Shown: positions 1 through 46,907 of the stretch, piece by piece
Numbering within the stretch: position 1 is the stretch's first letter
How the letters are laid out: the number at the start of each line of letters is the position of its first letter
Origin: a virus
Lineage: Duplodnaviria; Heunggongvirae; Uroviricota; Caudoviricetes
Virus record (IMG/VR): IMGVR_UViG_2651869724_000014
Reading direction: 5' to 3' (one strand)
Length of the DNA: 46,907 nt
Translations under genes and position numbers: made by a program
The notes under the pieces: model-generated
The model's database searches: none
Told to the model about the DNA's origin: nothing
What the model saw: the letters and a program-made list of their open reading frames with translations, nothing else

Positions 1-507
1 CAGCAGGATCCCCGCGTTATTCGGGATATACGGAAGCAGTTTTTTGGCAATATGTAAGCCCTGGCCGACACAGCCGTACTGCCCTTTGCTCAGGTCTGCC
101 TTCGGATGATTCAGCGTACTCATATCCTGCACATCATGCAGGCAGTGGTCGGCCGGAATAATATCGTTATATCTGCAGGCAGCCCCACCCGGCGTCACTG
201 TACTGCGGCGCGCCAGCTGTTTAATGCGCGGATCCGGAGCATCGTATGAATCCGGCAGCGGAAGCCCTTCACCGTAAGCCATGGCATTGGACTGCCCGGC
301 CAGTACGATGACGTAGTACCAATCCGGCTCAGTTGCACCACTGACCACCACATCACCTTCTGCTGTAATCGCCTGCATCAGGGTATAAGGGGTTATGGCC
401 ACCGGACTACCAAACGGCTGCCAGCCCTCTTTCAGTTTGTGTGTCAGCTTTTCCGCAAGGTCTGACGGCGACGCCGCCCTGACAACATCATAATGTTTAA
501 ATGTCAT
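1..507 (-). CDS. Prophage NanS-like sialate O-acetylesterase (DUF1737 N-terminus), C-terminally cut by the window edge
   Basis: ATG at 507-505 preceded by GGAGGA. My translation is MTFKHYDVVRAASPSDLAEKLTHKLKEGWQPFGSP...VIVLAGQSNAMAYGEG, i.e. a DUF1737 domain plus the SGNH-type GQSN block seen in lambdoid/Stx-phage nanS-p genes. Confidence 0.8.
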   Translation of the reverse strand, partial: MTFKHYDVVRAASPSDLAEKLTHKLKEGWQPFGSPVAITPYTLMQAITAEGDVVVSGATEPDWYYVIVLAGQSNAMAYGEGLPLPDSYDAPDPRIKQLARRSTVTPGGAACRYNDIIPADHCLHDVQDMSTLNHPKADLSKGQYGCVGQGLHIAKKLLPYIPNNAGILL

Positions 508-690
508 TATTCCTCCCGGCCGGGATAGTGTATTAAATCAGATATGGAGTGGGCTGTAGTCCGGAAGCCTGAATGACACACGGGGACTACAGCCCAAGAA
601 ATGAAGAAGGCCACGCAGTTGCGCAGCCTGATAAACCCTGGTTAAAATCCACACGATAACAACACAACAATATCAGTATCTCATGCTATT

Positions 691-716
691 GCCCGAACCC
701 ATTCGGGCATTTTTTA
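691..716 (+). terminator. Hairpin plus T-run (gcccgaa-ccca-ttcgggc-attttttt)
   Basis: 7-bp stem, 4-nt loop and a T-run read directly from the sequence. It is oriented against the late-operon direction. Confidence 0.4.
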
Positions 717-721
717 CCCAT

Positions 722-752
722 AAAAAATGCCCCTCCGGAGAGGGGCATTTTT
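722..752. terminator. Bidirectional rho-independent terminator (aaaaaa-atgcccctc-cgga-gaggggcat-tttt)
   Basis: 9-bp GC-rich stem flanked by an A-run and a T-run. Confidence 0.5.
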
Positions 753-1077
753 GCATGCACATTCTTTTTCTTGCATGGTGCCGGGTGCCTCCCGGTGAAT
801 TCAGTATCAGCACCTGAATCCGCGATTATCACATATACCTACTTGCTGATTGCCCCTCCGCACAGGGGGATTCACCATGCAGTAGTATTTTTAATAAACA
901 GCAAATAAAAAAATCAAGCATTATGCAGGCTGTTTCTTTTTATCACCGGCTACAGCAATACCACAATGCCGCAGACCAGCACCCCATCCGCCAGCACCGA
1001 CATGATTCTGCTGGTGAAATCCACCATCACCACCAGAAACAGCAGGAGTGCAGCCACAGCCAGGCGCAGTTTTACCG

Positions 1078-1573
1078 TCACAGGTGATTCTCCAGACGAA
1101 GACCCAGAACACCGGCAATCTCTTCCAGCACCTTGCGCTCTTCCGGCTCAATTTCGCCGTCTGCCTCCGCAATGGCCACCGCCACATCCAGCACATCTTC
1201 CGCTTCACGCGTATCGTGTTTCACATCCTCGATCTCACGTAACGCCGCACGACGACCAGTTTTAAAGTTCGTATCCAGCTGACCGATAATGGTTGCGCTA
1301 ATCGCATTAATTTCTGACGTAAACGCGGACAGCGCAGGCTGATTACGCAGTACCTGTTCGATCTTCGCTTTCTAGGAAGCCTCACATTCACCATCTGCAC
1401 AGGCCACCAGGTAGGCAGCATTAATAACCGCCTGTGCCAGATCGCGTTTCTCAAACTTTCCTTTTTCCGGTTAACGTGACACACCAATAACTCTTGTCGA
1501 AAAAGCCAGCAAGCTGAAAGACCGGTATTCACAACCACCAGCGCGTTTACTGTACTGGCGTGATTTCAGTCAT
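1078..1573 (-). pseudogene. Decayed TerB-like (tellurite-resistance-domain) prophage gene
   Basis: Minus-strand translation gives ...AVINAAYLVACADGECEAS*KAKIEQVLRNQPALSAFTSEINAISATIIGQLDTNFKTGRRAALREIEDVKHDTREAEDVLDVAVAIAEADGEIEPEERKVLEEIAGVLGLRLENHL. It is broken by an in-frame TAG near 1374 and frame changes near the 5' end. The track ORFs 921-1538 are fragments or wrong frames. Confidence 0.45.
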
Positions 1574-1598
1574 AAAAAAACCCGCCTGGCGACGGGTG
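1574..1598 (-). terminator. tR'-like terminator about 80 nt downstream of Q
   Basis: On the minus strand: acccgtcgccaggcgggt hairpin followed by TTTTTTT. The position matches the short pR' leader transcript of lambdoid phages. Confidence 0.45.
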
Positions 1599-1677
1599 TA
1601 AAAAATCTTCTAACGTCAGGCATAAAACGCCCATCGTTAGGGCAAATTTACCACAGATTCGGGAAAAATCAACAAAG

Positions 1678-2499
1678 CTATCTGGTCACCTTTTTCAGTT
1701 GTTGTTCTGCCCATGCTTCTTCAATATCAAACTGCACCACCAGCGTATCGTAAAAACGTTTAACTGTTTTTTTCCATGTATCAAGAGATATGGCATCGGT
1801 TACATTACATATGGCATTAAATGCCTCCGTTGAAGGTAATCTTTCATAGCCACGACCACCACAACGCTGGCAGTCTCTGATAACAGGCATACCACGTTTT
1901 ACCGACTCTTCACGATGAATGGCAACACCGCGCCCACGACAATCTTTACAGGCAGTGGATACCTCTCCCTTCCCTCCACACTCCGGACAGGCAACTTTTA
2001 CCACCTCCCTGACTTTTTTCCATTCCTCCCAGTAAGACGGATACACGCCTTTTGTGCACTTTGCCCACACTGGCGGCTTACCATCCGGATACTGGATCTT
2101 GTTTGTAAAAACCTCGCTTTCAATAAATTTTTTTCCGTGACAACAGGGGCACTGTTTTTTGCTCGCCGCGCTACGGGCATAATCTTCAAACGCATACGAA
2201 GCCATAATACGCATCACTGCCGGTTTTATTTCTGCCGGGAGTTTTCTTAACGCCGCCACGCGATCACACCGACTGAGTGCATATTCTGTCAGCAATTCTG
2301 TTGCCCGCTCTCTGTCATTCATACTAATGCCCATTTTCCCAAGGAACGCAGAAAACCCCATCTCAGCCCAATTCTGTGTCATGCCCTGCGCGGCCATCAC
2401 ATCAGTGATACTCAGCGTATCTTTCGACGTTGAGGCCGATGCATCAGTCAGGCCGAGGGATTTTGGGGAGTAGTATTTCGGTAAATCTTCCAGTTTCAT
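1678..2499 (-). CDS. Putative late-gene antiterminator Q (QuuQ/YdfT-like) with four DnaJ-type CxxCxGxG zinc knuckles
   Basis: Sits directly after rusA and before the late region. Motifs: CPCCHGKK, CPECGGKG, CKDCRGRG, CQRCGGRG. Its start overlaps the rusA stop. Confidence 0.6.
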   Translation of the reverse strand: MKLEDLPKYYSPKSLGLTDASASTSKDTLSITDVMAAQGMTQNWAEMGFSAFLGKMGISMNDRERATELLTEYALSRCDRVAALRKLPAEIKPAVMRIMASYAFEDYARSAASKKQCPCCHGKKFIESEVFTNKIQYPDGKPPVWAKCTKGVYPSYWEEWKKVREVVKVACPECGGKGEVSTACKDCRGRGVAIHREESVKRGMPVIRDCQRCGGRGYERLPSTEAFNAICNVTDAISLDTWKKTVKRFYDTLVVQFDIEEAWAEQQLKKVTR

Positions 2500-2870
2500 T
2501 TTTTGACCTGCCCTTCAAGCATTATGGGGTAAATCTTCACCCCCAGACGTCCACCAGATACTGGCTGACCACGAACGATATTGATTTCATCAAACTGCTC
2601 ATCGTCCATTAACACTCCCGCATGCGTCAGCGCATCCAGCGGTGCTTTCAGGATATTGTCCAGGTCGCGACGACGCTTATCCGGTGGCTCTGCAATCACC
2701 TTTATCGCCAGCCTTCCGGACAGGATTAATTTCAGCCGCTGCTGGCGAACAATAAGCGCCACAGCCCGGCGATAACGCTTTCCCTCCTCCGAGATAAAAT
2801 ATGTGCTGCCACGACGTCGCCAGTAGGTGTTCACCGTTGGCGGGTAAGGTAAAACCAAATCTATGAGCAT
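2496..2870 (-). CDS. rusA: Holliday-junction resolvase RusA
   Basis: LPYPPTVNTYWRRRG...RRDLDNILKAPLDALTHAGVLMDDEQ is a canonical RusA sequence, about 120 aa. Confidence 0.9.
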   Translation of the reverse strand: MLIDLVLPYPPTVNTYWRRRGSTYFISEEGKRYRRAVALIVRQQRLKLILSGRLAIKVIAEPPDKRRRDLDNILKAPLDALTHAGVLMDDEQFDEINIVRGQPVSGGRLGVKIYPIMLEGQVKK

Positions 2871-2882
2871 CAGTCACCTCTT

Positions 2883-3932
2883 TTACCCAAGCACGCCAGT
2901 TGCAAAGGCGTGATCAAGAAAACGAAAAATTAAATCAACCTGAGAGCCATGCTTTTCTTCGAACGCCAGCGGATCCGCATGAAGCTCGTTGTGATGCTCC
3001 CGACACAGCGGTAGCGTGAAAATATCGTGAGATTTTGTCCCCATTCCGCCCTGACCATGACCAATCAGGTGATGGGGATCGTCGGCTGGCTTACCACAAC
3101 ACGCACACGGCTGAGTCTTCACCCAGCGTGTGTATTTCTCGTTAACCCAGCGGCGACGTTTAGGTCGTTTCATGAAAGATTCCGGAGGCTCAGGATCAAC
3201 GGCAATGCTGACCACCGTCTTTTCCTGTGGTGGGTTCTGTTGCTGGTGGGCGTGAGGCAGCGGCGCAAGATTTTTTGTGCGCTGCTTCAGTATGCTGGTG
3301 GCGGTCTGCTCTCCCGGTACGATGTCGCTTTCACGGTACATTGAGCGGATTTTTTCCGCACGCAACCCCAGCGAACGACGTAATACCGCTTCCGGTAGCG
3401 CGTCCGCCACCTGATTGCGGACCGCCCACCAGGATAATTCAGCCAGAGATAATTCACGCTCCTGCGTACCGCTTATTGCGTGACCGATGACGTCAATCAT
3501 CCATGCTGACAGGTTTTGATGAGCAAGTTGCTCGAGTGATTCGGATGTCTGGTCACGCAGCTGGTTGTCGCAGTGCCAGCACAACACCATTGCGCCGGTA
3601 CCATAACGGTGAATGACGGTTTCGCTGTGATGATAATCGCCGTGTGGCCACTGGCAGGATTTAATATGGCGCAACAGCCAGTCAGACAATGCACCAGCAC
3701 CACCAGCAGCACGAATCACCCGTGCGTTACTGAAAAACGGCAGCAATGTTTTGTCTTCCACCAGCGGCTGGCGAACGGCAGGAACGACCCCGGACGGCAG
3801 ATTACGCATGCTTTTCGGTTCCGGCTCCACCAATACCCGGGTATTGTGGAATACCGGCATGGATTCACGGCCCGGCTTAACGATCACCAGCCCGAGTTCC
3901 GGTACCAGAACAGGTCGAAGTAATACCCGCAC
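2883..3932 (-). CDS. DUF968 (YdfU-like) prophage protein
   Basis: C-terminal CACCGKPADDPHHLIGHGQGGMGTKSHDIFTLPLCREHHNELH block typical of YdfU/DUF968, in a nin-region position. Confidence 0.8.
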   Translation of the reverse strand: MRVLLRPVLVPELGLVIVKPGRESMPVFHNTRVLVEPEPKSMRNLPSGVVPAVRQPLVEDKTLLPFFSNARVIRAAGGAGALSDWLLRHIKSCQWPHGDYHHSETVIHRYGTGAMVLCWHCDNQLRDQTSESLEQLAHQNLSAWMIDVIGHAISGTQERELSLAELSWWAVRNQVADALPEAVLRRSLGLRAEKIRSMYRESDIVPGEQTATSILKQRTKNLAPLPHAHQQQNPPQEKTVVSIAVDPEPPESFMKRPKRRRWVNEKYTRWVKTQPCACCGKPADDPHHLIGHGQGGMGTKSHDIFTLPLCREHHNELHADPLAFEEKHGSQVDLIFRFLDHAFATGVLG

Positions 3933-3933
3933 G

Positions 3934-4212
3934 TTACCTCCAGATGCGTTGCTGGAATGTGCGGGACGGACGCGGTGGGCGTTCAGAGTAAGGAAGCCTG
4001 ACGGAGATTATCCAGTGACGATAATCGAGGCTGAGGGCTTTCTTAATCTCGTATCCGTGTCTGCGGTAGCACTGAATTAGCCACTCGGCCTGTTCTTCAG
4101 TGCATGGGTCATGCTGGAACCAGTCAGATTTGAAAGTGCGGGAACGCCGCCCGTGCCTGCTGGCAAAGACGGCAAAATCATCAGAATTGTGTAATTTGGT
4201 ATCGTGCGCCAT
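3934..4212 (-). CDS. Hypothetical nin-region protein (92 aa from MAHDTKLH; an alternative ATG at 4293 gives 119 aa)
   Basis: The ORF abuts the DUF968 start. The longer start would sit directly beside the terminator hairpin at 4295-4310, so the internal ATG is preferred. Confidence 0.45.
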   Translation of the reverse strand: MAHDTKLHNSDDFAVFASRHGRRSRTFKSDWFQHDPCTEEQAEWLIQCYRRHGYEIKKALSLDYRHWIISVRLPYSERPPRPSRTFQQRIWR

Positions 4213-4283
4213 CGGTTGTCTCTGCTGGCGCAGCAGGTGCCAGTTGTTCAGGCTGGCGTGCGAATTGTAAACCAGAATGCCAG

Positions 4284-4310
4284 GAAAAAACAAAACCCGC
4301 CGAAGCGGGT
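4284..4310 (-). terminator. Rho-independent terminator downstream of the lipoprotein moron
   Basis: Minus strand: acccgc-ttcg-gcgggt followed by TTTGTTTTTT. Confidence 0.55.
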
Positions 4311-4508
4311 ATGCTAAAACAAACTGAAAGTAATATACCGGACTTGTAAAGGAACGATAGAAGAATTATTGGATTAAACCCTGACTCAATCCAGATTTCA
4401 TAGGCAACAACTACGGACTAATCATCACAGTCATGTTTGATAGGCTTAGTCCACATTGGGTGAGGGTTTACGGCGTTTTCACTAATAATTTATCGTCCAA
4501 GCTATACA

Positions 4509-4901
4509 CTACTGCCCTGTTTTAACGAAGTTTTTAAAGGAAACAACTGCCTGATAGGGGTTTGGTTGACAGCCAAACATATTATCGCAAAAAGGCTTGA
4601 TGAAAATTCTTGAGGATCCATCTTCATTTGGCATTTTACTCACTTGATAAGCGAGGAATGGACTATTTGGAGAGGGATTATAAGTGGAAATTAGCGTGTC
4701 TGTCGCCGTTTGAATTTTCCATGAGGAATTATTAGCCAACCAGAATTGCGCTCGTTTCCAATAAAAGTCACATTGCTTTTCATCATTACATGTTAGTGGC
4801 TTCATTGCTTCTGCTTTCAACGCTGGATCGACCTTTGCTGCACACCCTCCCAACATTACTGTTGCAATCATTACACCTGCGACTAAAACAAGTTTCTTCA
4901 T
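4509..4901 (-). CDS. Moron-encoded lipoprotein of unknown function
   Basis: Signal peptide plus lipobox MKKLVLVAGVMIATVMLGG|C. An AT-rich insert between GC-richer phage genes. Confidence 0.8.
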   Translation of the reverse strand: MKKLVLVAGVMIATVMLGGCAAKVDPALKAEAMKPLTCNDEKQCDFYWKRAQFWLANNSSWKIQTATDTLISTYNPSPNSPFLAYQVSKMPNEDGSSRIFIKPFCDNMFGCQPNPYQAVVSFKNFVKTGQ

Positions 4902-5044
4902 CTCCCTGCCCCATCAATAAAAGTTCGGTTCTCTAATAACTAGAGTTAATCAACGGAAAAAACGCCGAAGCGGGTTAAGTGCGGGTGCGTTGAGGATGCC
5001 TGACACATCAGAGGTGGCGAGGGATTTCTCCCCCGCCAGGTCTC

Positions 5045-5200
5045 TTACTCCTCAGGTTCGTAAGCTGTGAAGACAGCGACCTCCGTCTGGCCGGTTCGGA
5101 TTCGTACCTCGCAGAGGTCTTTCCTCGTTACCAGTGCCGTCACAATGACGGTTAAACAGATGACGATCAGGGCGATTAACATCGCCTTTTGCTGCTTCAT
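5045..5200 (-). CDS. hok: Hok/Gef-family type I toxin (51 aa)
   Basis: MKQQKAMLIALIVICLTVIVTALVTRKDLCEVRIRTGQTEVAVFTAYEPEE is a Hok-family sequence. The track ORF 5045-5257 is the same frame extended upstream. Confidence 0.9.
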   Translation of the reverse strand: MKQQKAMLIALIVICLTVIVTALVTRKDLCEVRIRTGQTEVAVFTAYEPEE

Positions 5201-5411
5201 AGCCTGCTTCTCCTTGCCTTTCGGCACGTAAGAGGCTAACCTAGATTTGCCGTTCATAGATTGAGCCTCAGATTAATGTTAAGCGTCTTGCAGGACGCGT
5301 AATGTTAACTGGGGCTTTTCTCTATCTGCCTTTGGTGTTCATGCCTGAGACAGATAGCCTCAAGCACCCGCAGCCATTCTACTTAACTCCCGTTACCTCG
5401 CCAATATGAAA

Positions 5412-5501
5412 TCAGTCAGAAAGGCGATCCATAAGAACAACAGCAAGGCAATAAATTGCCATTAAGGCAGCAATAGCCAGCGCACATTTGAGAACCAGCA
5501 C
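5412..5501 (-). CDS. Speculative 29-aa hydrophobic peptide (GTG start)
   Basis: AGGAGG at 5513-5508, then GTG. Peptide: VLVLKCALAIAALMAIYCLAVVLMDRLSD. Below the ORF-track size cut-off and found by hand. Confidence 0.2.
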   Translation of the reverse strand: MLVLKCALAIAALMAIYCLAVVLMDRLSD

Positions 5502-5994
5502 CACAACCTCCTGTATTGGACGTACATCAGTCCTGATAAATATGAGGCTGTCTCGTCAGTGATTCAATACAACTATTGGGTATAGTTTCTGTGATTTTGT
5601 TCTGTAGAAATGGAACACAATAACCAGTCACCACCAGCACTTCTTTAAATACGCCAAGTCCGACGCAAGCTAACCTTCTAGCCCACTTTGAGCGAGAAGC
5701 AGACATTTACTTAACTGGATAGCAAGAGACTTCATATATCATGGTTGATCCCGGAGTTTTCAATAATGGAAAGACATTGCCCGTATGATCGGGCCGTAAC
5801 CACATTAGAAGCAGGTGCCCTTTGTGAATTTTGATTGTGTCAACCTATCTGTTTTGAATTTTTTATAAAAAATATTCGCAAATTTGTGAATTATGAGAGA
5901 CAAACGAGCATGGACAACCAATGTTACTTTCATACACAATGAAGCAACATGATAAAAGTACACTGACTTTAGCAAGTAAATTTAGGAGATTGCG

Positions 5995-7329
5995 ATGTTT
6001 AGCTTAATCATGGCCGGAGAACCGGACGTTTTTGACCGCTGGCCGTGTATGGACCCAGGGCTTACAGAAGGCGAGGAAAGATTCTCGATGTCCCGCATGC
6101 TGGAAGGCACCCCAAGCGATATTTACAGTAAATTAACACCAATAAGACCCGATACCTTAAGAGAACTCGCCAAGCTACCAGTATTGTTCATGACCGAAAC
6201 TTATACAAAAGATGATGAATATGATACAAACAAGTACATCAGGATCAGACTTGGGGAAATAAGAAATTTACGTAAAGATGGTGGCGATATTTTATTTTCT
6301 TTCAAGATTAATCATAATTTTGGAGAAATAACGAATCCCCAAACGACATTATATAAAGAAACCCTAGGGCTAGGATCTTTCGGGTTAAGCCGTACACATT
6401 GGGCAGTAAAAAATAAGGATTTAAATATTGTTCTGGAATCACTTGGTTTAAACAAACAAAATAGTCACCTCAAAGGTACAATCAAATTAAAAAAACAAAC
6501 ATACCCAGTAGTCGAGAATATTATAGATTATCTTAATTTCATAAAGAAAAACTTTCGTGATGGTCTCATTACCTTTTATCGTGGACACTCTAAAAGCTCA
6601 TATGAGCTTGTCCCCTCTCTTTACAGAAAAAATCAAAACGGGACGTACAGGCATCTTGCTTCAGAATCTGATTTAGTACGTGAAATACTCAGCGCAAGAC
6701 CAAATGAATTTAAGGAGGATAAATTTACGATTGATAAACTTGTCCGCATGCAGCATTATGGCTTGCCTACAAGACTCTTAGACATTACATCTAACCCACT
6801 GATAGCATTATATTTTGCTTGCTGTTCGAACCCCAATGAAAACGGACAGGTGATTTCGTTTTCAACAAATAGAAAGAAAATTAAATATTTCGACTCAGAT
6901 ACAGTGAGCTGTATAGCAAACTTATCACTTTTATCTTACGAAGAGTTGGAAAAATTGTCCTCCTCTGATTCCAGAAAAGGTAATATGGAGTTATCTGAAC
7001 TCACTGATAAACTTGCAGACCTTATACAGAATGAAAAATCATATTTTAGAAACAGAATAATTCCTGATGACTTAAGGAAAGTTGTTTTCCTTAAGGCTAA
7101 AATAAATAATGAACGCATACAATCTCAGGCAGGAGCTTTTCTTCTGTTCGGACTTGATCCCATTTTACCGGAAACAGATGCTGAGTTTCCTCTTAACAGA
7201 GTGGAGATAGCGAACAAAAATAAAATTCTGGAAGAGCTGGCGCAGCTTAATATATCCGAAAGCACTGTATATCCCAGCATGGAGAAAACGGCAGCAGAAA
7301 TTAAAAAAAAGTTTTTATCGGTATCATAA
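5995..7329 (+). CDS. FRG-domain protein (moron)
   Basis: Central ITFYRGHSKSSYELVPSLYR ... MQHYGLPTRLLDITSNPLIALYFA are the FRG-domain signature blocks. AT-rich, and on the opposite strand to the surrounding phage genes. Confidence 0.8.
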   Translation: MFSLIMAGEPDVFDRWPCMDPGLTEGEERFSMSRMLEGTPSDIYSKLTPIRPDTLRELAKLPVLFMTETYTKDDEYDTNKYIRIRLGEIRNLRKDGGDILFSFKINHNFGEITNPQTTLYKETLGLGSFGLSRTHWAVKNKDLNIVLESLGLNKQNSHLKGTIKLKKQTYPVVENIIDYLNFIKKNFRDGLITFYRGHSKSSYELVPSLYRKNQNGTYRHLASESDLVREILSARPNEFKEDKFTIDKLVRMQHYGLPTRLLDITSNPLIALYFACCSNPNENGQVISFSTNRKKIKYFDSDTVSCIANLSLLSYEELEKLSSSDSRKGNMELSELTDKLADLIQNEKSYFRNRIIPDDLRKVVFLKAKINNERIQSQAGAFLLFGLDPILPETDAEFPLNRVEIANKNKILEELAQLNISESTVYPSMEKTAAEIKKKFLSVS

Positions 7330-7567
7330 AGGGATAAACTAAAGGCAACGAAAACTAAGACTGCGCAGTCTTCAGATGGAAGTGCTCATTGGGAACGGTT
7401 TCAGGGGCAAAAACTGGAAGTTCCAGTGGGCCTTGAGCTGCTCCCTATAAATTAACATATCTCAATGTTATCAATGTCTGCTTTTGGCACAAAGCGGACA
7501 ACCACGCTAGCTCTACCCTGTGCCACAAAATGTCAATTTACATCTGAACTAATGCACTTTAATCTCG

Positions 7568-7990
7568 TCACTTCAAAAAATACCGAACATCCCCCTGATA
7601 AAACGACAATATCCGCTGCATAACTTCGCTTTTACGACACTCAGTACAAATTATATTATGACGCCTGTCGTAACGACGTATTTCTCCATCAGGTAATGAC
7701 CAGATAAGGTCCGGATCAACCGCAGATGGTTTCTTCAGCTTTGCCCTTGAGAGCTTTTTACGGGCATTTTGCCAGTCCTTACGCGCCTGTTCAGACGGGA
7801 ATAACCCGTAACCAGAGTTGTATACATCGCCGCTGGCAACCAGCTCTCTTGCGAGAACGCTCATCAGATATCTTGTCGCACCTGTCTTGACTTCCAGTTG
7901 CCGTAACGTCTCACGCCCACTCTGGCGTACGAGTTCAACAACCTGCCCTTTAATTTTTTCTCGCTCTTCTTGTGTAAAAACTTTTGCCAC
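7568..7990 (-). CDS. DUF977 (YdaW-like) prophage protein
   Basis: Follows the replication gene as in Rac. Family assignment is from memory of YdaW-like proteins. Confidence 0.6.
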   Translation of the reverse strand: MAKVFTQEEREKIKGQVVELVRQSGRETLRQLEVKTGATRYLMSVLARELVASGDVYNSGYGLFPSEQARKDWQNARKKLSRAKLKKPSAVDPDLIWSLPDGEIRRYDRRHNIICTECRKSEVMQRILSFYQGDVRYFLK

Positions 7991-8030
7991 AAGTCCTCCT
8001 GAAAATTACCTCATGACCAGAAATCAACAC

Positions 8031-9107
8031 TTACCCCCTGAAGCCCGGTGGAATTTCGGTATCTGGTTCAGAAATGTGATTCACGCAACGCTGGTTATTC
8101 GTACCGCTTACCGGGAGCAACCAGGGGTTTTCAAAATTCCGGTCCGGTCCAAAAAACGTCGTCGCTCGCTGAACAAATTCCGTTCCCGCTTTCCCGGTAG
8201 CCGCCAGATATCTTGCGTAACGCCTCACGCCATCCAGCATGGCCTCTGGTGGCACCCCCTCGCGTAATCTGGCCTTCCAGGCACTGAAAGCGGATTTCTT
8301 CGGGTTTGCCCCAGCACGCAACGGGTACTCCCGCCAGACCTGTTCGAACACATCCGGATAATCCACTCGTCCCACAGACTGCCCGGTGTTTTCCGGAACT
8401 ACCCGATCGGCTTCCCGCTGAATGGCGGAATCGGCTTCAGGCTGCTGCAGTTGGTGTGATTGCTCCGGCCTTGCGGTCATCACCTGCTGCACAGCGCCCG
8501 AATCGGCTTTCAGCGCATACGCTGAATCGGCTTCCGGTGTCGTGCCTGCTGGCTGACCAGGATTGACGGCCTGAACATCCCCTGCCTGGTTCGTGGCGTT
8601 TTTTACGCCATGGACCATAGTATTTTGATCTTCTTGATCTGTATCTTTATCTGTATCTTTATCTGTCGTGACTCGTCGTGACATGTGCGTGACATTTCGT
8701 GACGCGCCGTGACAATCGCCATTTTGTTCCCGCTTTCTTTCCCTCTCTCGCTGCGCCCTCTTGCGCTCTGCAGGAGATTTTGCGGTTTGCGATATATTGC
8801 CGTTGTCCTCTTTAAGCACTTGGCGTTTTTCCCATCCAGTGATTAAATCACCATCAAGTACCCGCCCCTGCATCGTCTGCAAAATTGAATCAATTACCTC
8901 TTCTGTTACGTCGAGCGCACTTGCCAAATCTTCTGTCGTGACATCAATGTGACCTCGCGTGACATTTCGTGACGCGCTCACCAGGAGGTGGATATACACT
9001 GCCATCACTGTTGCAATTGGCTGCCCTGACACCCTGGCAATTGTTCGCCACTTAGGGTCATTTGGCATGTCATGCCATAATCTGAGCCAGGCGTTAGCCA
9101 TACTCAC
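8031..9107 (-). CDS. Replication-initiation / replisome-organiser protein (lambda O analogue)
   Basis: Sits after cro/ydaT. N-terminal MANAWLRLWHDMPNDPKWRTIARVSG. Phased iteron-like repeats lie inside the gene. Confidence 0.65.
   Translation of the reverse strand: MSMANAWLRLWHDMPNDPKWRTIARVSGQPIATVMAVYIHLLVSASRNVTRGHIDVTTEDLASALDVTEEVIDSILQTMQGRVLDGDLITGWEKRQVLKEDNGNISQTAKSPAERKRAQRERERKREQNGDCHGASRNVTHMSRRVTTDKDTDKDTDQEDQNTMVHGVKNATNQAGDVQAVNPGQPAGTTPEADSAYALKADSGAVQQVMTARPEQSHQLQQPEADSAIQREADRVVPENTGQSVGRVDYPDVFEQVWREYPLRAGANPKKSAFSAWKARLREGVPPEAMLDGVRRYARYLAATGKAGTEFVQRATTFFGPDRNFENPWLLPVSGTNNQRCVNHISEPDTEIPPGFRG
8620..8713. repeat. Candidate phage origin: AT-rich tandem repeats plus five TCGTGAC iterons at 10-11 bp phasing
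   Basis: cgtgac at 8667, 8677, 8688, 8698 and 8708, preceded by atctgtatcttt tandem copies and two GATC sites. Confidence 0.5.
8949..8977. repeat. Second iteron cluster (three GTGAC repeats)
   Basis: gcgtgacatttcgtgacgcgc at 8957-8977 is an exact 21-bp copy of 8687-8707. Confidence 0.5.
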
Positions 9108-9172
9108 CTCTTCTGATACCGAATCTTTTTACTCACGAGTTGCCGGAAGCGATTCGATATGGCTATTGTCAG

Positions 9173-9598
9173 TCAATGTACTGCCACAGCATTTCCTGCC
9201 GGGCCACCACGGTTCATCTGATTGAAACCGGCGATTGCCACTGCGACAAAATCATCAGCGTCTCTCACCAATCGCTCCCGCGTCTCCACCAGCTCCCGAA
9301 AATAAGCTGAACTGTGGCTGCGCATTCTGGCCACCAGCAAAGGTGGCATTGCCTTTTCGATCGCTGGTAACAACGCCTGAATTTTTTCAACTGCATCAGG
9401 GGTGTCTTTCTCTACCCAGCGGAAAATTTTCTGGGTATTGCGAGCCAAGGCTTCCGGATGGCTGTCGTCATACAGTTCAGGAAACGTCATACCCAACTCA
9501 AAATAAGCCTGGGTTATTCCAGCTGCTGGAACTTTTTCGCCATCAGGACGCGCCCAGGCATTCATCGCCATGCGGATGTGTTCATGCTTGATTTTCAT
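9173..9598 (-). CDS. YdaT-like protein (CII-position regulator)
   Basis: MKIKHEHI... N-terminus, about 140 aa, directly after the cro-like gene as in Rac ydaS-ydaT. Confidence 0.7.
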   Translation of the reverse strand: MKIKHEHIRMAMNAWARPDGEKVPAAGITQAYFELGMTFPELYDDSHPEALARNTQKIFRWVEKDTPDAVEKIQALLPAIEKAMPPLLVARMRSHSSAYFRELVETRERLVRDADDFVAVAIAGFNQMNRGGPAGNAVAVH

Positions 9599-9825
9599 GA
9601 ATCCTCCCCTTGGTTAGAAGGCGGATTATGATCAGAACCGGGAATGACAACCGTCGGTATGTGTAACTCATATTTGAGCGCCCCGGCAGTGACTGCCTGA
9701 ATTAGCAACGCCCATTTCCACGGAACCTCTTCCCCCCACATGCTGACTGTGGTTTTTGACGTTCCTAGAGCTGCGGCTGTTTTAACAACTCCGCCAAAAT
9801 AGCCTAATACTTCTGATTTTTTCAT
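9595..9825 (-). CDS. Cro-like HTH regulator (YdaS family)
   Basis: MKKSEVLGYFGGVVKTAAALGTSKTTVSMWGEEVP, divergent from the cI-type repressor. The ATG at 9825 is preferred over the longer track ORF. Confidence 0.7.
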   Translation of the reverse strand: MKKSEVLGYFGGVVKTAAALGTSKTTVSMWGEEVPWKWALLIQAVTAGALKYELHIPTVVIPGSDHNPPSNQGEDS

Positions 9826-9854
9826 GAGTCGCTCCATAAAACTGAACGCCAAAA

Positions 9855-9916
9855 GTTTAATAATCAAAACCAAAGAAAGTCAAGAAACAAAACCATCTGT
9901 GTTTTAAAATCAAAAC
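9855..9916. promoter_or_regulatory. OR-like operator triplet between cro and cI
   Basis: GTTTAATAATCAAAAC (9855-9870), GTCAAGAAACAAAAC (9879-9893) and GTTTTAAAATCAAAAC (9901-9916), spaced 22-24 bp apart. Confidence 0.5.
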
Positions 9917-10555
9917 ATGAGCAAGCAAACAATATCTGAACGCATAACCCAACGTATGCATGCGCTAAACCTGAAAGGCAAAGACCTTGTCAATGCCACT
10001 GGCGCATCAAAAGGCTCCGTAAGTCAATGGATGAACGGTGGAGGAGCGCCGTCCTCGCGTTACATAAGTTCACTGGCAAAGATATTGAAAGTAAACGAAA
10101 ATTGGCTTCTTAATGGAGGAGAGTTAAATACAGGTGATTCGCTTGATCTATCTTTACCGCCGATAAAAACGGTTCCGCTACTATCACTTCAGCAGGCAGC
10201 AAGCTGGAGTGATTATATGAAAAATTCCTCAATAACCTCTTGTGTGCAGCTTGTCGGAGAAATCCCGGCCAATACCTTTGCAGTTGTTCTAGAGAGTGAC
10301 AGTATGTCAACATCTGGTGGGGGAGTTTCCATCCCAAATGGTTCAACAGTTTTTGTTGATCCCGATCGAACCGTACAACCAGGAAATATTGTCCTTGCCT
10401 TACCCAAAGGGACCACAACACCTGTCATTCGTAAACTGGAGATAGAAGGGCCGGATATTCTTTTAGTCCCCACGAATCCTCGCTACCCTTCAATTATGCT
10501 GGATGATCTATCTTGCATATTGGGCGTATGCTTTAAAATTCAACAAGATATTTAA
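9917..10555 (+). CDS. CI-type repressor (XRE HTH + S24 LexA-like peptidase)
   Basis: N-terminal HTH LKGKDLVNATGASKGSVSQWMNG. C-terminal S24 motifs ESDSM and VIRKL. Confidence 0.9.
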   Translation: MSKQTISERITQRMHALNLKGKDLVNATGASKGSVSQWMNGGGAPSSRYISSLAKILKVNENWLLNGGELNTGDSLDLSLPPIKTVPLLSLQQAASWSDYMKNSSITSCVQLVGEIPANTFAVVLESDSMSTSGGGVSIPNGSTVFVDPDRTVQPGNIVLALPKGTTTPVIRKLEIEGPDILLVPTNPRYPSIMLDDLSCILGVCFKIQQDI

Positions 10556-10622
10556 CCAACCTCATCTATTTGATTAACTGTATGCCATCGTGGCGATGGC
10601 TTAACAGCTGCCTGCTTAAAAT

Positions 10623-10668
10623 GTTTTGATAAAAAAACATTGACCTAAAAAGTTCATTTTTCTAAACT
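10623..10668 (+). promoter_or_regulatory. PL-like promoter with an overlapping operator
   Basis: GTTTTGATAAAAAAAC (10623-10638) has the same half-sites as the OR sites. TTGACC (10640-10645), a 17-nt spacer, then TAAACT (10663-10668). Confidence 0.45.
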
Positions 10669-10852
10669 TCATTCATTCCCTCACCCCACCCCACCCCACA
10701 GAATGCAGGGCAATACTTCGAGTTACCAGGCAGTGGTCAGGGGTTAAGTAGCCAGCCCGAGGCGTAAGAACATGACGGCAGGGTTCAACTTTAATAACTA
10801 TGCAGCAGGTTTTTGTTCCGCTACCCCGGCGTTAAGGGGAAATGAGGTCAAC

Positions 10853-11008
10853 ATGGATACTATCGATCTTGGCAACAACGAATCTCTGGTGTACGGCGTG
10901 TTTCCCAACCAGGACGGCACATTCACCGCGATGACGTATACCAAAAGCAAAACGTTTAAAACCGAAAATGGTGCCCGTCGCTGGCTGGAAAGAAACTCAG
11001 GTGAGTGA
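10853..11008 (+). CDS. ydfA: YdfA-like DUF1391 protein
   Basis: MDTIDLGNNESLVYGVFPNQDGTFTAMTYTKSKTFKTENGARRWLE matches my memory of Qin YdfA. Confidence 0.75.
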   Translation: MDTIDLGNNESLVYGVFPNQDGTFTAMTYTKSKTFKTENGARRWLERNSGE

Positions 11009-11009
11009 T

Positions 11010-11138
11010 ATGGATTTCGACACAATCATGGAAAAGACTTACGAAGAATACTTCGAAGGCCTTGCCGAAGGCGAAGAAGCTCTCAGCTTCAGTGAGTTTA
11101 AACAGGCGCTTTCCAGCTCGGCAAAATCTAACGGCTGA
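11010..11138 (+). CDS. ydfB: YdfB-like small protein (42 aa)
   Basis: Hand-translated MDFDTIMEKTYEEYFEGLAEGEEALSFSEFKQALSSSAKSNG. Below the track size cut-off. Confidence 0.7.
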   Translation: MDFDTIMEKTYEEYFEGLAEGEEALSFSEFKQALSSSAKSNG

Positions 11139-11167
11139 TAAGCGAAGCAGCACCGCGAGGAATCAGT

Positions 11168-11386
11168 ATGCAGAAACGAGAACCCGTCATCATCGCGCCA
11201 GACTATACCGATGATGAACTTTATGAGTGGATGCGCCAGAAAATTAATGCAGCGCAGGATCTGAAATGGGCCAATGAAGCCAGGGCTAAGCAGGCTGAAA
11301 ATCTGTCCGCTCTGGAGCAGGATATCACCAATCTGGAAAAAGCAGCGGCATTAAGCATTGCCAGAATGATTACATACCCGCGTTAA
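11168..11386 (+). CDS. ydfC: YdfC-like protein
   Basis: 72 aa at the Qin ydfC position. Confidence 0.75.
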   Translation: MQKREPVIIAPDYTDDELYEWMRQKINAAQDLKWANEARAKQAENLSALEQDITNLEKAAALSIARMITYPR

Positions 11387-11726
11387 TAGCTAACCAACGA
11401 AGCTAAGGTTGGTAATTAAGGAGTTCTCCACGGGTGAGGTGGAGTGCGTGCGCCGGACACGGGTGAGCATCCGGCACTGACAGTTTACTGAAAGGATATT
11501 TCCATGAAAAGTCAGACCATAACGCGAAAGCGCACGGCGAGGTAGCTGGTTCATAGATAGCCTGTCGTTAAATTTTCGTCGACCGTGCGCTTCCGGTTGT
11601 GGCACTCCGCGAAATGGCGCGGCGGTAAGTATGGCGGGGTTATTCCTTCCCCGTTGAGGACACCGGGTTGTCAGGTTGACCATACGCTTAAGTGACAACT
11701 CCGCTGCAACGCCCTCTGTTATCAAT

Positions 11727-11784
11727 TTTCTGGTGACGTTTGGCGGTATCAGTTTTACTCCGTGACTGCTCTGCCGCCCTTTTT
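11727..11784 (+). ncRNA. dicF: DicF small RNA (ftsZ-targeting)
   Basis: TTTCTGGTGACGTTTGGCGGTATCAGTTTTACTCCGTGACTGCTCTGCCGCCCTTTTT is the DicF sequence with its terminator, upstream of dicB as in Qin. Confidence 0.85.
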
Positions 11785-11953
11785 AAAGTGAATTTTGTGA
11801 TGCGGTGAATGCGGCTAAGCGCACGCGGAACAGTTAAAACCAAAAACAGTGTTATGGGTGGATTCTCTGTATCCGGCGTTAATTGTTAACTGGTTAACGT
11901 CACCTGGAGGCACCAGGCACCGCATCACAAAACTCATTGTTGAGGGCGCGAAA

Positions 11954-12142
11954 ATGAAAACGTTATTACCAAACGTTAATACGTCTGAAGGTTGTTTTGA
12001 AATTGGTGTCACTATCAGTAATCCTGTATTTACTGAAGATGCCATTAACAAAAGAAAACACGAACGGGAGTTATTAAATAAAGTATGCATTGTTTCAATG
12101 CTGGCCCGTTTACGTCTGATGCCAAAAGGATGTGCACAATGA
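11954..12142 (+). CDS. dicB: Cell-division inhibitor DicB
   Basis: MKTLLPNVNTSEGCFEIGVTISNPVFTEDAINKRKHERELLNKVCIVSMLARLRLMPKGCAQ (62 aa). Confidence 0.9.
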   Translation: MKTLLPNVNTSEGCFEIGVTISNPVFTEDAINKRKHERELLNKVCIVSMLARLRLMPKGCAQ

Positions 12143-12330
12143 ATCCAGTATTTGCACTTATTCTGACGGTTTTTCTTGTTTCCGGAGAGCCAGTTGATAT
12201 TGCAGTCAGTGTTCACAGAACAATGCAGGAATGTATGGCAGCAGCAACCGAACAGAAAATTCCAGGCAACTGTTATCCGGTCGATAAAGTTATTCACCAG
12301 GATAATAACGAAATCCCGGCAGGATTTTAA
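12139..12330 (+). CDS. ydfD: YdfD-like small membrane/lysis protein
   Basis: MNPVFALILTVFLVSGEPVDIAVSVHRTMQECMAAATEQKIPGNCYPVDKVIHQDNNEIPAGF. ATGA overlap with dicB. Confidence 0.8.
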   Translation: MNPVFALILTVFLVSGEPVDIAVSVHRTMQECMAAATEQKIPGNCYPVDKVIHQDNNEIPAGF

Positions 12331-12423
12331 AACAGCACCGTAATAAATATCCAGTTTCATTCTTATATGTCAGCAATGGCAGAGATTTGTTCACACTTAA
12401 ATCTGTGATGAGGTTTACCAATA

Positions 12424-14865
12424 ATGAGCACTGATAAAGAAGAATTTGCACTATATTGCGAAGCAAAAAATGACAAAGTAAGAAAACGCCTAGGAATTAA
12501 AGGTGGTTTTTACTGGACTACAGCAAAAAAATTATCTGTTGCAATCTCCCGCTGCATTACCGCAATGGATGACAACGATTATGATGAAGACGACTTTAAA
12601 AAACCCGTCCGCGTCAATTTGCCCGTTGTTGACGACCTTCCGCCAGAAGGCGTGTTTGATACTGAATTCTGCAACCGCTATGAAAAAGGCGGGAAAGATG
12701 GCATCACAATGACATTTATCGGCCCTTCCCCCTCTGTTCAGGACAAACCAGCCAGCACTGACAATACCAACATCAACGGCGAAGACATGACTGAGATTGA
12801 GGAGAGCATGCTTCTGCCTGTCTCCGGTCAGGAACTGCCCATTCGTTGGCTTGCTCAACACGGCAGCGAAAAACCAGTAACGCACGTTTCACGCGACGAA
12901 CTCCAGGCATTACACATTGCACGGGCTGAAGAACTACCGGCTGTTACTGCCCTGGCTATTTCGCATAAAACCAGTCTGCTCGACTCGCTGGAGATTCGCG
13001 ACCTCCACAAACTGGTTCGTGACACTGACAAAGTTTTCCCTAATCCTGGTAATTCAGACCTGGGACTAATAACTGCTTTTTTCGAAGCATACCTGGACGC
13101 TGACTACACTGATCGGGGTCTGCTGACAAAAGAGTGGATGAAAGGAAATCGTGTTTCACGCATCACCCGCACGGCTTCCGGTGCTAATGCTGGCGGTGGG
13201 AACAAAACCGATCGCAATCCGAATTTAGTACACACCCTCGACACACTGGATGTGGAGATTGCAGCAGCCACACTTCCGATGGATTTTAATATTTATGAAA
13301 TTCCGGGCAGCGTTTATCGTCGCGCAAAAGAAGTAGTCCTGAACAAAGAAAGTCCGTTCAAAGAATGGTCCGCAGCACTTCGTGCAACCCCGGGTATTCT
13401 GGACTATTCCCGCGCCGCTATTTTTGCACTTATCCGAAGCGCACACCCTGAATTTTATCACTACCCGGGACGCCTTCAGGGGTATATCAACGCCTATTTG
13501 ACGGAAACTGATCACGAGAACCCCAGCAAGGAAACTCTCACAGCTGCCCGGCATACGCCGGAAAAAGATATCCTGGAAAAAATTAACCGCGAGGTGGTTA
13601 CTGAGCGTGAAACAGAAGAAGAAAAACCACAACCATCTGACGCAATGGCAGGTGAACAGGCAACAACTGAAACAATGGAACCGGATACAACTGAACATGG
13701 CCAGAACGCGCAGTCGCTGGATGCTCAGTCGCAGGTGAGTTCCGCTAACCAAGTAAAAGTCACCGCTGACGAAGTAAACAAAATTATGCAGGCAGCCAAT
13801 ATCAGCCAGCCTGACGCCGATAAGTTACTTGCTGTATCGCGTGGTGAATTTGTTGAGGGGATTAGCGACCCTAATGATCCGAAATGGGTCAAGGGGATCC
13901 AGACTCGCGATTCTGTGAACCAGAACCAGCATGAATCGGAACGGAACGACCAAAAAGCGGAACAAAACAGCCCAAATGCGTTACAAAACGAGCCAGAAAC
14001 GAAACAATCCGAACCAGTAGCGCAACAGGAACCGGAAAAAGTCTGCACCGCCTGCGGTCAGAGCGGTGGCGGCAACTGCCCTGATTGTGGCGCGGTGATG
14101 GGCGACGCAACATACCAGGAAACATTCGATGAAGAGAATCAGGTTGAAGTTCAGGAAAATGATCCGGAGGAAATGGAAGGCGCTGAACATCCACACAAGG
14201 AGAACCCTGGCGGCAATCAGCATCACGCCAGCGATAATAAAACTGGCGAGGCGACAGATCCCTTAATTAAGGTGAATGGTCATCATAAGCTCACATCCAC
14301 CAGCAGAGCGGGGATTCATCTGATGATCGACCTTGAAACCATGGGAAAAAATCCCGATGCCCCGATTATCTCAATAGGCGCAATATTTTTCGATCCACAA
14401 ACCGGAGATATGGGACCGGAATTTAGCAAGACCATCGATCTGGATACTGCTGGCGGAGTCATTGATCGTGACGTCATTAAATGGTGGCTGAAGCAATCAC
14501 GTGAAGCGCAGTCTGCCATTATGACCGATGAAATCCCGTTAGATGATGCACTACTGCAATTGCGGGAATTTATCGACGAAAACTCCGGTGAATTTTTTGT
14601 TCAGGTCTGGGGTAATGGGGCCAACTTCGACAACGTGATTTTACGCCGTTCATACGAACGACAGGGTATCCCCTGCCCATGGCGCTACTGCAACGATCGC
14701 GATGTACGCACAATCGTTGAGCTGGGGAAAGCCATAGACTTCGATGCCAGAACTGCTATCCCATTCGAAGGTGAGCGCCATAATGCACTTGATGACGCTC
14801 GTTACCAGGCAAAATACGTTTCAGCTATCTGGCAAAAACTGATCCCGAGTCAGGCTGATTTTTAA
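12424..14865 (+). CDS. Large early-region protein with a C-terminal DEDDh 3'-5' exonuclease domain (YdfE-like N-terminus)
   Basis: C-terminus IHLMIDLETMG...VWGNGANFDNVIL...ERHNALDDARYQAKY carries the DnaQ-like ExoI/II/III motifs. A zinc ribbon CTACGQSGGGNCPDCG lies mid-protein. Confidence 0.8.
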   Translation: MSTDKEEFALYCEAKNDKVRKRLGIKGGFYWTTAKKLSVAISRCITAMDDNDYDEDDFKKPVRVNLPVVDDLPPEGVFDTEFCNRYEKGGKDGITMTFIGPSPSVQDKPASTDNTNINGEDMTEIEESMLLPVSGQELPIRWLAQHGSEKPVTHVSRDELQALHIARAEELPAVTALAISHKTSLLDSLEIRDLHKLVRDTDKVFPNPGNSDLGLITAFFEAYLDADYTDRGLLTKEWMKGNRVSRITRTASGANAGGGNKTDRNPNLVHTLDTLDVEIAAATLPMDFNIYEIPGSVYRRAKEVVLNKESPFKEWSAALRATPGILDYSRAAIFALIRSAHPEFYHYPGRLQGYINAYLTETDHENPSKETLTAARHTPEKDILEKINREVVTERETEEEKPQPSDAMAGEQATTETMEPDTTEHGQNAQSLDAQSQVSSANQVKVTADEVNKIMQAANISQPDADKLLAVSRGEFVEGISDPNDPKWVKGIQTRDSVNQNQHESERNDQKAEQNSPNALQNEPETKQSEPVAQQEPEKVCTACGQSGGGNCPDCGAVMGDATYQETFDEENQVEVQENDPEEMEGAEHPHKENPGGNQHHASDNKTGEATDPLIKVNGHHKLTSTSRAGIHLMIDLETMGKNPDAPIISIGAIFFDPQTGDMGPEFSKTIDLDTAGGVIDRDVIKWWLKQSREAQSAIMTDEIPLDDALLQLREFIDENSGEFFVQVWGNGANFDNVILRRSYERQGIPCPWRYCNDRDVRTIVELGKAIDFDARTAIPFEGERHNALDDARYQAKYVSAIWQKLIPSQADF

Positions 14866-14923
14866 TGTTCAACCCTAATTGCCGCTAACCGTATATAGTT
14901 AGCGGCGGTTATGAGATATAGCT

Positions 14924-15127
14924 ATGAGCAGCTTATTTTTAACCGAAGATGAATTGCTAATATTAACGGGCTGCAAATATGCAAGCCACCAGCGAAAATG
15001 GTTAATGGAAAACGGGCTTCCGTTCTATACCAATCGTAGTGGCAAACCGATTGTCAGCCGGGATCTATTTACCTGCAATAAAACTTTACCACCACGCGAG
15101 GTAGAGCCGAATTTTGGTGCGATCTGA
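14924..15127 (+). CDS. Excisionase-like protein (DUF4224 type)
   Basis: Small ORF whose stop overlaps the integrase start (TGATG), in the xis position. Confidence 0.65.
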   Translation: MSSLFLTEDELLILTGCKYASHQRKWLMENGLPFYTNRSGKPIVSRDLFTCNKTLPPREVEPNFGAI

Positions 15128-16209
15128 TGGGAAGACGAAGGAAAAATCCTGAACACGAAAAATTACCTCCAAATGTATACCCAAATAAATATAGTTATGT
15201 ATGGAAACCAACATCCAGAGAATCTGTCACACTAACCGCCATCAAGGATGGTTTAGCTGCTTTATGGAAAAAGTATGAGGAAACTGTAAATAATCGCGAT
15301 CGTGCAATGACATTCGGTCGCTTGTGGGAAAAATTCCTCGCCAGCGCCTATTACAGTGACCTTAGTCCAAGAACACAAAAAGATTATCTGCAACATCAAA
15401 AAAAGTTGCTTGCCGTATTCGGTAAGGTACCAGCGGATTCCATAAAACCAGAACACATCCGTCGATACATGGACAAAAGAGGGGAGCAGAGTAAAACGCA
15501 AGCCAACCATGAAAAAAGCAGTATGTCCCGTGTTTACAGTTGGGGGTATGAGCGAGGGTACGTCAAGGCTAACCCATGTGCAGGTGTAAGTAAATTCAAG
15601 GCCAAAAACCGCGAACGATATGTAACCGACAAAGAATACCAGGCAGTATTAAGCGTTGCACCTCTTCCTGTTTTTATCGCAATGGAAATTGCCTATCTGT
15701 GTGCAGCGAGGGTTTCCGATGTGTTATCGCTGAAATGGGAACAGATTGGAAACGACGGGATATTCATCCAGCAAGGGAAAACCGGAAAAAAACAGATAAA
15801 AGCATGGAGTCCACGATTACAGGCAGCGATCGAAAAAGCAAAACAGTTACCAAAATCTGCCTATGTGATCAGCAATCAATACGGCAACCGATATATGTAC
15901 AAAGGCTTTAACGAAATGTGGGTAGAAGCAAGAAATCGTGCTGGAAAAATTTCAGGTATTTTAACCGACTTCACCTTTCATGATCTGAAGGCGAAAGGAA
16001 TTTCAGACTATGAAGGAAGCAGCCGGGATAAGCAACTTTTCTCTGGTCACAAAACCGAAGGGCAAGTGCTAATCTATGACAGGAAGGTTAAAGTTTCACC
16101 AACACTTGATGTCCCGTTACCTGAAAATATTCCAAGAAAATATTCCAAGAAAATATTCCAAGTAATTCCAAGTGTGATTTTTGTCACTGACTTAATGATG
16201 TGTAAGTGA
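15127..16209 (+). CDS. Lambda-family tyrosine integrase
   Basis: MGRRRKNPEHEKLPPNVY... arm-binding N-terminus and a catalytic region with ARVSDVLSLKW and HDLKAKG. Abuts the tRNA-Ser 3' end. Confidence 0.9.
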   Translation: MGRRRKNPEHEKLPPNVYPNKYSYVWKPTSRESVTLTAIKDGLAALWKKYEETVNNRDRAMTFGRLWEKFLASAYYSDLSPRTQKDYLQHQKKLLAVFGKVPADSIKPEHIRRYMDKRGEQSKTQANHEKSSMSRVYSWGYERGYVKANPCAGVSKFKAKNRERYVTDKEYQAVLSVAPLPVFIAMEIAYLCAARVSDVLSLKWEQIGNDGIFIQQGKTGKKQIKAWSPRLQAAIEKAKQLPKSAYVISNQYGNRYMYKGFNEMWVEARNRAGKISGILTDFTFHDLKAKGISDYEGSSRDKQLFSGHKTEGQVLIYDRKVKVSPTLDVPLPENIPRKYSKKIFQVIPSVIFVTDLMMCK

Positions 16210-16217
16210 TTGAATTT

Positions 16218-16307
16218 TGGCGGAGAGAGGGGGATTTGAACCCCCGGTGGAGTTGCCCCCACTCCGGTTTTCGAGACCGGTCCGTTCAGCCGCTCCGGCA
16301 TCTCTCC
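16218..16307 (-). tRNA. serU: tRNA-Ser (anticodon CGA)
   Basis: Reverse complement GGAGAGATGCCGGAGCGGCTGAACGGACCGGTCTCGAAAACCGGAGT...GGTTCAAATCCCCCTCTCTCCGCCA. 90 nt with a long variable arm. Confidence 0.95.
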
Positions 16308-16400
16308 GTTCAGATGGTTGCCATGATGCCAGGAAATTTGGCATTTTAACAGTCCCTGTCCGTGCAATTTTGTTCAAGTGACGAGTTTGCGAGCAAAACG

Positions 16401-17198
16401 ATGATTAAGTGGCCCTGGAAAGTACAAGAATCAGCACATCAAACTGCCCTTCCCTGGCAGGAAGCACTATCGATCCCCCTTTTAACGTGTCTGACAGAAC
16501 AGGAACAAAGCAAATTAGTCGCTCTTGCCGAACGTTTTTTACAACAAAAACGGCTTGTTCCTTTACAGGGCTTTGAGCTGAATTCATTAAGAAGCTGCCG
16601 GATAGCACTTCTATTTTGCCTGCCCGTTCTGGAGTTAGGACTGGAATGGCTGGATGGTTTTCATGAAGTCTTAATTTATCCTGCGCCATTTGTGGTCGAT
16701 GATGAATGGGAAGACGATGTCGGTCTGGTGCATAACCAACGTATTGTTCAGTCAGGTCAGAGCTGGCAGCAAGGGCCTATCGTTTTGAACTGGTTGGATA
16801 TACAAGATTCTTTTGATGCTTCTGGTTTTAACCTGATTATTCATGAAGTCGCTCATAAGCTGGACACCCGTAACGGCGATCGCGCCAGCGGAGTTCCCTT
16901 TATTCCGTTGCGTGAGGTTGCTGGCTGGGAACACGATCTTCATGCTGCAATGAACAACATTCAGGAAGAAATCGAATTGGTTGGCGAGAATGCGGCGAGC
17001 ATTGATGCTTATGCTGCCAGTGATCCTGCTGAATGTTTTGCCGTACTTTCTGAATATTTCTTTAGCGCCCCAGAACTTTTTGCTCCTCGTTTCCCTTCAT
17101 TGTGGCAACGTTTCTGCCAATTTTATCAACAAGATCCTTTGCAGAGACTGCATCGCACTAATAATACAGACTCGTTTTCGGCGACGAATGTTCATTAA
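16401..17198 (+). CDS. mtfA: Mlc titration factor A (zinc aminopeptidase-like)
   Basis: [23 protein letters not shown]... with the HEVAHKLD metalloprotease motif. Sits between serU and asnT as in K-12. Confidence 0.9.
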
Positions 17199-17298
17199 TT
17201 AACAACTTTGCAGATTAATTAACCAATTGAAATGGCTTATGAAATTTAGTGTTGACAGACAAGGTACCGCTAAGTAATATGCGCCCCGTTCACACGAT

Positions 17299-17374
17299 TC
17301 CTCTGTAGTTCAGTCGGTAGAACGGCGGACTGTTAATCCGTATGTCACTGGTTCGAGTCCAGTCAGAGGAGCCA
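17299..17374 (+). tRNA. asnT: tRNA-Asn (anticodon GTT)
   Basis: TCCTCTGTAGTTCAGTCGGTAGAACGGCGGACTGTTAATCCGTATGTCACTGGTTCGAGTCCAGTCAGAGGAGCCA, 76 nt. Confidence 0.95.
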
Positions 17375-17375
17375 A
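17351..17375. repeat. attL core (3' end of asnT)
   Basis: gttcgagtccagtcagaggagccaa, identical to 45796-45820. Confidence 0.85.
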
Positions 17376-17386
17376 TTTAAAGAAAG

Positions 17387-17410
17387 CAGACGTTCACTGA
17401 CGTCTGTTTT
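17387..17410 (+). terminator. Island-borne terminator for asnT
   Basis: cagacgt-tcactg-acgtctg followed by tttt. Confidence 0.5.
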
Positions 17411-17489
17411 CTGCATTTATATCAACTGGTTATCCCCTTCTTCAGGTTCACCCTCGTTCGTTAAAAACCGCTCGAATCCACACTACTTT

Positions 17490-17536
17490 GCTGGTAAAAA
17501 TGCTGGTAAAGCTGGTTCGATTTGCGTTTTACCAGC
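17490..17536. promoter_or_regulatory. GCTGGTAAA repeats (candidate integrase arm-type sites)
   Basis: gctggtaaa at 17490 and 17502, gctggttcg at 17511, and inverted ttttaccagc at 17527. Related copies lie at 45726-45748 near attR. Confidence 0.3.
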
Positions 17537-17553
17537 ACGCGGAGGGAACCGTC

Positions 17554-18822
17554 ATGTCACTTACTGATACTAAAGTAAAAAATGCCAGACCAGCGGAAAA
17601 AGCCGTCAAGCTCACTGATGGATTTGGTCTCTACCTTCTTTTGCATCCCAATGGTTCAAAATACTGGCAGTTAGGCTATCGCTTCGATGGTAAACAGAAA
17701 GTGTTTTCCATTGGTGTTTACCCTGCGGTTTCTCTTGCTGATGCCAGACAACGACGTGATGAAGCAAAAAAGCTGCTTGCTCAGGGAATCGATCCTAACG
17801 CTAAAAAACAGGCTGATGAAAAAACTCTGCAGGAAAAGCGGGATAAAACCCGTTCGTTCCGTGTCGTCGCCAGAAGCTGGTTTGCCACCAAAACAAAATG
17901 GTCTGAAGATTACGCCGATACGGTATGGAAGCGCCTTGAGACCTATGTATTCCCGGATATTGGTGACAGCAACGTTTCAGATCTGGATACGGGTGATCTG
18001 CTTGTTCCGGTAAAAAAAGCAGAAACGCTTGGCTATCTTGAAATTGCCATGCGGATCAAGCAATACATCACTGCCATCCTGCGTCACGCCGTCCAGCAAA
18101 AACTTATGCGCCATAATCCTGCTTACGATATGGAAGGTGCTGTGCAGAAACCAGAGACTGAGCACCGTCCCGCACTGGAGCTGGAAGAGATCCCCCTGCT
18201 ACTTGAACGTATTGATGCCTACAAAGGCCGTGGACTTACCACACTGGCGATTAAACTCAATCTGTTGATTTTCATTCGTTCCAGTGAACTCCGCTATGCA
18301 CGATGGTCAGAAATCGACTTCAACAGTAAGTTATGGGTGATACCAGAAAAGCGTGAAGTGATTGAGCGCGTCAAATATTCCACGCGTGGCGCAAAAATGA
18401 AACGCCAGCACTTTGTTCCCCTTTGCAGGCAGGCTCTTAAGATACTGAAAGAGATCCGTCAGCTTACCTATGAAGAAGGTAATGACGCCGGATTAATTTT
18501 TACTGGATGTTATGACTCATTCAAACCCATGAGTGAAAACACCATCAACAAGGCGCTGCGTAAGATGGGCTATGACACCACGCAGGACATCTGCGGTCAT
18601 GGTTTCCGAACACTGGCATGTAGTGCTCTGATTGAATCAGGGCTATGGTCTAAAGATGCGGTAGAACTTCAGATGAGCCACAAGGAAAGCAACAGTGTGC
18701 GTGCTGCCTATACCCATAAGGCCAAACATCTTGAACAGAGAAGATTGATGTTACAGTGGTGGGCAGATTATCTTGATGCAAATCGGGATGGGATGGTCAG
18801 GCCGTTTGAGTTTGCTCAATAA
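17554..18822 (+). CDS. P4-family tyrosine integrase
   Basis: MSLTDTKVKNARPAEKAVKLTDGFGLYLLLHPNGSKYWQLGYRFDGKQKVFSIGVYPAVSLADAR is a typical DUF4102 arm domain. C-terminal HGFR...Y catalytic motifs. Confidence 0.9.
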   Translation: MSLTDTKVKNARPAEKAVKLTDGFGLYLLLHPNGSKYWQLGYRFDGKQKVFSIGVYPAVSLADARQRRDEAKKLLAQGIDPNAKKQADEKTLQEKRDKTRSFRVVARSWFATKTKWSEDYADTVWKRLETYVFPDIGDSNVSDLDTGDLLVPVKKAETLGYLEIAMRIKQYITAILRHAVQQKLMRHNPAYDMEGAVQKPETEHRPALELEEIPLLLERIDAYKGRGLTTLAIKLNLLIFIRSSELRYARWSEIDFNSKLWVIPEKREVIERVKYSTRGAKMKRQHFVPLCRQALKILKEIRQLTYEEGNDAGLIFTGCYDSFKPMSENTINKALRKMGYDTTQDICGHGFRTLACSALIESGLWSKDAVELQMSHKESNSVRAAYTHKAKHLEQRRLMLQWWADYLDANRDGMVRPFEFAQ

Positions 18823-18857
18823 AAGTAAACATGGTGGTCAAAGGTTGCTTCAACTTC

Positions 18858-18884
18858 AATGCGGCTAAAGATATTAGCCGCATT
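18858..18884. terminator. 10-bp-stem hairpin between the convergent integrase and HEPN genes
   Basis: aatgcggcta-aagatat-tagccgcatt. No clear U-run. Confidence 0.35.
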
Positions 18885-18888
18885 AATA

Positions 18889-19605
18889 CTAAATCGCTAA
18901 CAGTTCTGTTTTCCAGTATTCACTACCACTTTTATCACAGACATGTGAATATAATATCCTATCCATAATCCTAACAATTTCTTTAACATTATTTAGCTTA
19001 TCAATAACAGTATCTTTTGAAAGATTAATTGAAGAATATGAATGGGCTAACTCCGTGCGGCTATCAGAGAAAGACTGGAGCATGAACTCATAATCTTTTT
19101 TACCTTTCGCAGTCATTGCTTTTAATATATCTTTGATACCAAATCTATTAAAAAGAAGTTTGATATTTTTTTTGGAAGGATATTTTTTATCCATTATCAG
19201 CTGTTTTGGGACAATAACAGGCTTTACAGGAGAATTAGGTGACGATAACGCCTGAAGTTTATCCTTACACTTATTTAAGTCACTCATCATTATTGACTCA
19301 GAACCATGAGAAACGTAATTTATAAAATTTTTCTCTTGGTTTTTGAATAAAGAAAACAAGATAATTTCATCAGGTAGATGCGAAAGGCATCCGTTATTTT
19401 GGTTCAGCATGTCAATCCAATCTTCCAAAACATCTTTAATATAATCTTCGAATGCAGCAGAAACTCGAAATATCGCGTTATTATAAACACTATGTATAAT
19501 ATCTGTTCTTAATTCTTTTATTTTTGAAACATAACGAACCTGTTCAAGCAAATTGGAATGAATCTGCTCGAATTGTTTTCTAGATGCGCTTTTAATATAT
19601 GCCAT
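18889..19605 (-). CDS. HEPN-type (RiboL-PSP / MAE_28990-like) putative RNase
   Basis: Predicted helical 238-aa protein with an R-x4-H motif (RTELAH) near the C-terminus. Start overlaps the DUF262 stop (TGATG). Confidence 0.7.
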   Translation of the reverse strand: MAYIKSASRKQFEQIHSNLLEQVRYVSKIKELRTDIIHSVYNNAIFRVSAAFEDYIKDVLEDWIDMLNQNNGCLSHLPDEIILFSLFKNQEKNFINYVSHGSESIMMSDLNKCKDKLQALSSPNSPVKPVIVPKQLIMDKKYPSKKNIKLLFNRFGIKDILKAMTAKGKKDYEFMLQSFSDSRTELAHSYSSINLSKDTVIDKLNNVKEIVRIMDRILYSHVCDKSGSEYWKTELLAI

Positions 19606-20720
19606 CAGTTGAAATACCGTTCAATGAAATTTTTCATTGTGCTAATACGATAATGAACCGATTGCGTCGCCGAAGTGCCAGAAGTAATCGACTCATTAAA
19701 ACGCTCCTCTGATGTTATTCTTTGAAACTCTATTAAGAAATCCTTAAGTTTTGTTGCATCAAGTTCGTTTATCATATCCTGATTAAATTTTGATACCATA
19801 AACCCGACAATTAGAGCATCAAATAAAGCAGAATTGAAATTTCTTACTTGAGGCTCTAAGTTTTCATTTAGAATTCTAAATGCTTTTTTACCAAACAATT
19901 TATTAATACAGTTTAATGCACCAAGAAATCTACTACGCCACTCCAAGGCAACATCAGGTTCAATATTTTGTTTTTCAGAACTAAAATCATTAAGGAATTT
20001 CTTTAATGGTTTTTTATATGGTGTCACAGAATATGAAAGTGCGAATGCTCTCAATATGAGTTCATTATTCTTCATTCGTGTGTCATTTTTAATTCCTGTT
20101 AAGTCTCTCCATACTTTCTCCTCACTTATTTCGTCAATCATAGTAAATAATGGACCATGATAAACTCCATGACGTACCTCCTGAGGATTTAATTGTACTG
20201 CACCTGTATTTATTCTTTCAAAAACATCAATTTTAATTTGAGGGTGAGTTTCTTTTAATATGGTTATGCATCTCAATGTGCGATTTAAAATATGCCTACG
20301 GAATCTCGCGTCCAGTGATGAAAACGAATTCCCCTCCAATTCTGGATATGCTGTCAATCCCTGTAATTCAAAACCATCCTCAATAAATAGTTTAATTGAA
20401 GTCAACCGTTGATTACCATCAATAACAGATAAACTCTCATCTTTCTCTTGGTTTAAATAAATAACAGGGATAGGACACTGGATTATTAAAGACTCAATTA
20501 ATCTTGATGCCTGCCCTCTACTCCAAACATATTTCCTTTGAAAATCAGGAATAAACACAGTACCATTTTTCAAATAGTCGACGAGTGTTGATATTGAAAA
20601 ATCGTAAGTCTCGGTATGCAATCGACGCTGCTCAGGGGGAATATCAACGATAGAAATATCATCATCATCAAATATTGGGAAAAGTTTATCCGCAAGTTTT
20701 TTGGCATCATTAACAGACAT
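19605..20720 (-). CDS. DUF262 (GmrSD N-terminal / ParB-like) protein
   Basis: IPDFQRKYVWSRGQASRLIESLIIQCPIPVIYL...VIDGNQRLTSI are the DUF262 signature blocks. No recognisable DUF1524/HNH half. Confidence 0.85.
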   Translation of the reverse strand: MSVNDAKKLADKLFPIFDDDDISIVDIPPEQRRLHTETYDFSISTLVDYLKNGTVFIPDFQRKYVWSRGQASRLIESLIIQCPIPVIYLNQEKDESLSVIDGNQRLTSIKLFIEDGFELQGLTAYPELEGNSFSSLDARFRRHILNRTLRCITILKETHPQIKIDVFERINTGAVQLNPQEVRHGVYHGPLFTMIDEISEEKVWRDLTGIKNDTRMKNNELILRAFALSYSVTPYKKPLKKFLNDFSSEKQNIEPDVALEWRSRFLGALNCINKLFGKKAFRILNENLEPQVRNFNSALFDALIVGFMVSKFNQDMINELDATKLKDFLIEFQRITSEERFNESITSGTSATQSVHYRISTMKNFIERYFN

Positions 20721-20921
20721 AATAGAACCTCATAAAAATAATTTTAATATATATTACATTAATGATCATTAATAATAAACACCATCAGTAAAAGATAAAA
20801 ATTACCCGCAAACTATAAATGCGCTTATCATTGCATATGTTATATATATCACAATAACAATAAGTATTTCAATACCTTAGATTACCTTCTACATGCGAAA
20901 TTCTGATGTTGATAAAAAGTA

Positions 20922-22199
20922 ATGTTAAAGAATACCAAGGAATGTGCCAACTCTGTATCAAGTGTGACGAATGCCATTGAAAGGGCCAAGGAACTATCAG
21001 GACTCGTCGTATCACGATTAAAATCCGAAGGCATGTATGCGGTTGGTAATGTGGATGGTTTATACCTTCGCATCCGAAATCAGTCCCGTGCATGGGTTCT
21101 TTGCGTGGCTATGGGAACCCGAATCAACAATCTCGGTAGAACAGTTCCAAGACGTTTGAATATGGGGCTTGGCCCTTACCCGGAAGTCTCCTTAGCCGAA
21201 GCGCGTGACAAAGCGCGTGAGCTACGTAAACAAATCCGTAATGGTATTAATCCCCTTCAAGAAAAACACGAACAAAAAGCCCGGCAGGAAATACTGGCCC
21301 GGAAGAAAAAGACCTTTGCCGAATGTTGTGAAGAAGTGCTGGAGGTCAAAGACAGTGAGATGAAGAACAAAAAACATCTCGCGCAATGGCGTTCCACACT
21401 GGAAACCTATGCCTACCCTTTCATTGGCAAAAAGGCCGTTAGTGAAATCACCAAAGTCGATCTTCTGGCAATACTGGAACCTATCTGGTTAACCAAGAAT
21501 GAAACTGCCAGTCGTCTACGTGGACGTATTGAAACAGTGATCGATTACGCCAAGGCCAAAGAATACTTTGAAGGTGATAATCCTGCCGCATGGAAAGGTA
21601 TGCTGAAACCTCTGTTGCCTCAGCCAAGTAAAGTTCAGATCACCAAACACCATGCGGCCCTTCCCTATAACCAGATCGGCTCTTTTATGAAAGAACTACG
21701 TGAACGAAGCGGCGTTTCTCCTCGTGCGCTTGAGTTTGCCATACTGACCGCAGCACGCTCAGGTGAAATTCGTGGTGCCGAGTGGTCAGAGATCGATCTT
21801 GAAGGTAAAACGTGGACCATACCTGCAAGCCGAATGAAAGCAGCGAAGGAGCATCGAGTTCCTCTGTCTGATGCTGCTGTTGCCTTGTTAAAAGCTTTAC
21901 CACGCTTTAAGGGTATCAGTTTTGTATTCCCTGCCACTCGGAAGGGACAACTCTCGGATACGGCTTTACTGGCAGTCCTAAAGCGAATGGGATATACCGA
22001 TTTAACACAGCATGGGTTTAGATCGACATTCCGTGATTGGGCTGGTGAAACGACCAACTATCCGCGTGAGGTAATTGAACATGCGTTAGCTCACCAGTTG
22101 GCAGATAAGGCAGAGGCTGCGTATCAACGTGGGACGTTATGGCCTAAGCGGGTGGCGTTGATGGATGAGTGGTCGGGGTTTTGTCTTGCCAATGTTTAG
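20922..22199 (+). CDS. Second tyrosine integrase (P4/CP4-57-like)
   Basis: GLGPYPEVSLAEARDKARELRKQIRNGINP arm/SAM-like region. HGFRSTFRDW...AYQRG catalytic end. Confidence 0.85.
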   Translation: MLKNTKECANSVSSVTNAIERAKELSGLVVSRLKSEGMYAVGNVDGLYLRIRNQSRAWVLCVAMGTRINNLGRTVPRRLNMGLGPYPEVSLAEARDKARELRKQIRNGINPLQEKHEQKARQEILARKKKTFAECCEEVLEVKDSEMKNKKHLAQWRSTLETYAYPFIGKKAVSEITKVDLLAILEPIWLTKNETASRLRGRIETVIDYAKAKEYFEGDNPAAWKGMLKPLLPQPSKVQITKHHAALPYNQIGSFMKELRERSGVSPRALEFAILTAARSGEIRGAEWSEIDLEGKTWTIPASRMKAAKEHRVPLSDAAVALLKALPRFKGISFVFPATRKGQLSDTALLAVLKRMGYTDLTQHGFRSTFRDWAGETTNYPREVIEHALAHQLADKAEAAYQRGTLWPKRVALMDEWSGFCLANV

Positions 22200-22209
22200 C
22201 GGTCTGATT

Positions 22210-22503
22210 GAAAACATGATCAACAAGGCGCTGCGTAAGATGGGCTATGACACCACGCAGGATATTTGCGGTCATGGTTTCCGCACACTGGCATGTAGTG
22301 CTCTGATTGAATCAGGGCTATGGTCTGAAGATGCGGTGGAACTCCAGATGAACCACAAGGAAAGCAACAGTGTTCGTGCTGCCTATACACATAAGGCCAA
22401 ACATCTTGAGCAGCGAAGGTTGATGCTACAATGGTAGGCAGATTTTCTTGATGCTAACTGGGATGGGATGGTCAGGCCGTTTGAGTTTGCTCAGAAACAA
22501 TAA
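22210..22503 (+). pseudogene. Displaced 3' fragment of a P4-type integrase gene (paralogous to 18535-18822)
   Basis: Aligns base-for-base with the 3' end of the first integrase: about 20-odd substitutions and one 6-nt indel by hand count. TGG to TAG at 22435-22437. Confidence 0.85.
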
Positions 22504-22535
22504 TCGCCTTCCAGCAAGCAGACAATCGCAGTAAA

Positions 22536-22566
22536 TAAAAAACGCAGGGAGGTTTTACTCTCCCTG
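22536..22566 (-). terminator. Rho-independent terminator of the 83-aa gene
   Basis: Minus strand: cagggag-agtaaaac-ctccctg followed by a T-run. Confidence 0.6.
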
Positions 22567-22573
22567 TTACTTA

Positions 22574-22825
22574 TCACTTACGCCCTTTGTTTGATTGTGC
22601 CAAAACAGAGGCTGCAAGTTGCTTCGTTAACTTGCTGGAACGTGGATTATCAAGAGCTGATGATGCCTTATGCTCCATTTGCCCACTTGTCTGGTTTGAT
22701 GTCCCACGTTGCGAAAGCGCAGAACCAGCGAGGCTTTTCTGGATGGCAGAAGCATTAGGATTAGCCAGCGTTTTTGCAGCAGTAGAAGCCACATTTTCAG
22801 AAGTCTGTTTTACGTTTTTACTCAT
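22574..22825 (-). CDS. Hypothetical 83-aa Ala/Ser/Gln-rich protein
   Basis: ORF from MSKNVKQTSENV... followed by a terminator. No family recognised. Confidence 0.55.
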   Translation of the reverse strand: MSKNVKQTSENVASTAAKTLANPNASAIQKSLAGSALSQRGTSNQTSGQMEHKASSALDNPRSSKLTKQLAASVLAQSNKGRK

Positions 22826-23191
22826 GAAACGAATCCCCAAGAAGTTATGAATATCCCTTATGTAGTACTTACATTCCTAAAGAAACACCACATACAGTGG
22901 CATCAACAGATTTTATAATCCTTTGTTTTCCTAAAAACAAGTCTAAAACTGTATAAAAACACAGTTATGATATAGTCTATTGTTTTTAATGAATAAAAAT
23001 AACTAATCGCGTTTAACGAAGAGAAACTAAAAGTTAGCCACTGCTATGAAAAAGAGCTCCTGACAGCAAATAACTTTCAGAAATCTATAGCGATCTTCAT
23101 CTTGAGAGAGGCTTGTACTTAACCCGCAAAAGGTATAGGTATATAATTATTATCAGCTTATACCAAATGGCTATCAATGATAGGAATAAAA

Positions 23192-24097
23192 ATGATTTTA
23201 GTTATAACATCTAGCTTTGATAAAACAATTGATTACATAGTAAAAAAACATAGCATTAACAATTTTTACAGGTTAGATGTTGATAATTTCTCTGAATATA
23301 AATTTTCTTACACTAAAAAAGGATTCAGTATTGTTAATAAAAATAATAATGAATTGCTCGAGAGTGAATGCAGATCCATCTATTATAGAAAACCAACTCC
23401 TGAGAATATTATCAATAAAATTGATTCAAAATATCATAATCATTGCTTTCGAGAAGTATTCGCTTTTGTTGAAGGGATTGCTGAGTCGTTTACTGGAAAA
23501 TGCTTATCCAAGCCATCAATTATAAAAAGAGCAGATAACAAAGTATTGCAAGCAAAAACTGCAATTGATATTGGATTCACAATTCCTGATTTTATATTGA
23601 CAAATAATTTCGATTGTTTCAAAAACACTTTGACAATCAATAGCATTGTCAAACCGTTATCAAGTGGATTGATAGAAAATCAGAAAGAAAAGGAATTTGT
23701 TCAAACAAATATGGTTGACATGAATAAAAACACAGAAACATTAAAATATTGTCCAGCTTATTTTCAATCGTATACAAAAAAAGAATTCGAGGTGAGATCA
23801 ACATTCATAAATGGTAAAGATTATTCGGTAAAAATAATATCTAAAAATAAAATTGACTGGAGAAAAGACAATAACGAAATATTCTATTCAACAATAAAAA
23901 TGCCTGATACTATAAAAGAAAAATGTCTGAGGTATATGTCAGTCATGAATATTTCTTTTGGATGTTTTGATTTTATAGTTTTTGATGGTGAATGGTTCTT
24001 CTTAGAGATGAATGCAAATGGTCAATGGGCATGGCTAGAAAATGAAACGAATATTAATGTGTCAAGTGAGTTAGTGAGGTTTTTAAATGAAGTATAA
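23192..24097 (+). CDS. MvdC/MvdD-type ATP-grasp ligase (RiPP macrocyclase-like)
   Basis: Blocks MILVITSSFDKT, SIYYRK, RADNKVLQAKTAIDIGFTIPDF, IDWRKD and FGCFDFIVFDGEWFFLEMNANGQWAWLE parallel the microviridin-type ATP-grasp enzymes. AGGA RBS before the ATG at 23192 (the track ORF starts at 23177). Confidence 0.8.
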   Translation: MILVITSSFDKTIDYIVKKHSINNFYRLDVDNFSEYKFSYTKKGFSIVNKNNNELLESECRSIYYRKPTPENIINKIDSKYHNHCFREVFAFVEGIAESFTGKCLSKPSIIKRADNKVLQAKTAIDIGFTIPDFILTNNFDCFKNTLTINSIVKPLSSGLIENQKEKEFVQTNMVDMNKNTETLKYCPAYFQSYTKKEFEVRSTFINGKDYSVKIISKNKIDWRKDNNEIFYSTIKMPDTIKEKCLRYMSVMNISFGCFDFIVFDGEWFFLEMNANGQWAWLENETNINVSSELVRFLNEV

Positions 24098-24941
24098 TTT
24101 CATTTACTTTATTATAAAATTATTAAACTTTTCATTATTATTCCACACATCATTAGATGAGAATTTTGATACTATTGAAAAAAGAAATGTTATTAATTCC
24201 ACGTCATTAAGAGTATCTTTATTATGTTTTCCTGTGGGGAGTAAAATAATATATTTATTAACTTTCAATAAAAAATCAAACCGTATTTTGGATAAATCTA
24301 ACTTCCAGTTTTTTACGAGCATACACTATGATACACTTTGCCCAAGAATATCGGGCACAAAAATTGAAGAATATGTCATGGCGTATAGTCAATATATTAA
24401 ATCAATTCTACCTAAAAGAAGGAAGGAACAAGAAGATTTTTTAAAGCAGCGCCTTTCCGAAAATAACGATAGTTTATCTAATCTTCAAAGTAAGATAACA
24501 CATTATACTACTATCACTATTGCCCTCACAGGGGCAGTGGTTTATCTACAAACCATTCTACCATCCGCAAATACAAATTTTGCAATAAGATTTATTTCCT
24601 ATTATTTATTTTTTATATTGCTTGTTGATATAATTAATTTATTTCTTTTTCTAAGAAAAGGAATGATGGTAAGTAGTTTTTCTCAATCAAGTTTTAAATC
24701 ATTAAAATTTGATAACAGTAATTATGCCTTAACGAAGGCTATATATCGTGACTGGATAGCAAGAAAAGATGACGTCAGATATTTTGCAGGTATAGTTAGA
24801 AATGCCGAAAAATATCTATACAGATCGATTTTAGTTGGAATCACGCTATACATGTTTTCCATTTCACTGCAATATTATAGCGATAATCCAGTGAATGAAA
24901 TCATATTCACGCCGTCAGGCATGTTTTTAGCTGTAAATTAA
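24087..24941 (+). CDS. Multi-pass membrane protein of unknown function
   Basis: GAGG RBS and an 11-nt overlap with the ligase gene. Hydrophobic segments: TTITIALTGAVVYLQTIL, FISYYLFFILLVDIINLFLFL, SILVGITLYMFSISL. Confidence 0.6.
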   Translation: MKYNFIYFIIKLLNFSLLFHTSLDENFDTIEKRNVINSTSLRVSLLCFPVGSKIIYLLTFNKKSNRILDKSNFQFFTSIHYDTLCPRISGTKIEEYVMAYSQYIKSILPKRRKEQEDFLKQRLSENNDSLSNLQSKITHYTTITIALTGAVVYLQTILPSANTNFAIRFISYYLFFILLVDIINLFLFLRKGMMVSSFSQSSFKSLKFDNSNYALTKAIYRDWIARKDDVRYFAGIVRNAEKYLYRSILVGITLYMFSISLQYYSDNPVNEIIFTPSGMFLAVN

Positions 24942-24952
24942 AAGGATATAAT

Positions 24953-25297
24953 ATGAAACCGTATACTATGCTCTATAGTGAATCTTTCGAAATAAACGCA
25001 TCAACAATTTCAAGTAAAACAAACTCTACCGTAAAAACATTTACCACAGAACCTAATGATGAAGATTATCTCAACACTTGGACAACGCATACAAGAGTCA
25101 TAGAGAACCAAGATGAGGATTACAGTTTAGCCCCCAGCAACTGTGAAAGAAAATACGAAATATCTAATGAAAAGCAGTCTGCTATGGATACATTTTTTAC
25201 AGAATCTATTGAAAATAATGATGATGATTTTATAGTATGTAGAACATTTGTAACAAATGTCGTTGAATCAGGTGATGATGATTTCTATTTTAACTAA
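24953..25297 (+). CDS. 114-aa acidic protein with four T-[FW]-x-T...D-[DE]-D-[FY] repeats (candidate multi-core precursor)
   Basis: AAGGA RBS. Repeats: TFTTEPNDEDY, TWTTHTRVIENQDEDY, TFFTESIENNDDDF, TFVTNVVESGDDDF. Confidence 0.65.
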   Translation: MKPYTMLYSESFEINASTISSKTNSTVKTFTTEPNDEDYLNTWTTHTRVIENQDEDYSLAPSNCERKYEISNEKQSAMDTFFTESIENNDDDFIVCRTFVTNVVESGDDDFYFN

Positions 25298-25327
25298 ATA
25301 GATTCTGGTGAAACAAACGCCTTAATT

Positions 25328-25352
25328 ATAAAGGGCCTTCTTGGCCCTTTTA
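25328..25352. terminator. Bidirectional terminator between convergent genes
   Basis: aagggcc-ttctt-ggccctt flanked by A/T runs. Confidence 0.6.
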
Positions 25353-25411
25353 ATTTACCATGACATATGATAATGGCAATTATCACCATTTAAATAAAAT
25401 GGACAGAAACA

Positions 25412-26875
25412 TTATCTACACGCATATAACCTTCTTATATTACTATAACAGTGCTCGTTCTTACTACCACTACAACGTCGTTCATCGTATTCAGCGATTA
25501 AAGTTCCAGATATATAACCAAACTGAGGACTATACGTTGATCCCGGGCAGGCACATGTCCCAGTGTCACTATTCGGTATAACGCATTTATAACCAGAGAT
25601 TTGATCTGTTATTGTGATAAAAATACCTTTCAGACCATCACCACTTGCTGTCTGCCATTTACCACTGACACACGATAACATCCTACCCGCACTGTCTCGC
25701 CCCACCAGACCATTAGGCGTATATTTCGCATTTAACGTTGCCTGACCATTCAAATGAAGATATTCACCTGCTTTGATTCTGCCTGTTGATTCAATTGTTC
25801 CGTTGGATTTTATCGTTCCGGCAGTAAGATTACCTGAAGCATAAATATTACCCGCATTATTCATGTAAGCTTTAACTGTTTTCCCGGTTCCTACACCAAC
25901 AGTCCCTGACGCATATAAATCATAGGTGCGAACACCGCCAGCCCAGCCAGCAGGCAGATCGTTTGGATTAAGTCCATTCGTCGCGATACGACTACCAAAC
26001 TTCGCCAGACCTGTTGTTGAAAGCGTGTTCAGATAGGTATCGGATTTTACCCTCAGATTGTTGTTGATATTTACAGGACCATTAAGGGTCGAGGTTCCAC
26101 CCACACTCAGATCTGATGCAACAGACGCATTACCCGTTGTCTTAAGTGCTCCCGTTGTTGTTGTTCCTGATGCCGTCATATCTTTGATGTTTTTGATGCT
26201 CTTACCACCAAGATTCAGATCACCCGTCATCGGCAACGTCCCATCACGGCGCAGGTAAACAGAATACATTGAAGAGTTATACCCCACGCGGTAAGCCAGC
26301 AATCCACCACCCGTGATGTTATTGTAGCTGTTAGAGTTCTCACTCCACTGACCACCATAACCAGAAGCGATCTTGGTGCTTCTGCTCATACCACCATCAA
26401 CACCTGCCGCCTGAACCGCTTTACCTAACAGGTCATAACGAATACGACCACCTTCTTCCCACGGGCTGGCGGTTGTTATAAGGCCATTAATCACGTAATT
26501 AGGCGCGGTTCCTGAACGCTTTAACACAATTTTGTAAGATGCTTTTTGCGCGTTAGTTCCTGTATAGCCTACAGGCAACAAACCTTCATTAATTAACGTC
26601 TGGTAAGTGATTTCACAGCCATTAGACGTACAGGTTCTTGGCCCCGGATCGCTGCTTTGATTATTGGATGATGACAGTGTGGATATCTTGTCATAGCGAA
26701 TACTGATATAGCGGTTAACCGCTTCTCCAAGCTGTTTAATCTGTGTTCCGACATTATCAGCCAATACCGCTTCCTGATTGTTTCTCATATCCTGAAATTT
26801 CATAAAAGCGATAAGCGTTCCAATACCTAAAACAATACTGACTTCCAGTAAGGTAAATCCTTTATTCTTTATCAT
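25412..26875 (-). CDS. pilV: PilV-like type IVb minor pilin / tip adhesin
   Basis: Prepilin leader MIKNKG|FTLLEVSIVLGIG and a long Gly/Thr/Asn-rich body, as in R64-type thin-pilus PilV. Confidence 0.8.
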   Translation of the reverse strand: MIKNKGFTLLEVSIVLGIGTLIAFMKFQDMRNNQEAVLADNVGTQIKQLGEAVNRYISIRYDKISTLSSSNNQSSDPGPRTCTSNGCEITYQTLINEGLLPVGYTGTNAQKASYKIVLKRSGTAPNYVINGLITTASPWEEGGRIRYDLLGKAVQAAGVDGGMSRSTKIASGYGGQWSENSNSYNNITGGGLLAYRVGYNSSMYSVYLRRDGTLPMTGDLNLGGKSIKNIKDMTASGTTTTGALKTTGNASVASDLSVGGTSTLNGPVNINNNLRVKSDTYLNTLSTTGLAKFGSRIATNGLNPNDLPAGWAGGVRTYDLYASGTVGVGTGKTVKAYMNNAGNIYASGNLTAGTIKSNGTIESTGRIKAGEYLHLNGQATLNAKYTPNGLVGRDSAGRMLSCVSGKWQTASGDGLKGIFITITDQISGYKCVIPNSDTGTCACPGSTYSPQFGYISGTLIAEYDERRCSGSKNEHCYSNIRRLYACR

Positions 26876-26927
26876 AATTATCTCCCTGTTTTAGCAATAA
26901 GAAAGAAAAGGGCTTACGCCCTCTTCA

Positions 26928-27485
26928 TTAAATAGACGTGAAAACTAATGTATTACTTGTGGCATTCGTACATGCTGCTGCCGTAGCTGCCACATCGAGT
27001 GTTCCTCCTGCGGCTTTAACAACCTTGGTTCCAACCGTGGTAATGTAGAAATTACCTGCTGCCGCTGTTGCAATCTTCACACATTCCGCTGCTGGCACAT
27101 TATCGTAGGTGATAGTGAAAGAAGAGCCAGTCGCTGATGACGGACCAGTCGCTGCCGCAGCCAGCGTCACATTACCTTTAAAGGCATTGATGGGTTTAGC
27201 TGCCGTTCCTGACCCACTTAACATATTGTCAGGGAATATTTTTGCCTGAACAGCCACAGTATTTGTCAGGCCAGTAAAGCTTGATGCCGACGTGTATAAC
27301 GCTTTAACACCTGCCTGTATGGTGGCAATGTTATTGGATTCTGCCTGTGCTCTTTGTGAAGCCTGAACCTTGGGATACACAATAAAAGCCGCTACCACTA
27401 ATGCAGCAATGATGCCCAAAACAAGTAGTAGTTCGAGTAGTGAGAAACCTTTCTTGCTTTTTCTTTTGTTATTTAATAAAACCAT
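26928..27485 (-). CDS. pilS: PilS-like type IVb major pilin
   Basis: Leader ...KRKSKKG|FSLLELLLVLGIIAALVVAAF. About 185 aa, Ala/Thr-rich. Confidence 0.8.
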   Translation of the reverse strand: MVLLNNKRKSKKGFSLLELLLVLGIIAALVVAAFIVYPKVQASQRAQAESNNIATIQAGVKALYTSASSFTGLTNTVAVQAKIFPDNMLSGSGTAAKPINAFKGNVTLAAAATGPSSATGSSFTITYDNVPAAECVKIATAAAGNFYITTVGTKVVKAAGGTLDVAATAAACTNATSNTLVFTSI

Positions 27486-27594
27486 TATTATCTCCTTTTT
27501 TGTTTTAATGATAACTTCTGTTATAACGCTTCTCTCATATCTGGCAATAGAAATAACAAGATATATTTAACTCTGTCTGACAGACGGATGAATT

Positions 27595-27620
27595 AAAAAA
27601 GGCAAAGATTTCTCTTTGCC
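27595..27620 (-). terminator. Terminator after the 104-aa gene
   Basis: Minus strand: ggcaaag-agaaat-ctttgcc followed by TTTTTT. Confidence 0.5.
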
Positions 27621-27882
27621 TTCCGGGAGATTTAAAAACAACATTTGTTATCACTACTACTGTCATTATTACTTCCTCATGGGATATTTATCATATCTGA
27701 TAAAAAAGAAATAATAACGTTCACTACATAAAGATAAAAATTAACAGATTACTGGTCGAACAGAACGCATGATTGAAAAGGAAAAAATATTAATAAAGGA
27801 TTATCCTGCGTTCTGTTCTTTTATATAGATAACAGATAATAATCAGATATCAATACCTGACTCAAAATAAATTTAAAGATTT

Positions 27883-28197
27883 TTATTTTTGTCTTCCCTC
27901 CATTTGCGCGAGAAACTTCCTGCCTGCTTTTATATATGTTATTTTTTCAATATCATTCAGGTCAGATGCTGAAAGCAAAATCCCCATAACGAGTTCTTTA
28001 TCCACCTGTTCGATATCGCAATGCATAGCTTTAGCTACTTCCGCACCAAGTATAATCTTTAGCCTTGTTTCAACTTTCTTTCGCTCTGATTTCTCCAGAG
28101 ACTTAAGGCGATTAAGTTCAAGCTGAGCAAAAGCAACCTTTTGCTTTAATGTTTTTTCTGTTCTTGGTCTTTTTATATTATCATCCATAGTTATCAC
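27883..28197 (-). CDS. Putative relaxosome accessory protein (TraD/MobC-like)
   Basis: Divergent from the relaxase. The ERKKVETRLKIILGAEVAKA block resembles small TraD-type accessory proteins (from memory). Confidence 0.45.
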   Translation of the reverse strand: MITMDDNIKRPRTEKTLKQKVAFAQLELNRLKSLEKSERKKVETRLKIILGAEVAKAMHCDIEQVDKELVMGILLSASDLNDIEKITYIKAGRKFLAQMEGRQK

Positions 28198-28834
28198 CTC
28201 TTGTTGTTTACACGTATTTAATTATCACAAAGAGAAATAACGTCAAATTTACACCATTTTGTTAGAGAGAATGATTCTGATACATTTCTTTATAAATATG
28301 TGCAACGCATATGATAGTATTCACTAACCAAAAACATCTGGCACTCTCCGCGTTACTTATTTTTACGCATTTGTGCTTTTATTTTCACCTGTCAATTTTA
28401 AACTCTATTTTCCAATCTCAACCTGTAAATTGTGCAACACATAACACTCTCTGTTTTATTAGTTTTTTTTCATCAAATTTAGCTATCCCGCCTTACGGCG
28501 GGAATAATTAATACTTCTATTGCCCTTACGGGCCTTTTCTTTACTCTTTTTGTCCTGTGGACGTGAAACCTACACCTTTAATCCAGTTTGCGCCGCTTAA
28601 CCCGGCGTATTATTTTACAACCATACATATATTTCGTATTAATTAATAAGAGGGGCATTTTACATTGGCTTATTTTCTTAAAGACAATGCCCACCTATAC
28701 ACTGCTACGCAGTGTGTGGGGTCTACCGACGGTTGCCTGCCGCAGGCTAAAAGCAAAACCAAGGTCAACGTCAACCCCGAAGTTTTTCTGGCGAAAAACT
28801 AACAGCAGCATTTTTATTTGAGGTTATATTTTTA
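28198..28834. other. Candidate oriT region between the divergent accessory and relaxase genes
   Basis: Direct repeat tgtgcaac(g/a)cata (about 28298 and 28431). Hairpins: cccgcc-ttac-ggcggg (28486-28501), gccc-ttac-gggc (28522-28533), acactgc-ta-cgcagtgt (about 28699-28717). Confidence 0.3.
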
Positions 28835-30304
28835 ATGGCGATTTTCCATCTGGATTTTAAAATTGTGAAACGAAGCGAGGGCATGACTTCCGTTGCGAAA
28901 GCTGCCTACCATGCCCGTACACGTATTACAGATGATCGCATTGGCGAAACATTTGATTTCAGCCACAGAACAGATCTTCATGGTCATATTATATTAGCGC
29001 CCGTTTCCGCACCTGCTCATATTATTGAAAGCTCCTCAGCACTCTGGAATGAAGTTGAAAGAGTGGAACGCCAGAACAACGGTCAAACAGCCCGTTATTT
29101 TGATGTCGCTATTCCCGTAGAACTCAACAATGATGACAAGAAAAAATTGGTTGCCGAATACTGCCAGAAGAACTTTGTTGATAAAGGAATGATTGCTGAT
29201 ATCGCATTCCATGACTTAGACAGTAAGAACCCACACGCTCACGTCATGTTAACCCTGAAAACCATCGGGCCCGAAGGCTTCGGTAAAAAAGACAGAACTT
29301 GGAATGATAAGAAGATGGTTGTTCAGTGGCGTGAGTCGTGGGCCACGATGTCAAACAGCTACCTTGAAGCCGCAGGCAGTGAAGAACGTATCGATCACCG
29401 TTCTCTCAGAACTCAATGTGCTGATGCCCTTGCTCAGGCAGAAGAAGCATTCAGTGCTGAAGAGAAAGCATTCTGGCTTGCCAAAGCAACGGAAACAAAC
29501 CGCCCGGCAATGCAGCGTGTTCATCGTGCTAAATGGAATGATACCGAGTCTCAGGAACAACGAGCTGCTGAACAAGCTCAACGCGATCATCAAATTGAGG
29601 AAGCAAAGAAGGTCTACGCCACATTCAGTGAGCTACCACTGGAAATCGTTGTTGATGTTCGCTCTTACTCTGTTTACCAGCTTCCTGAACCGGAAGAGAT
29701 CGTTCTCCCTGACTACCCGGCAACAACAAAGCAGCAACCGATTCATGCAGAGTCAGAACCATACAGAAGACCAGCCGTAAAATCTTACCATGCCCCCAAT
29801 AAGGTCAGTAAAGTTGGTGCTGCAGCTAAGAAATCCCCTGTTCTGGTTGCACCTGAACCAAATAAATCCACTAAACTGAAAAACCCTTCTTCTCAAAACA
29901 CCAGAGCGATGAAGCGTGCTCCTGTGAGGAGTAGGAAACAGACCAAGCCCCGCCAGAATGGTTTGTTTAAACGTTTCACGCTACTGATAGTAGGATATAT
30001 AAGAGAGAAATTTATATGGGCCAGAATGAAACCCGATACCACTGATGCTGACCATGATAAGCGTATCGCAGAGAACTATGTCTATGATGAAGTGCTGGGT
30101 GTCAATGTTCCACGCTCAGAGTTTGAAAAACGTACCAAATTTAACGATAGTAACTATAAATTAACACCTAATGAGATCAAGCGTTTCCCAAGCCGTCCTA
30201 AGCGAGTTCAATTAGAGTCAGAGAGCGGTATGGATGTCCTCCCTAAAAATAATCAATTTAACTCGTCAAAAATAAACTTCGTCAAACCAAATTTTAGATC
30301 ATAA
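28835..30304 (+). CDS. MobA/MobL-family (MOBQ-type) relaxase
   Basis: MAIFHLDFKIVKRSEGMTSVAKAAYHARTRI (catalytic Tyr region) and FHDLDSKNPHAHVMLT (HxDx..PHxH metal site). Confidence 0.9.
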   Translation: MAIFHLDFKIVKRSEGMTSVAKAAYHARTRITDDRIGETFDFSHRTDLHGHIILAPVSAPAHIIESSSALWNEVERVERQNNGQTARYFDVAIPVELNNDDKKKLVAEYCQKNFVDKGMIADIAFHDLDSKNPHAHVMLTLKTIGPEGFGKKDRTWNDKKMVVQWRESWATMSNSYLEAAGSEERIDHRSLRTQCADALAQAEEAFSAEEKAFWLAKATETNRPAMQRVHRAKWNDTESQEQRAAEQAQRDHQIEEAKKVYATFSELPLEIVVDVRSYSVYQLPEPEEIVLPDYPATTKQQPIHAESEPYRRPAVKSYHAPNKVSKVGAAAKKSPVLVAPEPNKSTKLKNPSSQNTRAMKRAPVRSRKQTKPRQNGLFKRFTLLIVGYIREKFIWARMKPDTTDADHDKRIAENYVYDEVLGVNVPRSEFEKRTKFNDSNYKLTPNEIKRFPSRPKRVQLESESGMDVLPKNNQFNSSKINFVKPNFRS

Positions 30305-30412
30305 AATTACAGATGATTATCAATTGCAATATGAACAAGATTTTGTTATGTTTTATTTCACATGGATCTTGAATGCCCCCATCTTATTCAAAGATAGTAT
30401 CAAAGGAAAATT

Positions 30413-31933
30413 ATGATTAGTGAAATCACAACAAATGGCACTAAAATTAAACTAAGAAATAATAGTGCTAATGATATTAATATTTATGATATGGATTCTT
30501 TATCTTTACTTATTGGTATAAATGGTTCAGGGAAGACAAAATCCTTATGTAGCATAATTAACTATTTCTTTCCTAAAAATAACATGCAATTAACAGGCGA
30601 TTGTACAATATTAAACTCTAGCGGTGAAAGAATAGATCATACTGAAATTAGAAACTGGGGAGTTATATATTTCACCCCATTACCATTTAGACCAAAGTTG
30701 AATATTAGAGATAGTAGGTTTATTAACGCATCTCCAAGCTTGAATGGAAAAAATACTGTATTTGACCTTATCGAATACAAGGATTTAATATCTGACTTTG
30801 ATATTTATCCAAAAGTTGTTGCCATGAAGATGACAAACATTAGCAAAGTTGCAAGATTAATACTTAATATCGCTTTAAATAATAAAGATCTTAATCAGAA
30901 CAGCATACTACTGAATCACGGTCTCCTTGATATTTTGTCATTACGTGCAAAAATTGATGATAATATAGATAATGACGATTCAGACACTATAAAATATAGT
31001 ACCAATAAAAATATTCAAGCAGAAATTGATTCTATTATGCAGCGTTGCTCCGCGCATCTGATTGATGAAATACTTCATCGCGCAGGTGAAGAAAAACTCT
31101 TTTCCATATTTAGCATAATAGATTGGGCAAGTACAAAAAAACAGTTCAGTGATAACGTAGTAATTCCATTATTAAACAAACACTTAAATTTAAACATCCG
31201 TTCAAATAGAAAACTCAGAGAGACTAAATTATATTTAGAATGTGAAAGCAAAATAGATAGTTTACTTAATATTATAAAATATGAGGTAAAAAACCATGAA
31301 ATCATAAAGGATTCAAGACTTAATGAATCAACTTTAAGGTTAGAATTCGAAATAGACCCTTACGAAGGACAAAGGTTATTAACAAGATACAATTTGAATG
31401 ATATTTTTAAAATTGATTTTTCTGATATGAGTTCTGGGCAAATTGCTATTCTAGCTCAAATTGGCGCCATCTCTGACTCTATTACTAAACTGTCAGATAG
31501 AGGTATCAGATCAATACTACTATTAATAGATGAAGGGGACGCTTTTTTACATATCGATTGGCAAAGGAAATATATTTCTAATTTAAATAAAATGCTAGGC
31601 TCATTAAAAACATCTCTGGGCATAGATAATTTACAACTTATTCTAGCCTCGCACTCTCCATTGTTAGCCACAGACGTTCCCAAAGACTTTATAACTAGAC
31701 TACCAATTGAAAATGCTACGTTAAGTGGTTTTGCATCTCCTCTTTATATTTTACTAAATGAATCTTTTGGAACTAAAACCATTGGAGAATTTGCAACAAA
31801 TAAAATTGAAACCATCATCGACAAAATACCTAATAGAATACTGACTGAAAAAGATTATTACCTTATAAATAATATAGACAACCCTCTAATAAAAAGCGAA
31901 ATCGAACGCTTAATTATGCAGCATAAGGATTGA
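30413..31933 (+). CDS. Septu PtuA-like ABC/AAA_15-type ATPase
   Basis: Walker A GINGSGKT, signature MSSGQ, Walker B LLLIDEGDAFLH and an H-loop ASHSP. Confidence 0.8.
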   Translation: MISEITTNGTKIKLRNNSANDINIYDMDSLSLLIGINGSGKTKSLCSIINYFFPKNNMQLTGDCTILNSSGERIDHTEIRNWGVIYFTPLPFRPKLNIRDSRFINASPSLNGKNTVFDLIEYKDLISDFDIYPKVVAMKMTNISKVARLILNIALNNKDLNQNSILLNHGLLDILSLRAKIDDNIDNDDSDTIKYSTNKNIQAEIDSIMQRCSAHLIDEILHRAGEEKLFSIFSIIDWASTKKQFSDNVVIPLLNKHLNLNIRSNRKLRETKLYLECESKIDSLLNIIKYEVKNHEIIKDSRLNESTLRLEFEIDPYEGQRLLTRYNLNDIFKIDFSDMSSGQIAILAQIGAISDSITKLSDRGIRSILLLIDEGDAFLHIDWQRKYISNLNKMLGSLKTSLGIDNLQLILASHSPLLATDVPKDFITRLPIENATLSGFASPLYILLNESFGTKTIGEFATNKIETIIDKIPNRILTEKDYYLINNIDNPLIKSEIERLIMQHKD

Positions 31934-31945
31934 AGGTCTTCATAT

Positions 31946-32878
31946 ATGATTATTTCAATTAAAAACAACTGGGAAAAAGCAATAAAATTACATACACATT
32001 ATTTAAATAATTTGATATGCAACTTTTTAAATAAATCCATTCCTAGTTCTGAAGGACGAGACGAAGCTAAAAAATTTATTCTAGATGTGCATCACCTATT
32101 AATACTTGCCGGTAAACAAGATATATTGGAGAGTATTGATATATATAGAGAGTACAAACACAGATTGTCAATAACGCCGGATATATCGAAGCAATTCGAC
32201 AAAGAAATAAGATCTATTTTTAATTACAATAAGTTTGTTAGGAAAACAGGATCATGGAATGCATATACTCTATGTAAAAAATCAATAAGCAGAACATGTC
32301 CGTATTGCAATCAAGCATATGCTTTTTCGATACAAAAAAAGAATCGCGGTTTTCGTCCTACATTAGATCATTTTTATAGTAAGGATGACTTTCCTCACCT
32401 TGCATTGGTAATTAACAATTTAATCCCAAGTTGTAGTTCATGTAACTCAAGCCTTAAAGGCACAATTGATTTCTTCGCAAATGAACATTTAAACCCACTG
32501 TGGGATGATGAAGTTATAAATTTCGTTTTAACTCATGAGGATGGTGTTTTAACATTAATAGACGGAATGATTTCATCACCAGAAAAAATAAAAATAAACA
32601 TATCTTACGATACTACAAATATTTCAATTAAAAACACAGTAAATACTTTTTTGATAAACGAAAGATATCAAGAAATGACAATAGAAGCAATAGAATTTGC
32701 AACTGCCAAATTAAATCTTGAATATGCCGTATCTACTGGAATATCATATTTCAAAAATAACTCAGAAAGTAGTATATTAAGATTTGACAAAAGAGAATAT
32801 AAAAAATATTTGCTCGGTAAATTATATTTAGATATATATAATAAAATGCCAAATGCAAATATAGTTAACACTCGTTAA
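31946..32878 (+). CDS. Septu PtuB-like HNH nuclease
   Basis: CPYCNQAY...LDHFYSKDDFPHLALVINNLIPSCSSCNSSLKG. 13 nt after the ATPase gene. Confidence 0.75.
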   Translation: MIISIKNNWEKAIKLHTHYLNNLICNFLNKSIPSSEGRDEAKKFILDVHHLLILAGKQDILESIDIYREYKHRLSITPDISKQFDKEIRSIFNYNKFVRKTGSWNAYTLCKKSISRTCPYCNQAYAFSIQKKNRGFRPTLDHFYSKDDFPHLALVINNLIPSCSSCNSSLKGTIDFFANEHLNPLWDDEVINFVLTHEDGVLTLIDGMISSPEKIKINISYDTTNISIKNTVNTFLINERYQEMTIEAIEFATAKLNLEYAVSTGISYFKNNSESSILRFDKREYKKYLLGKLYLDIYNKMPNANIVNTR

Positions 32879-32977
32879 CTTCACGAATGAATAAGAAAAA
32901 ATTAAATTCATATGAGGGCAGCAACTCGCCCTCATAAGCCCCTAGCCATGCTCGTCACAGATCTTTAGAGGGAACTG

Positions 32978-33508
32978 TTAATTGGCTCTCCAGCCATTGC
33001 TGGTTTTAACAAGATTCATGGCACCATCAGCAGAATCATTCATTCCTTTAACGCTGGCGAAGGCTTTTTTGTCAATCCAGCCCGGAACGTCAACCAACTT
33101 CCATGTATAAGTCACGCGAACTACTTTCTGATTACCGTTTCCCGGCTCCGTCCATTCCTTAATCTCATCAACAGCACGACGACCAACACAGGCACCGTCT
33201 GCTGTGCTCCAGACTTTGGCTTTTTTGCCTTCCTCTGTTATCCCTAATACGTTCGAGTCATAGCCCTGTTCAAAAACCATCAGGCCCTGCTCAATAAAAC
33301 CGTCGAGGATCACTGAATTGGTCCCTGTGCCAGTCGAATCACGTAGTGGCTTGGCAAGACGGATGGGGAAGCTGGTGTTATTGTTATCCAGCGAGAAGCA
33401 GTATTTGCCCTGCCCAATCTTGGCATTAATCGCTTTCTCAAACTCACCTTTCTCACCACATCCCGCCAGTGCCAGAGCTGCGCCAGCAACGAGTAAAATC
33501 TTCTTCAT
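32978..33508 (-). CDS. Lipoprotein of unknown function
   Basis: MKKILLVAGAALALAG|C lipobox. The ATG at 33508 is preferred. Confidence 0.75.
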   Translation of the reverse strand: MKKILLVAGAALALAGCGEKGEFEKAINAKIGQGKYCFSLDNNNTSFPIRLAKPLRDSTGTGTNSVILDGFIEQGLMVFEQGYDSNVLGITEEGKKAKVWSTADGACVGRRAVDEIKEWTEPGNGNQKVVRVTYTWKLVDVPGWIDKKAFASVKGMNDSADGAMNLVKTSNGWRAN

Positions 33509-33667
33509 CTGCTTATCCATCCTGATAATCAAAGTGCCTAAATTTTTGACCTAATCCGGTCAGGGCTAGAGTTGTTGCGGGGTCCGGCTGATATCACATG
33601 GCAAAATCACCGCTTAACCAATTGATAGGATTCAATTCTTTTAGCGTCTCGTCATATCGTTTAAAAC

Positions 33668-33806
33668 GATCAAAAACAACCTTATAATAGCTTCCATCTA
33701 TCATAAATAAATATTCGATCGATTATAACAATTAATCACCGATCGATATCGCACATTCAATCGCTATAATCTATCAATAACTCATTATCGATCTTTTATA
33801 TCGATC
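33668..33806. promoter_or_regulatory. Cluster of five GATC sites embedded in (T)CGATCG(AT) motifs in a divergent promoter region
   Basis: GATC at 33668, 33717, 33741, 33790 and 33803, within about 140 bp of AT-rich DNA. Confidence 0.3.
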
Positions 33807-33925
33807 GTAATTTCAAGTTCTGATAGCCTTGCAACGCCGAGACCGATGCCATGAGTTTGGTGCTGTAGGACGTATAAAACGTAGCAAAGCTCTGTGAGCG
33901 GGTTCAGTCTCTTTAACTCATTAAC

Positions 33926-34414
33926 ATGGAGGAAGTAAGAGTGGAAGCAACAGGTATCGTATTTTTAGTAGTGCTCTTCGTCATTATCATGACCGCAGCG
34001 GATATACAAAAGAAAAAACACTACAACAGCTTCACGGAAGTTCTGGACGGCGACATTCTTTCGTATGAATGCCAGCAGACAGGTATTGTAATTGATACTC
34101 AAAAACATACTGTCCGTATTTTCAATAAAGATAAAGACAGCACATATACTTTTGATCAAATTCGAGAAATAAATTATACGCTTTCAGAGGGGGGTAAGTT
34201 TTATGGCAATGGAACATTACGAGGTATGAATAATGCGGCTATTGCTAACTGGAGAGAACAACTTTCAGCTAATAAACGGTCTGGCCTAAATATTTTAACC
34301 GATGATATTAAAAATCCCATGTGGAAAGTTAATGTCCCCTTGAAAAATAAAAGCACTTCAAATCACGAACTTTGCGAGCGATGGATGCTGGTATTTAAAA
34401 AGTATGTTTTCTGA
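33926..34414 (+). CDS. Hypothetical N-terminally membrane-anchored protein
   Basis: TM segment GIVFLVVLFVIIMTAA. No family recognised. Confidence 0.5.
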   Translation: MEEVRVEATGIVFLVVLFVIIMTAADIQKKKHYNSFTEVLDGDILSYECQQTGIVIDTQKHTVRIFNKDKDSTYTFDQIREINYTLSEGGKFYGNGTLRGMNNAAIANWREQLSANKRSGLNILTDDIKNPMWKVNVPLKNKSTSNHELCERWMLVFKKYVF

Positions 34415-34445
34415 GTCTCACCTTTCATCTATTTATGGAACAAAA

Positions 34446-34823
34446 ATGAAAAAATTATTACTTGCTATTTTTATCATATTACCACTTGGTGGCTGTACCG
34501 TTCATGGTAATAAATCCCTAACTGATGAAAATCATCAGACGGTTAAAGTTAAAATCGTCAATGGAAAAACAACCCAACAAGAAATTCTTGCTGCCTTGGG
34601 AGAGCCTCAGACACGCGCTACGAATGATGGACAGGAGATGTGGAACTACTCAAGTATGACGGGAGAAAGCCAACTATCTAACTACATACCGGGCCTTGCT
34701 CTGTTGACCAATAGCAGCACGGCACACATTAAATCACTGGATATCTGGTTTAAGGGTGATGTTGTGGAACGTTATGATTTTCGTCAGACCGCAAGTAAGA
34801 CTTCTCGCGGTTTGATGGATTAA
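34446..34823 (+). CDS. SmpA/OmlA (BamE-like) lipoprotein
   Basis: MKKLLLAIFIILPLGG|C, followed by the GKTTQQEILAALGEPQ block typical of the BamE fold. Confidence 0.65.
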   Translation: MKKLLLAIFIILPLGGCTVHGNKSLTDENHQTVKVKIVNGKTTQQEILAALGEPQTRATNDGQEMWNYSSMTGESQLSNYIPGLALLTNSSTAHIKSLDIWFKGDVVERYDFRQTASKTSRGLMD

Positions 34824-34907
34824 AAATACTATTACCATCATAACGTATTATGCGTTAATTATATATTCAGGAGTTAGACACTAACTCCTGCATTAAGTAA
34901 TCCTATT

Positions 34908-35930
34908 TTAATTCCCTGTTATTATTTTGCTTAGAATTTCGTCAATATATTCGGTTGTAACTATAAACGCATTTTTACCAATCTCACTTCGAAATATTTG
35001 GCATTCATCACTATGAAATTTACTAATGAAAAAATCAAATGAACACTGTGCTATAGCCTTATTAATACCATCCACGTTTGGTTTATCTTCTGGATTTGGC
35101 GTTGCATAAAGTAGCGAATATGAATCTAATGGAATATATATACATTTTAAATCATCATTACTTTCATAGAATGGCTTAAACTTTCGTTCCCCAGACACTT
35201 CAAAGATTACAATACTATCTCCTAAAATCAAAGATTGATTTGTTTTCAATACTTTGTAATGCATATTCTTATAAATATTACTTTTCTTATCCTCAGATGA
35301 AACCAAAACATCTAACTGAACCTTTTTTACTATTTCAGGTATTTTTGATATTATTTCTTGCTCAAACTTCGGAACTAATGTTGATAGCATCTTTTCTGCA
35401 GCATTTGGTAGCCATAATTGAACGTTATCAAAAAACATGGAGTTATATTGCTCATGTAGACTTGCTGGTATTGGTAGTTTATTTAACTCATTTTGAAGTA
35501 ATTCTTTGATTGTTTTTGGATTTCTTTGGAAATAATCAATAAGAGTTTCCTTGTCTAGCAATCTGTTTTTTAATTGCTCACCAAAATATGCCCATGAATC
35601 TATCATGTTTTCTCTTAAGTTTTTTGTTCTAATCTCCATATGATAAATAAACTCGGCTAAATCTTTCCTGTTGTCTAGGTTGTAAGTCCCATCGACTAAA
35701 CTATTAAGTATGCGTGAATAACTGTATGTTTCGTTTTCTGTTATTTTTTTATCAACGCTTGAATCGCCATAGTGAGAATAAAACTTGTTTTCCAAACCAA
35801 TATTCTCTACTATCATGTTTTCCTTGAAACAATCTTTTCTATACCAGTTAGTAAAATACTTCCCATTTTTTTCGTTAGAAAAACCTCTTTGTAAAAAACG
35901 TGGAATAAAATGTTGCCTATTCCCTGCCAT
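34908..35930 (-). CDS. DUF4238-family protein
   Basis: N-terminal MAGNRQHFIPRFLQRGFS (DUF4238 signature H-[FY]-[IV]-P-x-F-x-L-x-x-F). GAGGAG RBS before the ATG at 35930. Confidence 0.75.
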   Translation of the reverse strand: MAGNRQHFIPRFLQRGFSNEKNGKYFTNWYRKDCFKENMIVENIGLENKFYSHYGDSSVDKKITENETYSYSRILNSLVDGTYNLDNRKDLAEFIYHMEIRTKNLRENMIDSWAYFGEQLKNRLLDKETLIDYFQRNPKTIKELLQNELNKLPIPASLHEQYNSMFFDNVQLWLPNAAEKMLSTLVPKFEQEIISKIPEIVKKVQLDVLVSSEDKKSNIYKNMHYKVLKTNQSLILGDSIVIFEVSGERKFKPFYESNDDLKCIYIPLDSYSLLYATPNPEDKPNVDGINKAIAQCSFDFFISKFHSDECQIFRSEIGKNAFIVTTEYIDEILSKIITGN

Positions 35931-35978
35931 TATCTTCTCCTCATAGCAAATAAATATGGACAATATATTACCAACATT

Positions 35979-36119
35979 CTAACTATCATCAATGATTAAA
36001 ACAGAGGAACAAAAGGATTCTCTCTCAGCGAATGGGAACAATGGAACAGCAGCGGTTTCTTCGTAATCGGACTGAAACCGTAGTATTGCATCGGAACAAA
36101 AAATTAACTTACCTTCCAT
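35979..36119 (-). CDS. Small 46-aa ORF between the 128-aa gene and the DUF4238 gene
   Basis: AGGAGGAGG about 8 nt upstream of the ATG. Peptide: MEGKLIFCSDAILRFQSDYEETAAVPLFPFAERESFCSSVLIIDDS. Hand-found, below the track cut-off. Confidence 0.35.
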   Translation of the reverse strand: MEGKLIFCSDAILRFQSDYEETAAVPLFPFAERESFCSSVLIIDDS

Positions 36120-36174
36120 CGCTCATCCTCCTCCTGTAGTTATCAGACTAAATATTTTACCAGAACATAGGTTG

Positions 36175-36561
36175 TTATCGCATTTTGATTTTTACTGATT
36201 CATATTCGTTGATGTGATCCTTAAAAGTGCTTATTGCTTTTAGCAATGACCTGTTAAGTAAACCATTAATCTCCTGTGATGTTTTCCCGTTTCTGACGAC
36301 CACTATATATCCAAGAGTCAGATCTTGTCTTATCATTGGATTCAATGGCTCTATACCTATGCTAATCCCCGTGTTTTTGTATTTAGCAACCGGATACCCA
36401 ACTGAACTATGGATAACAATATTGCCGCTATCTGCAAGCCTTGATAACATTCTGTCGCTGTATATCGTTTTTCTTAAATCCTGTAAAACAGGGATATAGT
36501 GTTTATCCATGTTTCCTGTCAAAGCTGTAGGCAAGTAGATTTTTGTTTTTATTTTTCGCAT
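36175..36561 (-). CDS. Hypothetical protein, first gene of the DUF4238 operon (128 aa; an alternative ATG at 36597 gives 140 aa)
   Basis: AGGA RBS before the ATG at 36561. No family recognised. Confidence 0.55.
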   Translation of the reverse strand: MRKIKTKIYLPTALTGNMDKHYIPVLQDLRKTIYSDRMLSRLADSGNIVIHSSVGYPVAKYKNTGISIGIEPLNPMIRQDLTLGYIVVVRNGKTSQEINGLLNRSLLKAISTFKDHINEYESVKIKMR

Positions 36562-36644
36562 GATATTTTTCCTGTTATTGTTTTTATTTAATACCATGCA
36601 ACTAATAATAATATCAAAAATATTTATTATATTTTATAGGTGTT

Positions 36645-36913
36645 TTATAACATCTGTGATTTTATAGTTTCTTCACTCATCTGTGTGAGTTCTGAAACCA
36701 GACGAATATAAATATTTTTCAACCTGTCTTTATCACAACGACGTACAGACTCTGATAACAGATAATGACTATAATTATTGACACAAATGTTGTTGCCGTT
36801 TTCAATAGTTAATTTCAATCCAAGTTCTGTATCTTCTACTTTTTTATAATACAGATCATAAATGGTGTTTTATCATGTGGATGGAAGAGTGTGATCATTT
36901 TGATATTGTTCAT
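36645..36913 (-). pseudogene. Possible frameshifted small gene (about 88 codons)
   Basis: MNNIKMITLFHPHDKTPFMICIIKK* continues in another frame as YKKVEDTELGLKLTIENGNNICVNNYSHYLLSESVRRCDKDRLKNIYIRLVSELTQMSEETIKSQML. The frame switches at an A/T homopolymer near 36838-36846. Confidence 0.3.
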
Positions 36914-37020
36914 TATATTTTTCTTTTATTATTTTATTACTACTTAATACTCTATCGTAAGTGTAAAAATCAAATATATCTGTGTTTTCCTCATGCTTTT
37001 ACTTATTATTTTTAAACTAC

Positions 37021-37318
37021 TTTTTGAAAAAATCTTTATCTCTGTGCTGACGCACGGCTACGCCCTGACACTGATATTTTTATTTTATTCATCTCCTGTC
37101 TTTTAAATAAAAAGAAAAGTACTCGATCATTGTTTGATCTCTTTTCCTCATGATGCTGAATTTAGATCCTATGTTTAAACATAGTTTTTCCCTTTAGACA
37201 TATAGCATTTGCTCTTAAACGTATAGGAAAACTATATCTTTGATAGCAGCACTTCGTGATTGTTGCGAACAATCACTCTGCTGAACAGGGCTTGTTCCTG
37301 TTAATGATGGATTTTTCA
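37021..37318. repeat. Non-coding repeat unit, copy 1
   Basis: Shares with 37497-37808 a GC-rich box (37042-37076), a palindrome (37169-37184), a promoter-like block and two hairpins (37247-37283, 37285-37301). Confidence 0.8.
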
Positions 37319-37496
37319 ATTAATGATTTTTTCCATATAAATTACTGCCTGTAATCAATTACAAGCGTTTTAAGTATGAAGATAGTTATATGTGTCACCT
37401 TCATGCTTCCAACGTCTTAGCAAGCTTCCTGTGCGGTTTATTAACAGCTTATAGAAAACTATTACTTATATTTATTCTTACCTGATACATTCAATT

Positions 37497-37808
37497 ATTT
37501 TTTTGAAAATACATACATTGTGCTGGCGCACGGCTACGCCCCTGATACTGGTATAAAAATATTTTCCTTGTTCATCTATAATGCATTAATGTTTTATCAG
37601 TGAAAAATAAATAGATCAGTATAAAGATTATTCCCTCCACCGAGTTAGAACTCAGATCTTATGCTTGAATATAACATCTTCCCTCTGACATATAGCATTT
37701 GCTCTTAAACACATAGGAAAACTATATCCTTAGTAGCAGCACTTCGTGATTGTTGCCAACAATCACTTTGCTGGACAGGGCTTGCCCCTGTTAATGATGG
37801 ATTTATCC
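37497..37808. repeat. Non-coding repeat unit, copy 2
   Basis: GC-rich box at 37518-37554. The block from 37681 onward is near-identical to copy 1. Hairpins at 37737-37773 and 37775-37791. Confidence 0.8.
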
Positions 37809-37875
37809 AAAAAAAGATCGCGTCGAAGACGCATATAAATTAAAAGGAATATTAATTAAGCTCTCACACTTAAAG

Positions 37876-37912
37876 CAGCGGTTCGTGATTGTTCGAAACA
37901 ATCACTTCGCTG
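37876..37912. repeat. Third copy of the 37-nt interrupted hairpin
   Basis: cagcg-gttc-gtgattgtt-cga-aacaatcac-tt-cgctg. The inner 9-bp stem is identical to copies 1 and 2, and the outer stem carries a compensatory A-T to G-C change. Confidence 0.75.
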
Positions 37913-38060
37913 ATAGCAGTTATTAAGGAATACAATGCCCCCTGTAAAACCACTAAAACATAACGCAAAAGTAAAGCTGGACTCTCTTAACTTCTTACTA
38001 ATTATTTAATTATAAGCATAGTCCCGGACCAGTAAAATCGCGGCTTCACAACTTTTTTTC

Positions 38061-38144
38061 CTATGTTCGAACATAGCAAACTCCTATGTTCAAACATAGA
38101 TCCGTCCTATGTTCGAACATAGCAAGATCTATGTTCGAACATAG
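38061..38144. promoter_or_regulatory. Array of four 16-bp palindromes CTATGTT(C/T)(G/A)AACATAG upstream of the winged-helix gene
   Basis: Sites at 38061-38076, 38084-38099, 38107-38122 and 38129-38144 (spacing 23, 23 and 22 bp). A fifth site lies at 37169-37184. Confidence 0.7.
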
Positions 38145-38268
38145 TTTTTTTAACATATAACATTGTCATAAGAATATACTTTCTATTTTATTTATAGTTC
38201 TACTATTGACTTTCACTTTTTTGCATAGTATTAAAATAGATATAACAAAAATAATAAGAGGGAATAAT

Positions 38269-39003
38269 ATGAATACACCAGATGCTGATCTATTACACTT
38301 ATTTGAATCATTAACTACCGAGCAAAAGATTGATATCGCAAGACGCTTACTACAAAACAAAGAAATAAAATCAACGACAGTTATTTCTTCTGAGGAAGAT
38401 AAAGCTATTTCGTTTTCACAACCTTATGTATTTGCTTTTACTTCCAACTTTCGTGTGTTCTCTGATCTTGACATATCCAAGAATGAATTCCGTGTATTAA
38501 CCTATATTTTGGAGTATATGGAGTTTGGAAATCTGATCAATCTTTCACAATCATCGCTGTGTAAAGCACTGAATATCGCCTCCGGTAATATGTCTAACAT
38601 TTTTAAAAAACTCAGACAGAAAGGAATACTTGTAGAGCATCATGGTCATCTCTATATCAACTCTAACATTTTCGCAAAAGGGATGAGTCATCAACTGGAT
38701 CAGAAACGTAAAGAACAGTTGAGCAACGCTCGCAATCTTTGCGCAGAAATAGAACAGTATCCAGAAAGTTATTCAGCTATGTCAAAAAGTGAAAGAAGAA
38801 CCCTATCCTTAGAAACTGAGACCAAAGAAATCTATACTGACGCATTTGTTTTCAGTAAGAAGAAAAAGAATAACGCTGTTCCTAATCCCAATAACAGCAT
38901 ACATATTGATAAACCACGAAAAGTATATAAAAGAACAAAGGAAAACGAGGAAGCAAGGAGGAACTCTGTTGACGCAGACTCTCATATGCAGAAAGTATCC
39001 TGA
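38269..39003 (+). CDS. Winged-helix DNA-binding protein (RepL/MarR-like; candidate replication/maintenance regulator)
   Basis: KNEFRVLTYILEYMEFGNLINLSQSSLCKALNIASGNMSNIFKKLRQKGILVEH. The ATG at 38269 has an upstream GAGGG. Confidence 0.65.
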   Translation: MNTPDADLLHLFESLTTEQKIDIARRLLQNKEIKSTTVISSEEDKAISFSQPYVFAFTSNFRVFSDLDISKNEFRVLTYILEYMEFGNLINLSQSSLCKALNIASGNMSNIFKKLRQKGILVEHHGHLYINSNIFAKGMSHQLDQKRKEQLSNARNLCAEIEQYPESYSAMSKSERRTLSLETETKEIYTDAFVFSKKKKNNAVPNPNNSIHIDKPRKVYKRTKENEEARRNSVDADSHMQKVS

Positions 39004-39030
39004 TAAAATAACAACAACAAGGAAATAACA

Positions 39031-39822
39031 ATGAAAAAACTACCCGGTTCGCTTGAGATTAAGCTCCACGAAAAACTATCCAAGAGTGATATACTAAATA
39101 TATTGGCTGAGCAGATGACCATGCTTGAGGAAACATTTGGCATTCAGGAGTTTAAGATTTTCTCTTATCTTGAATGCTATATTGGAGATAAGAAACAAGC
39201 ATTATATTACAGAAGTCGCAACAGTGCCGTAGCCACATTCAAATTAAAGGGTCTGGAATCCCCGGTAAACACGGCTAAGCTCATATCAAAAGAAAACGGA
39301 CAGCGTATTGTTTCCTTCGATAAAGAACTGGATATAGACAGAATATCTGCTACAGTCCGAAATATACAAAACAATAATCCTTATCAGGGGTGGTCTGAAG
39401 GTATCAGTGTTGTTCCTGCCTCAATCATTAGTAAAATAATTGAAGTGGATATAATACGCACGCAGGAAGAACAAGGCAGACTTTACCGTATTGAAGAACA
39501 GCGCAAGAAAGAAGAACAAATACGCAAAGCGAAAGAAAGAGAGGAGTATGAACGACCTTTAAAGGCTTTTATTTCTTCAAAAATAAAAGAAAGTGTTTTA
39601 TCTGAGAAGGATTTCAAAAAGCAGGTTTGTTCAAGCTGTGACTATCTGAAAGATCGCTCCACAAAATCAAGATACTTTACTGAACGACCTGACTTGTTAG
39701 AGAAACATTATAATGAAAGATTAATTCGTTTCTCGATAAAAGGCACTGATGGCAAAGTAGGAAAAATAGAGATTTATACAGATACAGGCGAGCTTATTTT
39801 TCAACGGTATAAAACCAAGTAA
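39031..39822 (+). CDS. Hypothetical protein with a charged coiled-coil segment
   Basis: Co-directional with and 27 nt after the wHTH gene. EEQGRLYRIEEQRKKEEQIRKAKEREEYE. Confidence 0.65.
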   Translation: MKKLPGSLEIKLHEKLSKSDILNILAEQMTMLEETFGIQEFKIFSYLECYIGDKKQALYYRSRNSAVATFKLKGLESPVNTAKLISKENGQRIVSFDKELDIDRISATVRNIQNNNPYQGWSEGISVVPASIISKIIEVDIIRTQEEQGRLYRIEEQRKKEEQIRKAKEREEYERPLKAFISSKIKESVLSEKDFKKQVCSSCDYLKDRSTKSRYFTERPDLLEKHYNERLIRFSIKGTDGKVGKIEIYTDTGELIFQRYKTK

Positions 39823-39907
39823 TGTTTTTATACCTATGCCAATTTGACACCTGAACTATATCTCGTAATGTAAATATATCCACTATTTTATCTACGAGGT
39901 ATTTCTT

Positions 39908-40387
39908 ATGAGAAAAGTAAAAACAGACAACAGTGATTTAATCGAATACATAAATACAATCAAAGAACTAAAAAACCATATTTCGATAGAAGAATACAGA
40001 AATGAATATCGCAAACTGCGTTCTGATGATATTCCATTGGTTAAGGCTCAGAAATTTAAATCTGCACATACCGAACTTCGCAGACTTGAAAAGAAGAGGG
40101 AATCTCTTATTGAATACTTTATTGATGAGTTAAATCCCATCAGCAGTTCAAAAGCTAACACATCAGCGAGATCAACTGGTAATCTCGATTTATTTAACGA
40201 ACGCGTGTTATACCGTAAGGCCATTTCAGAAAAGAGTGATGAAGAAATAGTAGCCTTAGTCATAAAACAACGCACAGAAGCCGCTGTTGAGTTCCAGCGT
40301 TCAATTGAACAGAGTCTTGAGCAACTATCTCGTATCTCGTCAAAGTTCGAACCAGCAAGCCAAAAGCGCAGGAAAATGTCTCTTTAA
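39908..40387 (+). CDS. Hypothetical helical protein
   Basis: ORF with a GAGG RBS. No family recognised. Confidence 0.65.
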   Translation: MRKVKTDNSDLIEYINTIKELKNHISIEEYRNEYRKLRSDDIPLVKAQKFKSAHTELRRLEKKRESLIEYFIDELNPISSSKANTSARSTGNLDLFNERVLYRKAISEKSDEEIVALVIKQRTEAAVEFQRSIEQSLEQLSRISSKFEPASQKRRKMSL

Positions 40388-40544
40388 ACGAGTCAATGTT
40401 ATTTTATGTGAAATGGGATGTATTAGATTGCTTATGCAATAATGTTTACTATATTATTTACTGACTGTTTTTTTTGATTTTTCCAACAGCACCGTAAGCA
40501 TTATTTTTATTAATCGCCCCTTTTAAAACACCGGATGGCATACT

Positions 40545-40949
40545 ATGAGTGAAGCTCTTAAGGCACTGAACAATATTCGTATACTTCGCGCACAGGCTCG
40601 TGAAACAGATCTGGCAACTCTGGAAGATATGCTGGAAAAACTCACCACAATCGTTGAAGATCGCCGTGAGGAAGAAAATTCAGCCCGTAAAGAACAAGAA
40701 GAACGTCAGGCTAAACTGGAAGCCTTCCGCCAGAAACTGCTAGAAGACGGTATCGATCCTACAGAACTACTCGCTTCAGTTGGTTCATCTCAACCTAAAG
40801 CAAAATCAACTCGTGCTCCTCGTCCAGCCAAATACAAATATACAAATGAAAACGGCAATGAGCAGACTTGGACGGGTCAGGGCCGTACTCCTAAAGCGAT
40901 CGCTGCTGCTATCGAAGCTGGTAAAACACTGGAAGACTTCGCGCTCTGA
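40545..40949 (+). CDS. H-NS family nucleoid protein (island-borne paralogue)
   Basis: [33 protein letters not shown] oligomerisation domain and the C-terminal [15 protein letters not shown]-binding motif. Confidence 0.9.
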
Positions 40950-41291
40950 TCGCAATAAAGCCGTCAATCTAATTTGGCGGTTTCAAATTAAAGAACCTTT
41001 GAGCCTGTCAGTAATTCTGTGTAACTGCCATCGTATTAAAGGTAATCGCTCAGTTCACCGAACTCATTTGAGCCCCAAAAAATCATCCTCCAACCTAACA
41101 TGACTGGCTACTTTCTCTCATTAGTTCTTGACCTAATAAACCTAATAGCAGATCATAAGCTTAGGTGACTACTTAGGATTACGCGGATTTTGTAGTCCTG
41201 TTATAATAATGTGTAATAAGCGCAACTTCTGTATTTTCTTAAAAATTATAAAGATAGCAACTGCTTAAAAGATGCTGTTATGCCTTAGGAG

Positions 41292-41930
41292 ATGAAAATG
41301 CAAACATTTAAAGATGTATTTATAGAACTTGGTGATAAGTCAATAATAGATTTTATTTCTAAGGTTACTGATAACGTTAAATCCTATTGGAGTCGATCAT
41401 ATGAAAGTGAGGAAAACTCAAAATATTTAGGCGAAATTGCTTTTAGCTTTAAAAGGTCAGGTGATAACAGATTACCTGATGCTGGTCTAAGTATTTTCCA
41501 GAAAGAAAATAATATTTGGTATATTCCTAATGTTGTACCTTTAGAAAAAGGACAGCTAAACTACGATGAATATAATACAATAATCACGGATTTTTATAAC
41601 TCGTGCTTAAAACCAGTTGCACTTGAGTTAAAAATTGATATTAAAATAACCTCGGATTCCTTAACTGCAGAAGATGTTGTAGGGGTTTACGCAGGAAAAC
41701 TATTAAAACAATTTTCATCTTTAGCGAATAAATCAACAGGAAGTTCACATCCAAATGATCAAGAAAGATGGTTTGCATTTATTGTAGAAACATGTAAAAA
41801 AGATAAATATGTGAATACTTCTGATCTTGTCCGAGTATTATGTGAACAAGGCTGGAGTGAAGATTCAGCACATAAGCTAGTTATAGAGTATGAGTTTGCA
41901 AGGGACTTAATCACGTACATGGAGCAATGA
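41292..41930 (+). CDS. Hypothetical protein, first gene of the PIN-like pair
   Basis: 212-aa ORF whose stop lies 3 nt before the next start. No family recognised. Confidence 0.65.
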   Translation: MKMQTFKDVFIELGDKSIIDFISKVTDNVKSYWSRSYESEENSKYLGEIAFSFKRSGDNRLPDAGLSIFQKENNIWYIPNVVPLEKGQLNYDEYNTIITDFYNSCLKPVALELKIDIKITSDSLTAEDVVGVYAGKLLKQFSSLANKSTGSSHPNDQERWFAFIVETCKKDKYVNTSDLVRVLCEQGWSEDSAHKLVIEYEFARDLITYMEQ

Positions 41931-41933
41931 ATC

Positions 41934-42644
41934 ATGTATTTATCAATAAGCAAAGTTAAAGATGAATTGTTGAAAGATGAACAACCAGTATTCTTCTTTG
42001 ATACGTGTTCAATATTAGATATATTAAATTCTATCCATTTACATGGATTGTCAGACTCTTATGCAAACAACATGCTTGAACTTATCAAAATTAACGGTAC
42101 GTCTTGTTGGTTAGTTTCCTGCCAAAACGTTAACGAGGAGTGGATTGATAATATTGATGCTGTTCTTTCCACTATGGATAAAGAAATAAAAAAACTAGAT
42201 CGTAGTATAAGTTCGACAATTAACGTGACCAACTTAGTCTTAAATACAAATTATTCTATGCCACCGAAATTTTCAGGCCTCAATATATCTAGTAAAATAA
42301 AGTCCTTATCAGAACATTTTCTAAAATCTTGTCAGTGTATTGAAAGGACTAATGATCATACGCTGAAAGCAATGCAAAGAGTTCGAAAACTTGAAGCACC
42401 AGCAAGGAAAGGAAAACTTGAGCCAAAAGATTGTGAAATTGTTGAATGCTTTTTAGAATTCTGTCAAGAACTAAGGAAGGCAGGTTTTAATGAAAAAATA
42501 ATATTCGTTACTGCAAATAAAGAAGATTTTGGCTCATACAATGCTCTAAAACCACCACTTGATATTCAATTTGCATCTCATCAAGCACTATTAATCAATA
42601 GTGTAGAACATGTACTTGCACTAGCGAAAAGACAGATAAAATAA
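41934..42644 (+). CDS. PIN-like (DUF4935-type) putative nuclease
   Basis: Acidic quartet in the PIN order: FFFDTCSILD, NVNEEW, PKDCEIVECF, FVTANKEDF. Confidence 0.55.
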   Translation: MYLSISKVKDELLKDEQPVFFFDTCSILDILNSIHLHGLSDSYANNMLELIKINGTSCWLVSCQNVNEEWIDNIDAVLSTMDKEIKKLDRSISSTINVTNLVLNTNYSMPPKFSGLNISSKIKSLSEHFLKSCQCIERTNDHTLKAMQRVRKLEAPARKGKLEPKDCEIVECFLEFCQELRKAGFNEKIIFVTANKEDFGSYNALKPPLDIQFASHQALLINSVEHVLALAKRQIK

Positions 42645-42874
42645 ATATCTAAGGCTTTAGCTTATTTTTCCTAATTTGGCAGAAATTTTTAGATCTATTA
42701 TTCTAAGCAGTTTCTGTCCAGAGATGAGTTATGTCGTTTATATGTATATTTTAGGATCAGGTCATGCTAGATAATAACCACGGTCAGATTTAGTCATTAG
42801 AAAGGCTTTAATACTCAAATCTGAGCTAATCAAACACAGAAAAATAGAAGATCAATTCTATGAGGCTAAGCTTC

Positions 42875-43129
42875 TTAAAATTTTTTTACTTTTGAAATCA
42901 ACCTTACCCACAAAGATTGTTTTTTATCCGTCGATGATGAACAAGGTTCATCGAGTTCACTTTGACCACTCCATAGAGCAAAAAAATCACCATTCTTGTT
43001 ATCTATGGAGAGTTCTTTATCATCATTAACAAGCTGGAGCCATTCTTCACTACTGATTGGAACACTTGCGCTATCGAACCAATGTTCCGTTCTTACTATG
43101 TGAAGCTCCCAGCCCATAACCACCTCCAT
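42875..43129 (-). CDS. Hypothetical protein
   Basis: ORF only. Confidence 0.45.
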   Translation of the reverse strand: MEVVMGWELHIVRTEHWFDSASVPISSEEWLQLVNDDKELSIDNKNGDFFALWSGQSELDEPCSSSTDKKQSLWVRLISKVKKF

Positions 43130-43166
43130 GTTTTTGATATAGATACGTTATTATACAGAACACTTA

Positions 43167-43409
43167 TCAGTCAATGAGATCTTCTGGCGAAACCCGGTCA
43201 CATGCCATTTTCTCAAGTAATCTTTGTGCTCTTTTCATTTTCAACTTACGCGCTTTTTTATCACCAATCTCCTGATAGTATTCTTCCCGACGTTCGTTAA
43301 CCACGCTCCTGAACTTTTTTAAAAGCTGTTCAAGTGTTTTGAGGTCAGTGGTTGCGGCTTCTGCTTGGATTTTTTTATACATATACATCACATGAAATTC
43401 ATCAATCAT
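43167..43409 (-). CDS. Truncated H-NS (H-NST-like: oligomerisation domain only)
   Basis: MIDEFHVMYMYKKIQAEAATTDLKTLEQLLKKFRSVVNERREEY aligns without gaps to the H-NS N-terminus. No DNA-binding domain. Confidence 0.7.
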   Translation of the reverse strand: MIDEFHVMYMYKKIQAEAATTDLKTLEQLLKKFRSVVNERREEYYQEIGDKKARKLKMKRAQRLLEKMACDRVSPEDLID

Positions 43410-43482
43410 TTTTTTGCTCCTTGGATAGACTAATAAGATTTGTTTTCAGCCCCAAGAAGGGGCCGATAGACACCAGAACATA

Positions 43483-43779
43483 TCAACATATTGATTCCGC
43501 CAGAACCGTATAATGCATTTTAGCTAATGCCTGCTTAACCCCTTTAAAATCCACCTCAGACAGTTTTTCAGCAGCGTTCTTTTTCCATGCTTTTTTCAGA
43601 AGATGCTTCTCAGCATTTCTCATCGCCAAATCGATTAGCTTACAGACAAACTCATGATCCATTACATGCGTTATAATCATATTACTTGTTGTTTTATCCT
43701 TTGAGTTAAAAAGCTCCGCGTAGATATGCAAGGACACAATATAAAAGATTTCAGTGTTTTTATTTTTAAATGTATTCAT
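43483..43779 (-). CDS. Hypothetical protein (98 aa from MNTFKNKN)
   Basis: AGGA RBS before the ATG at 43779. Confidence 0.5.
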   Translation of the reverse strand: MNTFKNKNTEIFYIVSLHIYAELFNSKDKTTSNMIITHVMDHEFVCKLIDLAMRNAEKHLLKKAWKKNAAEKLSEVDFKGVKQALAKMHYTVLAESIC

Positions 43780-43823
43780 TGGCTTTTCCTTTTGGTTAAT
43801 ATTAAAAATGAAATGCTGTAGTA

Positions 43824-44114
43824 TTAGCGGTATACACACTTATAGATAATCCAAAGCTGACGAAGGTGTTGCTTTACCTTACTGTGGCTTACTTCTCCAT
43901 AAATCCGATTCCTTTTACCTTCTTCTGAGTCATCGTAAAAATGATATCTCGTTTTTTTAATGATACTTTCCATGATGTCATTCATATTGTATTTATTGTT
44001 GATAAAATAATAAAAATCATCTGGTGCATTCCTTCGCAATCCGTCCATATAGCTCCTGAAATAATATTCGGCTTGTTCAATAAACTGTTTTGTCGTAATA
44101 AGTTCTATCTTCAT
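43824..44114 (-). CDS. Hypothetical protein (start MKIELITT; alternative ATG at 44126)
   Basis: GGAGAG RBS before 44114. Confidence 0.5.
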   Translation of the reverse strand: MKIELITTKQFIEQAEYYFRSYMDGLRRNAPDDFYYFINNKYNMNDIMESIIKKTRYHFYDDSEEGKRNRIYGEVSHSKVKQHLRQLWIIYKCVYR

Positions 44115-44195
44115 ATTTCTCTCCATTATTGTTTAGGGTAATAAGATGCCCTGTGCGAATAGTTATCTGTTCGACACGAGATCTTGTTTCTTTTT

Positions 44196-44414
44196 TTATG
44201 CAGCGTTCTGGCGTGAGTTTCGAATAGTCGCGTCAATCCATTCATCAATCTCACTTTCAATGAATGCCACCGCTCTTATCCCTGTTTTCACCTGCGATGG
44301 AAACCGTCCGGCTTTAATCAGTTCGTAAATCCACGTTTTTCCAAATCCGGTGCGTTTTATTACTTCTGGTAAACGGATAAACGTTGTCTTTGCTTTTATT
44401 TCTCTTTTAACCAT
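44196..44414 (-). CDS. alpA: AlpA-family transcriptional regulator / excision-control protein
   Basis: FIRLPEVIKRTGFGKTWIYELIKAGRFPSQVKTGIRAVAFIESEIDEWI. Confidence 0.85.
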   Translation of the reverse strand: MVKREIKAKTTFIRLPEVIKRTGFGKTWIYELIKAGRFPSQVKTGIRAVAFIESEIDEWIDATIRNSRQNAA

Positions 44415-44564
44415 ATTTATCTCCTGTGTTATTCGATGGAGATAATTGTAGGGAGATCGCTTGTGAAAAACTAGGTTGGTTCACCAGCCCTGAACCGGAG
44501 GGATGTTCAGGACCAGTGAATTCAGGGGATGTTTATAAGAAATGAATACAGGGGAAGTTCAGTG

Positions 44565-45440
44565 TTAGTGGATGTCCCTTGTTTTCTTTTTTGTTTCTGG
44601 TTTGTCATTCATTGCGATGACATCAAGAATAGGCGAGTTTTTCACCAGATTGTTTTTTATGAAAAAATCATTCAGTGACTTGAAATAATTGTCATTGCTT
44701 AAAAAACCGTGGGCAAGCGGATAATCAGTGTCTTTGATTTGCTCGCTACCTCTGGCATAACGCATATCGGGGTGTAGGATACCAGCCAATACAGGGTATT
44801 TGATTTTCTGGTTGTTGAGCTGTTCCCAAGCGATGAGGTCCATCAGAGGGATAATCTTGTAATCGAGTATCTTCTGGAATGTTTTATGACCAAACCGGAA
44901 ATCTTTTTCCGGTGGTTTAGGCACTTTCAGGTGCTTTTGCCACTGACTGATAAGCACTTTCAGGTGTTCAGCCAGATCGTCACTGCTGGCTTCCTCCAAG
45001 TCAATTTCAATCAGCATCTTGTTCGCAGGATTCAGCCCTCCCTGTTTCAGGTATTCAGATATGTAATCCGAACTCACTGAAACATTTTCTTCTGGAGGCG
45101 TATTCTCCAGCCGATACATTGCCCGTCCATAGTTAAACAGTGAATTCCTTGTCATTGGCCTGACAGCATAGCTATGAGCCAGCATGTGGCTCTCAGAGAT
45201 CCATTTATCCTCCAGCAAGACCCTGCCAGAGTGGATCATCGCATCATGGTGAATAACGGCATTACGATGCTTATCGTCCAGTGTTTCCCATTGCTGTCTG
45301 GCTTTATAGACAAACATGCGCCTTTCCAGTTCTGAATAAATTTGTTCCAGAGTGAGGTCTTTCAACGCATCATAGCGACTAACATCAAACCATTTGCTTA
45401 GTGCTTCCACTATCTCTGCGACATGCATTCTTTTTGTCAT
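44565..45440 (-). CDS. Hypothetical island protein (291 aa)
   Basis: ORF next to alpA near attR. No family recognised with confidence. Confidence 0.6.
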   Translation of the reverse strand: MTKRMHVAEIVEALSKWFDVSRYDALKDLTLEQIYSELERRMFVYKARQQWETLDDKHRNAVIHHDAMIHSGRVLLEDKWISESHMLAHSYAVRPMTRNSLFNYGRAMYRLENTPPEENVSVSSDYISEYLKQGGLNPANKMLIEIDLEEASSDDLAEHLKVLISQWQKHLKVPKPPEKDFRFGHKTFQKILDYKIIPLMDLIAWEQLNNQKIKYPVLAGILHPDMRYARGSEQIKDTDYPLAHGFLSNDNYFKSLNDFFIKNNLVKNSPILDVIAMNDKPETKKKTRDIH

Positions 45441-45795
45441 TCTTTTCCCTAAAAATGTTGATATTCATTACATTGACGTTAACGCATCCGGCAGCATAGA
45501 GAAAGAGAATAATGATAACTGGCGGTCTCAGCATTGGTCATAGAGTGTTCTTCTGTCTTTCGTTATCTTTCCGGAGGTAAACATATCGGGTAATAGCGTT
45601 AATCTGTTGAATCAGCGATTGAAGATTTGTAGCAGAACAGGGAGATCGTTCAGTGAGATTTAGTGAAGCGTGTTGTCATAACTAATTGATAGTAATTGAC
45701 TTTATGGTGATATAGCATTAAAAATGCTGGTAAATATGATGGTAAAAACAGACGCCATTTTTTGAAAGCCCCTAACAGCAGGAGATACAGATGAA

Positions 45796-45820
45796 GTTCG
45801 AGTCCAGTCAGAGGAGCCAA
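45796..45820. repeat. attR core (copy of the asnT 3' end)
   Basis: gttcgagtccagtcagaggagccaa, identical to 17351-17375. Confidence 0.85.
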
Positions 45821-45908
45821 ATTCTAAAGATTCGCTTTTTTAGCGCAATGTCACTGCTCTTAGTTGAGCATTGCTTTTTAACGGATAGCGGGTTTTTGAC
45901 ATCTTAAG

Positions 45909-45939
45909 CGCCCTCAATCTTCATGGTTGAGGGCGTTTT
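45909..45939 (+). terminator. Probable native asnT terminator displaced beyond attR
   Basis: cgccctcaa-tcttcatgg-ttgagggcg followed by tttt. Confidence 0.5.
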
Positions 45940-46125
45940 GCTATGAACGCCATCACCATTTTCCCCTCGATTATAAAACTTGAGTAATTCAGTAGTCTCC
46001 CCTCTTGCAACTCACACCCAAAACTGCTTAACGAAAAGTTATTAATTTTCAATCATATTGCTATCAGGATCTACTTTTTTTCGCTGTGCTAGAAAGGGCG
46101 CATTTATGTTAGCTCGTTCAGGGAA

Positions 46126-46815
46126 GGTAACCGTGAAGGTTACTGGCAACTCAAGCACCGCCCATGTTGCTAGCTTTATCGCTGATCCATCGACTATCGC
46201 CGCCACCAACAGTGATTTAAGTACCTTAAAGGCAACGGTTGAGGATGGCAGTGGTAACCTGATCGAAGGTCTCACTGTGTACTTCGCCTTAAAAAGCGGC
46301 TCCACCACATTAACGTCATTAACAGCAGTGACCGATCAAAACGGAATCGCGACAACAAGCGTGAAAGGAGCGATAACGGGGAGCGTCACTGTAAGCACAG
46401 TCACAAGCAAACAGTAGATATATCGCTAGTGGCAGGCCCAGCAGACGCCTCGCAGTCCATCCTTAAGAACAACCAGTCATCACTGAAAGGGGACTTTACC
46501 GATAGTGCTGAGCTACATCTTGTTCTGCACGATATATCAGGCAATCCGATCAAAGTTTCTTAAGGGATGGAATTTGTGCAATCAGGTACAAACGTGCCCT
46601 ATATGAAAATTAGCGCAATTGATTACAGTCAAAATATCAACGGTGATTACAAAGCTACTGTTACAGGAGGCGGAGAGGGTATCGCAACGCTGATCCCCGT
46701 ATTGAATGGTGTTCATCAGACGGGCCTGAGTACCACGATAGAATTCATTAGCGCGGAAACCAGACCAATGACCGATACAGTGTCAGTGAATGGTGCAAAC
46801 CTACCGACAGCTTGA
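46126..46815 (+). pseudogene. yeeJ: Remnant of the inverse-autotransporter adhesin gene yeeJ (Big_1 Ig-like repeats)
   Basis: VKVTGNSSTAHVASFIADPSTIAATNSDLSTLKATVEDGSGNLIEGLTVYFALKSG... The frame is broken at about 46417 and 46562. The large 5' part is absent and the 3' end is cut by an IS. Confidence 0.7.
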
Positions 46816-46907
46816 ACCGCCCCGGGTTTCCTGGAGAGTGTTTTATCTGTGAACTCAGGCTGCCAGATCATCGTTTCCGATGGAAGCATAATAAGCTTTT
46901 TCTGCTT
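46813..46907 (-). mobile_element. End of an IS629/IS1203-type IS3-family element (runs out of the window)
   Basis: Terminal repeat TGAACCGCCCCGGGTTTCCTGGAGAG. The minus strand encodes the transposase C-terminus ...AEKAYYASIGNDDLAA*. Confidence 0.8.

Follow-up and report, generated by a model that had tools for sequence, protein, structure and literature searches.

Some elements, such as e14 in icd and the P4-type islands in tRNA genes, have the 3' end of a gene as their integration site and bring a substitute for that end with them. Composite islands can also arise by accretion and decay, as in the tandem accretion of the ICESt1/CIME type in Streptococcus thermophilus, and the hotspots of P2/P4 and of SXT/R391 are sites of variable cargo (defence) within mobile elements. 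Composite genomic islands borne by tRNA genes have been described at the asn-tDNA of Klebsiella (PMC4891358), and integrative mobilisable elements at tRNA hotspots in E. coli (PMC10121019). The DUF262 systems of the PD-T4-2 and Menshen kinds have been reviewed, the Menshen system having a three-gene definition, NsnABC (PMC12065111).

The DNA analysed here, a stretch of 46,907 nucleotides which we call the window, holds an ordinary kind of mosaic island and no new kind of mobile element. Its functional unit is the whole 28.4-kb mobilisable island extending from attL (17351-17375) to attR (45796-45820), because it is at the two extremities of that island, and nowhere else, that att cores and exact TGCTGGTAAA repeats are present. 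The features are the following.

17299..17374, + strand: asnT, a tRNA-Asn gene (ARAGORN).
17351-17375, + strand: attL core, the last 24-25 nt of asnT, with a perfect 25-nt direct repeat at 45796-45820.
17489..17537, between attL and int1: candidate arm-type integrase-binding repeats, three exact copies of TGCTGGTAAA at 17489 (+), 17501 (+) and 17528 (-).
17554..18822, + strand: int1 ("int1A"), an intact P4-family tyrosine integrase of 422 aa (Pfam Arm-DNA-bind_3, Phage_int_M, Phage_integrase).
18530..18828, + strand: repeat copy A (tail A), the native 3' end of int1A.
18669..18680, + strand: TCAGATGAGCCA in the int1 tail, a pseudo-att matching the asnT 3' end at 11 of 12 positions.
18889..19605, - strand: HEPN protein of the RiboL-PSP type (Pfam PF18735, E = 6.5e-12), second gene of a defence-like pair.
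19605..20720, - strand: DUF262/ParB-like (GmrSD_N) protein (Pfam PF03235), NsnA-like and PD-T4-2_A-like.
20721..20955, no strand: region upstream of the DUF262 pair, which travels with the pair (comparison with Phytobacter/Serratia-type islands).
20922..22199, + strand: int2, a second P4-family integrase, of the serU-targeting type (Pfam, comparison with serU islands).
22205..22503, + strand: repeat copy B (tail B), orphan 3' stump (about codons 327-425) of a probably displaced int1 allele, abutting the int2 stop.
22574..22825, - strand: hyp252, a small hypothetical gene which comes after the int1 stop in uninterrupted islands.
23177..25297, + strand: cargo block, an MvdC/MvdD-like ATP-grasp gene and two hypothetical genes (genome comparison).
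25412..26875, - strand: pilV, first gene of the conserved mobilisation backbone and right border of the variable cargo slot.
45725..45820, + strand: right end of the island, with TGCTGGTAAA-type repeats at 45725 and 45737 and the attR core at 45796-45820.

int1A is the working integrase of the whole island. A 99.9% identical island is present in E2348/69, where int1 is annotated as a 422-aa integrase and where MobQ relaxase, TraD, PilV and pilin are annotated as well; the backbone continues after pilV with pilin, TraD and the MobQ relaxase, and no mating-pair formation genes are listed in the portion of the E2348/69 island up to window position 35200. The island has the marks of an integrative mobilisable element: an integrase beside an intact asnT, a 25-nt tRNA repeat at the far end, and a relaxase without complete conjugation machinery (as read up to 35200). 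Near-identical islands occupy three different asn tRNA loci in different strains. Exact matches to TGCTGGTAAA in the window are confined to the cluster at 17489..17537 and to 45725; if one mismatch is tolerated, the number rises to 17, where shuffled sequences give an expectation of 3.4. The region 18530-22503 falls in the variable cargo slot of this island, a slot sharply bounded by an integrase stop and the pilV stop and filled, according to the strain, by TIR, SIR2-TIR, Cap4-type nuclease, HNH-AAA, Dcm-ATPase, ATP-grasp or DUF262-HEPN.

The initial annotation had noticed that the 3' end of an integrase gene is duplicated in this region, and this is confirmed: copies A and B (18530-18828 and 22205-22503) form a gapless direct repeat of 299 nt, 91% identical at a spacing of 3675 nt, which is the one single family given by the repeat finder, the remaining direct repeats listed in 15000-26000 being of 30 nt at most. 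The similarity of the two copies is far above chance. Pairwise alignment and a site-by-site count gave 26 mismatches in the 299 nt, close to the 20-odd substitutions and about 92% identity estimated by hand; the 6-nt indel which had been placed inside the repeat is a gap beyond the end of the homology. On the left, the homology begins at 22205, possibly at 22202, that is 2-5 nt past the int2 stop (22197-22199) and not 10 nt as had been stated, and on the right it runs out around the int1 stop (copy A: 18819-18828; copy B: 22494-22503). The change from TGG to TAG reported at 22435 is real: one base, 22436, makes codon 22435-22437 of copy B a premature stop, and the original stop is at 22501-22503, three codons later than that of copy A. 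Of the Pfam Phage_integrase profile, copy B covers the C-terminal catalytic part and no more.

A site-specific insertion had been proposed to explain this repeat: a 3.7-kb mini-element (18535-22209) driven by int2, and made of a substitute tail, HEPN/DUF262 and int2, would have entered a resident int1 whose tail served as attB, as e14 does in icd. The geometry fits, with direct repeats of a gene 3' end of which the upstream copy is intact and the downstream copy decayed, and, towards the left ends of the repeat, both copies have TGAAAAC and after it some 43 nt without any mismatch, where a core could lie. However, int2 serves as primary integrase in sister islands whose insertion site is the serU (tRNA-Ser) 3' end, and this does not agree with int1 being its attB. 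One boundary of these islands is a 14-nt core from the serU 3' end, situated some 165 nt upstream of int2 and not at the int2 3' end; the other, at their far end, is a complete serU. The window int2 does not have this native leader and att; no core-like match was found at 18530 or 22205, and a search of the window for TGCTGGTAAA found no arm-type repeats near the ends of the 3.7-kb segment. The int2 reading frame is open, a 2-nt insertion at 20977-20978 shifting the native ATG (20971) out of frame, and the gene is annotated as a pseudogene in L003 and L004, the two carriers of the Cap4-nuclease type whose annotation was read. Judging by its sequence, the window int2 appears to be a stranded recombinase whose att site is missing.

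The two halves of the segment are also found apart from each other. Among 5,426 complete E. coli genomes, the succession asn-tRNA / int1A / HEPN / DUF262 / int2 was found in 28, with DUF262/HEPN always in that order, and the A-type tail (at least 99% identity) is restricted to these. Tail B is present in four of the 28, all O127:H6, which are also the sole genomes with matches of at least 99% to tail B and the sequence downstream; the 24 others have int2 / Cap4-type nuclease / pilV instead, the homology between these 24 and the window being interrupted at 22184. The junction between int2 and tail B was found without DUF262/HEPN in serU islands (loci L009, L106 and L006), as in 24AR0180 (int2-stump-SIR2-TIR), CP148378 (int2-stump-hyp252-RelA/SpoT cargo) and strain 8178. 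Strain 8178 has int2-HNH-AAA followed by an int2 stump, a related architecture without second integrase. int2 / Cap4 nuclease stands alone at serU in NS-NP030, and modules form separate islands, as in L152 (serU-int2-Cap4 nuclease) and L146 (int1A'-HEPN-DUF262). Tail A is contiguous with HEPN-DUF262 in other genera too: Phytobacter and Serratia/Klebsiella-type genomes have asn att / int1A' / HEPN / DUF262 / shorter int1 stump / Cap4 nuclease and no int2, with identities to the window of 80% (aa) for int1A', 89% for HEPN and 91% for DUF262. In the Serratia/Klebsiella-type islands the stump begins about 45 codons later than tail B, at the position of TCAGATGAGCCA (18669..18680). int1A-HEPN-DUF262 is an old, conserved head module. 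As a unit, the segment 18530-22204 was found nowhere else in these comparisons; the independent distribution of its two junctions already largely refutes the mini-element, which we hold to be very improbable. No part of 18530-22204 behaves as an independent element; tails A and B belong to two different integrase genes and never were the opposite ends of a single insertion.

One prediction of the insertion model was borne out. Uninterrupted asnT / int1 / hyp252 / ATP-grasp islands, which the initial annotation had proposed to look for, do exist (L008 for example), and they count against the mosaic account that we favour. Their int1 tails, though, are not of the B type: they differ from tail B at 20-33 sites in 290 nt, despite 99.6%-identical cargo, and no uninterrupted int1 with a B-type tail was found in the comparison of E. 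coli genomes. The tails are scrambled by gene conversion, and hence their divergence is unusable for dating the junctions.

Integrase stumps are found elsewhere in the family, with a same-strand C-terminal stump at 5 of 80 int1-family loci of other Enterobacterales and truncation points which vary (aa 168, 288, 341, 385). All five share the strand of the integrase; a full integrase precedes four of them and follows the fifth, as might be expected from site-specific tandem accretion at the same asn tRNA followed by deletions of the backbone, of the internal att and of the 5' part of the resident integrase. In a Phytobacter contig int1A' is preceded by 16 nt of the asn core with the tRNA body missing, so that tandem arrays do occur in the family, and the start of the Serratia-type stump at the pseudo-att (TGAGCCA) is consistent with integrase-mediated resolution. 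For the window itself we consider such accretion unlikely: the gene before its stump is int2, which targets serU instead of asn, neither a serU core nor an asn core (16 nt, at most 2 mismatches) remains inside 17375-45795, and the islands with the int2/stump junction sit at serU with serU, mtfA and asnT intact alongside. The alternative offered by the initial annotation, recombination or deletion among accreted asnT islands, comes close to our own account. Independently of this, we observed that integrase tails serve as crossover arms for swapping defence cargo.

Two direct tails would also result from a Campbell-type insertion, in which a circular DNA with int2 / int1-stump / HEPN / DUF262, such as might come from a serU island, would recombine once, through RecA, its stump pairing with the resident int1. 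One crossover in the 290-nt homology would suffice, the right copy coming to lie at a pre-existing int2/stump junction such as is known in serU islands, and crossovers within the tail do occur: the block formed by 22405-23176 and the cargo 23177..25297, 99.6% identical across islands with three different head architectures, begins in the tail at about 22405. This route is nevertheless quite improbable, for HEPN-DUF262 was found behind the stump in no serU island, the int1A-HEPN-DUF262 link is an old one, shared by other genera whose downstream stump starts differently, and an extra deletion would be required to join the upstream region of DUF262 to the start of int2.

We therefore prefer the mosaic account, in which tail B is probably the leftover stump of an older int1 in an island made by recombination among sister islands. 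In a first step, a serU-type int2 module would have displaced the first 980 nt or so of the older int1 through illegitimate joining at 2-5 nt past the int2 stop, which would give int2 / stump / hyp252 / cargo, a form still found in serU islands. In a second step, an island headed by int1A-HEPN-DUF262 would have gained an int2-headed body via a single junction at the int2 start codon. Finally, homologous recombination would have brought about the arrangement of the window, in which the DUF262 head is followed by the body stump / hyp252 / ATP-grasp. The crossover inside int2 is shown by a SNP mosaic: the first 100 nt of the window int2 are identical to the Cap4-nuclease island type, and the last 230 nt or so nearly identical to serU-type alleles. 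The direction of this exchange we infer, and likewise in what order the founding joins took place and of what type they were. Just ahead of int2, near 20950-20955, the homology with the Phytobacter/Serratia-type islands fades, and the DUF262 head ends near 20950 in both E. coli and Serratia-type islands although the DNA which follows differs; independent random joins do not predict this common end, which counts against the mosaic account. No extant island was found with the supposed recipient structure, int1A-HEPN-DUF262 directly followed by pilV.

The repeat can have only two roles, a RecA-type deletion of the 3.7 kb or that of a homology arm for cargo exchange. It is conceivable, if doubtful, that integrase 3' ends, intact or stump, are more generally portable recombination handles for the swapping of defence cassettes, with heads grafted serially and trimming at pseudo-att sites. 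Cassettes may then be exchanged by in-tail crossovers between sister islands with different integrases, the serial grafting of heads (att + integrase + first cargo) may switch the target between serU and asn and leave a stack of integrase fossils, and the pseudo-att TCAGATGAGCCA may enable the integrase to do the trimming of resident integrase genes itself.

The window shows how mobilisable islands of a widespread E. coli family have their defence-gene slot rebuilt: heads (integrase + cargo) and cargo cassettes are traded among sister islands at neighbouring tRNA genes, and discarded integrases remain as stumps. For annotation, this means that an integrase arrangement such as that of the window need not signal a nested mobile element; for defence surveys, it means that the DUF262/HEPN pair and an ATP-grasp cassette, itself uncharacterised, occupy a well-defined slot whose content can be exchanged.

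Compared with the PD-T4-2 and Menshen (NsnABC) systems, the DUF262 protein is, by its PADLOC matches, strongly NsnA-like (5.6e-83) and PD-T4-2_A-like (9.2e-44). The pair differs from Menshen in having two genes only: NsnB ABC ATPase and NsnC effector are absent beside the DUF262 gene, and the putative partner is the RiboL-PSP-type HEPN protein, which had no PADLOC match. The likeness to e14 in icd lies in the repeated gene 3' end with a functional upstream and a decayed downstream copy. The segment differs in that it is not discrete, that its integrase has another target, that no matching empty site exists and that there is no att at its ends; an e14/icd-type element with a replacement end was rejected on the first three of these points. 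With the ICESt1/CIME and Klebsiella asn-tDNA islands, the window shares several integrases or remnants in the same orientation within one island, modules which are separate in other strains (L008, L106/L009, L152, L146), and an older integrase left as a pseudogene. It differs from them by having no internal att, by integrases which target asn and serU respectively, and by the fact that at least the last step was a homologous exchange inside int2 and not a site-specific accretion. Finally, as in the P2/P4 and SXT/R391 hotspots, a bounded slot between backbone genes receives strain-specific, defence-like cargo; in the family of the window, however, the imported cargo sometimes brings along the whole or part of the integrase gene of the donor, and the resulting stumps act as left homology arms for later exchange.

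The duplicated 3' end of the integrase gene int1 lies in the following arrangement (window positions):

15127-16209, integrase at the end of a lambdoid prophage, adjoining tRNA-Ser(CGA)
16218-16307, minus strand, tRNA-Ser(CGA)
17299-17374, asnT, preceded by mtfA
17554-18822, int1, an intact P4-family integrase
18889-19605, minus strand, HEPN gene
19605-20720, minus strand, DUF262 gene
20922-22199, int2, a second P4-family integrase
downstream of int2, in order: integrase fragment, low-GC cargo, pilV, pilin, TraD, MobQ relaxase

The duplication is real: a repeat finder returned a gapless 299-nt repeat, 91% identical, between 18530-18828 (tail A) and 22205-22503 (tail B, the stump), and a count site by site gives 26 differences in 299 nt. 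The initial annotation of this repeat needs small corrections: there is no 6-nt indel inside it, and tail B starts 2-5 nt, not 10 nt, after the stop of int2. The TGG to TAG change noticed in tail B is present (codon 22435-22437). Separately, the end of the prophage integrase gene, next to the tRNA-Ser, has three overlapping copies of GAAAATATTCCAAGAAA with 13-nt spacing in its last codons (16123-16165).

The initial annotation had further proposed that a 3.7-kb unit (a substitute int1 tail, the HEPN/DUF262 pair and int2) is a mini-element which int2 inserted into int1. We found the DUF262/HEPN DNA in 28 of 5,426 E. coli genomes, at 99.7% identity at least and always in the order asn-tRNA, int1, HEPN, DUF262, int2. 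Among these 28, tail B is present only in the four O127:H6 genomes; the other 24 have a Cap4-type nuclease and then pilV behind int2, and they cease to match the window at 22184 (for the two of them with annotations that we read, int2 is listed as a pseudogene). A DUF262 protein of exactly this sequence occurs in 1,084 assembly blocks, of which the 24 largest contigs show only those two contexts. The junction between int2 and tail B, with the identical few-base spacing, is also present in serU islands without DUF262/HEPN: strain 24AR0180 has int2, stump and SIR2-TIR, CP148378 has int2, stump, hyp252 (a small hypothetical gene) and NA37/RelA-SpoT, and strain 8178 has int2 and HNH-AAA, then an int2 stump, an int1 stump, hyp252 and ATP-grasp. 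Likewise, int2 with the Cap4 nuclease occurs alone at serU. Since the two halves occur separately, each type of DUF262-bearing island consists of an int1-HEPN-DUF262 head and of a body which exists separately behind int2. The 3.7-kb unit was found elsewhere neither in the 5,426 E. coli genomes nor among the 24 largest of the 1,084 blocks; it has no phage match, and Acinetobacter plasmids match it only partially, at 72%. One metagenome contig (OGEK01005385.1, 1392-1399) joins window position 23277 to 20877 in inverted orientation with an 8-nt overlap; either the assembly is chimeric here, or the segment containing int2, the stump and hyp252 is inverted.

The target of int2 can be read from its other hosts. 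Four islands headed by int2 have a chromosomal flank that ends in the final 14 nt of serU (TGGCGGAGAGAGGG, in the orientation of int2), about 165 nt upstream of int2; the island of 24AR0180 adjoins, at its far end, a complete serU followed by mtfA and asnT. This means that int2 is an integrase for serU and that its att site lies on its 5' side. Hence, with the halves separable and int2 belonging to serU, an insertion into int1 driven by int2 is not supported. The int2 of the window lacks its native leader, its homology to native int2 starting at the start codon, and no serU core was found near it. Compared with native int2 genes, 2 nt (TT) are inserted at 20977-20978 (in the region 20971-20978), so that the native ATG is no longer in frame; an open reading frame nevertheless remains, beginning at an upstream ATG (20922) and giving another N-terminus. 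RefSeq splits the identical sequence of E2348/69 into two pseudogene fragments and fuses the second of them with tail B.

A perfect second copy of the final 25 nt of asnT lies at 45796-45820, which defines an island of about 28.4 kb (17375-45820). Exact copies of TGCTGGTAAA are found between asnT and int1 at 17489, 17501 and 17528 (the last on the minus strand) and at 45725, about 70 nt before the right-hand repeat, where a copy with one mismatch follows at 45737. Exact matches are confined to these two island-end clusters (17489-17537 and 45725-45746); with one mismatch allowed, the window has 17 matches against 3.4 expected. A search of the window found no such repeats near 18530, 20950 or 22205. 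This placement is what one would expect if the repeats were arm-type sites at attL and attR of a single element that int1 serves, and it makes them candidate int1-binding sites. The island is 99.9% identical to that of EPEC E2348/69 (NC_011601), which lies at another asn tRNA gene, adjoining yeeO; relatives also adjoin nac. Three asn tRNA loci (next to mtfA, yeeO and nac) thus hold near-identical or related islands in different strains (17275-35200 against NC_011601; compared loci L003 and L004, both of the Cap4-nuclease type, L010 and L112), which indicates indirectly that the whole island moves. Neither an asn core nor a serU core was found inside it. We also considered int1-HEPN-DUF262 as a self-contained mini-island of 3.6 kb and rejected this for E. 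coli: the DNA around 20950 has neither an att core nor a TGCTGGTAAA repeat, and the repeats of the right arm are at 45.7 kb.

The backbone pilV-pilin-TraD-MobQ of complete E. coli genomes is headed either by int1 at asn tRNA or by int2 at serU; in this set, the int1 tail has matches in about 340 genomes and int2 in about 400 or more. The slot bounded by the integrase stop and the pilV stop carries a cargo which varies by strain:

Cargo of the slot in E. coli strains
UTME-6: hyp252 / S-4TM proteins
KBN10P04869: hyp252 / ATP-grasp
SW07099: TIR / kinase-like / TIR
ATCC 25922: single large hypothetical gene
24AR0180: SIR2-TIR
NS-NP030: Cap4-type nuclease
strain 8178: HNH-AAA
Eco_24-2013: Dcm-ATPase

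Homology shared between int1 alleles always ends at 18818-18825, and between int2 alleles at the equivalent of 22184-22189. A block of cargo (22405-25411; KBN10P04869 locus L008, 7201-10207; strain 8178 locus L006, 8201-11207) is 99.6% identical behind three heads, those of the window, of KBN10P04869 (intact int1) and of strain 8178 (stump). It holds the last 100 nt or so of the int1 tail, hyp252, ATP-grasp (no PADLOC model matched the ATP-grasp genes) and two hypothetical genes. To its left, the first 200 nt of the tail are about 85% identical, with differences at codon third positions; to its right, pilV is 88-91% identical. Such sharp edges, the left one within the tail, argue that the tail, intact or stump, served as the left crossover arm, and the block reads as a recently exchanged cassette. 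A further exchange is visible in int2. The int2 of the window agrees with the islands of the Cap4-nuclease type at every site of its first 100 nt, and differs from them at about 10 sites per 100 nt in 21771-22070. With serU-type alleles the picture is the opposite: the first 100 nt contain 9-11 differences, and 21971-22170 only 0-2 per 100 nt. The gene is therefore a mosaic, with a crossover inside int2. The uninterrupted int1 of KBN10P04869 contains a patch of about 200 nt (L008 6970-7200) which diverges by 12-15% from both tails of the window (18500-18730 and 22175-22405), with differences at 3-nt spacing, while the rest of this int1 is 98% identical and the cargo 99.6%. The patch suggests gene conversion among int1 paralogues. 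We abandoned dating the junctions by divergence, as the tails carry patches of third-position differences resembling gene conversion.

The head is found in other genera. A Phytobacter contig and Serratia/Klebsiella/Citrobacter-type genomes with a 91%-identical DUF262 protein have in common the order asn att, int1 counterpart (80% in amino acids), HEPN (89%), DUF262 (91%), about 310 nt, a shorter int1 stump and a Cap4 nuclease (58%), followed in some by TraD and MobQ; int2 is absent from this arrangement. In nucleotides, this module is 73.5% identical to the window over the 5' part of int1, 81% over tail A and 86-87% over the two cargo genes. As the head is conserved across genera without int2, tail A is the native end of the integrase of a shared module; on these comparisons the head is evidently old, and int2 is not needed. 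The Serratia-type stump starts at ...GTGAGCCA, aligned to window 18673, about 45 codons later than tail B, which excludes a single attB as the source of both duplications. In E. coli and in the Serratia type alike, the head stops near 20950, with different DNA following. Inside the int1 tail, TCAGATGAGCCA (18669-18680) matches the 3' end of asnT (TCAGAGGAGCCA) at 11 of 12 positions, exactly where the shorter stump of the Serratia/Klebsiella/Phytobacter-type islands starts; it may be a pseudo-att, a secondary site for trimming resident integrase genes. The common end of the head and this pseudo-att leave some room for a more structured exchange mechanism, which we nevertheless consider unlikely.

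Stumps are not peculiar to this island. In other Enterobacterales, 5 of 80 int1-family loci have a same-strand C-terminal integrase stump, four downstream and one upstream of a full integrase (two further partial matches are cut off by the locus ends). For the downstream stumps, the first residue is aa 168, 288, 341 or 385, and restriction-modification genes, ParB-like genes with a serine recombinase, or IS DNA separate them from the integrase. The architecture of full integrase and stump is thus recurrent, with varying truncation points. In Buttiauxella (L021, 11273-15320), two ParB-like genes and then a large serine recombinase stand between a full int1-family integrase and the stump downstream of it (aa 288-423), which may be a genuine example of an integrase gene with an element inserted in it. 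Stumps of the int2 type lie before the int1 stump or after hyp252 (L006 7818-7994, L010 8888-9145, L001 8244-8336). Alignments of the int1 stump and of the int2 stumps of strain 8178 and Eco_24-2013 begin at one homologous codon (aa 328/329), the one that corresponds to the start of tail B; weak similarity extends upstream of it in the int2 stumps, so that it is not a hard junction. We do not claim a fixed recombination site near codon 328, given this similarity and the starts in other genera (aa 168, 288, 341 and about 375-385).

From these comparisons we infer the order and direction of three events. An int2 module would first have displaced the first 980 nt or so of an int1 allele, leaving the stump; an int2-headed body would then have been joined behind the int1-HEPN-DUF262 head, at a single junction common to all 28 genomes; homologous exchange inside int2 would finally have interconverted the Cap4-nuclease form and the form with stump, hyp252 and ATP-grasp. 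The founding joins were probably illegitimate, aided by homologous crossover in the shared backbone. A deletion across adjacent or tandem islands is a possible source of these joins, and the alternative offered initially, recombination or deletion between tandemly accreted asnT islands, comes close to our account. We rejected, for the present state, a single deletion that fused a serU island in situ with an asnT island next to it: serU, mtfA and asnT all still stand beside the serU island that carries the int2/stump junction. The composite history of the island appears undescribed so far, as we found no description of its structure in the literature, which provides general context on IMEs and defence hotspots (PMC10121019) and on DUF262 systems (PMC12065111). 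More distant homologues of the DUF262-HEPN pair (71% in nucleotides, 72% in amino acids) lie directly beside the 3' end of other integrases, namely those of a lambdoid prophage at serU and of a P2-like prophage in Sodalis ligni (loci L115 1-2400, L116 355-3316 and L144 7915-10829). The feature is real, and its kind is an ordinary one, that of a mosaic island which retains a fossil integrase.

Follow-up and report, generated by a model that had tools for sequence, protein, structure and literature searches.

Two adjacent genes in the window (the whole stretch of DNA analysed here, 46,907 nt), which we refer to as A and B, pose a twofold question: do a DUF262 protein and a HEPN protein encoded side by side form a self-contained immunity module, as the initial annotation had proposed, and is such a module one of the defence systems that are already known?

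Structure of the gene pair

The two open reading frames on the minus strand were found exactly as originally described, and the peptides quoted for them (FIPDFQRKYVW, LSVIDGNQRLTSI and SDSRTELAHS) were all found. The A-B unit totals 1832 bp, and its features are listed in Table 1. At the junction (...AAC TGATG GCA...), the A of the TGA stop codon of gene A is also the A of the ATG codon of gene B; this one-base overlap, likewise as claimed before, implies translational coupling of the two genes.

Table 1 Positions of the features of the A-B gene pair and its surroundings in the window
Feature	Position	Strand	Characteristics
Gene A	19605..20720	(-)	371 aa, ATG start; ParB/DUF262 NTPase-like, helical C-terminal half, without a nuclease domain
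Gene B	18889..19605	(-)	238 aa, ATG start; all-helical HEPN (RiboL-PSP family), predicted RNase effector
A/B stop-start overlap TGATG	19603..19607	(-)	1 shared base; read from the sequence
DUF262 motif I, QRxxxW (Q61-R62-K-Y-V-W66)	20523..20540	(-)	Q61, R62 and W66 at least 95% conserved in 56 A sequences
DUF262 motif II, DGxQR (D101-G-N-Q-R105)	20406..20420	(-)	all five residues at least 95% conserved
DUF262 motif III, FxxxN (F167-E-R-I-N171)	20208..20222	(-)	F167, E168, R169 and N171 at least 95% conserved
HEPN catalytic motif R-x4-H (R183-T-E-L-A-H188)	19042..19059	(-)	R183 and H188 invariant in the 51-sequence alignment
Hairpin	18856..18886	(-)	13-bp stem, begins 3 nt past the B stop; RNA fold -22.6 kcal/mol, z = -4.57 versus shuffles
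Intergenic stretch upstream of A, up to the divergent integrase gene	20721..20921	(-)	201 bp, AT-rich
Low-GC insertion	18819..22204	.	3.4 kb; B, A and the second integrase gene; breakpoints by blastn versus L082
Second integrase gene	20922-22199		within the insertion
Repeated integrase 3' end (direct repeats)	18530-18828 and 22205-22503		299 nt, 91% identical; bracket the insertion

The intergenic region upstream of A presumably harbors the promoter of the pair and its ribosome-binding site, a GAGG located 7-10 nt upstream of the ATG codon of A. Promoter-like consensus matches numbered 11, versus 12.7 expected from shuffled sequences, and none could be placed above chance. The similarity to a Citrobacter cassette reaches as far as window position 20984. 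On the other side of the pair, the hairpin that follows B is a putative terminator common to B and the convergent integrase gene; since it has no U-tract, this function can only be supposed, and the hairpin was absent from the list produced by a consensus scan. Apart from the two tRNAs, Rfam searches (E <= 0.1) over 16-24 kb of the window gave just one chance match, below threshold and within tRNA-Ser; no RNA antitoxin or other known RNA element was found.

Protein A retains the NTPase motifs of DUF262 and has no nuclease half

Comparison with Pfam gave a single match for protein A at E <= 1, namely, PF03235 (GmrSD_N; E = 3.9e-27, 96 bits, cut-off 33.2), and no DUF1524 or HNH domain was detected in A even at this threshold. 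None was found by Pfam in protein B either, so neither protein supplies the nuclease half of the GmrSD type; the initial annotation had described A as a DUF262/ParB protein in which this half could not be seen, and Pfam bears this out. The three DUF262 NTPase motifs of A, of which motif I was defined in PMC12065111, are invariant or nearly invariant across phyla. DGNQR is predicted to be the NTP-binding and hydrolysis centre, and the role of the DGxQR motif has been described in GmrSD, BrxU, SspE and HEC-06 (PMC10952713; 10.1101/2024.01.29.577857).

BrxU and SspE, together with folds of the ParB/sulfiredoxin type, are the nearest neighbours of the structure model of A, and among solved structures searched by sequence only a marginal match to BrxU was obtained. 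The best PADLOC match of A is NsnA (PDLC03877; 5.6e-83, 277 bits, with residues 28-369 aligned to model positions 38-382 of 385), and PD-T4-2_A (PDLC04027) is also matched (9.2e-44, 148 bits, with residues 51-364 spanning model positions 48-359 of 363). To judge from the coverage of the NsnA model, the helical C-terminal half of A is a ParBDB-type, putatively DNA-binding domain.

Protein B is a HEPN protein with an invariant R-x4-H motif

The assignment of protein B to the RiboL-PSP/MAE_28990 clade of HEPN proteins, made initially from the presence of R-x4-H, is confirmed by a profile match to PF18735 (HEPN_RiboL-PSP; E = 6.5e-12, 46.2 bits, cut-off 28.4), with PF18737 (MAE_28990) matched weakly. 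All 51 of the 51 relatives of B match PF18735, and in their alignment (51 sequences, 22-87% identity) both residues of the motif are invariant; R183 and H188 are also at least 95% conserved in 56 paired B sequences. The structure model of B (pLDDT 94.3) has the all-alpha HEPN fold, and its nearest folds are HEPN toxins, the neighbours being type II/VII toxins (5yep_B, 8xdj and 7ae2); a search for solved relatives by sequence gave nothing meaningful. Characterised HEPN enzymes cleave RNA (10.64898/2026.02.22.705581), and B is predicted to be a metal-independent endoribonuclease.

No PADLOC family, PD-T4-2_B (PDLC04028) included, was matched by B at E <= 1, and the same result was obtained for 10 representatives of the B family. 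The PD-T4-2_B model is present in the set, as it weakly matches other short HEPN proteins: the scores were <=19-22 bits for six short-HEPN representatives from viral contigs and for the HEPN of NRG857C. Nor was any PIN or NsnC match to B found in Pfam or PADLOC. Thus, in the PADLOC comparison suggested at the outset, A matches NsnA above PD-T4-2_A and B matches no model, for which reason PADLOC-DB v2.0.0 probably misses the pair.

The pairing is conserved across about ten phyla

Another important question is whether A and B belong together or are merely neighbours in this window. We examined contigs with one genome per species, scoring B homologues with a profile of close B relatives, and found that a B homologue is the next open reading frame after the A homologue in 68 of the 72 evaluable loci, which represent approximately 10 phyla; its E-values in the paired loci ranged from 1e-148 to 3e-6. 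The distance between the stop of A and the start of B has a median of 1 nt (62 loci) and lies between -14 and +6 nt in 57 of these 62. Moreover, the identity matrices of A and B are correlated (r = 0.91, Mantel p = 0.001), so that the two proteins have diverged together. The mean pairwise identity across phyla is 31% for B versus 52% for A; B is the faster-evolving partner, as expected for an effector engaged in an arms race.

When the 4-kb flanks were surveyed, no neighbour was present in more than 2 of 63 loci, which speaks against a conserved third gene such as a methyltransferase, an ATPase or an antitoxin. Fusions of A and B were not encountered among the top matches within the A-B family, and distant A-like proteins on viral contigs (L094, L095 and L114) carry a fused C-terminal HNH domain instead of a HEPN partner.

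The pair resides on mobile elements

The pair lies inside a 28.4-kb asn-tRNA island and has two integrase genes as its neighbours. The insertion containing it, delimited by comparison with the sister island of strain Ecol_517, has a GC content of 0.32-0.33 versus 0.44-0.48 in the flanks. A PDC-M62-like ATPase+HNH pair and a DUF4238 gene are also present in the 28.4-kb island. In the related island of strain RM9131, the slot between the integrase gene and pilV, which here holds the pair, is occupied by a CBASS cyclase with a 4TM effector, a defence-hotspot context. Among complete E. coli genomes, 28 of 5426 possess the pair, including EPEC strain E2348/69, with identity of at least 99% in all cases and a patchy distribution. 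Close relatives were found at the edge of a prophage in Citrobacter and, in Edwardsiella, in an IS-flanked islet that adjoins an AAA_15 ATPase pair; in A. baumannii 17978, plasmid pAB1 carries one as well.

Relationship to PD-T4-2 and other known systems

The initial annotation had stated that DUF262-HEPN pairings were predicted as defence by comparative genomics, which is correct: RiboL-PSP-HEPN proteins of the PF18735 family were described as being in an 'operon with ParB' in 2013 (Anantharaman et al. 2013, PMC3710099). It had left undecided whether the architecture had been tested experimentally, and here the answer is yes. Once cloned in K-12, PD-T4-2 ('DUF262, HEPN') of E. coli ECOR65 confers protection against T4, and its deletion from the native strain leads to a dramatic rise in T4 plaquing (Vassallo et al. 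2022, PMC9519451). For the second protein of this system, the top HHpred match is HEPN_RiboL-PSP at 97.8% (PMC9519451); the first is RCO39066.1, and the locus is ECOR65 QOYX01000002:338334-339873, where the open reading frame of the second protein is unannotated. The A-B pair therefore embodies no new principle, as the pairing was predicted in 2013 and protection was shown in 2022. In the texts and tables of the papers examined, no demonstration of a trigger, an RNA target or abortive infection was found for the DUF262+HEPN architecture.

The two systems have much in common: a two-gene operon carried in the accessory genome of E. coli, a first gene encoding a DUF262 protein of ~360 aa without DUF1524, a second gene encoding a small HEPN protein of the RiboL-PSP/MAE_28990 clade with R-x4-H, and an end-to-end alignment of A with the PD-T4-2_A model. 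However, B has 238 aa versus ~168 aa in PD-T4-2, the unit measures 1832 bp versus 1540 bp, and B has no match to the PD-T4-2_B model. A is not an orthologue of PD-T4-2_A, since its score on that model is below its score on NsnA, and because B matches no PADLOC model the link to PD-T4-2 lies in the architecture and the Pfam family, not in orthology. Judged by PADLOC profiles and the HHpred table of PMC9519451, on which this comparison rests instead of a direct alignment, the A-B pair is a divergent relative of PD-T4-2 forming a separate lineage. Distant blastn searches of complete E. coli genomes, seeded with the window pair, an IncX1 pair and a lambdoid-prophage pair, recovered three lineages only, namely, those same ones.

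With Menshen (NsnABC; Millman 2022; PMC12065111), the pair shares the build of NsnA (ParB-DUF262 followed by a helical ParBDB domain) and a proposed logic in which a DUF262 sensor acts with an RNase effector encoded in trans, but it has a single HEPN gene in place of the NsnB ABC-ATPase (AAA_15 + DUF3696) and the NsnC inPIN-nuclease. Neither NsnB nor NsnC was found beside the A-B pair, and no ATPase neighbour recurs in the 63 loci. GmrSD, BrxU and SspE (type IV restriction, PT-sensing) likewise have an N-terminal DUF262 NTPase domain with DGxQR, and BrxU and SspE are the nearest solved structures of A; in each of them, however, the one polypeptide also carries a DUF1524 His-Me DNA nuclease or nickase at its C terminus (~560-600 aa for BrxU and SspE versus 371 aa for A), whereas here this half is missing and the partner is a separate protein of the HEPN RNase type.

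Of the other HEPN defence RNases (HepT toxins, ApeA and DARNA/PD-T7-3), the HepT-type toxins have both the R-x4-6-H motif and the four-helix HEPN core in common with B. Unlike in HEPN-MNT (HepT/MntA), the partner is a DUF262 protein and not an adjacent minimal nucleotidyltransferase antitoxin (no NTase match), and in contrast to the group as a whole there is no RNA antitoxin by Rfam and no sensor domain fused to B; it would fall to the DUF262 partner to provide the regulation. PD-lambda-5 (Vassallo 2022, Table S1), a validated E. coli defence system, also combines a ParB fold with a HEPN domain, but in a fused ParB/HEPN protein accompanied by a methyltransferase, whereas here the proteins are separate and no methyltransferase is conserved nearby.

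Proposed mechanism and alternative explanations

The two-gene immunity module proposed initially is thus supported by the tight coupling of the genes across phyla, the co-divergence of A and B, the invariant catalytic motifs, the carriage on islands, plasmids and prophages and the cargo slot shared with CBASS in the sister island. We consider it probable that the pair is a working defence module similar in kind to PD-T4-2, mobile, self-contained and directed against phages or other mobile elements.

How such a module might operate can be outlined tentatively, and we hold the steps as a whole with somewhat less than even confidence. A would be a stand-alone sensor of the GmrSD type with its three NTPase motifs intact, and B would be made at a fixed stoichiometry with A through translational coupling, R183 and H188 contributing to a composite RNase centre in a B dimer. 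In the uninfected cell, A would keep B inactive, possibly in an A-B complex. On infection, A would detect a cue on DNA, most probably phage DNA that is modified or being replicated, by analogy with GmrSD, BrxU and SspE, and NTP binding or hydrolysis at DGNQR would switch its conformation. B would then be freed or activated to cleave RNA (tRNA, mRNA or rRNA), so that translation halts, phage replication fails and the cell is arrested or dies, that is, abortive infection instead of direct immunity.

Could the pair instead be chiefly an addiction module that stabilises the island, with B as a HEPN toxin and A as a protein antitoxin that sequesters or modifies it, without dedicated phage sensing? 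The type II/VII toxin folds nearest to B point in this direction, as do the order of an upstream partner followed by the toxin with translational coupling, typical of toxin-antitoxin operons, and the location of the pair always on mobile elements, including a 13-kb plasmid with a RelE/ParE toxin-antitoxin system. However, with 371 aa, all the motifs of a sensor-family NTPase and its mean identity across phyla, A does not resemble the typical small antitoxins, and PD-T4-2, which is built in the same way, protects against phage (PMC9519451). We regard this explanation as unlikely; as toxin-antitoxin-like regulation and abortive defence are compatible, it is better viewed as a sub-case than as a competing explanation. 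Direct immunity resembling type IV restriction, in which A reads modified DNA, the DNA and not RNA is destroyed by the ParB-like domain of A or by B, and infected cells survive, appears very unlikely. DUF262 is indeed the sensor of the DNA-targeting GmrSD, BrxU and SspE, the 2013 survey (PMC3710099) placed ParB-fold domains among the DNases, and the fused HNH proteins of the viral contigs show that distant relatives of A are joined to such a domain; against this, A has no match to DUF1524/HNH or to any other nuclease, and B is a bona fide HEPN protein with the metal-independent RNase motif R-x4-H, of a class whose characterised enzymes cleave RNA.

The NsnA score, together with the lack of an adjacent NsnB ATPase or NsnC, could also be taken to mean that A is an orphan NsnA, a decayed remnant of Menshen beside an unrelated HEPN gene. 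In four other DUF262+HEPN lineages, however, the NsnA score likewise exceeds the PD-T4-2_A score, so that the NsnA model acts as a generic one for stand-alone DUF262+ParBDB proteins. The remnant explanation is contradicted by the conserved pairing at a median gap of 1 nt, the co-divergence and the lack of a recurrent ABC-ATPase neighbour in the 4-kb flanks surveyed; we consider it extremely improbable and reject it.

Implications

If the pair is indeed a defence module like PD-T4-2, it may stand for a distinct DUF262-HEPN subtype, spread over ~10 phyla and left unannotated by at least PADLOC-DB v2.0.0, in which an NsnA-like sensor is combined with a long RiboL-PSP HEPN that has invariant residues of its own (Y3, S6, P143, N147, D215 and W231). 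The trigger and the RNA target of such a subtype could be particular to it, and its ParB-type NTP switch would gate the RNase directly, without the ATPase transducer of Menshen; this we put forward as a possibility on the doubtful side. An arms race with phage inhibitors would then account for a HEPN partner that evolves fast yet diverges together with A, and at least five interchangeable sensor-effector lineages would exist in E. coli alone. If the pair is active, the well-studied EPEC strain E2348/69 has one more defence system, as do 27 other complete E. coli genomes. A question common to PD-T4-2, Menshen and Dazbog is how a nuclease-less DUF262/ParB NTPase senses infection and activates an effector in trans; consisting of only two proteins, with a sensor ~50% identical across phyla, the A-B pair offers a convenient minimal model.

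A coupled DUF262 and HEPN gene pair

The DUF262/ParB protein (A) and the HEPN protein (B) are encoded on the same strand by adjacent genes (see the table). Every peptide quoted in the initial annotation was found in these ORFs, and the overlapping stop and start that it described are present: the junction reads AAC-TGA-TG-GCA, so that the stop codon of A and the start codon of B share one base. GAGG is located 7-10 nt 5' of the ATG of A. The G+C content of both genes is 32-33%, compared with 44-48% in the flanks, and the hairpin past B faces an integrase gene that converges on it and ends there.

The sole Pfam match of A was GmrSD_N/DUF262 (PF03235, E = 3.9e-27), and no DUF1524/HNH was detected in A by this search, in agreement with the earlier assignment to DUF262 without that nuclease half. 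In PADLOC-DB, A matched NsnA, the Menshen sensor (5.6e-83, residues 28-369), and PD-T4-2_A (9.2e-44, residues 51-364); GmrSD-like models (HEC-05/06, SspE) covered only its first ~110 residues or fewer. Because the NsnA match is full-length, the helical C-terminal half of A can be taken, at the sequence level, to correspond to the ParBDB of PMC12065111. The three DUF262 motifs are at least 95% conserved among 56 sequences: QRxxxW (Q61, R62, W66), DGxQR (D101-R105) and FxxxN (F167-N171).

B matched HEPN_RiboL-PSP (PF18735, 46.2 bits, cut-off 28.4), with MAE_28990 as a second, weak Pfam match, and its predicted structure is all-helical (pLDDT 94.3). PF18735 was matched by all 51 diverse B relatives; among 51 sequences with identity down to 22%, R183 and H188 of the R-x4-H motif are invariant, as are Y3, S6, P143, N147, D215 and W231. 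The proposed RiboL-PSP/MAE_28990-like HEPN identity of B is thus borne out. The PADLOC comparison suggested at the same time succeeded for A; B matched no PADLOC model, PD-T4-2_B included. An exhaustive profile search yielded 207 B-family cluster representatives at 50% identity, nearly all of ~230 aa. In one 1186-aa protein, P0276, 11 separate stretches matched the family profile, the best covering only the N-terminal ~90 residues of B, which suggests a repeat protein made from part of the HEPN scaffold.

Pairing and co-divergence of A and B

A profile scan using one genome per species revealed 76 A-homologue loci (44-91% identity), 72 of which had enough downstream sequence for evaluation. 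A B homologue was the next same-strand ORF in 68 of these 72, with a median spacing of 1 nt (-14 to +6 nt in 57/62 loci), which upholds the two-gene module envisaged initially. The hosts include Gamma-, Beta- and Alphaproteobacteria, Desulfobacterota, Bacteroidota (21 loci), Acidobacteriota, Verrucomicrobiota, Chloroflexota, Bacillota and Cyanobacteriota. In 63 loci, 455 neighboring ORFs lie up to 4 kb away, and none of their families occurred in more than two loci; therefore, neither a methyltransferase nor an ATPase or antitoxin is a conserved companion. Pairwise identities among A proteins correlate with those among B proteins (Pearson 0.91, Mantel p = 0.001), and B diverges much faster (mean identity 31% vs 52% for A). 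A and B form a stable, horizontally mobile two-gene module in which A is the conserved, sensor-like part and B the fast-evolving, effector-like part.

Cassette relatives with 82-84% DNA identity occupy three other genomic contexts: in Citrobacter portucalensis, the site is next to a Rac-like prophage integrase; in Edwardsiella tarda, it is an IS-flanked islet adjoining an AAA_15 ATPase pair; and in Phytobacter, it is tRNA-Asn. Plasmid pAB1 of A. baumannii ATCC 17978 carries a pair of the same family (47%/28% identity).

The host island

The source of the window is E. coli, where 28 of 5426 complete genomes carry the pair, in every case on the chromosome and with an identity of at least 99%. 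One carrier is EPEC E2348/69 (WP_000115572.1 and WP_000323418.1), in which the proteins are annotated merely as 'DUF262' and 'HEPN domain-containing'. The tRNA-Asn repeats delimit an integrative island of ~28.4 kb. Judging from how its E2348/69 counterpart is annotated (integrase, pilV/type IV pilin cluster, TraD, MobQ relaxase, RepL-like), it appears to be an integrative mobilizable element. E2348/69, A38 and D7 harbor the same island type at another asn-tRNA copy, and the island integrase is present in at least 305 genomes.

Features of the window
Feature	Coordinates	Strand	Remarks
Another integrase gene	15127-16209		3' end just upstream of tRNA-Ser(cga)
Three tandem 13-nt-period units (GAAAATATTCCAAGAAA)	16123-16165		3' end of the preceding gene
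attL/attR	17351-17378, 45796-45823		28-nt direct repeat (96%) of tRNA-Asn 3' end
Direct repeats, 299 nt (91%)	18530-18828, 22205-22503		integrase 3' end; bracket insertion
Insertion, 3386 bp	18819-22204		relative to Ecol_517 sister island; B, A, second integrase gene
Hairpin	18856-18886		13-bp stem, -22.6 kcal/mol, z = -4.6; 3 nt past B stop
B ORF	18889..19605	-	238 aa, ATG start, directly after A; ORF reading
A ORF	19605..20720	-	371 aa, ATG start; ORF reading
Second intact integrase gene	20922-22199		P4-type; within insertion
ATP-grasp trio	23177-25297	+	MvdD-type protein (306 aa), 284-aa and 114-aa proteins
AAA_15/AAA_21 ATPase	30413-31933	+	506 aa; PADLOC PDC-M62A/B pair
HNH protein	31946-32878	+	310 aa, after ATPase; PADLOC PDC-M62A/B pair
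DUF4238 protein	34908-35963	-	351 aa; PF14022, 1.4e-12
Dense repeat region	37158-38147		upstream of RepL-like gene
160-nt and 40-nt direct repeats	37158-37913
RepL-like gene	38206-39003

The second integrase gene is a pseudogene in E2348/69, and a fragment of the integrase 3' end is also found with the Edwardsiella cassette and at the flank of the Phytobacter one. The insertion may have arisen either from a mini-element targeting the integrase 3' end or from tandem islands trimmed by deletion. The interval between integrase and pilV is variable cargo across sister islands: it holds the ATP-grasp trio alone in Ecol_517, proteins of unknown kind in A38 and D7, and in RM9131 (8469-10384 of its contig) a type I CBASS with a SMODS cyclase (PADLOC 2.8e-149) and an S-4TM effector, whose annotation is split into three fragments. 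Hence, the slot behaves like a hotspot for defense cargo. The trio genes, retained there in Ecol_517 and E2348/69, are co-oriented, overlapping or closely spaced, with 28-29% G+C; the 284-aa and 114-aa proteins have no Pfam or PADLOC match, and the trio may represent a cargo module of RiPP-like (microviridin-type) or unknown nature.

The ATPase and HNH genes matched PDC-M62A/B, a candidate system in PADLOC (5e-23 and 1.5e-41), with Septu PtuA/PtuB as a weak match, and are likely a second defense pair on the island. The DUF4238 protein had no PADLOC match; by family it can be likened to a DUF4238 protein that, on its own, guards against T7 and that comes from a hotspot in P2-like prophages (PMC9122126). 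In the region upstream of the RepL-like gene, a 21-nt unit containing a palindrome (TCCTATGTTCGAACATAG..) occurs five times, with four copies at 38059-38147 at a spacing of ~23 nt; the repeats of this region look like iterons or an element origin. A second integration site, on the tRNA-Ser(cga) side and beyond mtfA, is no more than 1.2 kb away from that at asn-tRNA.

Relation to known systems and sister lineages

Another question, left open by the initial annotation, is whether a DUF262 and HEPN architecture has been tested experimentally. It has, as PD-T4-2 ('DUF262, HEPN'; ECOR65; 1540 bp), recovered by functional selection by Vassallo et al. (2022): with its native promoter the system shields K-12 from T4, its deletion from ECOR65 dramatically raises T4 plaquing, and HHpred assigned its proteins to DUF262 and to HEPN_RiboL-PSP (97.8%) and MAE_28990 (96.9%) (PMC9519451). 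The pairing had been predicted earlier: the 2013 survey of Anantharaman et al. (PMC3710099) placed the RiboL-PSP HEPN family in an operon with ParB. The present pair agrees with PD-T4-2 on every architectural criterion, but is not orthologous, as the PD-T4-2_A profile (363 positions) gave A 148 bits and B had no score on PD-T4-2_B. It is a new, divergent relative within an experimentally validated kind; the initial observation is confirmed and its interpretation as immunity supported. Assignment to GmrSD was rejected, since DUF1524 is absent.

At least three further DUF262 and HEPN lineages exist in E. coli. The IncX1 lineage (365 + 180 aa; E. coli and Salmonella plasmids, e.g., p573-5) directly follows the replication gene in 12 genomes; the lambdoid-prophage lineage (387 + 182 aa; 31 E. 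coli genomes, e.g., the NRG 857C prophage) is inserted beside a truncated major-capsid pseudogene; and the P2-like lineage (381 + 239 aa, MAE_28990-type HEPN; Peduovirus P24B2) is situated at the phage genome end, adjoining a DNA methyltransferase. Their HEPNs show no pairwise similarity to B beyond the motif. In all four other lineages considered, these three and the pAB1 pair of the window's own family, the NsnA score exceeds that of PD-T4-2_A, and the HEPNs match PD-T4-2_B weakly or not at all. On IMG/VR contigs, a 158-240-aa ORF bearing R-x4-H is tightly coupled to the A-like gene at 30 of 56 loci. Distant A-like proteins on three contigs (L094, L095, L114) carry a fused C-terminal HNH-like CxxC...H...N module instead of a separate HEPN, and those on four others (L119-L121, L128) have an N-terminal extension, by eye possibly a Mrr_N-type winged helix, and no partner gene. 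These fusions and extensions illustrate effector and sensor swapping on one scaffold. The picture is that of a large superfamily built from modules, in which a DUF262+ParBDB sensor is combined with exchangeable effectors; PD-T4-2 is a validated branch of it, and the present pair is a further branch.

Proposed mechanism and alternatives

In GmrSD, BrxU and SspE, the DUF262 NTPase links modified-DNA recognition to nuclease activation (PMC10952713, PMC12065111), and HEPN RNases stay silent until triggered (10.64898/2026.02.22.705581). If A works as the former and B as the latter, then, from these analogies, A would sense phage DNA and its NTP cycle would license B, which would cut RNA and stop translation; we consider this course of events the most likely. 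Direct communication between A and B is supported by translational coupling, co-divergence and the lack of a third component. A toxin-antitoxin-like addiction role seems unlikely, although it would not be exclusive of defense, and direct immunity by DNA targeting is less probable still. That A is a Menshen remnant is highly improbable and is contradicted by the comparative data; the pair itself was rejected as Menshen because NsnB and NsnC are absent.

PD-T4-2, Menshen and Dazbog are DUF262 systems without DUF1524 that reviews describe as mechanistically uncharacterized (PMC10952713, PMC12065111). The pair is a putative defense system, probably left unannotated in the reference pathogen E2348/69, and with just two proteins it would be a simple model in which to study the unsolved signaling step from DUF262 to effector.

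Follow-up and report, generated by a model that had tools for sequence, protein, structure and literature searches.

Thuringinin is a group 3 graspetide of Bacillus thuringiensis serovar huazhongensis, whose cluster encodes the precursor TgnA, the ligase TgnB and a membrane protein. The product is trivalent, with two esters in each repeat (PMC12291112). A membrane protein family designated 'cluster 18' is found specifically at thuringinin loci, most of which are without known transporters, and groups 3, 5 and 6 have a leader in common (PMC8939145). As a general rule, the first 30 residues of a graspetide precursor include a Phhx(1,2)h leader motif. In plesiocin (PsnA2/PsnB, group 2), which is tetravalent, a single ATP-grasp enzyme makes two Thr-to-acid esters in each TTxxxxEE core, with Glu residues as acceptors, and the leader motif is LFIEDL. 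Microviridins (group 1; MdnA-E / MvdA-F) have a single TxKxPSDx(D/E)(D/E) core that receives two esters and one amide, and their leader-dependent biosynthesis is encoded by clusters with two ligases, an acetyltransferase and an ABC transporter/peptidase. A reference cited by PMC8939145 describes in its title the ABC transporter MdnE, a microviridin membrane protein, as a scaffold.

The E. coli locus analyzed here is, with high probability, a graspetide biosynthetic cassette of group 3 (thuringinin type) that an integrative mobilizable island carries as cargo. It is already known, both from published graspetide catalogues and from the PGAP annotation, which assigns its ligase to the MvdC/MvdD family, and it adds little as a discovery. 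Table S1 of Makarova et al. 2022 (PMC8939145) lists the ligase of O127:H6 E2348/69 and dozens of further E. coli ligases under Branch_Thuringinin / cluster13 / gr_03, the 'gr_03' label having been assigned by motif search, and flags the locus as at least 50% identical to the Iyer 2009 and Lee 2020 sequences. The novelty implied by the initial annotation of this DNA does not stand, since the locus was in that table.

Organization of the cassette

ORF calling on the window (the whole stretch of 46,907 nt that was analyzed) recovers three intact ORFs on the + strand, encoding the ATP-grasp ligase (23192..24097, 301 aa), a membrane protein (24087..24941, 284 aa) and the precursor (24953..25297, 114 aa), at the coordinates of the initial annotation. 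The ligase and membrane protein genes overlap by 11 nt, and the precursor gene starts 11 nt 3' of the membrane protein gene's stop. GC content is 0.285-0.292 across positions 23001-25000, compared with ~0.44-0.48 immediately upstream. The initial picture of three co-directional, tightly packed genes in very AT-rich DNA is confirmed in coordinates, strand, spacing and GC, as is the absence of an acetyltransferase or ABC gene from the cassette.

Shine-Dalgarno-like sequences lie 5' of all three genes, among them AGGA 8 nt upstream of the ligase ATG at 23192 and AAGGA 7 nt upstream of the precursor ATG; an alternative ligase ATG at 23177 would give a protein of 306 aa. A promoter-like site (TTAACC-17-TATAAT; 23119..23147, + strand) ~45 nt upstream of the ligase start is a candidate operon promoter by virtue of a consensus match only (10/12 positions), and promoter-like sites show no enrichment across the region (22 found, 17.1 expected from shuffles). 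DNA at 28-29% GC is a typical target of H-NS, and the very low GC of the cassette suggests silencing by H-NS under laboratory conditions.

The ATP-grasp ligase

Family models, PDB relatives and homology to a B. thuringiensis protein identify the ligase as a putative TgnB-like ATP-grasp graspetide synthetase. It gives full-length matches to the RiPP ATP-grasp maturase models (TIGR04187, 2.7e-50; MvdD, TIGR04184, 5.6e-41; MvdC, TIGR04185, 7.2e-41) and scores above the gathering threshold for the Pfam MvdD pre-ATP-grasp domain (PF21068, 1.4e-08), while the RimK model is matched at only 1.2e-09. These scores place the enzyme within the RiPP ATP-grasp (MvdC/MvdD-type) clade and outside the RimK/Ddl type, in agreement with the initial annotation, whose quoted sequence blocks are present. 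The ligase is a divergent member of the family, because its scores are under the curated NCBIfam cut-offs (for TIGR04187, 171 bits compared with 350 required).

All PDB relatives of the ligase are graspetide synthetases, with matches to MdnB (2.4e-31), MdnC (1e-22) and, as the weakest, PsnB (5.9e-05). The ATP-grasp motifs are intact (RADNK, 113-117; IVKPLS, 152-157; DWRK, 222-225; FDF, 259-261; LEMNANGQW, 271-279), and we predict a catalytically intact ATP-grasp macrocyclase.

The best plasmid-borne relative of the ligase is encoded on B. thuringiensis pHS18-2 (39.9% identity; all others ≤29%), and pairwise comparison of the two proteins gives 40% identity (E 1e-72). Among the sequences that were directly compared, this thuringinin-type ligase is by far the closest to the E. 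coli enzyme. The published tree and the identity to the pHS18-2 ligase together argue for placing the E. coli ligase in the thuringinin branch.

The precursor: leader and cores

The protein encoded at 24953..25297 (+ strand) has the features of a TgnA-like graspetide precursor, with a leader and five cores, of which four are intact and one is decayed. The precursor file published by Makarova et al. 2022 contains the identical sequence (E. coli K02), and the protein matches the B. thuringiensis precursor by BLASTP (8e-06). There was no significant Pfam or NCBIfam match, and a word-indexed database search for homologues recovered E. coli and Salmonella fragments only. Word-indexed searches perform poorly on short, low-complexity repeat proteins, and relatives of the precursor were taken from synteny and the published precursor file. 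As first described, the protein is strongly acidic and Lys-poor (net charge ~-15, 5 Lys).

We read the N-terminal KPYTMLYSE (aa 2-10; 24956..24982, + strand) as the leader recognition motif, matching RPYIAKYVE of TgnA. Its form, [KR]PYxxxYxE, occurs in 10 of 12 family members, TgnA included, and the sequence also fits the general leader rule given above. Seven enterobacterial precursors all share M1, K2, P3, Y4, M6, Y8, S9 and E10. The E. coli precursor has no visible leader-cleavage motif and contains neither GG nor a 'GPD' of the TgnA pre-core kind.

The cores are defined by the fixed-spacing motif T-x-x-T-x-x-x-E-x-x-D-x-D, which was derived from TgnA and not from Lee et al.'s own definition. 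The precursor has four strict matches (aa 26, 44, 80 and 98), and not one of 200,000 shuffles of it has two or more. The motif is found three times in TgnA and 3-5 times per member among 12 family members, including TgnA. Strict matches on the + strand are core 1 (TVKTFTTEPNDED, aa 26-38, 25028..25066; T26, T29, E33, D36 and D38 invariant), core 2 (TTHTRVIENQDED, aa 44-56, 25082..25120; T44, T47, E51, D54 and D56 invariant), core 3 (TFFTESIENNDDD, aa 80-92, 25190..25228; T80, T83, E87, N88, D90 and D92 invariant) and core 4 (TFVTNVVESGDDD, aa 98-110, 25244..25282; T98, T101, E105 and D108 invariant). Core 3 is nearly superimposable on core 1 of TgnA, TIVTETIENADPD. Alignment also identifies a decayed core relic (SNCERKYEISNEK, aa 62-74; 25136..25174, + strand), which aligns with the intact middle core of Serratia (TFETREIENSDQN) and Dickeya (TIETREIESSDQD). 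Across the seven enterobacterial precursors, the invariant columns fall on the leader and on the T/T/E/D/D positions.

The four repeat strings of the initial annotation are found exactly where it put them (nt 25037-25285), but the variable-gap motif used to describe them hides the constant spacing T..T...E..D.D, and cores 1 and 2 begin three and two residues, respectively, before the strings. Its proposal of a multi-core graspetide precursor is borne out by sequence, motif and leader, and we assign the 114-aa protein, on these features, as a RiPP precursor of the multi-core graspetide type.

The membrane protein

Homology to the B. thuringiensis cluster protein, together with hydropathy, places the 284-aa product of the second gene (24087..24941, + strand) in the membrane protein family of thuringinin loci. 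The two proteins match by BLASTP (2e-07 across 254 aa) and by hhalign (97.4%, E 1e-11, 241 columns). This homology was seen only in pairwise and profile comparisons and is too weak for plasmid-wide tblastn, which found no match among plasmids at E≤1e-3. Relatives of the E. coli protein comprise 189 cluster representatives at E≤1e-3, and neither Pfam nor NCBIfam gave a significant match. One protein, P0129, fuses the ligase and membrane domains in a single chain.

Hydropathy reveals two clear hydrophobic segments (143-161 and 169-188), with weaker ones at 243-261 and 5-23; the initial count of three or more long hydrophobic helices holds approximately, two being clear and the others weaker. Transmembrane segments are predicted at ~143-161, 169-188 and 243-261, and the K/R-rich stretches 24-142 and 190-245 probably face the cytoplasm. 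The AF2 model has a mean pLDDT of 62, falls below 50 in the N-terminal 80 residues and is helical across residues 90-264. A Foldseek search of this model against the PDB gave no usable fold (best E 0.048, TM ~0.2). With ~3 transmembrane segments and no solved-structure match, the protein bears little resemblance to a classical transporter.

Comparison with thuringinin, plesiocin and microviridin

We compared the cassette with TgnA itself and with the cluster on the B. thuringiensis plasmid pHS18-2, which is near-identical to that of thuringinin. The pHS18-2 cluster has the identical gene order (ligase - membrane protein - precursor), and its three products are all homologous to those of E. coli. 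Thuringinin and E. coli precursors have in common the leader form and a tandemly repeated core of fixed spacing, and both clusters are without a protease or ABC exporter. The gene order and membrane partner, initially regarded as atypical, recur in this thuringinin-type cluster; because the homologous B. thuringiensis cluster shares the architecture, the membrane partner and the missing protease and ABC exporter can be considered canonical for group 3. The core, leader and membrane protein features of group 3 are all present in the E. coli cassette, with the 'cluster 18' label applied by homology only.

The two systems differ in several respects. The E. coli precursor has four intact cores and one relic, TgnA has three cores, and the pHS18-2 precursor has four copies, three strict and one variant. 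The first core is preceded by 25 residues in E. coli and by ~47 in thuringinin, and the 'GPD/GPE' linker that precedes thuringinin cores is absent from the E. coli precursor. The E. coli membrane protein (284 aa) is without the C-terminal extension of ~80 aa present in the Bacillus protein (361 aa). Lastly, the E. coli cluster belongs to a chromosomal integrative island of a Gram-negative host, whereas the Bacillus cluster is on a plasmid.

Plesiocin is likewise multi-core, and its use of a single enzyme for two esters per core offers an analogy for how the E. coli cassette may work. Its core and leader, however, differ from the T..T...E..D.D cores and KPYxxxYxE leader of the E. coli precursor. 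TTxxxxEE is absent from the 114-aa protein, and the sole TTxxxxED in it, within core 1 (TTEPNDED), is not conserved, Brenneria having TIESDDND at that place. Membership in the plesiocin type was rejected on the wrong core, the KPY-type leader and the position of PsnB as the most distant PDB relative (5.9e-05); the 'plesiocin-like' label of the initial annotation gives way to a conserved core of thuringinin (group 3) type. By analogy, the E. coli ligase would have its ATP-grasp fold and chemistry in common with the microviridin enzymes, and the cassette would be similarly leader-dependent. Microviridin-type membership was also rejected: the E. coli precursor has no such core, and the cassette has one ligase where microviridin clusters have two, with no acetyltransferase and no ABC transporter/peptidase.

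Proposed biosynthesis

We base the following scheme on findings established for MdnC, PsnB and TgnB. Docking of the leader on the ligase would activate the enzyme. With ATP, the ligase would phosphorylate Asp/Glu side-chain carboxylates in each core, and attack of a Thr hydroxyl on the acyl phosphate would then form omega-ester (macrolactone) bridges. Extrapolating from the two esters per repeat of thuringinin, the E. coli product is predicted to be a knotted peptide that carries ~8 esters (-144 Da) and forms a string of four small bicyclic hairpins. The membrane protein is predicted to have three transmembrane segments and to lie largely on the cytoplasmic side. It may tether the ligase and the precursor to the membrane, assist export, or do both. 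A leader peptidase, if there is one, might be encoded elsewhere. By analogy, protease inhibition by a multivalent product is the most likely activity, because every characterized graspetide is a protease inhibitor (PMC8939145). The literature searched contained no report characterizing the E. coli product, nor any graspetide from E. coli.

Distribution, island context and alternative readings

Copies of the cassette with at least 99% identity occur in 92 complete genomes, and the E2348/69 locus is 99.8% identical to that of the window. A check suggested by the initial annotation, namely whether the Thr/Asp repeat and the three-gene synteny persist in homologous loci, found both conserved in six further genera (Brenneria, Serratia, Klebsiella, Dickeya, Pectobacterium and Bacillus), in which the flanking genes differ while the cassette genes remain together. 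Across genera the ligases are ~60% identical and the precursors 43-48%. Because the leader and cross-linking residues are invariant despite this divergence, purifying selection is indicated. A megablast of the cassette against plasmids gave no match, and a scan of genome contigs with the ligase as query recovered one locus only, in Brenneria. In a megablast of window positions 1-24900, no complete genome had that stretch contiguous; the cassette finding is independent of this result.

Upstream of the cassette lie an intact tyrosine integrase (20922-22199, + strand, 425 aa; Pfam Arm-DNA-bind_3, Phage_int_M and Phage_integrase) and, between it and the cassette, a remnant of a second integrase (22165-22437, + strand) comprising 90 aa from the C-terminus, which covers positions 110-170 only of the Phage_integrase profile. 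The layout of integrase, remnant and cassette in Brenneria matches that in E. coli, and each of the other genera sampled has an integrase directly upstream of its cassette. No other cargo comes between the island integrase and the cassette in any enterobacterial locus sampled. HEPN and DUF262 genes are located upstream of the cassette in E. coli. Its immediate downstream neighbors in Serratia and Klebsiella are SIR2 and HerA, and it lies next to a YafO toxin-antitoxin pair and GmrSD in Dickeya and to a PAAR/pyocin-S toxin in Pectobacterium.

This first-cargo position, the SIR2-HerA, HEPN, DUF262, GmrSD and pyocin neighbors, the missing exporter and peptidase, the P0129 fusion and the large predicted cytoplasmic domain of the membrane protein have led us to formulate a specific alternative for the enterobacterial cassettes, which we judge unlikely: that they are conflict modules of mobile elements, in which a cross-linked poly-acidic product stays in or at the cell and acts against phages or rival elements, and the membrane protein is a new kind of component for gating or for docking the ligase. 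Such a product might, as an example, block a phage or plasmid protease.

A broader alternative, that the cassette serves conflict or defense against phages, plasmids or competitors instead of making a conventional secreted natural product, strikes us as quite improbable. It would encompass inhibition of a phage maturation protease, a decoy or a DNA mimic, and could coexist with graspetide chemistry. The integrase-proximal location beside defense and toxin modules in the enterobacterial loci sampled is consistent with it, as are the net charge of the precursor (~-15) and the fact that an exporter or peptidase is never co-encoded, and phage protection by graspetides has been speculated upon by the authors of PMC11626197. 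However, integrase-proximal regions gather many unrelated accessory genes, so that the neighborhood is weak evidence, and the neighbors of the Bacillus cluster on its plasmid are a Cry toxin gene and an IS6 element, not a defense island. The acidic residues of the precursor sit exactly at the positions that define graspetide cores and form no DNA-like pattern, and PADLOC-DB 2.0 has no family that matches the ligase, membrane protein or precursor at E≤1, which gives no support to a reading as a known defense system.

It is very doubtful that the cassette is a passenger, silent or in decay, without current function in E. coli. Of the five ancestral cores one is decayed, the region is broken by an IS1 in strain MB98, and the neighboring integrase and relaxase of E2348/69 are pseudogenes. 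Table S1 also contains many truncated E. coli ligases (94-285 aa), some of which are assembly fragments while others may be the result of real decay, and the base composition would suit H-NS silencing. Against such decay, all three ORFs are intact in the window and have ribosome-binding sites, the catalytic motifs of the ligase are preserved, the near-identity of the cassette extends over the 92 complete genomes, and the cross-genus invariance of leader and cross-linking residues indicates purifying selection. That the ATP-grasp enzyme acts on something other than the acidic repeat protein is scarcely credible; nothing specific favors it other than that the substrate relation is drawn from adjacency and motifs alone, whereas the repeat protein has the leader and core motifs of the experimentally characterized thuringinin precursor and co-occurs with the ligase at every locus examined.

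Significance

Read as a group 3 graspetide cassette, the locus is a compact three-gene cluster that E. coli carries natively, among others in UPEC isolates and in E2348/69, the prototype EPEC strain. The cassette is a good experimental target, in that its regulation, export and biological role can be studied in their native setting in the most tractable host. The membrane protein family is of interest in its own right, with its 189 cluster representatives and no relative of solved structure. The consistent presence of defense and toxin modules beside the cassette on mobile islands raises the question of how the peptide benefits its carriers.

Organization of the cassette

Three ORFs, all on the + strand, occupy exactly the coordinates proposed in the initial annotation. 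They encode a 301-aa ATP-grasp ligase (23192-24097), a 284-aa membrane protein (24087-24941) whose gene overlaps that of the ligase by 11 nt, and a 114-aa precursor (24953-25297) that begins 11 nt past the stop of the membrane-protein gene. An in-frame ATG upstream of the ligase ORF, at 23177, would give a protein of 306 aa instead; Shine-Dalgarno-like sequences (AGGA, GAGG and AAGGA) are positioned 7-9 nt 5' of the respective start codons of the three genes, and this spacing favors 23192, the start also used by PGAP. A promoter-like site at 23119-23147 is a consensus match only. The GC content of the cassette is 28.5-29.2%, compared to ~44-48% directly upstream.

Ligase and precursor

The ligase matches the RiPP ATP-grasp maturase models TIGR04187 (E 2.7e-50), MvdD (E 5.6e-41) and MvdC (E 7.2e-41) over its full length, with E-values of 1.5e-23 for the grasp-with-spasm model and 1.2e-09 for RimK. 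All of these scores are under NCBI's curated cut-offs, which marks the ligase as divergent within the family. The Pfam MvdD pre-ATP-grasp domain is matched over the gathering score, and PGAP names the protein ‘MvdC/MvdD family ATP grasp protein’. Its PDB relatives are without exception graspetide synthetases (MdnB, 2.4e-31; CdnC, 7e-29; AMdnB, 9.2e-27; MdnC, 1e-22; PsnB, 5.9e-05), and the ATP-grasp motifs are complete (IVKPLS, DWRK, FDF, LEMNANGQW).

The initial annotation described four repeats in the precursor using a variable-gap motif; the four copies are present, and the motif can be replaced by the gap-free T-x-x-T-x-x-x-E-x-x-D-x-D, which occurs four times: TVKTFTTEPNDED (core 1, starting at aa 26), TTHTRVIENQDED (core 2, aa 44), TFFTESIENNDDD (core 3, aa 80) and TFVTNVVESGDDD (core 4, aa 98). 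Shuffling the protein 200,000 times never gave two or more matches. Precursors of Salmonella, Brenneria, Enterobacter, Shewanella (SO_4765), Yersinia, Vibrio, Clostridium and Bacillus vietnamensis have 3-5 copies, and TgnA, the precursor of the characterized graspetide thuringinin, has three (TIVTETIENADPD, TIHTFTVENNDTD and TRITKTLENIDPD). The N-terminal KPYTMLYSE corresponds to RPYIAKYVE of TgnA; the leader pattern [KR]PYxxxYxE is present in 10 of 12 members of the precursor family, and KPYTMLYSE also satisfies the general graspetide leader rule Phhx(1,2)h.

When seven enterobacterial precursors were aligned (only 43-48% identity outside E. coli and Salmonella), the columns that did not vary were those of the leader residues and of the T/T/E/D/D positions in every core, as would be expected if residues for recognition and cross-linking were kept by selection. 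Five cores are present in the Serratia and Dickeya precursors. What looks like a spacer separating core 2 from core 3 in E. coli and Salmonella (25136-25174, aa 62-74; SNCERKYEISNEK) aligns with intact middle cores of Serratia (TFETREIENSDQN) and Dickeya (TIETREIESSDQD), and is the relic of a fifth core that has decayed.

A thuringinin-type cluster

When the ligase was searched against plasmids (tblastn), B. thuringiensis pHS18-2 was by far the best match (39.9% identity, 2e-61), with all others at ≤29%. The pHS18-2 locus shares the gene order of the window: a ligase, then a membrane protein of 361 aa, then a precursor of 130 aa. Each product is homologous to its counterpart: the ligases (pairwise E 1e-72), the precursors (E 8e-06) and the membrane proteins, which are 25% identical along 254 co-linear residues (E 2e-07), with a profile comparison giving a probability of 97.4% (E 1e-11, 241 columns). 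The pHS18-2 ligase gene (L003 3674-4855) encodes ~110 aa of foreign sequence at the N-terminus, carries the annotation ‘PH domain-containing protein’ and adjoins an IS6 transposase; this copy of the cluster appears rearranged.

Makarova et al. described ‘cluster 18’, uncharacterized membrane proteins specific to thuringinin loci, and suggested a role in peptide transport since these loci mostly lack known peptide transport systems (PMC8939145). What was initially considered atypical, namely the order of the genes, the presence of a membrane partner and the lack of any protease, acetyltransferase or ABC exporter, is therefore the canonical group 3 layout. As judged from sequence, the cassette is correctly identified as encoding a multi-core graspetide, although of group 3 (thuringinin type) and not of the plesiocin type first proposed.

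The membrane protein

The membrane protein has no match in Pfam, NCBIfam or PADLOC. Orthologs are present in Salmonella, Brenneria, Klebsiella, Serratia, Pectobacterium and Dickeya, and a profile search recovered 189 cluster representatives. Most are 340-370 aa, as in the Bacillus form, indicating that the enterobacterial protein lacks a C-terminal extension. Hydropathy analysis places hydrophobic segments at 143-161, 169-188 and 243-261, with two less pronounced at 5-23 and 41-61, and a cytoplasmic location is probable for the K/R-rich regions 24-142 and 190-245. AlphaFold gave a model of medium-low confidence (mean pLDDT 62) that is helical over residues 90-264 (pLDDT 70-84) and has no meaningful neighbor in the PDB.

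A 548-aa protein from the representative library (P0129) joins an ATP-grasp maturase at 4-298 (TIGR04187, 4.1e-55), which is of the thuringinin branch, to the membrane-protein domain at 314-547. This supports a physical association of ligase and membrane protein; P0129 may be a natural fusion, implying that the two act as a complex, or else a frameshift artifact between overlapping genes. We infer a role for the membrane protein in membrane docking, scaffolding or export.

Genomic context

The cassette island adjoins a tRNA-Asn gene (17299-17374), with a tRNA-Ser(cga) gene ~1 kb upstream of it (16218-16307). The island border in E. coli O127:H6 strain E2348/69 is a tRNA-Asn beside yeeO, so the tRNA-Asn copy occupied by the island seems not to be the same one in the window's strain as in E2348/69. 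Window positions 1-24900 are contiguous in none of the complete genomes. Two integrase genes precede the cassette: one for a 425-aa tyrosine integrase (20922-22199), intact here but annotated in E2348/69 as a pair of pseudogene fragments, and another of which a C-terminal remnant is left (22165-22437). The E. coli window (20922-22437) and Brenneria (L002 4362-5893) share a complete tyrosine integrase, a ~90-98 aa C-terminal remnant of a second one and the cassette, a layout that suggests tandem island accretion followed by deletion. Between remnant and cassette is an 88-aa Ala/Ser/Lys-rich ORF (22574-22840, - strand; hypothetical in E2348/69), with a terminator-like hairpin just downstream of it (22566-22545).

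Conjugative type IV pilus genes (pilV, pilin), traD and a MobA/MobL relaxase lie downstream of the cassette. The relaxase (MobQ-type, 28835-30304, 489 aa, Pfam 5.4e-55) is intact, while that of E2348/69 carries an internal stop; with relaxase and integrase both intact, the window copy of the island may still be mobilizable.

In Brenneria, Serratia, Klebsiella, Dickeya and Pectobacterium the cassette is the first cargo after the integrase or integrase remnant, and the genes that follow vary: SIR2 and HerA in Serratia and Klebsiella, a PAAR/pyocin-S toxin in Pectobacterium, and a YafO toxin-antitoxin pair, PilV, TraD, MobA and GmrSD in Dickeya. With a constant trio and varying neighbors, the three genes behave as a self-contained unit on a family of integrative mobilizable elements. 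The association with conflict modules recurs consistently, but it says little about function, since cargo regions of this kind gather many accessory genes.

In both Serratia and Klebsiella the precursor gene is followed, after ~100 nt, by genes for a SIR2_2 protein and a HerA/DUF87 ATPase (L004/L005 8346-11415; L007 9346-12415); pairs of this type are known anti-phage systems. In the window, genes for a HEPN-domain protein (238 aa) and a DUF262 protein (371 aa) lie end to end with one base in common (18889-20720, - strand), in ~32% GC DNA between two integrase genes according to the E2348/69 annotation; this looks like a defense-type pair in a separate small island module. At 30413-32878, the gene for an AAA_21/AAA_15 ATPase (506 aa) precedes one for a 310-aa protein whose HNH endonuclease match is weak (E 5.2e-4, under the gathering score); the two resemble the ATPase and nuclease defense pairs of mobile elements.

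Previous cataloging and proposed function

As a prediction, the cassette is already on record. In Table S1 of Makarova et al. 2022 (PMC8939145), dozens of E. coli ATP-grasp proteins, 301 or 306 aa long, are placed in ‘Branch_Thuringinin’, one of them being ‘Escherichia_coli_O127_H6_E2348_69_GCA_000026545.1’. These entries carry a flag for at least 50% identity to sequences of Iyer et al. 2009 and Lee et al. 2020, and the precursor is put in ‘cluster13’, motif group ‘gr_03’. A 114-aa E. coli K02 sequence in the precursor file of that study is identical to the window precursor. With the locus in both files and the ligase named by PGAP, the novelty implied initially is not upheld. We found no report of the E. 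coli product being made or characterized in the literature searched, which excluded the primary group 3 papers. Among 5,426 complete E. coli genomes, 92 have the cassette at ≥99% identity, always on the chromosome. In E. coli MB98 (NZ_CP073926.1) the region is broken by an IS1 transposase, and Table S1 lists many truncated E. coli ligases (94-285 aa; PMC8939145), which hints at decay in some lineages.

The sequence evidence establishes a leader-plus-cores precursor, an intact thuringinin-branch graspetide synthetase and a conserved membrane partner. By analogy with the biochemistry of MdnC, PsnB and TgnB (the thuringinin ligase), leader binding would activate the ligase, ATP would phosphorylate Asp/Glu side chains, and the acyl phosphates would be attacked by Thr hydroxyls to form omega-esters; two esters per core, as in thuringinin, would place ~8 on the E. 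coli product. [quoted passage not shown] The locus is of low to moderate interest, which lies in the chemistry of its product in a tractable pathogen background, in the function of the membrane protein and in the integrase-proximal position beside defense modules.

Follow-up and report, generated by a model that had tools for sequence, protein, structure and literature searches.

Genes and signals at the locus

The window, that is, the whole stretch of 46,907 nucleotides that was analysed, is DNA of E. coli O127:H6 E2348/69; the region considered here has 99.9% identity to NC_011601.1. Three open reading frames (ORFs) follow one another on its minus strand in AT-rich DNA (GC 0.30–0.32 over 35001–37000), separated by gaps of only 55 and 48 nt: a gene of 128 or 140 codons, a 46-codon ORF that is not in the RefSeq annotation, and a gene for a DUF4238 protein (Table 1). 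A first-pass annotation, made from the sequence alone, had described these ORFs, the GAGGAG ribosome-binding site of the DUF4238 gene, the strong Shine–Dalgarno (SD) site before the small ORF, the tight spacing and the AT-rich composition, and all of these were borne out. It had further joined the three ORFs into one operon, in which a large effector would be preceded by small partners in the manner of toxin–antitoxin or abortive infection (Abi) modules. The shared direction stands; the operon is an interpretation, and comparison between islands divides the block into a cassette, a junction ORF and a backbone gene. In RefSeq a fourth co-directional gene lies upstream.

Table 1. Features at and around the DUF4238 cassette, in window coordinates
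Feature	Position	Strand	Comment
SEN1984-family lipoprotein gene	34404..34823	+	Annotated lipoprotein; conserved left flank of the slot, island backbone
Variable cargo cassette, about 1.2 kb	34824..36038 (approx.)		DUF4238 gene, its own upstream region and the downstream hairpin
Hairpin, perfect 10 bp	34868..34890	-	Closely follows the DUF4238 stop codon; the genes on either side converge
DUF4238 gene, 340 aa from ATG	34908..35930	-	PF14022; intact; candidate stand-alone anti-phage protein; N-terminus MAGNRQHFIPRFLQRGF
Ribosome-binding site of DUF4238 gene, GAGGAG	35937..35942	-	Read from the sequence
Promoter-like element, ATGATA, 16 nt, TATATT	35962..35989	-	Cassette-borne, about 35 nt upstream of the DUF4238 start; putative, weak consensus match
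46-codon chimeric junction ORF	35979..36119	-	ATG start; codons 1–27 apparently from a backbone gene, 28–46 from cassette DNA
Shine–Dalgarno site, AGGAGGAGG	36127..36135	-	7 nt upstream of the small-ORF ATG; apparently inherited from the ~320-aa gene
Extended -10-like motif, TGGTAAAAT	36154..36162	-	Just after the 128-aa stop codon; conserved in the backbone
128-aa (ATG at 36561) or 140-aa gene	36175..36597	-	Backbone; apparent C-terminal half of a gene split in E. coli
89-aa gene, frameshifted	36645..36913	-	"Frameshifted" in RefSeq; pseudogene in E2348/69; apparent N-terminal half of the same split gene

The DUF4238 protein matches Pfam PF14022 with E=1.3e-12 (48.2 bits against a gathering cut-off of 27), its residues 5–287 aligning to profile positions 1–248 of 281, and its start codon is confirmed by the conserved N-termini of its homologues, M-[AS]-G-K-R-Q-H-F-I-P. 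All eight family-invariant residues are present (H7, P10, F17, E67, R101, G237, D238 and P267, the invariance of the first five having been judged over 66 subfamily representatives), as are the N-terminal H-F/H-[IL]-[PS]-x-x-[YF]-L-x-x-F and the R-T-x-x-x-R motifs, here QHFIPRFLQRGF and HMEIRTKNLR. The gene is intact and under purifying selection (dN/dS 0.16–0.37). The AF2 model of the protein (pLDDT 87.9) predicts a fold without a solved relative; the family profile found no real match among PDB sequences (best E-value 0.06), and Foldseek against BFVD returned a single match, an uncharacterised protein of Stenotrophomonas phage Smp131. A literature search found no mechanism for DUF4238. The protein would act through a conserved polar site comprising His7, Glu67, Arg101 and Asp238, together with the near-invariant His97, Arg106 and Lys202. 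Downstream, the hairpin between the convergent genes (-15 kcal/mol, z=-3.4, equalled by 0 of 200 shuffles) looks like a terminator without a clean U-tract. No Rfam family was found over 34700–38300.

An exchangeable slot in the IE3 island

The block lies inside IE3, an integrative, mobilisable island of the EARL (ROD21-like) type that occupies a tRNA-Asn site and can excise from it, and the NC_011601.1 annotation places a tRNA-Asn gene, an integrase, mobQ, pilV and repL around the block. IE3 has the features by which EARL islands are recognised, namely integration at tRNA-Asn, a tyrosine integrase, a MobQ relaxase, a type IV pilin and H-NS-type genes, and its place on the EARL list and its excision, shown by PCR, are both given by Pina-Iturbe et al. 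(2018, PMC6035254). IE3 has, in addition, one PD-T4-2-like and one Septu-like pair, and islands of its family have a second slot, between mobQ and the lipoprotein gene, that holds Septu-like or TIR/TcpC cargo.

Where, then, does the island end and its cargo begin? On the left, the 95–96% homology of the backbone to sister islands stops at 34821–34843; on the right, the breakpoint falls at 36032–36039, inside the 46-codon ORF. Between these borders the DUF4238 gene is the sole gene. Sister islands hold in the same position Thoeris (ThsB-TIR with SIR2-STALD; SIR2-SLOG), a ComEA/HHH-type gene, DUF2971 or unknown genes. With flanks conserved at 90–96% between islands and a content that differs, the interval from the SEN1984-type lipoprotein gene to the 89/128-aa genes is a cargo hotspot. 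Approximately 394–499 of 5426 complete E. coli genomes contain its flanks, and 89 of the 5426 contain DUF4238. A search of the cassette ends for terminal direct or inverted repeats, a sign of site-specific insertion, yielded only short AT-rich chance matches; the likely route by which the cassette would have been exchanged into the hotspot is recombination in or near the conserved flanks.

A probable gene stump at the cassette border

The small ORF, with its strong SD site, invites reading as a hidden micro-protein. Its first 27 residues, however, match the beginning of an intact 320-aa protein of Nissle 1917 (WP_000398601.1) at 25 of 27 positions, and in strains E1, EC42405 and Nissle the SD context before the full-length gene is identical or nearly so. 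Since both the N-terminus and the SD site equal those of the full-length gene, the comparison identifies the 46-codon ORF as an apparent remnant, the stump of a displaced gene of about 320 codons. The exchange would have removed this backbone gene except for its first 27 codons, so that its promoter-like motif, SD site, ATG and surviving codons now lead into cassette DNA and produce a chimera. A comparable event is seen in strain 4314, in which the ~320-aa gene is independently truncated at about codon 77, beside DUF2971.

The remainder of the ORF behaves differently from its first 27 codons, which are the only part conserved as protein and are so because they belong to the 320-aa gene. Although the ORF is intact in all five of the DUF4238-bearing loci examined in E. 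coli and Salmonella, codons 28–46 differ from those of Salmonella by six non-synonymous changes and one synonymous change, and in L007 a 37-nt indel shifts the frame after residue 29 and yields an ORF of 53 codons rather than 46. To judge from these alignments, codons 28–46 are probably cassette DNA that is in frame by chance, with no conservation at the protein level.

The 128-aa gene belongs to the backbone

The upstream gene fares no better as a dedicated partner of DUF4238. The 89-aa and 128-aa genes together match a single 228-aa gene in Brenneria and Pectobacterium, and the intact version of the 89-aa product has 58% identity to residues 1–88 of the Brenneria 228-aa protein. The 128-aa gene also accompanies Thoeris, DUF2971 or unknown cargo in islands without DUF4238, and it is absent beside DUF4238 homologues outside this island family (Pectobacterium, Yersinia and others). 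It is thus, as far as gene content indicates, a gene of the island backbone that pairs with the 89-aa gene and not with DUF4238. Pfam, NCBIfam, PADLOC and PHROGs gave nothing significant for the 128/140-aa protein, in line with the earlier impression that it has no recognisable family, and neither PADLOC, NCBIfam nor PHROGs gave a significant match to any of the three products.

These comparisons bear directly on the toxin–antitoxin or Abi proposal, in which the 128-aa protein and the 46-aa peptide would control a toxic DUF4238 effector. The proposal draws on three co-directional ORFs with short gaps, on the strong SD site of the small one, on a layout that is kept in the E. coli and Salmonella loci with this DUF4238 allele, and on the usual co-direction of upstream neighbours of DUF4238 genes; the first-pass annotation had tied it to conservation of the upstream genes and of the small ORF, and to a toxicity or phage phenotype. 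On the comparative side it fails: homologous loci lack the upstream genes, and the small ORF is unconserved in its 3′ half. Against it, too, stand the apparent origin of the 128-aa gene as half of a split backbone gene that travels with other cargo in place of DUF4238, the apparent derivation of codons 1–27 of the small ORF from another gene, and the action of a distant DUF4238 protein by itself (PMC9122126). We therefore consider a three-component module highly improbable.

The reading that we prefer instead, and judge probable, is that the block is a junction between the IE3 backbone and a 1.2-kb DUF4238 cassette, comprising a stub ORF, a backbone 128-aa gene and a candidate defence protein with no partner.

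A partner-less, divergent branch of the DUF4238 family

Across 87 loci of the subfamily there is no recurring partner gene: the largest cluster of neighbours comprises five loci, all of them EARL islands, and none of the Pfam or PADLOC families is represented by more than four of 127 upstream proteins. Gene neighbourhoods thus show the DUF4238 subfamily as apparently partner-less wherever it is found. Yet in 69 of 83 loci the gene upstream has the same direction, so that shared transcription with neighbours of various kinds may matter for DUF4238. The contexts themselves are diverse. In P2-like prophages, members adjoin the CI repressor gene, on the border of the block of phage genes; others neighbour ThsB-TIR genes and a helicase, or Mrr, restriction–modification genes, Gabija/PARIS-like ATPases and PifA; still others lie in EARL islands. 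A tblastn search of the plasmid collection with the DUF4238 protein returned two records, a 4.8-Mb E. coli record and one Euhalothece plasmid.

The suggestion in the first-pass annotation that DUF4238 recurs in defence neighbourhoods turned out to be right and understated, given a published anti-T7 protein of this family (PMC9122126) and the Thoeris systems in the same slot of sister islands. The published protein is a single-gene system that alone blocks T7; it corresponds to plasmid pFR101, comes from a P2-like prophage hotspot of E. coli TA007, and is the "DUF4238-Pers" system of PADLOC (Rousset 2022, PMC9122126). How close is the E2348/69 protein to it? There is no similarity at the level of BLASTP, and the PADLOC DUF4238-Pers model does not match the E2348/69 protein even at E≤10, whereas it matches the Rousset protein at 2.5e-217. 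Profile–profile alignment with hhalign does join the E2348/69 subfamily to the Rousset protein (96.6% probability, E=4.9e-10), covering only the N-terminal ~112 residues, and within this part the N-terminal and R-T-x-x-x-R motifs line up with their counterparts in the validated protein. The E2348/69 protein thus appears to be a divergent member of a family that includes a validated anti-phage protein, and by analogy we infer that it is itself a self-contained anti-phage protein.

It is conceivable, however, that the subfamily serves mobile elements in another accessory role (in competition among them, in upkeep of the island or in interaction with the host, for example) and has only an ancestral domain in common with the validated protein. 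The homology is seen only with profiles, and the C-terminal halves have different motifs; EARL islands also bear virulence-type cargo, e.g., TcpC; and the subfamily occurs in no deposited phage record by tblastn at E≤1e-5. We regard this as unlikely, considering that Thoeris occupies the same slot in sister islands, that members adjoin the CI repressor gene at the phage-block edge in P2-like prophages and lie beside TIR genes, restriction–modification genes and Mrr, and that the DUF4238 domain is also found in a validated TIR defence system.

Transcription of the cassette

From which promoter might the DUF4238 gene be transcribed, if its cassette has been exchanged into the slot? Two elements come into question. 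The cassette carries its own promoter-like element, which a sigma-70 consensus scan picked up, and a TATA-type motif is found at the same place in L007 and Pectobacterium. The backbone contributes the extended -10-like motif TGGTAAAAT, which is kept in E2348, E1, Nissle and Salmonella (in L007 its sequence is TAGTAAAAT), and which is a putative promoter of the 320-aa gene or its stub. Calls of this kind are weak, in that the scan gave fewer matches than it did on shuffled sequence; it did not call TGGTAAAAT, because this motif has no -35 match. Transcription of DUF4238 would thus start at the cassette promoter, at the backbone promoter and run through the stub ORF, or at both.

A further idea is that the stub has been co-opted as a translated leader (uORF) that tunes the transcription or translation of DUF4238 48 nt downstream. 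Its strong SD site and ATG are retained, its frame is open in each of the five loci despite the unconstrained 3′ half, the conserved extended -10-like motif lies upstream, and its end overlaps the promoter-like element of the DUF4238 gene. Yet the retained features are precisely those inherited from the 320-aa gene and common to islands without DUF4238, the 3′ half differs in both length and sequence (46 versus 53 codons, in another frame), and the ORF is missing from more distant DUF4238 loci. We give a leader function only a slim chance, and continue to favour a passive scar at a cassette border.

Implications and comparison with known systems

First, a false lead is removed: the SD-led 46-codon ORF is most plausibly a recombination scar rather than a hidden micro-protein, and the "small partners" would not be part of a toxin–antitoxin system. 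Second, a gene of unannotated function in a prototype EPEC strain now finds a place, by profile similarity, in a family of which one member is a validated anti-phage protein. Third, the PADLOC model misses a large divergent branch (1,179 clusters at 50% identity, E≤0.001), which defence censuses are therefore expected to under-count. Finally, we tentatively raise a broader possibility, namely that EARL islands of Enterobacteriaceae hold undescribed defence-cargo hotspots, that the slot described here offers a fixed 5′ platform, and that the DUF4238 branch with the LGD[SC] motif could be a separate kind of anti-phage protein, differing in specificity or activity. The platform would consist of the conserved promoter-like motif, the strong SD site and the 5′ end of the backbone gene, with recombination repeatedly setting new cargo beside it; if this reading is true, stubs of varied length survive because cargo repeatedly recombines next to a fixed platform.

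Comparison with known systems places the locus in perspective. The resemblance to type II toxin–antitoxin and Abi modules is limited to a superficial layout, in which small ORFs precede a larger protein in the same direction on an AT-rich mobile element; unlike in such modules, the supposed partners are not found together from one homologous locus to the next, the small ORF is apparently a gene fragment, and none of the three products matches a toxin–antitoxin or Abi family. The carrier, in contrast, is a known one: IE3, which sits at tRNA-Asn, measures ~26 kb, is excisable and carries H-NST, MobQ and type IV pilus genes, is the same element as that listed by Pina-Iturbe et al. (2018) among the EARL/ROD21-like islands. 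As far as a term search of that paper shows, finding no "variable", SEN1984 or SEN1985, neither the cargo slot nor the DUF4238 gene is described there, and a literature search for "ROD21" and "defense systems" together returned only a 2020 review of xenogeneic silencers.

The DUF4238 protein of Rousset (2022) is the closest functional point of reference. Both proteins are PF14022 members of ~310–340 aa that stand alone as swappable cargo in a small mobile-element hotspot, and both have the N-terminal H-x-x-[PS]-x-x-[YF]-L-x-x-F, a conserved Glu and I/E-R-T-x-x-x-R. They differ in the C-terminal half, in which the E2348/69 subfamily has a conserved LGD[SC] and the Rousset protein has SDNP (a correspondence drawn by eye, with no alignment behind it), and in their carriers, a genomic island of the EARL type for the former and a P2 prophage for the latter.

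The slot itself is most akin to the defence-cargo hotspots known in P2/P4 (Rousset 2022) and in the PAPI-1 genomic islands of Pseudomonas (PMC12629846). Like these, it is a short (1–4 kb), high-turnover locus, flanked on each side by a conserved gene of a mobile element, and holds alternative defence systems, here DUF4238 and Thoeris, the former as a candidate. Unlike these, it is carried by an EARL (ROD21-like) tRNA-Asn island, and its breakpoints fall within a backbone gene, leaving truncated stubs of varied length.

The block and its island

The first-pass annotation had drawn the block as three closely spaced minus-strand ORFs, and its outline holds in every detail (see the table), with gaps of 55 and 48 nt, a GC content of 0.30-0.32, the absence of the 46-codon ORF from the RefSeq annotation, and the lack of a significant family match for the 128/140-aa product in Pfam, NCBIfam, PADLOC and PHROG. 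The DUF4238 ORF scores 48.2 bits (E=1.3e-12) with Pfam PF14022, whose cut-off is 27. Its reading of the three as a toxin-antitoxin or Abi-like operon is not supported: comparative analysis demonstrates a modular structure in which the small ORF originates as a gene stub, the 128-aa gene belongs to the island backbone, and the DUF4238 gene lacks a conserved partner, all in a context of mobile elements and defence.

The surrounding region is island IE3, the 2.2 kb around the block being 99.9% identical to the E. coli O127:H6 E2348/69 chromosome (NC_011601.1, ~2.154 Mb). IE3 was listed among the Enterobacteriaceae-associated ROD21-like (EARL) islands by Pina-Iturbe et al., who demonstrated its excision with PCR (PMC6035254). 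In RefSeq, the gene order starts with tRNA-Asn and the gene of a tyrosine integrase, continues with paired DUF262 and HEPN genes, a cluster of ATP-grasp type, pilV, the gene for a type IV pilin, traD and mobQ (a pseudogene), and reaches, after an AAA ATPase with a second gene, two lipoprotein genes that enclose a DUF4755 gene, the second of them of SEN1984 type. The DUF4238 gene comes next, then two hypothetical genes of 128 aa and 89 aa, the latter frameshifted; after these lie repL, a PIN gene, genes of H-NS type and a DUF6387 gene, ahead of the core gene yeeN.

Defence-type modules besides DUF4238 are present on IE3, a PIN_12 gene among them. The DUF262 and HEPN genes, directly beside the integrase, are probably a PD-T4-2-like defence pair; the former overlaps the start of the latter by 1 base. 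The AAA ATPase and HNH genes lie between mobQ and the lipoprotein gene, where they fill another variable slot; in other islands this slot holds TcpC, TIR and macro genes, DUF3800 genes or DUF2971 genes. Elsewhere on the island, the ATP-grasp cluster could form a small cargo cassette for modifying peptides, and the long, repeat-rich intergenic region before repL resembles an origin or iteron region.

Features of the window and their counterparts in comparison loci (L numbers) from other genomes
Feature	Coordinates	Strand	Details
E2348/69-specific segment	~34824-36038		DUF4238 gene, its upstream ~100 nt and, past its stop codon, a 10-bp hairpin; nothing else
DUF4238 ORF	34908-35930	-	GAGGAG at 35937-35942
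46-codon ORF	35979-36119	-	AGGAGGAGG 7 nt upstream
128/140-aa ORF	36175-36561/36597	-	
89-aa and 128-aa genes	36175-36913		Counterparts: L018:5187-5870 (Brenneria); L009 and L017 (Pectobacterium)
~320-aa gene, intact and other copies	L003:3119-4081; L002:3134-4089; L010:9043-10026		L003 is Nissle 1917
Weak promoter-like element	35962-35989		Cassette-borne
TGGTAAAAT motif	36154-36162		Backbone
GmrSD_N/DUF262 (371 aa) and RiboL-PSP-type HEPN (238 aa) pair	18889-20720	-	PADLOC NsnA 5.6e-83, PD-T4-2_A 9e-44
ATP-grasp cluster	23177-25297	+	29% GC; MvdD-type ATP-grasp gene, then two genes without family match
AAA_15/AAA_21 ATPase (506 aa) and HNH protein (310 aa)	30413-32878	+	PADLOC candidate PDC-M62A/B; weaker match to Septu PtuA/PtuB
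PIN_12 gene	41934-42644		
Repeat-rich intergenic region	36914-38205		From the 89-aa pseudogene to repL
Tandem ~23-bp palindromic units (TCCTATGTTCGAACATAG)	notably 38059-38147		Four, just upstream of repL; two further copies more distant
160-nt duplication	37158-37317; 37648-37807		490 nt apart
40-nt repeat with palindrome	37245; 37735; 37874		Three copies

A cargo hotspot

Among 5,426 complete E. coli genomes, 499 match a query spanning 35900-36620, and many of those matches start abruptly at query position 133-140, within the small ORF. Pairwise blastn places the right border of the cassette at the same point, backbone homology stopping on the left at 34823 (up to 34843) and returning at 36032-36039, so the intervening segment is specific to E2348/69. 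Sister islands have common flanks, namely the DUF4755 and lipoprotein genes on the left (95-96% identity) and the 128-aa and 89-aa genes followed by repL on the right, and the content between them varies from island to island. Strains E1 and PG20180057 carry a ThsB-type TIR gene with a SIR2-STALD gene, which Pfam identifies as type I Thoeris, and a ~320-aa gene that is frameshifted; Nissle 1917 and GN05476, a 390-aa ComEA/HHH protein and an intact 320-aa gene; EC42405, two unknown genes of 305 and 327 aa; and 4314, a DUF2971 gene and a truncated gene. The left flank is found in 394 genomes of the E. coli set and the DUF4238 gene in exactly 89, chromosomal in all and at least 95% identical. Judged by these comparisons, the slot is a cargo hotspot. 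The cassette ends have no flanking repeats pointing to site-specific insertion, and homologous recombination within the conserved flanks would be the simplest route of exchange.

The upstream ORFs

First, the 128-aa gene is part of the island backbone. Escherichia, Salmonella and Citrobacter have homologues of it (59-98% identity among full-length matches), which outnumber this DUF4238 allele; in sister islands its companions are Thoeris, DUF2971 and further cargo, which speaks against it as a DUF4238 partner. The plant-associated enterobacteria Brenneria and Pectobacterium encode a single 228-aa protein whose residues 1-88 match the E. coli 89-aa protein (58% identity) and whose residues 131-219 match the 128-aa protein (48%). 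Because both match this one protein, the two E. coli genes are halves of one gene, and the EARL backbone has undergone a gene fission, or fusion, at this point. RefSeq marks the 89-aa half as frameshifted in E2348/69.

Second, the 46-codon ORF is a recombination scar, the stub of the ~320-aa gene. The 320-aa Nissle protein starts MEGKLIFCSDAILRFQSDYDETSAVPLLSIQN and the small ORF starts MEGKLIFCSDAILRFQSDYEETAAVPLF, diverging thereafter; its Shine-Dalgarno sequence and upstream TGGTAAAAT motif are also present at full-length ~320-aa genes. Because the start and both upstream elements match the full-length gene, the 5′ 81-88 nt are assigned to the backbone and the remaining ~55 nt to the cassette. 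Strain 4314 has another truncation of the gene, a 98-aa ORF with ~77 residues in common; since both the truncation and the adjoining cargo differ, its breakpoint is independent. The ORF stays open in DUF4238-bearing islands, where its product is 46 aa long in Salmonella and in the E. coli strains 90-9281 and 1604D011. At a locus whose DUF4238 protein is 64% identical (L007), a 37-nt indel changes the frame past residue 29, giving a 53-aa product whose tail is unrelated. Between E2348/69 and Salmonella, codons 28-46 differ by six non-synonymous and one synonymous change and codons 1-27 by one and two, small numbers that point in the same direction as the other evidence. Only codons 1-27 are thus conserved, as part of the ~320-aa gene, the remainder not being conserved as protein. 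The DUF4238 loci of Pectobacterium and Brenneria have no such small ORF, and an Rfam search of the region found no RNA family.

The ~320-aa gene itself, without a match in Pfam, PADLOC or PHROG, sits at the hotspot edge upstream of differing cargo (Thoeris, the ComEA-like gene), frameshifted in some strains and cut at varying points in others; it may serve as a partner of the cargo or belong to the backbone.

The DUF4238 subfamily and its neighbours

Third, on genomic context, the DUF4238 gene lacks a conserved partner. An exhaustive HMMER scan found 1,179 related clusters (50% identity, E<=0.001), and nearly all of the best 150 of these matches are single-domain proteins of ~320-370 aa aligned over their full length. 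Across 87 loci from across bacteria, with crude ORF calling, neighbour clustering found no family common to more than five loci, and those five were all EARL-type islands; Pfam and PADLOC searches of 127 upstream proteins found no family more than four times. The commonest upstream families were Mrr_cat, N6_Mtase, phage CI repressor, AAA_15 and AAA_21 (GajA- or AriA-like), KAP NTPase, PifA and MADS components. Yersinia and one other enterobacterium have the DUF4238 gene in P2-like prophages, where it sits at the phage block's edge beside the gene for the CI repressor; at another locus, it adjoins ThsB-TIR genes and the gene of a large helicase. The earlier hunch that DUF4238 recurs in defence neighbourhoods was right, given these TIR, restriction and P2-prophage contexts and the Thoeris genes in the slot of sister islands.

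By the same crude ORF calling, 69 of 83 loci have a co-directional upstream neighbour and 43 of 84 a co-directional downstream one; the upstream genes, though mostly co-directional, have no common family. The DUF4238 gene thus tends to be the last of a co-directional string, a placement that may reflect reliance on upstream promoters. In E2348/69, transcription might start at the weak element within the cassette, at the backbone TGGTAAAAT motif and run through the stub, or at both; a consensus promoter scan gave no statistical support for either.

Four Pseudomonas loci (L043, L052, L056, L065) encode, close upstream of DUF4238, a protein of ~396 aa whose C-terminal domain is an Mrr-type restriction endonuclease, directly upstream in three and three ORFs off in the fourth, which may be a lineage-specific two-gene arrangement.

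Comparison with known DUF4238 defence

A literature search found no paper addressing the biochemical activity of DUF4238. Selection on the gene is purifying (dN/dS 0.16-0.37), and the residues invariant in the subfamily (H7, P10, F17, E67, R101, G237, D238, P267) are all present in the E2348/69 protein, which we propose may act as a self-contained anti-phage factor using a conserved His/Glu/Arg/Asp site. What remains of value lies partly in the EARL hotspots, not previously described, and partly in the large size of a DUF4238 branch to which the PADLOC model is blind.

In work by Rousset et al. (PMC9122126), one DUF4238 gene, taken from a hotspot in a P2-like prophage of E. coli TA007 and cloned singly, gave strong T7 resistance, and a validated E. 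coli TIR defence system also contains a DUF4238 domain (PMC11350192). The Rousset protein matches the PADLOC model DUF4238-Pers at 2.5e-217, whereas the E2348/69 protein does not match it at all, and BLASTP between the two is not significant. A profile of 66 subfamily representatives does align with the Rousset protein over the N-terminal ~112 residues (96.6% probability, E=4.9e-10), a stretch that on both sides includes an H-x-x-[PS] motif, a conserved Glu and an R-T-x-x-x-R motif. The SDNP of the Rousset protein and the conserved LGD[SC] of the E2348/69 subfamily are paired by eye, supported by no alignment. Taken at the level of sequence, the DUF4238 gene is a divergent candidate member of a known single-gene defence family, and the hotspot that holds it belongs to an island family already known.

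Follow-up and report, generated by a model that had tools for sequence, protein, structure and literature searches.

The stretch free of open reading frames (ORFs) that lies upstream of the initiator-like gene in the window (the whole 46,907 nt of DNA analysed) is a real, strongly conserved and previously unannotated control region, the anatomy, conservation, covariation and strand asymmetries of which are directly apparent from the comparisons reported here. With a probability of about one in three, the region may be a transcribed sense/antisense leader controlling the initiator operon or the adjacent origin.

Anatomy and distribution of the region

The window carries at tRNA-Asn (17299-17374) a 28 kb ROD21-like island of the EARL family, the last 24 nt of the tRNA gene being repeated at 45796-45819 as a direct repeat of its 3' end, the mode of integration that characterises this family. 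The EARL gene set is likewise present, comprising an integrase, an AlpA-type directionality factor (an AlpA-like 72-aa ORF lies at 44196-44414), TraD, a MOBQ relaxase (NF041496 match, E 3.6e-75) and an H-NS homologue. The annotation of IE3 from enteropathogenic Escherichia coli (EPEC) E2348/69, counted among the EARL islands (PMC6035254), lists the same set, and over the part compared the ORF-free region shares 98.6% identity with its counterpart in IE3. ROD21-like islands include ROD21 itself (Salmonella Enteritidis), IE3 and relatives of ICEKp258.2 (Klebsiella ST258). The repeated module described below is their most conserved non-coding part, has no entry in Rfam or in genome annotation, and is a candidate new RNA family.

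As the first-pass annotation had stated, ORFs of 60 aa or more are lacking from 36598-38165. At 57 aa, the longest one there (minus strand, 36645-36818) is left over from a conserved small divergent gene, represented here by a minus-strand pseudogene (36645-36913) that is recorded in RefSeq as frameshifted in E2348/69. The gene, which normally codes for 81-110 aa starting MNNIK, is intact in three of the other loci (L002, L003 and L073), and all of its homologues are annotated as 'hypothetical'; an AlphaFold model of the small neighbouring protein, of mediocre quality (pLDDT 67), was all-beta with best matches that were CooT-like, and gave no hint of nucleic-acid binding. The region sits between this decayed gene and a RepL/O-like winged-helix gene of the SEN1990 family (38269-39003, + strand), identified by homology (PMC10655114).

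The two repeat units proposed earlier were confirmed, with a 160-nt core at 37158-37317 (unit A) that is 84% identical to 37648-37807 (unit B). The parts of the module follow one another in the order GC box, promoter-like block, hairpin HP1, hairpin HP2, a small hairpin and the GC-rich hairpin HP3, and downstream of the modules lie a promoter-less class II HP1, an invariant 38-nt block, four 16-bp palindromes and the initiator gene's own promoter. Unit A has decayed 3' of HP2, with loss of the small hairpin and HP3. HP3, the small hairpin with its DnaA-box-like site, the 38-nt block and the four palindromes plus a weaker fifth had all escaped the first reading of the sequence. Clustering of GATC in the region was marginal (8 sites vs 3.9 expected, P about 0.05).

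Elements in this order were also found in 15 Enterobacterales species-level genomes, the loci being fetched through RepL, and in roughly a seventh of complete E. coli genomes (777/5426), with between one and four modules per locus. The module precedes four otherwise unrelated initiator alleles, the three compared pairwise sharing 34-38% identity, and the inverted or palindromic repeats are different for each of the four; the partner of the module would thus not be the initiator protein.

Pairing and sequence constraint in the hairpins

HP1 was found on the + strand at exactly the three sites claimed for it, with loops gcg, gcc and cga: two class I copies (37247-37283, with outer stem CAGCA/TGCTG, a 4x2 internal loop and inner stem GTGATTGTT/AACAATCAC; and 37737-37773, recovered by pattern match, alignment and folding), and a class II copy (37876-37912) with outer stem CAGCG/CGCTG and no promoter block in front. 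The pattern GTGATTGTTNNNAACAATCAC had three matches in the window, where chance alone would give 0.05. The exchange of A-T for G-C noted in the outer stem proved to be a consistent difference between the two classes, and among 93 unique variants the position concerned was occupied by A-T in 39, G-C in 30, G·U in seven and A·C in four. The inner stem behaves differently: no variation is seen at seven of its nine pairs, so that it is not simply a free-evolving helix, and an invariant inner stem with a variable loop is a pattern better suited to recognition by sequence than to an unconstrained RNA helix. HP1 position 8 shows a U-A to C-G switch.

HP2 follows at 37285-37301 and 37775-37791 (+ strand), its closing pair being G·T in copy 1 (G·U in a + strand RNA) and G-C in copy 2; across the homologues its stem takes at least five different forms, all of them compensated. 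The small hairpin UGGAUUUAUCCA (37798-37811, + strand) overlaps the DnaA-box-like TTATCCAAA, which has one mismatch to TTATCCACA and was the only such site detected in the region, and its surroundings, TTAATGATGGATTTATCCA, are near-invariant. HP3 (37819-37833) is switched between GC and UA in half of the sequences (36/35). A small leader peptide (MMDLS...) reading across HP3 was considered and rejected because loop variants of 3 or 4 nt in the alignment shift its reading frame.

In an alignment of 73 distinct homologous units, 96.6% of cells were paired and seven of the 25 pairs had changed on both sides, and none of 500 shuffles reached the observed covariation score; RNAalifold independently recovered the same hairpins. 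With a covariance model built from these units, unit B reached 174 bits (E 5e-29) and unit A 142 bits (E 3e-23), and the third, class II HP1 had a score of 33 bits. A search of Rfam 15 brought no related family to light: there were zero matches in 36400-38400 at gathering thresholds, and with E up to 10 only chance microRNA-type matches on the palindromes. The earlier proposition that pairing rather than sequence is conserved is supported by the level of pairing and the two-sided changes, with the caveat that the inner stem of HP1 is constrained as sequence.

The strand on which the hairpins act was approached through the mispaired intermediates. Read on the + strand, G·U-type intermediates numbered 19-20 vs 5-11 of the A·C type, the corresponding figures for the HP1 outer stem being 14 vs 7. 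A 111-nt + strand RNA folded into exactly the hairpins of the module (-34.2 kcal/mol, z = -3.85), and the unit, as DNA, folded far better than shuffles on both strands (z = -5.7 and -7.2). Taken together, the promoter geometry, the + strand wobble bias and the terminator-like hairpins of the opposite strand (vide infra) would favour RNA over single-stranded DNA as the form in which the structures operate.

Transcription signals and the leader model

The promoter-like block occupies 37197-37238 in copy A (+ strand; -35 TTGCTC at 37209-37214, an 18-nt spacer and -10 TATATC at 37233-37238) and 37687-37728 in copy B (+ strand; -35 at 37699-37704, -10 at 37723-37728), giving predicted starts at about 37245 and 37735 respectively. 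The block, TTGCTC-18-TATATC, was near-invariant in loci fetched through RepL and not by means of the block itself; in alignment A3 the conservation of the 18-mer used as a probe is in part a product of how the alignment was made, but it was seen independently in these RepL-anchored loci. Positions 2 and 4 of the -10-like hexamer never vary, its natural variants include TATAAT and TATACT, a conserved purine lies 7 nt beyond it, and its spacing to HP1 is fixed, with the intervening 8 nt freely variable. In the E. coli type of the module the -10-like hexamer, TATATC, is without the usual final T, and a consensus promoter scan did not call TTGCTC-18-TATATC as a promoter. The 40-nt block is conserved beyond what a promoter needs, and in one locus (L151) it has been lost with all of the hairpins kept. 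In metagenomes searched with an 18-mer probe (130 matches, 56 chance hits being excluded), HP1 came after 72 of the 73 genuine promoter blocks.

A separate candidate within the block, a lambda nut site (boxA GCTCTTA plus boxB) suggested by GCTCTTAAA, was rejected: the boxB-like hairpin, TATAG-GAAAA-CTATA, had no covariation support, one-sided changes breaking its pairing in several sequences with none compensated, and no conserved promoter was found upstream of the boxA-like site.

On the minus strand HP3 is followed by a T-run and is terminator-like, an A-run standing before it on the + strand, and in the decayed unit A its place is taken by another minus-strand terminator-like hairpin (37347-37366). 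A neutral terminator scan called HP3 as a minus-strand terminator in all four divergent loci scanned, and called a further hairpin, HP4, in both of the scanned loci that carry it, as against 0.2-0.7 such calls expected; the minus-strand tails are T-rich (0.5-0.6 vs a background of 0.31). The invariant AT-rich block ACTCTCTTAACTTCTTACTAATTATTTAATTATAAGCA (37981-38018) includes a minus-strand TATAAT (38014-38009), with TTTACT (38036-38031) 16 nt upstream. A minus-strand promoter match (10/12) was called in the window, not in L007, and is a weak indication, being only a consensus match in AT-rich DNA, where chance matches are expected. The stability of the candidate antisense RNA was unremarkable (z = -1.2).

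Beyond this block lie the four 16-bp palindromes CTATGTTCGAACATAG, spaced by 23, 23 and 22 nt (38061-38144, or 38061-38151 with the T7 that follows), to which the initiator-like protein probably binds; palindromes 3-4 together with the T-run are terminator-like on the + strand. A single relative with two mismatches, CTATGTTTAAACATAG, occurs in unit A (37169-37184), and has a counterpart there in many loci, which in others is degenerate. The initiator gene has in addition its own proximal promoter-like site (38206-38234, + strand; TTGACT-17-TATTAA), conserved in 14 loci.

In the leader model the promoter and the transcript of each strand, like the effect on regulation, are inferred. Each module would possess a sigma-70/sigma-S-type promoter, TTGCTC-18-TATATY, at which a + strand RNA would start one or two bases before HP1 and so open with HP1, HP2, the small AUGGAUUUAUCCAU hairpin and HP3; it would continue, meeting no intrinsic terminator, via the second HP1 copy to the four palindromes and the initiator gene. 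The opposite strand would be transcribed too, as a countertranscript of roughly 190 nt (about 38001 to about 37812) starting near the TATAAT of the invariant block, including the second HP1 copy in antisense, with a loop of the YUNR type, and ending at HP3 and its U-tract. The hairpins might thus serve both to stabilise the 5' end of the sense leader and as the recognition stem-loops of a sense/antisense pair, which would govern the amount of transcription arriving at the initiator operon or the adjacent origin-like repeats, in the manner of the countertranscripts of many plasmid replicons.

Control of an initiator by countertranscripts is exemplified by pT181 RNAI/II, pIP501 RNAIII, R1 CopA/CopT and ColE1 RNAI/RNAII. 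The island region resembles such systems in having a structured leader upstream of an initiator gene, a predicted convergent short unit ending within the leader in a hairpin plus U-tract, YUNR-type loops on the stem-loops of the antisense strand, a terminator-like structure just before the gene, and adjacent repeats that are putatively bound by the initiator. It differs from them in that its sense promoter and hairpin module occur in 1-4 tandem copies, the same hairpin is found twice on the sense strand with stems of invariant sequence, an additional promoter belonging to the gene itself lies beyond the repeats, on their downstream side, and the element is an integrated island, with an initiator-like gene whose role in replication is putative.

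Lambda-type origins provide a second point of reference, their four dyad-symmetric iterons, located inside the O gene, being bound by the O protein. In the island four palindromes about two helical turns apart similarly adjoin a winged-helix O/RepL/DnaD-like gene, the repeat sequence is allele-specific, an AT-rich block is adjacent, and PHROG and Pfam matches of the initiator-like genes back the comparison. The island repeats are, however, upstream of the gene and not inside it, replication of the island is putative, and deletion of SEN1990 left ROD21 copy number unchanged under laboratory conditions (PMC10655114). This last observation, like the tandem arrangement of 1-4 modules, remains unexplained by the leader model.

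Published RNA-seq data from Salmonella Enteritidis indicated low transcription across this intergenic region (PMC10655114). Beyond that signal no transcript data for the region were found in the literature, and in those supplements of an EPEC Hfq RIL-seq study that could be searched nothing lay at the coordinates of the region. A search for trans targets elsewhere in the window returned only chance-level 10-13-mers complementary to the + strand RNA.

Competing readings of the module

HP1 and HP2 with the preceding block may, rather tentatively, represent a new family of structured nucleic-acid elements, their invariant stems being read by a conserved host machine such as RNA polymerase (as with put RNAs) or the priming apparatus. 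If so, HP1-HP2 would be a common switch turning on both the replication-type and the transfer modules of ROD21-like islands after excision or entry into a new cell.

Somewhat unlikely, though with several points in its favour, is the reading of the hairpins as single-stranded-DNA initiation signals (ssi or primosome-loading sites), which would prime the complementary strand after conjugative entry or at an adjacent iteron-type origin and be recognised by conserved enzymes of the host, for instance DnaG, PriA or RNA polymerase. A conserved host partner would follow from the stems being invariant across genera despite diverging island proteins, and from a single module serving such dissimilar initiator alleles. 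Every copy has the same orientation, copies adjoin both the origin-like repeats and the oriT-like region near traD, the DNA folds of both strands far exceed those of shuffles (vide supra), and the island is mobilisable through its MobQ relaxase, and hence passes through a single-stranded stage. Like ssi and Frpo-type elements, the hairpin-rich non-coding units of ~300 bp stand in one orientation on a conjugatively mobilised element. The units nevertheless lack the long imperfect hairpin that in Frpo-type elements rebuilds the -35 and -10: whole-unit DNA folds of both strands gave only local hairpins and left the promoter block unpaired, and an Frpo-type single-stranded promoter was consequently rejected. 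The promoter-like block lies immediately before HP1 and is correctly spaced, and the terminator-like features of the opposite strand indicate an organisation at the level of RNA.

It is improbable, for its part, that HP1 and HP2 form a put-like cis-acting RNA, which would make RNA polymerase resist Rho-dependent and intrinsic termination in long AT-rich leaders and thereby let transcription reach the initiator operon or mobQ. The putL RNA of phage HK022 is about 70 nt long, with two stem-loops, and lies just downstream of PL (PMC9378689). The island module has a comparable geometry, with two adjacent, internal-looped stem-loops (about 55-60 nt) placed 1-2 nt past the predicted start and a long transcription unit ahead. 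In some islands HP1 and HP2 also head the long traD-mobQ leader, oriented as mobQ, so that the module stands before two leaders (~0.5 kb to the initiator gene, 0.7-0.9 kb to mobQ); the invariant stems would suit a host partner such as RNA polymerase, which is plausible here as for put, and a + strand terminator-like structure (palindromes 3-4 and T7) lies downstream. The likeness is, however, one of geometry, and both the copy-number pattern of the tandem modules and the second, promoter-less HP1 without HP2 have no counterpart in put.

A similarly low probability attaches to the proposal that a dimeric repressor, island-encoded or host, binds the inner palindrome of HP1, GTGATTGT-N5-ACAATCAC, as a double-stranded operator closely following the promoters, with the hairpin incidental and the units forming a promoter/operator array. 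Its half-sites are invariant about a variable centre, it would lie at about +10 to +30 of the predicted promoter, and near traD the palindrome is present again at another promoter region. Against this, the outer arms pair across an asymmetric spacer, 4x2 in all copies, and covary between the two classes, and position 8 shows compensation from U-A to C-G. One healthy lineage moreover has its half-sites one base further apart, the HP1 loop being longer by that base with its flanks intact and HP2 compensated. The asymmetric loop and this lineage would count for a hairpin over a rigid double-stranded site, and the adjoining HP2 and HP3 clearly covary.

Very unlikely, in turn, is the suggestion, faintly made at first reading, that the GC box is the oriT nick site of the island's MobQ relaxase, with the hairpins as leading-region elements. 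The box is indeed present twice on the + strand, at 37042-37076 (a short hairpin, GTGC-tgac-GCAC, then GGCTACGCCCT) and 37518-37554 (identified by sequence comparison), the portions at 37043-37065 and 37519-37541 being 96% identical, and its core GGCTnCGCCCT is kept across genera amid otherwise variable DNA. RSF1010/Ti-type nick sites have the core GCG/CCCT (GCGCCCT), with an inverted repeat about 8 nt before it. In the GC box a 4-5-bp repeat precedes GGCTACG/CCCT, CG/CCCT coming 7 nt after the short hairpin, so that the core (ACGCCCT) matches at six of seven positions. The authors of the SEN1990 study also placed a possible oriT of ROD21 in this region (PMC10655114).

Against this, the loci examined have up to two full copies of the box each, every unit of a four-unit array (L016) has a shortened one, and tandem oriTs would be expected to recombine; an oriT would rather be a single site beside the relaxase gene, between it and the traD-type gene, whereas the box is multicopy and 8 kb from mobQ. 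Its flanking hairpin is inconstant, the repeat being exchanged for another hairpin in some loci and its loop tolerating a 26-nt insert, and CGCCCT is also found inside ordinary hairpins elsewhere in the island. An oriT role for the ORF-free region is rendered the more unlikely by a better candidate adjoining mobQ, namely a block of ~60 nt in the traD-mobQ spacer (28685-28753), directly upstream of mobQ, with an imperfect inverted repeat of 13-16 bp. In the window this block is identical to the copy on a Klebsiella plasmid (L003) and near-identical to those of seven other loci, and its position is that expected from the traD/oriT/traA synteny of Ti-type systems.

That the repeats are merely functionless, decaying duplications can be dismissed almost entirely: unit A has lost the elements past HP2 and degenerate units occur in some loci, yet the blocks are near-invariant both across genera with 80% identical initiator proteins and across the alleles that are 34-38% identical in pairwise comparison, compensatory changes have accumulated, and HP1 stands where expected after virtually every genuine promoter block from the metagenomes.

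Organisation and distribution of the module

The repeats and hairpins reported in the first-pass annotation, including the two repeat units (A, 37021-37318; B, 37497-37808), were all confirmed in the sequence, and the finding is both real and broader than was then described: the element is a control module of ROD21-like islands, conserved, rich in hairpins and missing from annotation. The pattern of the three-copy hairpin HP1 was matched three times against 0.05 expected, and a covariance model built from homologues gave scores of 174 and 142 bits for the two units and 33 bits for the lone third hairpin; Rfam holds no family for the module. Of the surrounding stretch, taken to be free of ORFs, the left 270 nt are the remnant of a small conserved minus-strand gene, intact in other islands (81-110 aa).

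The window DNA is enterobacterial chromosome, in which a 28-kb island sits at tRNA-Asn (17299-17374), the final 24 nt of which are repeated at 45796-45819. Over the ORF-free region, identity to the matching stretch of island IE3 of EPEC E2348/69 is 98.6%; IE3 is listed among the Enterobacteriaceae-associated ROD21-like (EARL) islands (PMC6035254). RefSeq genes of the E2348/69 island comprise an integrase, pilV, pilin, TraD, the MobQ relaxase, a 'replication/maintenance protein RepL', a truncated H-NS-like protein, an AlpA-family regulator and a DUF6387 protein; a full-length H-NS homologue is encoded in the window itself. The relaxase gene is intact in the window (28835-30304) and has an internal stop in E2348/69 (L001 12238-13707), where the 263-aa gene, DUF4756 and full-length H-NS retained after RepL in the window are truncated or missing. 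Rfam matches across the window were STnc100, AgvB, sok, DicF and two tRNAs; the small RNAs, all outside the island (654-906, 5195-5369 and 11728-11779: AgvB beside STnc100, sok and DicF), point to prophage or cryptic-prophage DNA in the left part of the window.

Fifteen loci were fetched through the RepL protein (80-99% identical), one genome per species, from Citrobacter, Brenneria, Pectobacterium, Dickeya, Buttiauxella, Mangrovibacter, Phytobacter, Enterobacter and others, and extra loci were taken from plasmids, metagenomes and viral contigs. All fetched loci share one order of elements, opening with a GC box (one or two short hairpins, then GGCTnCGCCCT) and, often, a single palindrome related to those before the gene, followed by a near-invariant 40-nt promoter-like block (TATAGCATTTGCTCTTAAAC..ATAGGAAAACTATAT), eight variable bases, and HP1 with its 5-bp outer stem, asymmetric 4x2 internal loop and 8-9-bp inner stem. 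Thereafter come HP2, a small hairpin (TTAATGATGGATTTATCCA) containing a one-mismatch DnaA box, an A-rich linker and the GC-rich hairpin HP3; 60-90 nt beyond HP3 lies a second HP1 with no block before it (class II, as distinct from the class I copies behind the block), then HP4 (GTGCC...GGCAC) in some loci, an invariant AT-rich block, four palindromic repeats at 22-23-bp spacing, and a proximal promoter-like site preceding the winged-helix RepL-like gene (38269-39003, + strand).

Unit B is complete in the window (37497-37840), while unit A has lost everything beyond HP2 and carries a different hairpin at 37347-37366. Each locus has one to four block-plus-hairpin modules, and in two loci, within the L016 and L017 arrays, the block leads into an HP1 that is part class I and part class II, a hybrid that recombination inside HP1 would produce; module number is clearly unstable over evolutionary time. 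These arrays (L016 2450-3640; L017 2770-3640) hold three to four modules with a 325-bp period.

The segment from block to small hairpin occurs in 777 of 5426 complete E. coli genomes, always on the chromosome, and coincides with no annotated feature in the E. coli records listed; the plasmid collection yielded only four records, two of them apparently chromosomal or island sequence. In metagenomes, HP1 followed 72 of the 73 genuine block copies.

Constraint on pairing and on sequence

An alignment of 73 distinct units, covering 25 pairs, had standard pairs in 96.6% of cells compared with 93.7% in shuffles, none of the 500 of which reached the observed value. Changes on both sides were recorded in seven of the 25 pairs, and sliding the partner by one to three columns reduced pairing to 32-52%. 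RNAalifold independently predicted HP1 (both stems), HP2 and HP3. One HP3 pair is GC in 36 and UA in 35 sequences, with double changes at three further pairs, and HP2 exists as at least five compensated stems (ACAGGG/CCCTGT, GGAG/CTCC, ACAGGA/TCCTGT, ATAGGG/CCCTAT and ACAGTGC/GCACTGT). These statistics and compensated stems establish that the hairpins are real.

The compensatory swap noted earlier in the outer stem of HP1 proved to be a stable difference between classes I and II, the innermost pair being A-T in 39, G-C in 30, G·U in 7 and A·C in 4 among 93 unique variants. The proposal that pairing rather than sequence is conserved is thus borne out by covariation for the hairpins at large, but HP1 is constrained as sequence as well: seven of the nine inner-stem pairs are invariant, position 8 being U-A, C-G, U·G or C·A.

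Proposed transcription and competing readings

Intermediates that pair on the + strand (G·U) outnumbered those that pair on the minus strand only (A·C) by 20 to 11 overall, and by 19 to 5 without one recurrent variant. The block has promoter geometry for the + strand (TTGCTC, 18 nt, TATAT(C/T)), hexamer positions 2 and 4 being invariant and natural variants including TATAAT and TATACT; a conserved purine lies 7 nt past the hexamer, and HP1 begins 1-2 nt after it. For RNA from the predicted start, the fold consists of precisely the four hairpins (z = -3.85). On the + strand no U-tract follows any module hairpin, the first terminator-like structure being the last palindrome pair, followed by T7. 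A neutral scan called HP3 a minus-strand terminator in the window, L007, L012 and L003, and likewise HP4 in both of these loci that carry it; terminator sites numbered two per locus in L007, L012 and L003 against 0.2-0.3 from shuffles, and four in the window against 0.7 expected. T makes up 0.5-0.6 of the minus-strand tails behind HP3, class II HP1 and HP4 (background 0.31), and in decayed unit A the corresponding position is occupied by another hairpin that is terminator-like on the minus strand. The invariant block bears, on the minus strand, TATAAT with TTTACT 16 nt upstream, called by the scan in the window only, such matches being expected by chance at this composition.

Taken together, these strand asymmetries suggest that the region is transcribed convergently, and we put the probability that the module acts through transcription, as RNA, at roughly 0.55-0.6. 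Within that reading, a sense/antisense leader arrangement is the favoured, still tentative, possibility: + strand transcription would begin at the block and yield the leader, while an opposing minus-strand RNA of ~190 nt would terminate at HP3. Structured leaders that work with a countertranscript to regulate an initiator gene are a familiar kind of system; the novelty here lies in the element, in its tandem arrangement and in stems that do not vary. A put-like element, also within the RNA reading, is improbable. The region has already been noticed in the literature, though never dissected; no transcript data were found there, and the sole published remark concerns low signal (PMC10655114).

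That the hairpins serve in single-stranded DNA is rather unlikely. The whole unit folded as DNA gave only local hairpins on either strand, a result that excludes an Frpo-type single-stranded promoter and is compatible with simpler priming signals. A purely double-stranded operator is less likely still and fits poorly, because the internal loop of HP1 is asymmetric in every copy and one lineage with otherwise healthy flanks has a loop one base longer.

The invariant block (37981-38018) holds CTCTCTTA, a complement to the initiator gene's ribosome-binding region (38256-38264), which is UAAGAGAG in most loci and UAAGAGGG in the window. The promoter-like block holds the related GCTCTTAAA, which is identical to lambda nutL boxA. 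GATC sites occur in the region at roughly double their density elsewhere in the island (8 sites, 3.9 expected, P ~0.05; stretches 37125-37168, 37614-37658 and 38099-38129), some copies occupying conserved positions beside palindromes.

Initiator alleles and candidate sites for oriT

The RepL-like gene matches RepL marginally (PF05732, 21.5 bits), and also HTH_36 and DnaD_N; its ROD21 homologue, SEN1990, was described in a 2023 study as a winged-helix protein, deletion of which left ROD21 copy number unchanged (PMC10655114). The module (>85% DNA identity) precedes at least three other initiator alleles, encoding a 233-aa protein (PHROG 'replication initiation O-like', E 4e-8), a second 233-aa protein and a 181-aa protein that scores above the cut-off for RepL; pairwise identity among the window allele and the two 233-aa ones is just 34-38%. 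Each of the four alleles is preceded by its own inverted or palindromic repeat set. Directly upstream of the window gene are four perfect or near-perfect 16-bp palindromes, CTATGTTCGAACATAG (38061-38151; 23/23/22-nt spacing, flanked by T7 runs), the place of which is taken by GTTTCC-N5-GGAAAC in L003 and GGTTATT..AATAACC in L012. With four dyad-symmetric repeats two helical turns apart beside an O/RepL-type winged-helix gene, the arrangement resembles a lambda-type origin or an array of iterons or operators of the lambda-O kind. Initiator and repeats vary from allele to allele where the module does not, so the partner of the module is not the initiator, and is either a conserved factor of the island or part of the host machinery. 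Some islands have a block-less HP1 plus HP2 that adjoins traD in mobQ orientation and heads the 0.7-0.9-kb traD-mobQ spacer.

The relaxase is of MobQ/TraA(Ti) type and is paired with a small, divergently transcribed Ti-type TraD. In Ti-type systems oriT lies between the traD-type and relaxase genes. The traD-mobQ spacer here contains a ~60-nt block, CCCACCTATACACTGCTACGCAGTGTGTGGGGTCTACCGACGGTTGCCTGCCGCAGGC, with a long imperfect inverted repeat, which is identical in the window and in the island copy on a Klebsiella plasmid, the flanks of which are ~70% identical, and is conserved in seven further loci; this spacer block (28685-28753, CAATGCCCACCTATACACTGCTACGCAGTGTGTGGGGTCTACCGACGGTTGCCTGCCGCAGGCTAA) is the island's best oriT candidate. 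The earlier suggestion of an oriT in the GC box drew on its core, which comes near the RSF1010 nick core only in the form ACGCCCT; with up to two full copies per locus and shortened ones in every L016 unit, a variable flanking hairpin and a position far from mobQ, the box is unlikely to be the oriT. The traD-mobQ spacer also has two more conserved hairpins, CCCGCCTTACGGCGGG and GCCCTTACGGGC.
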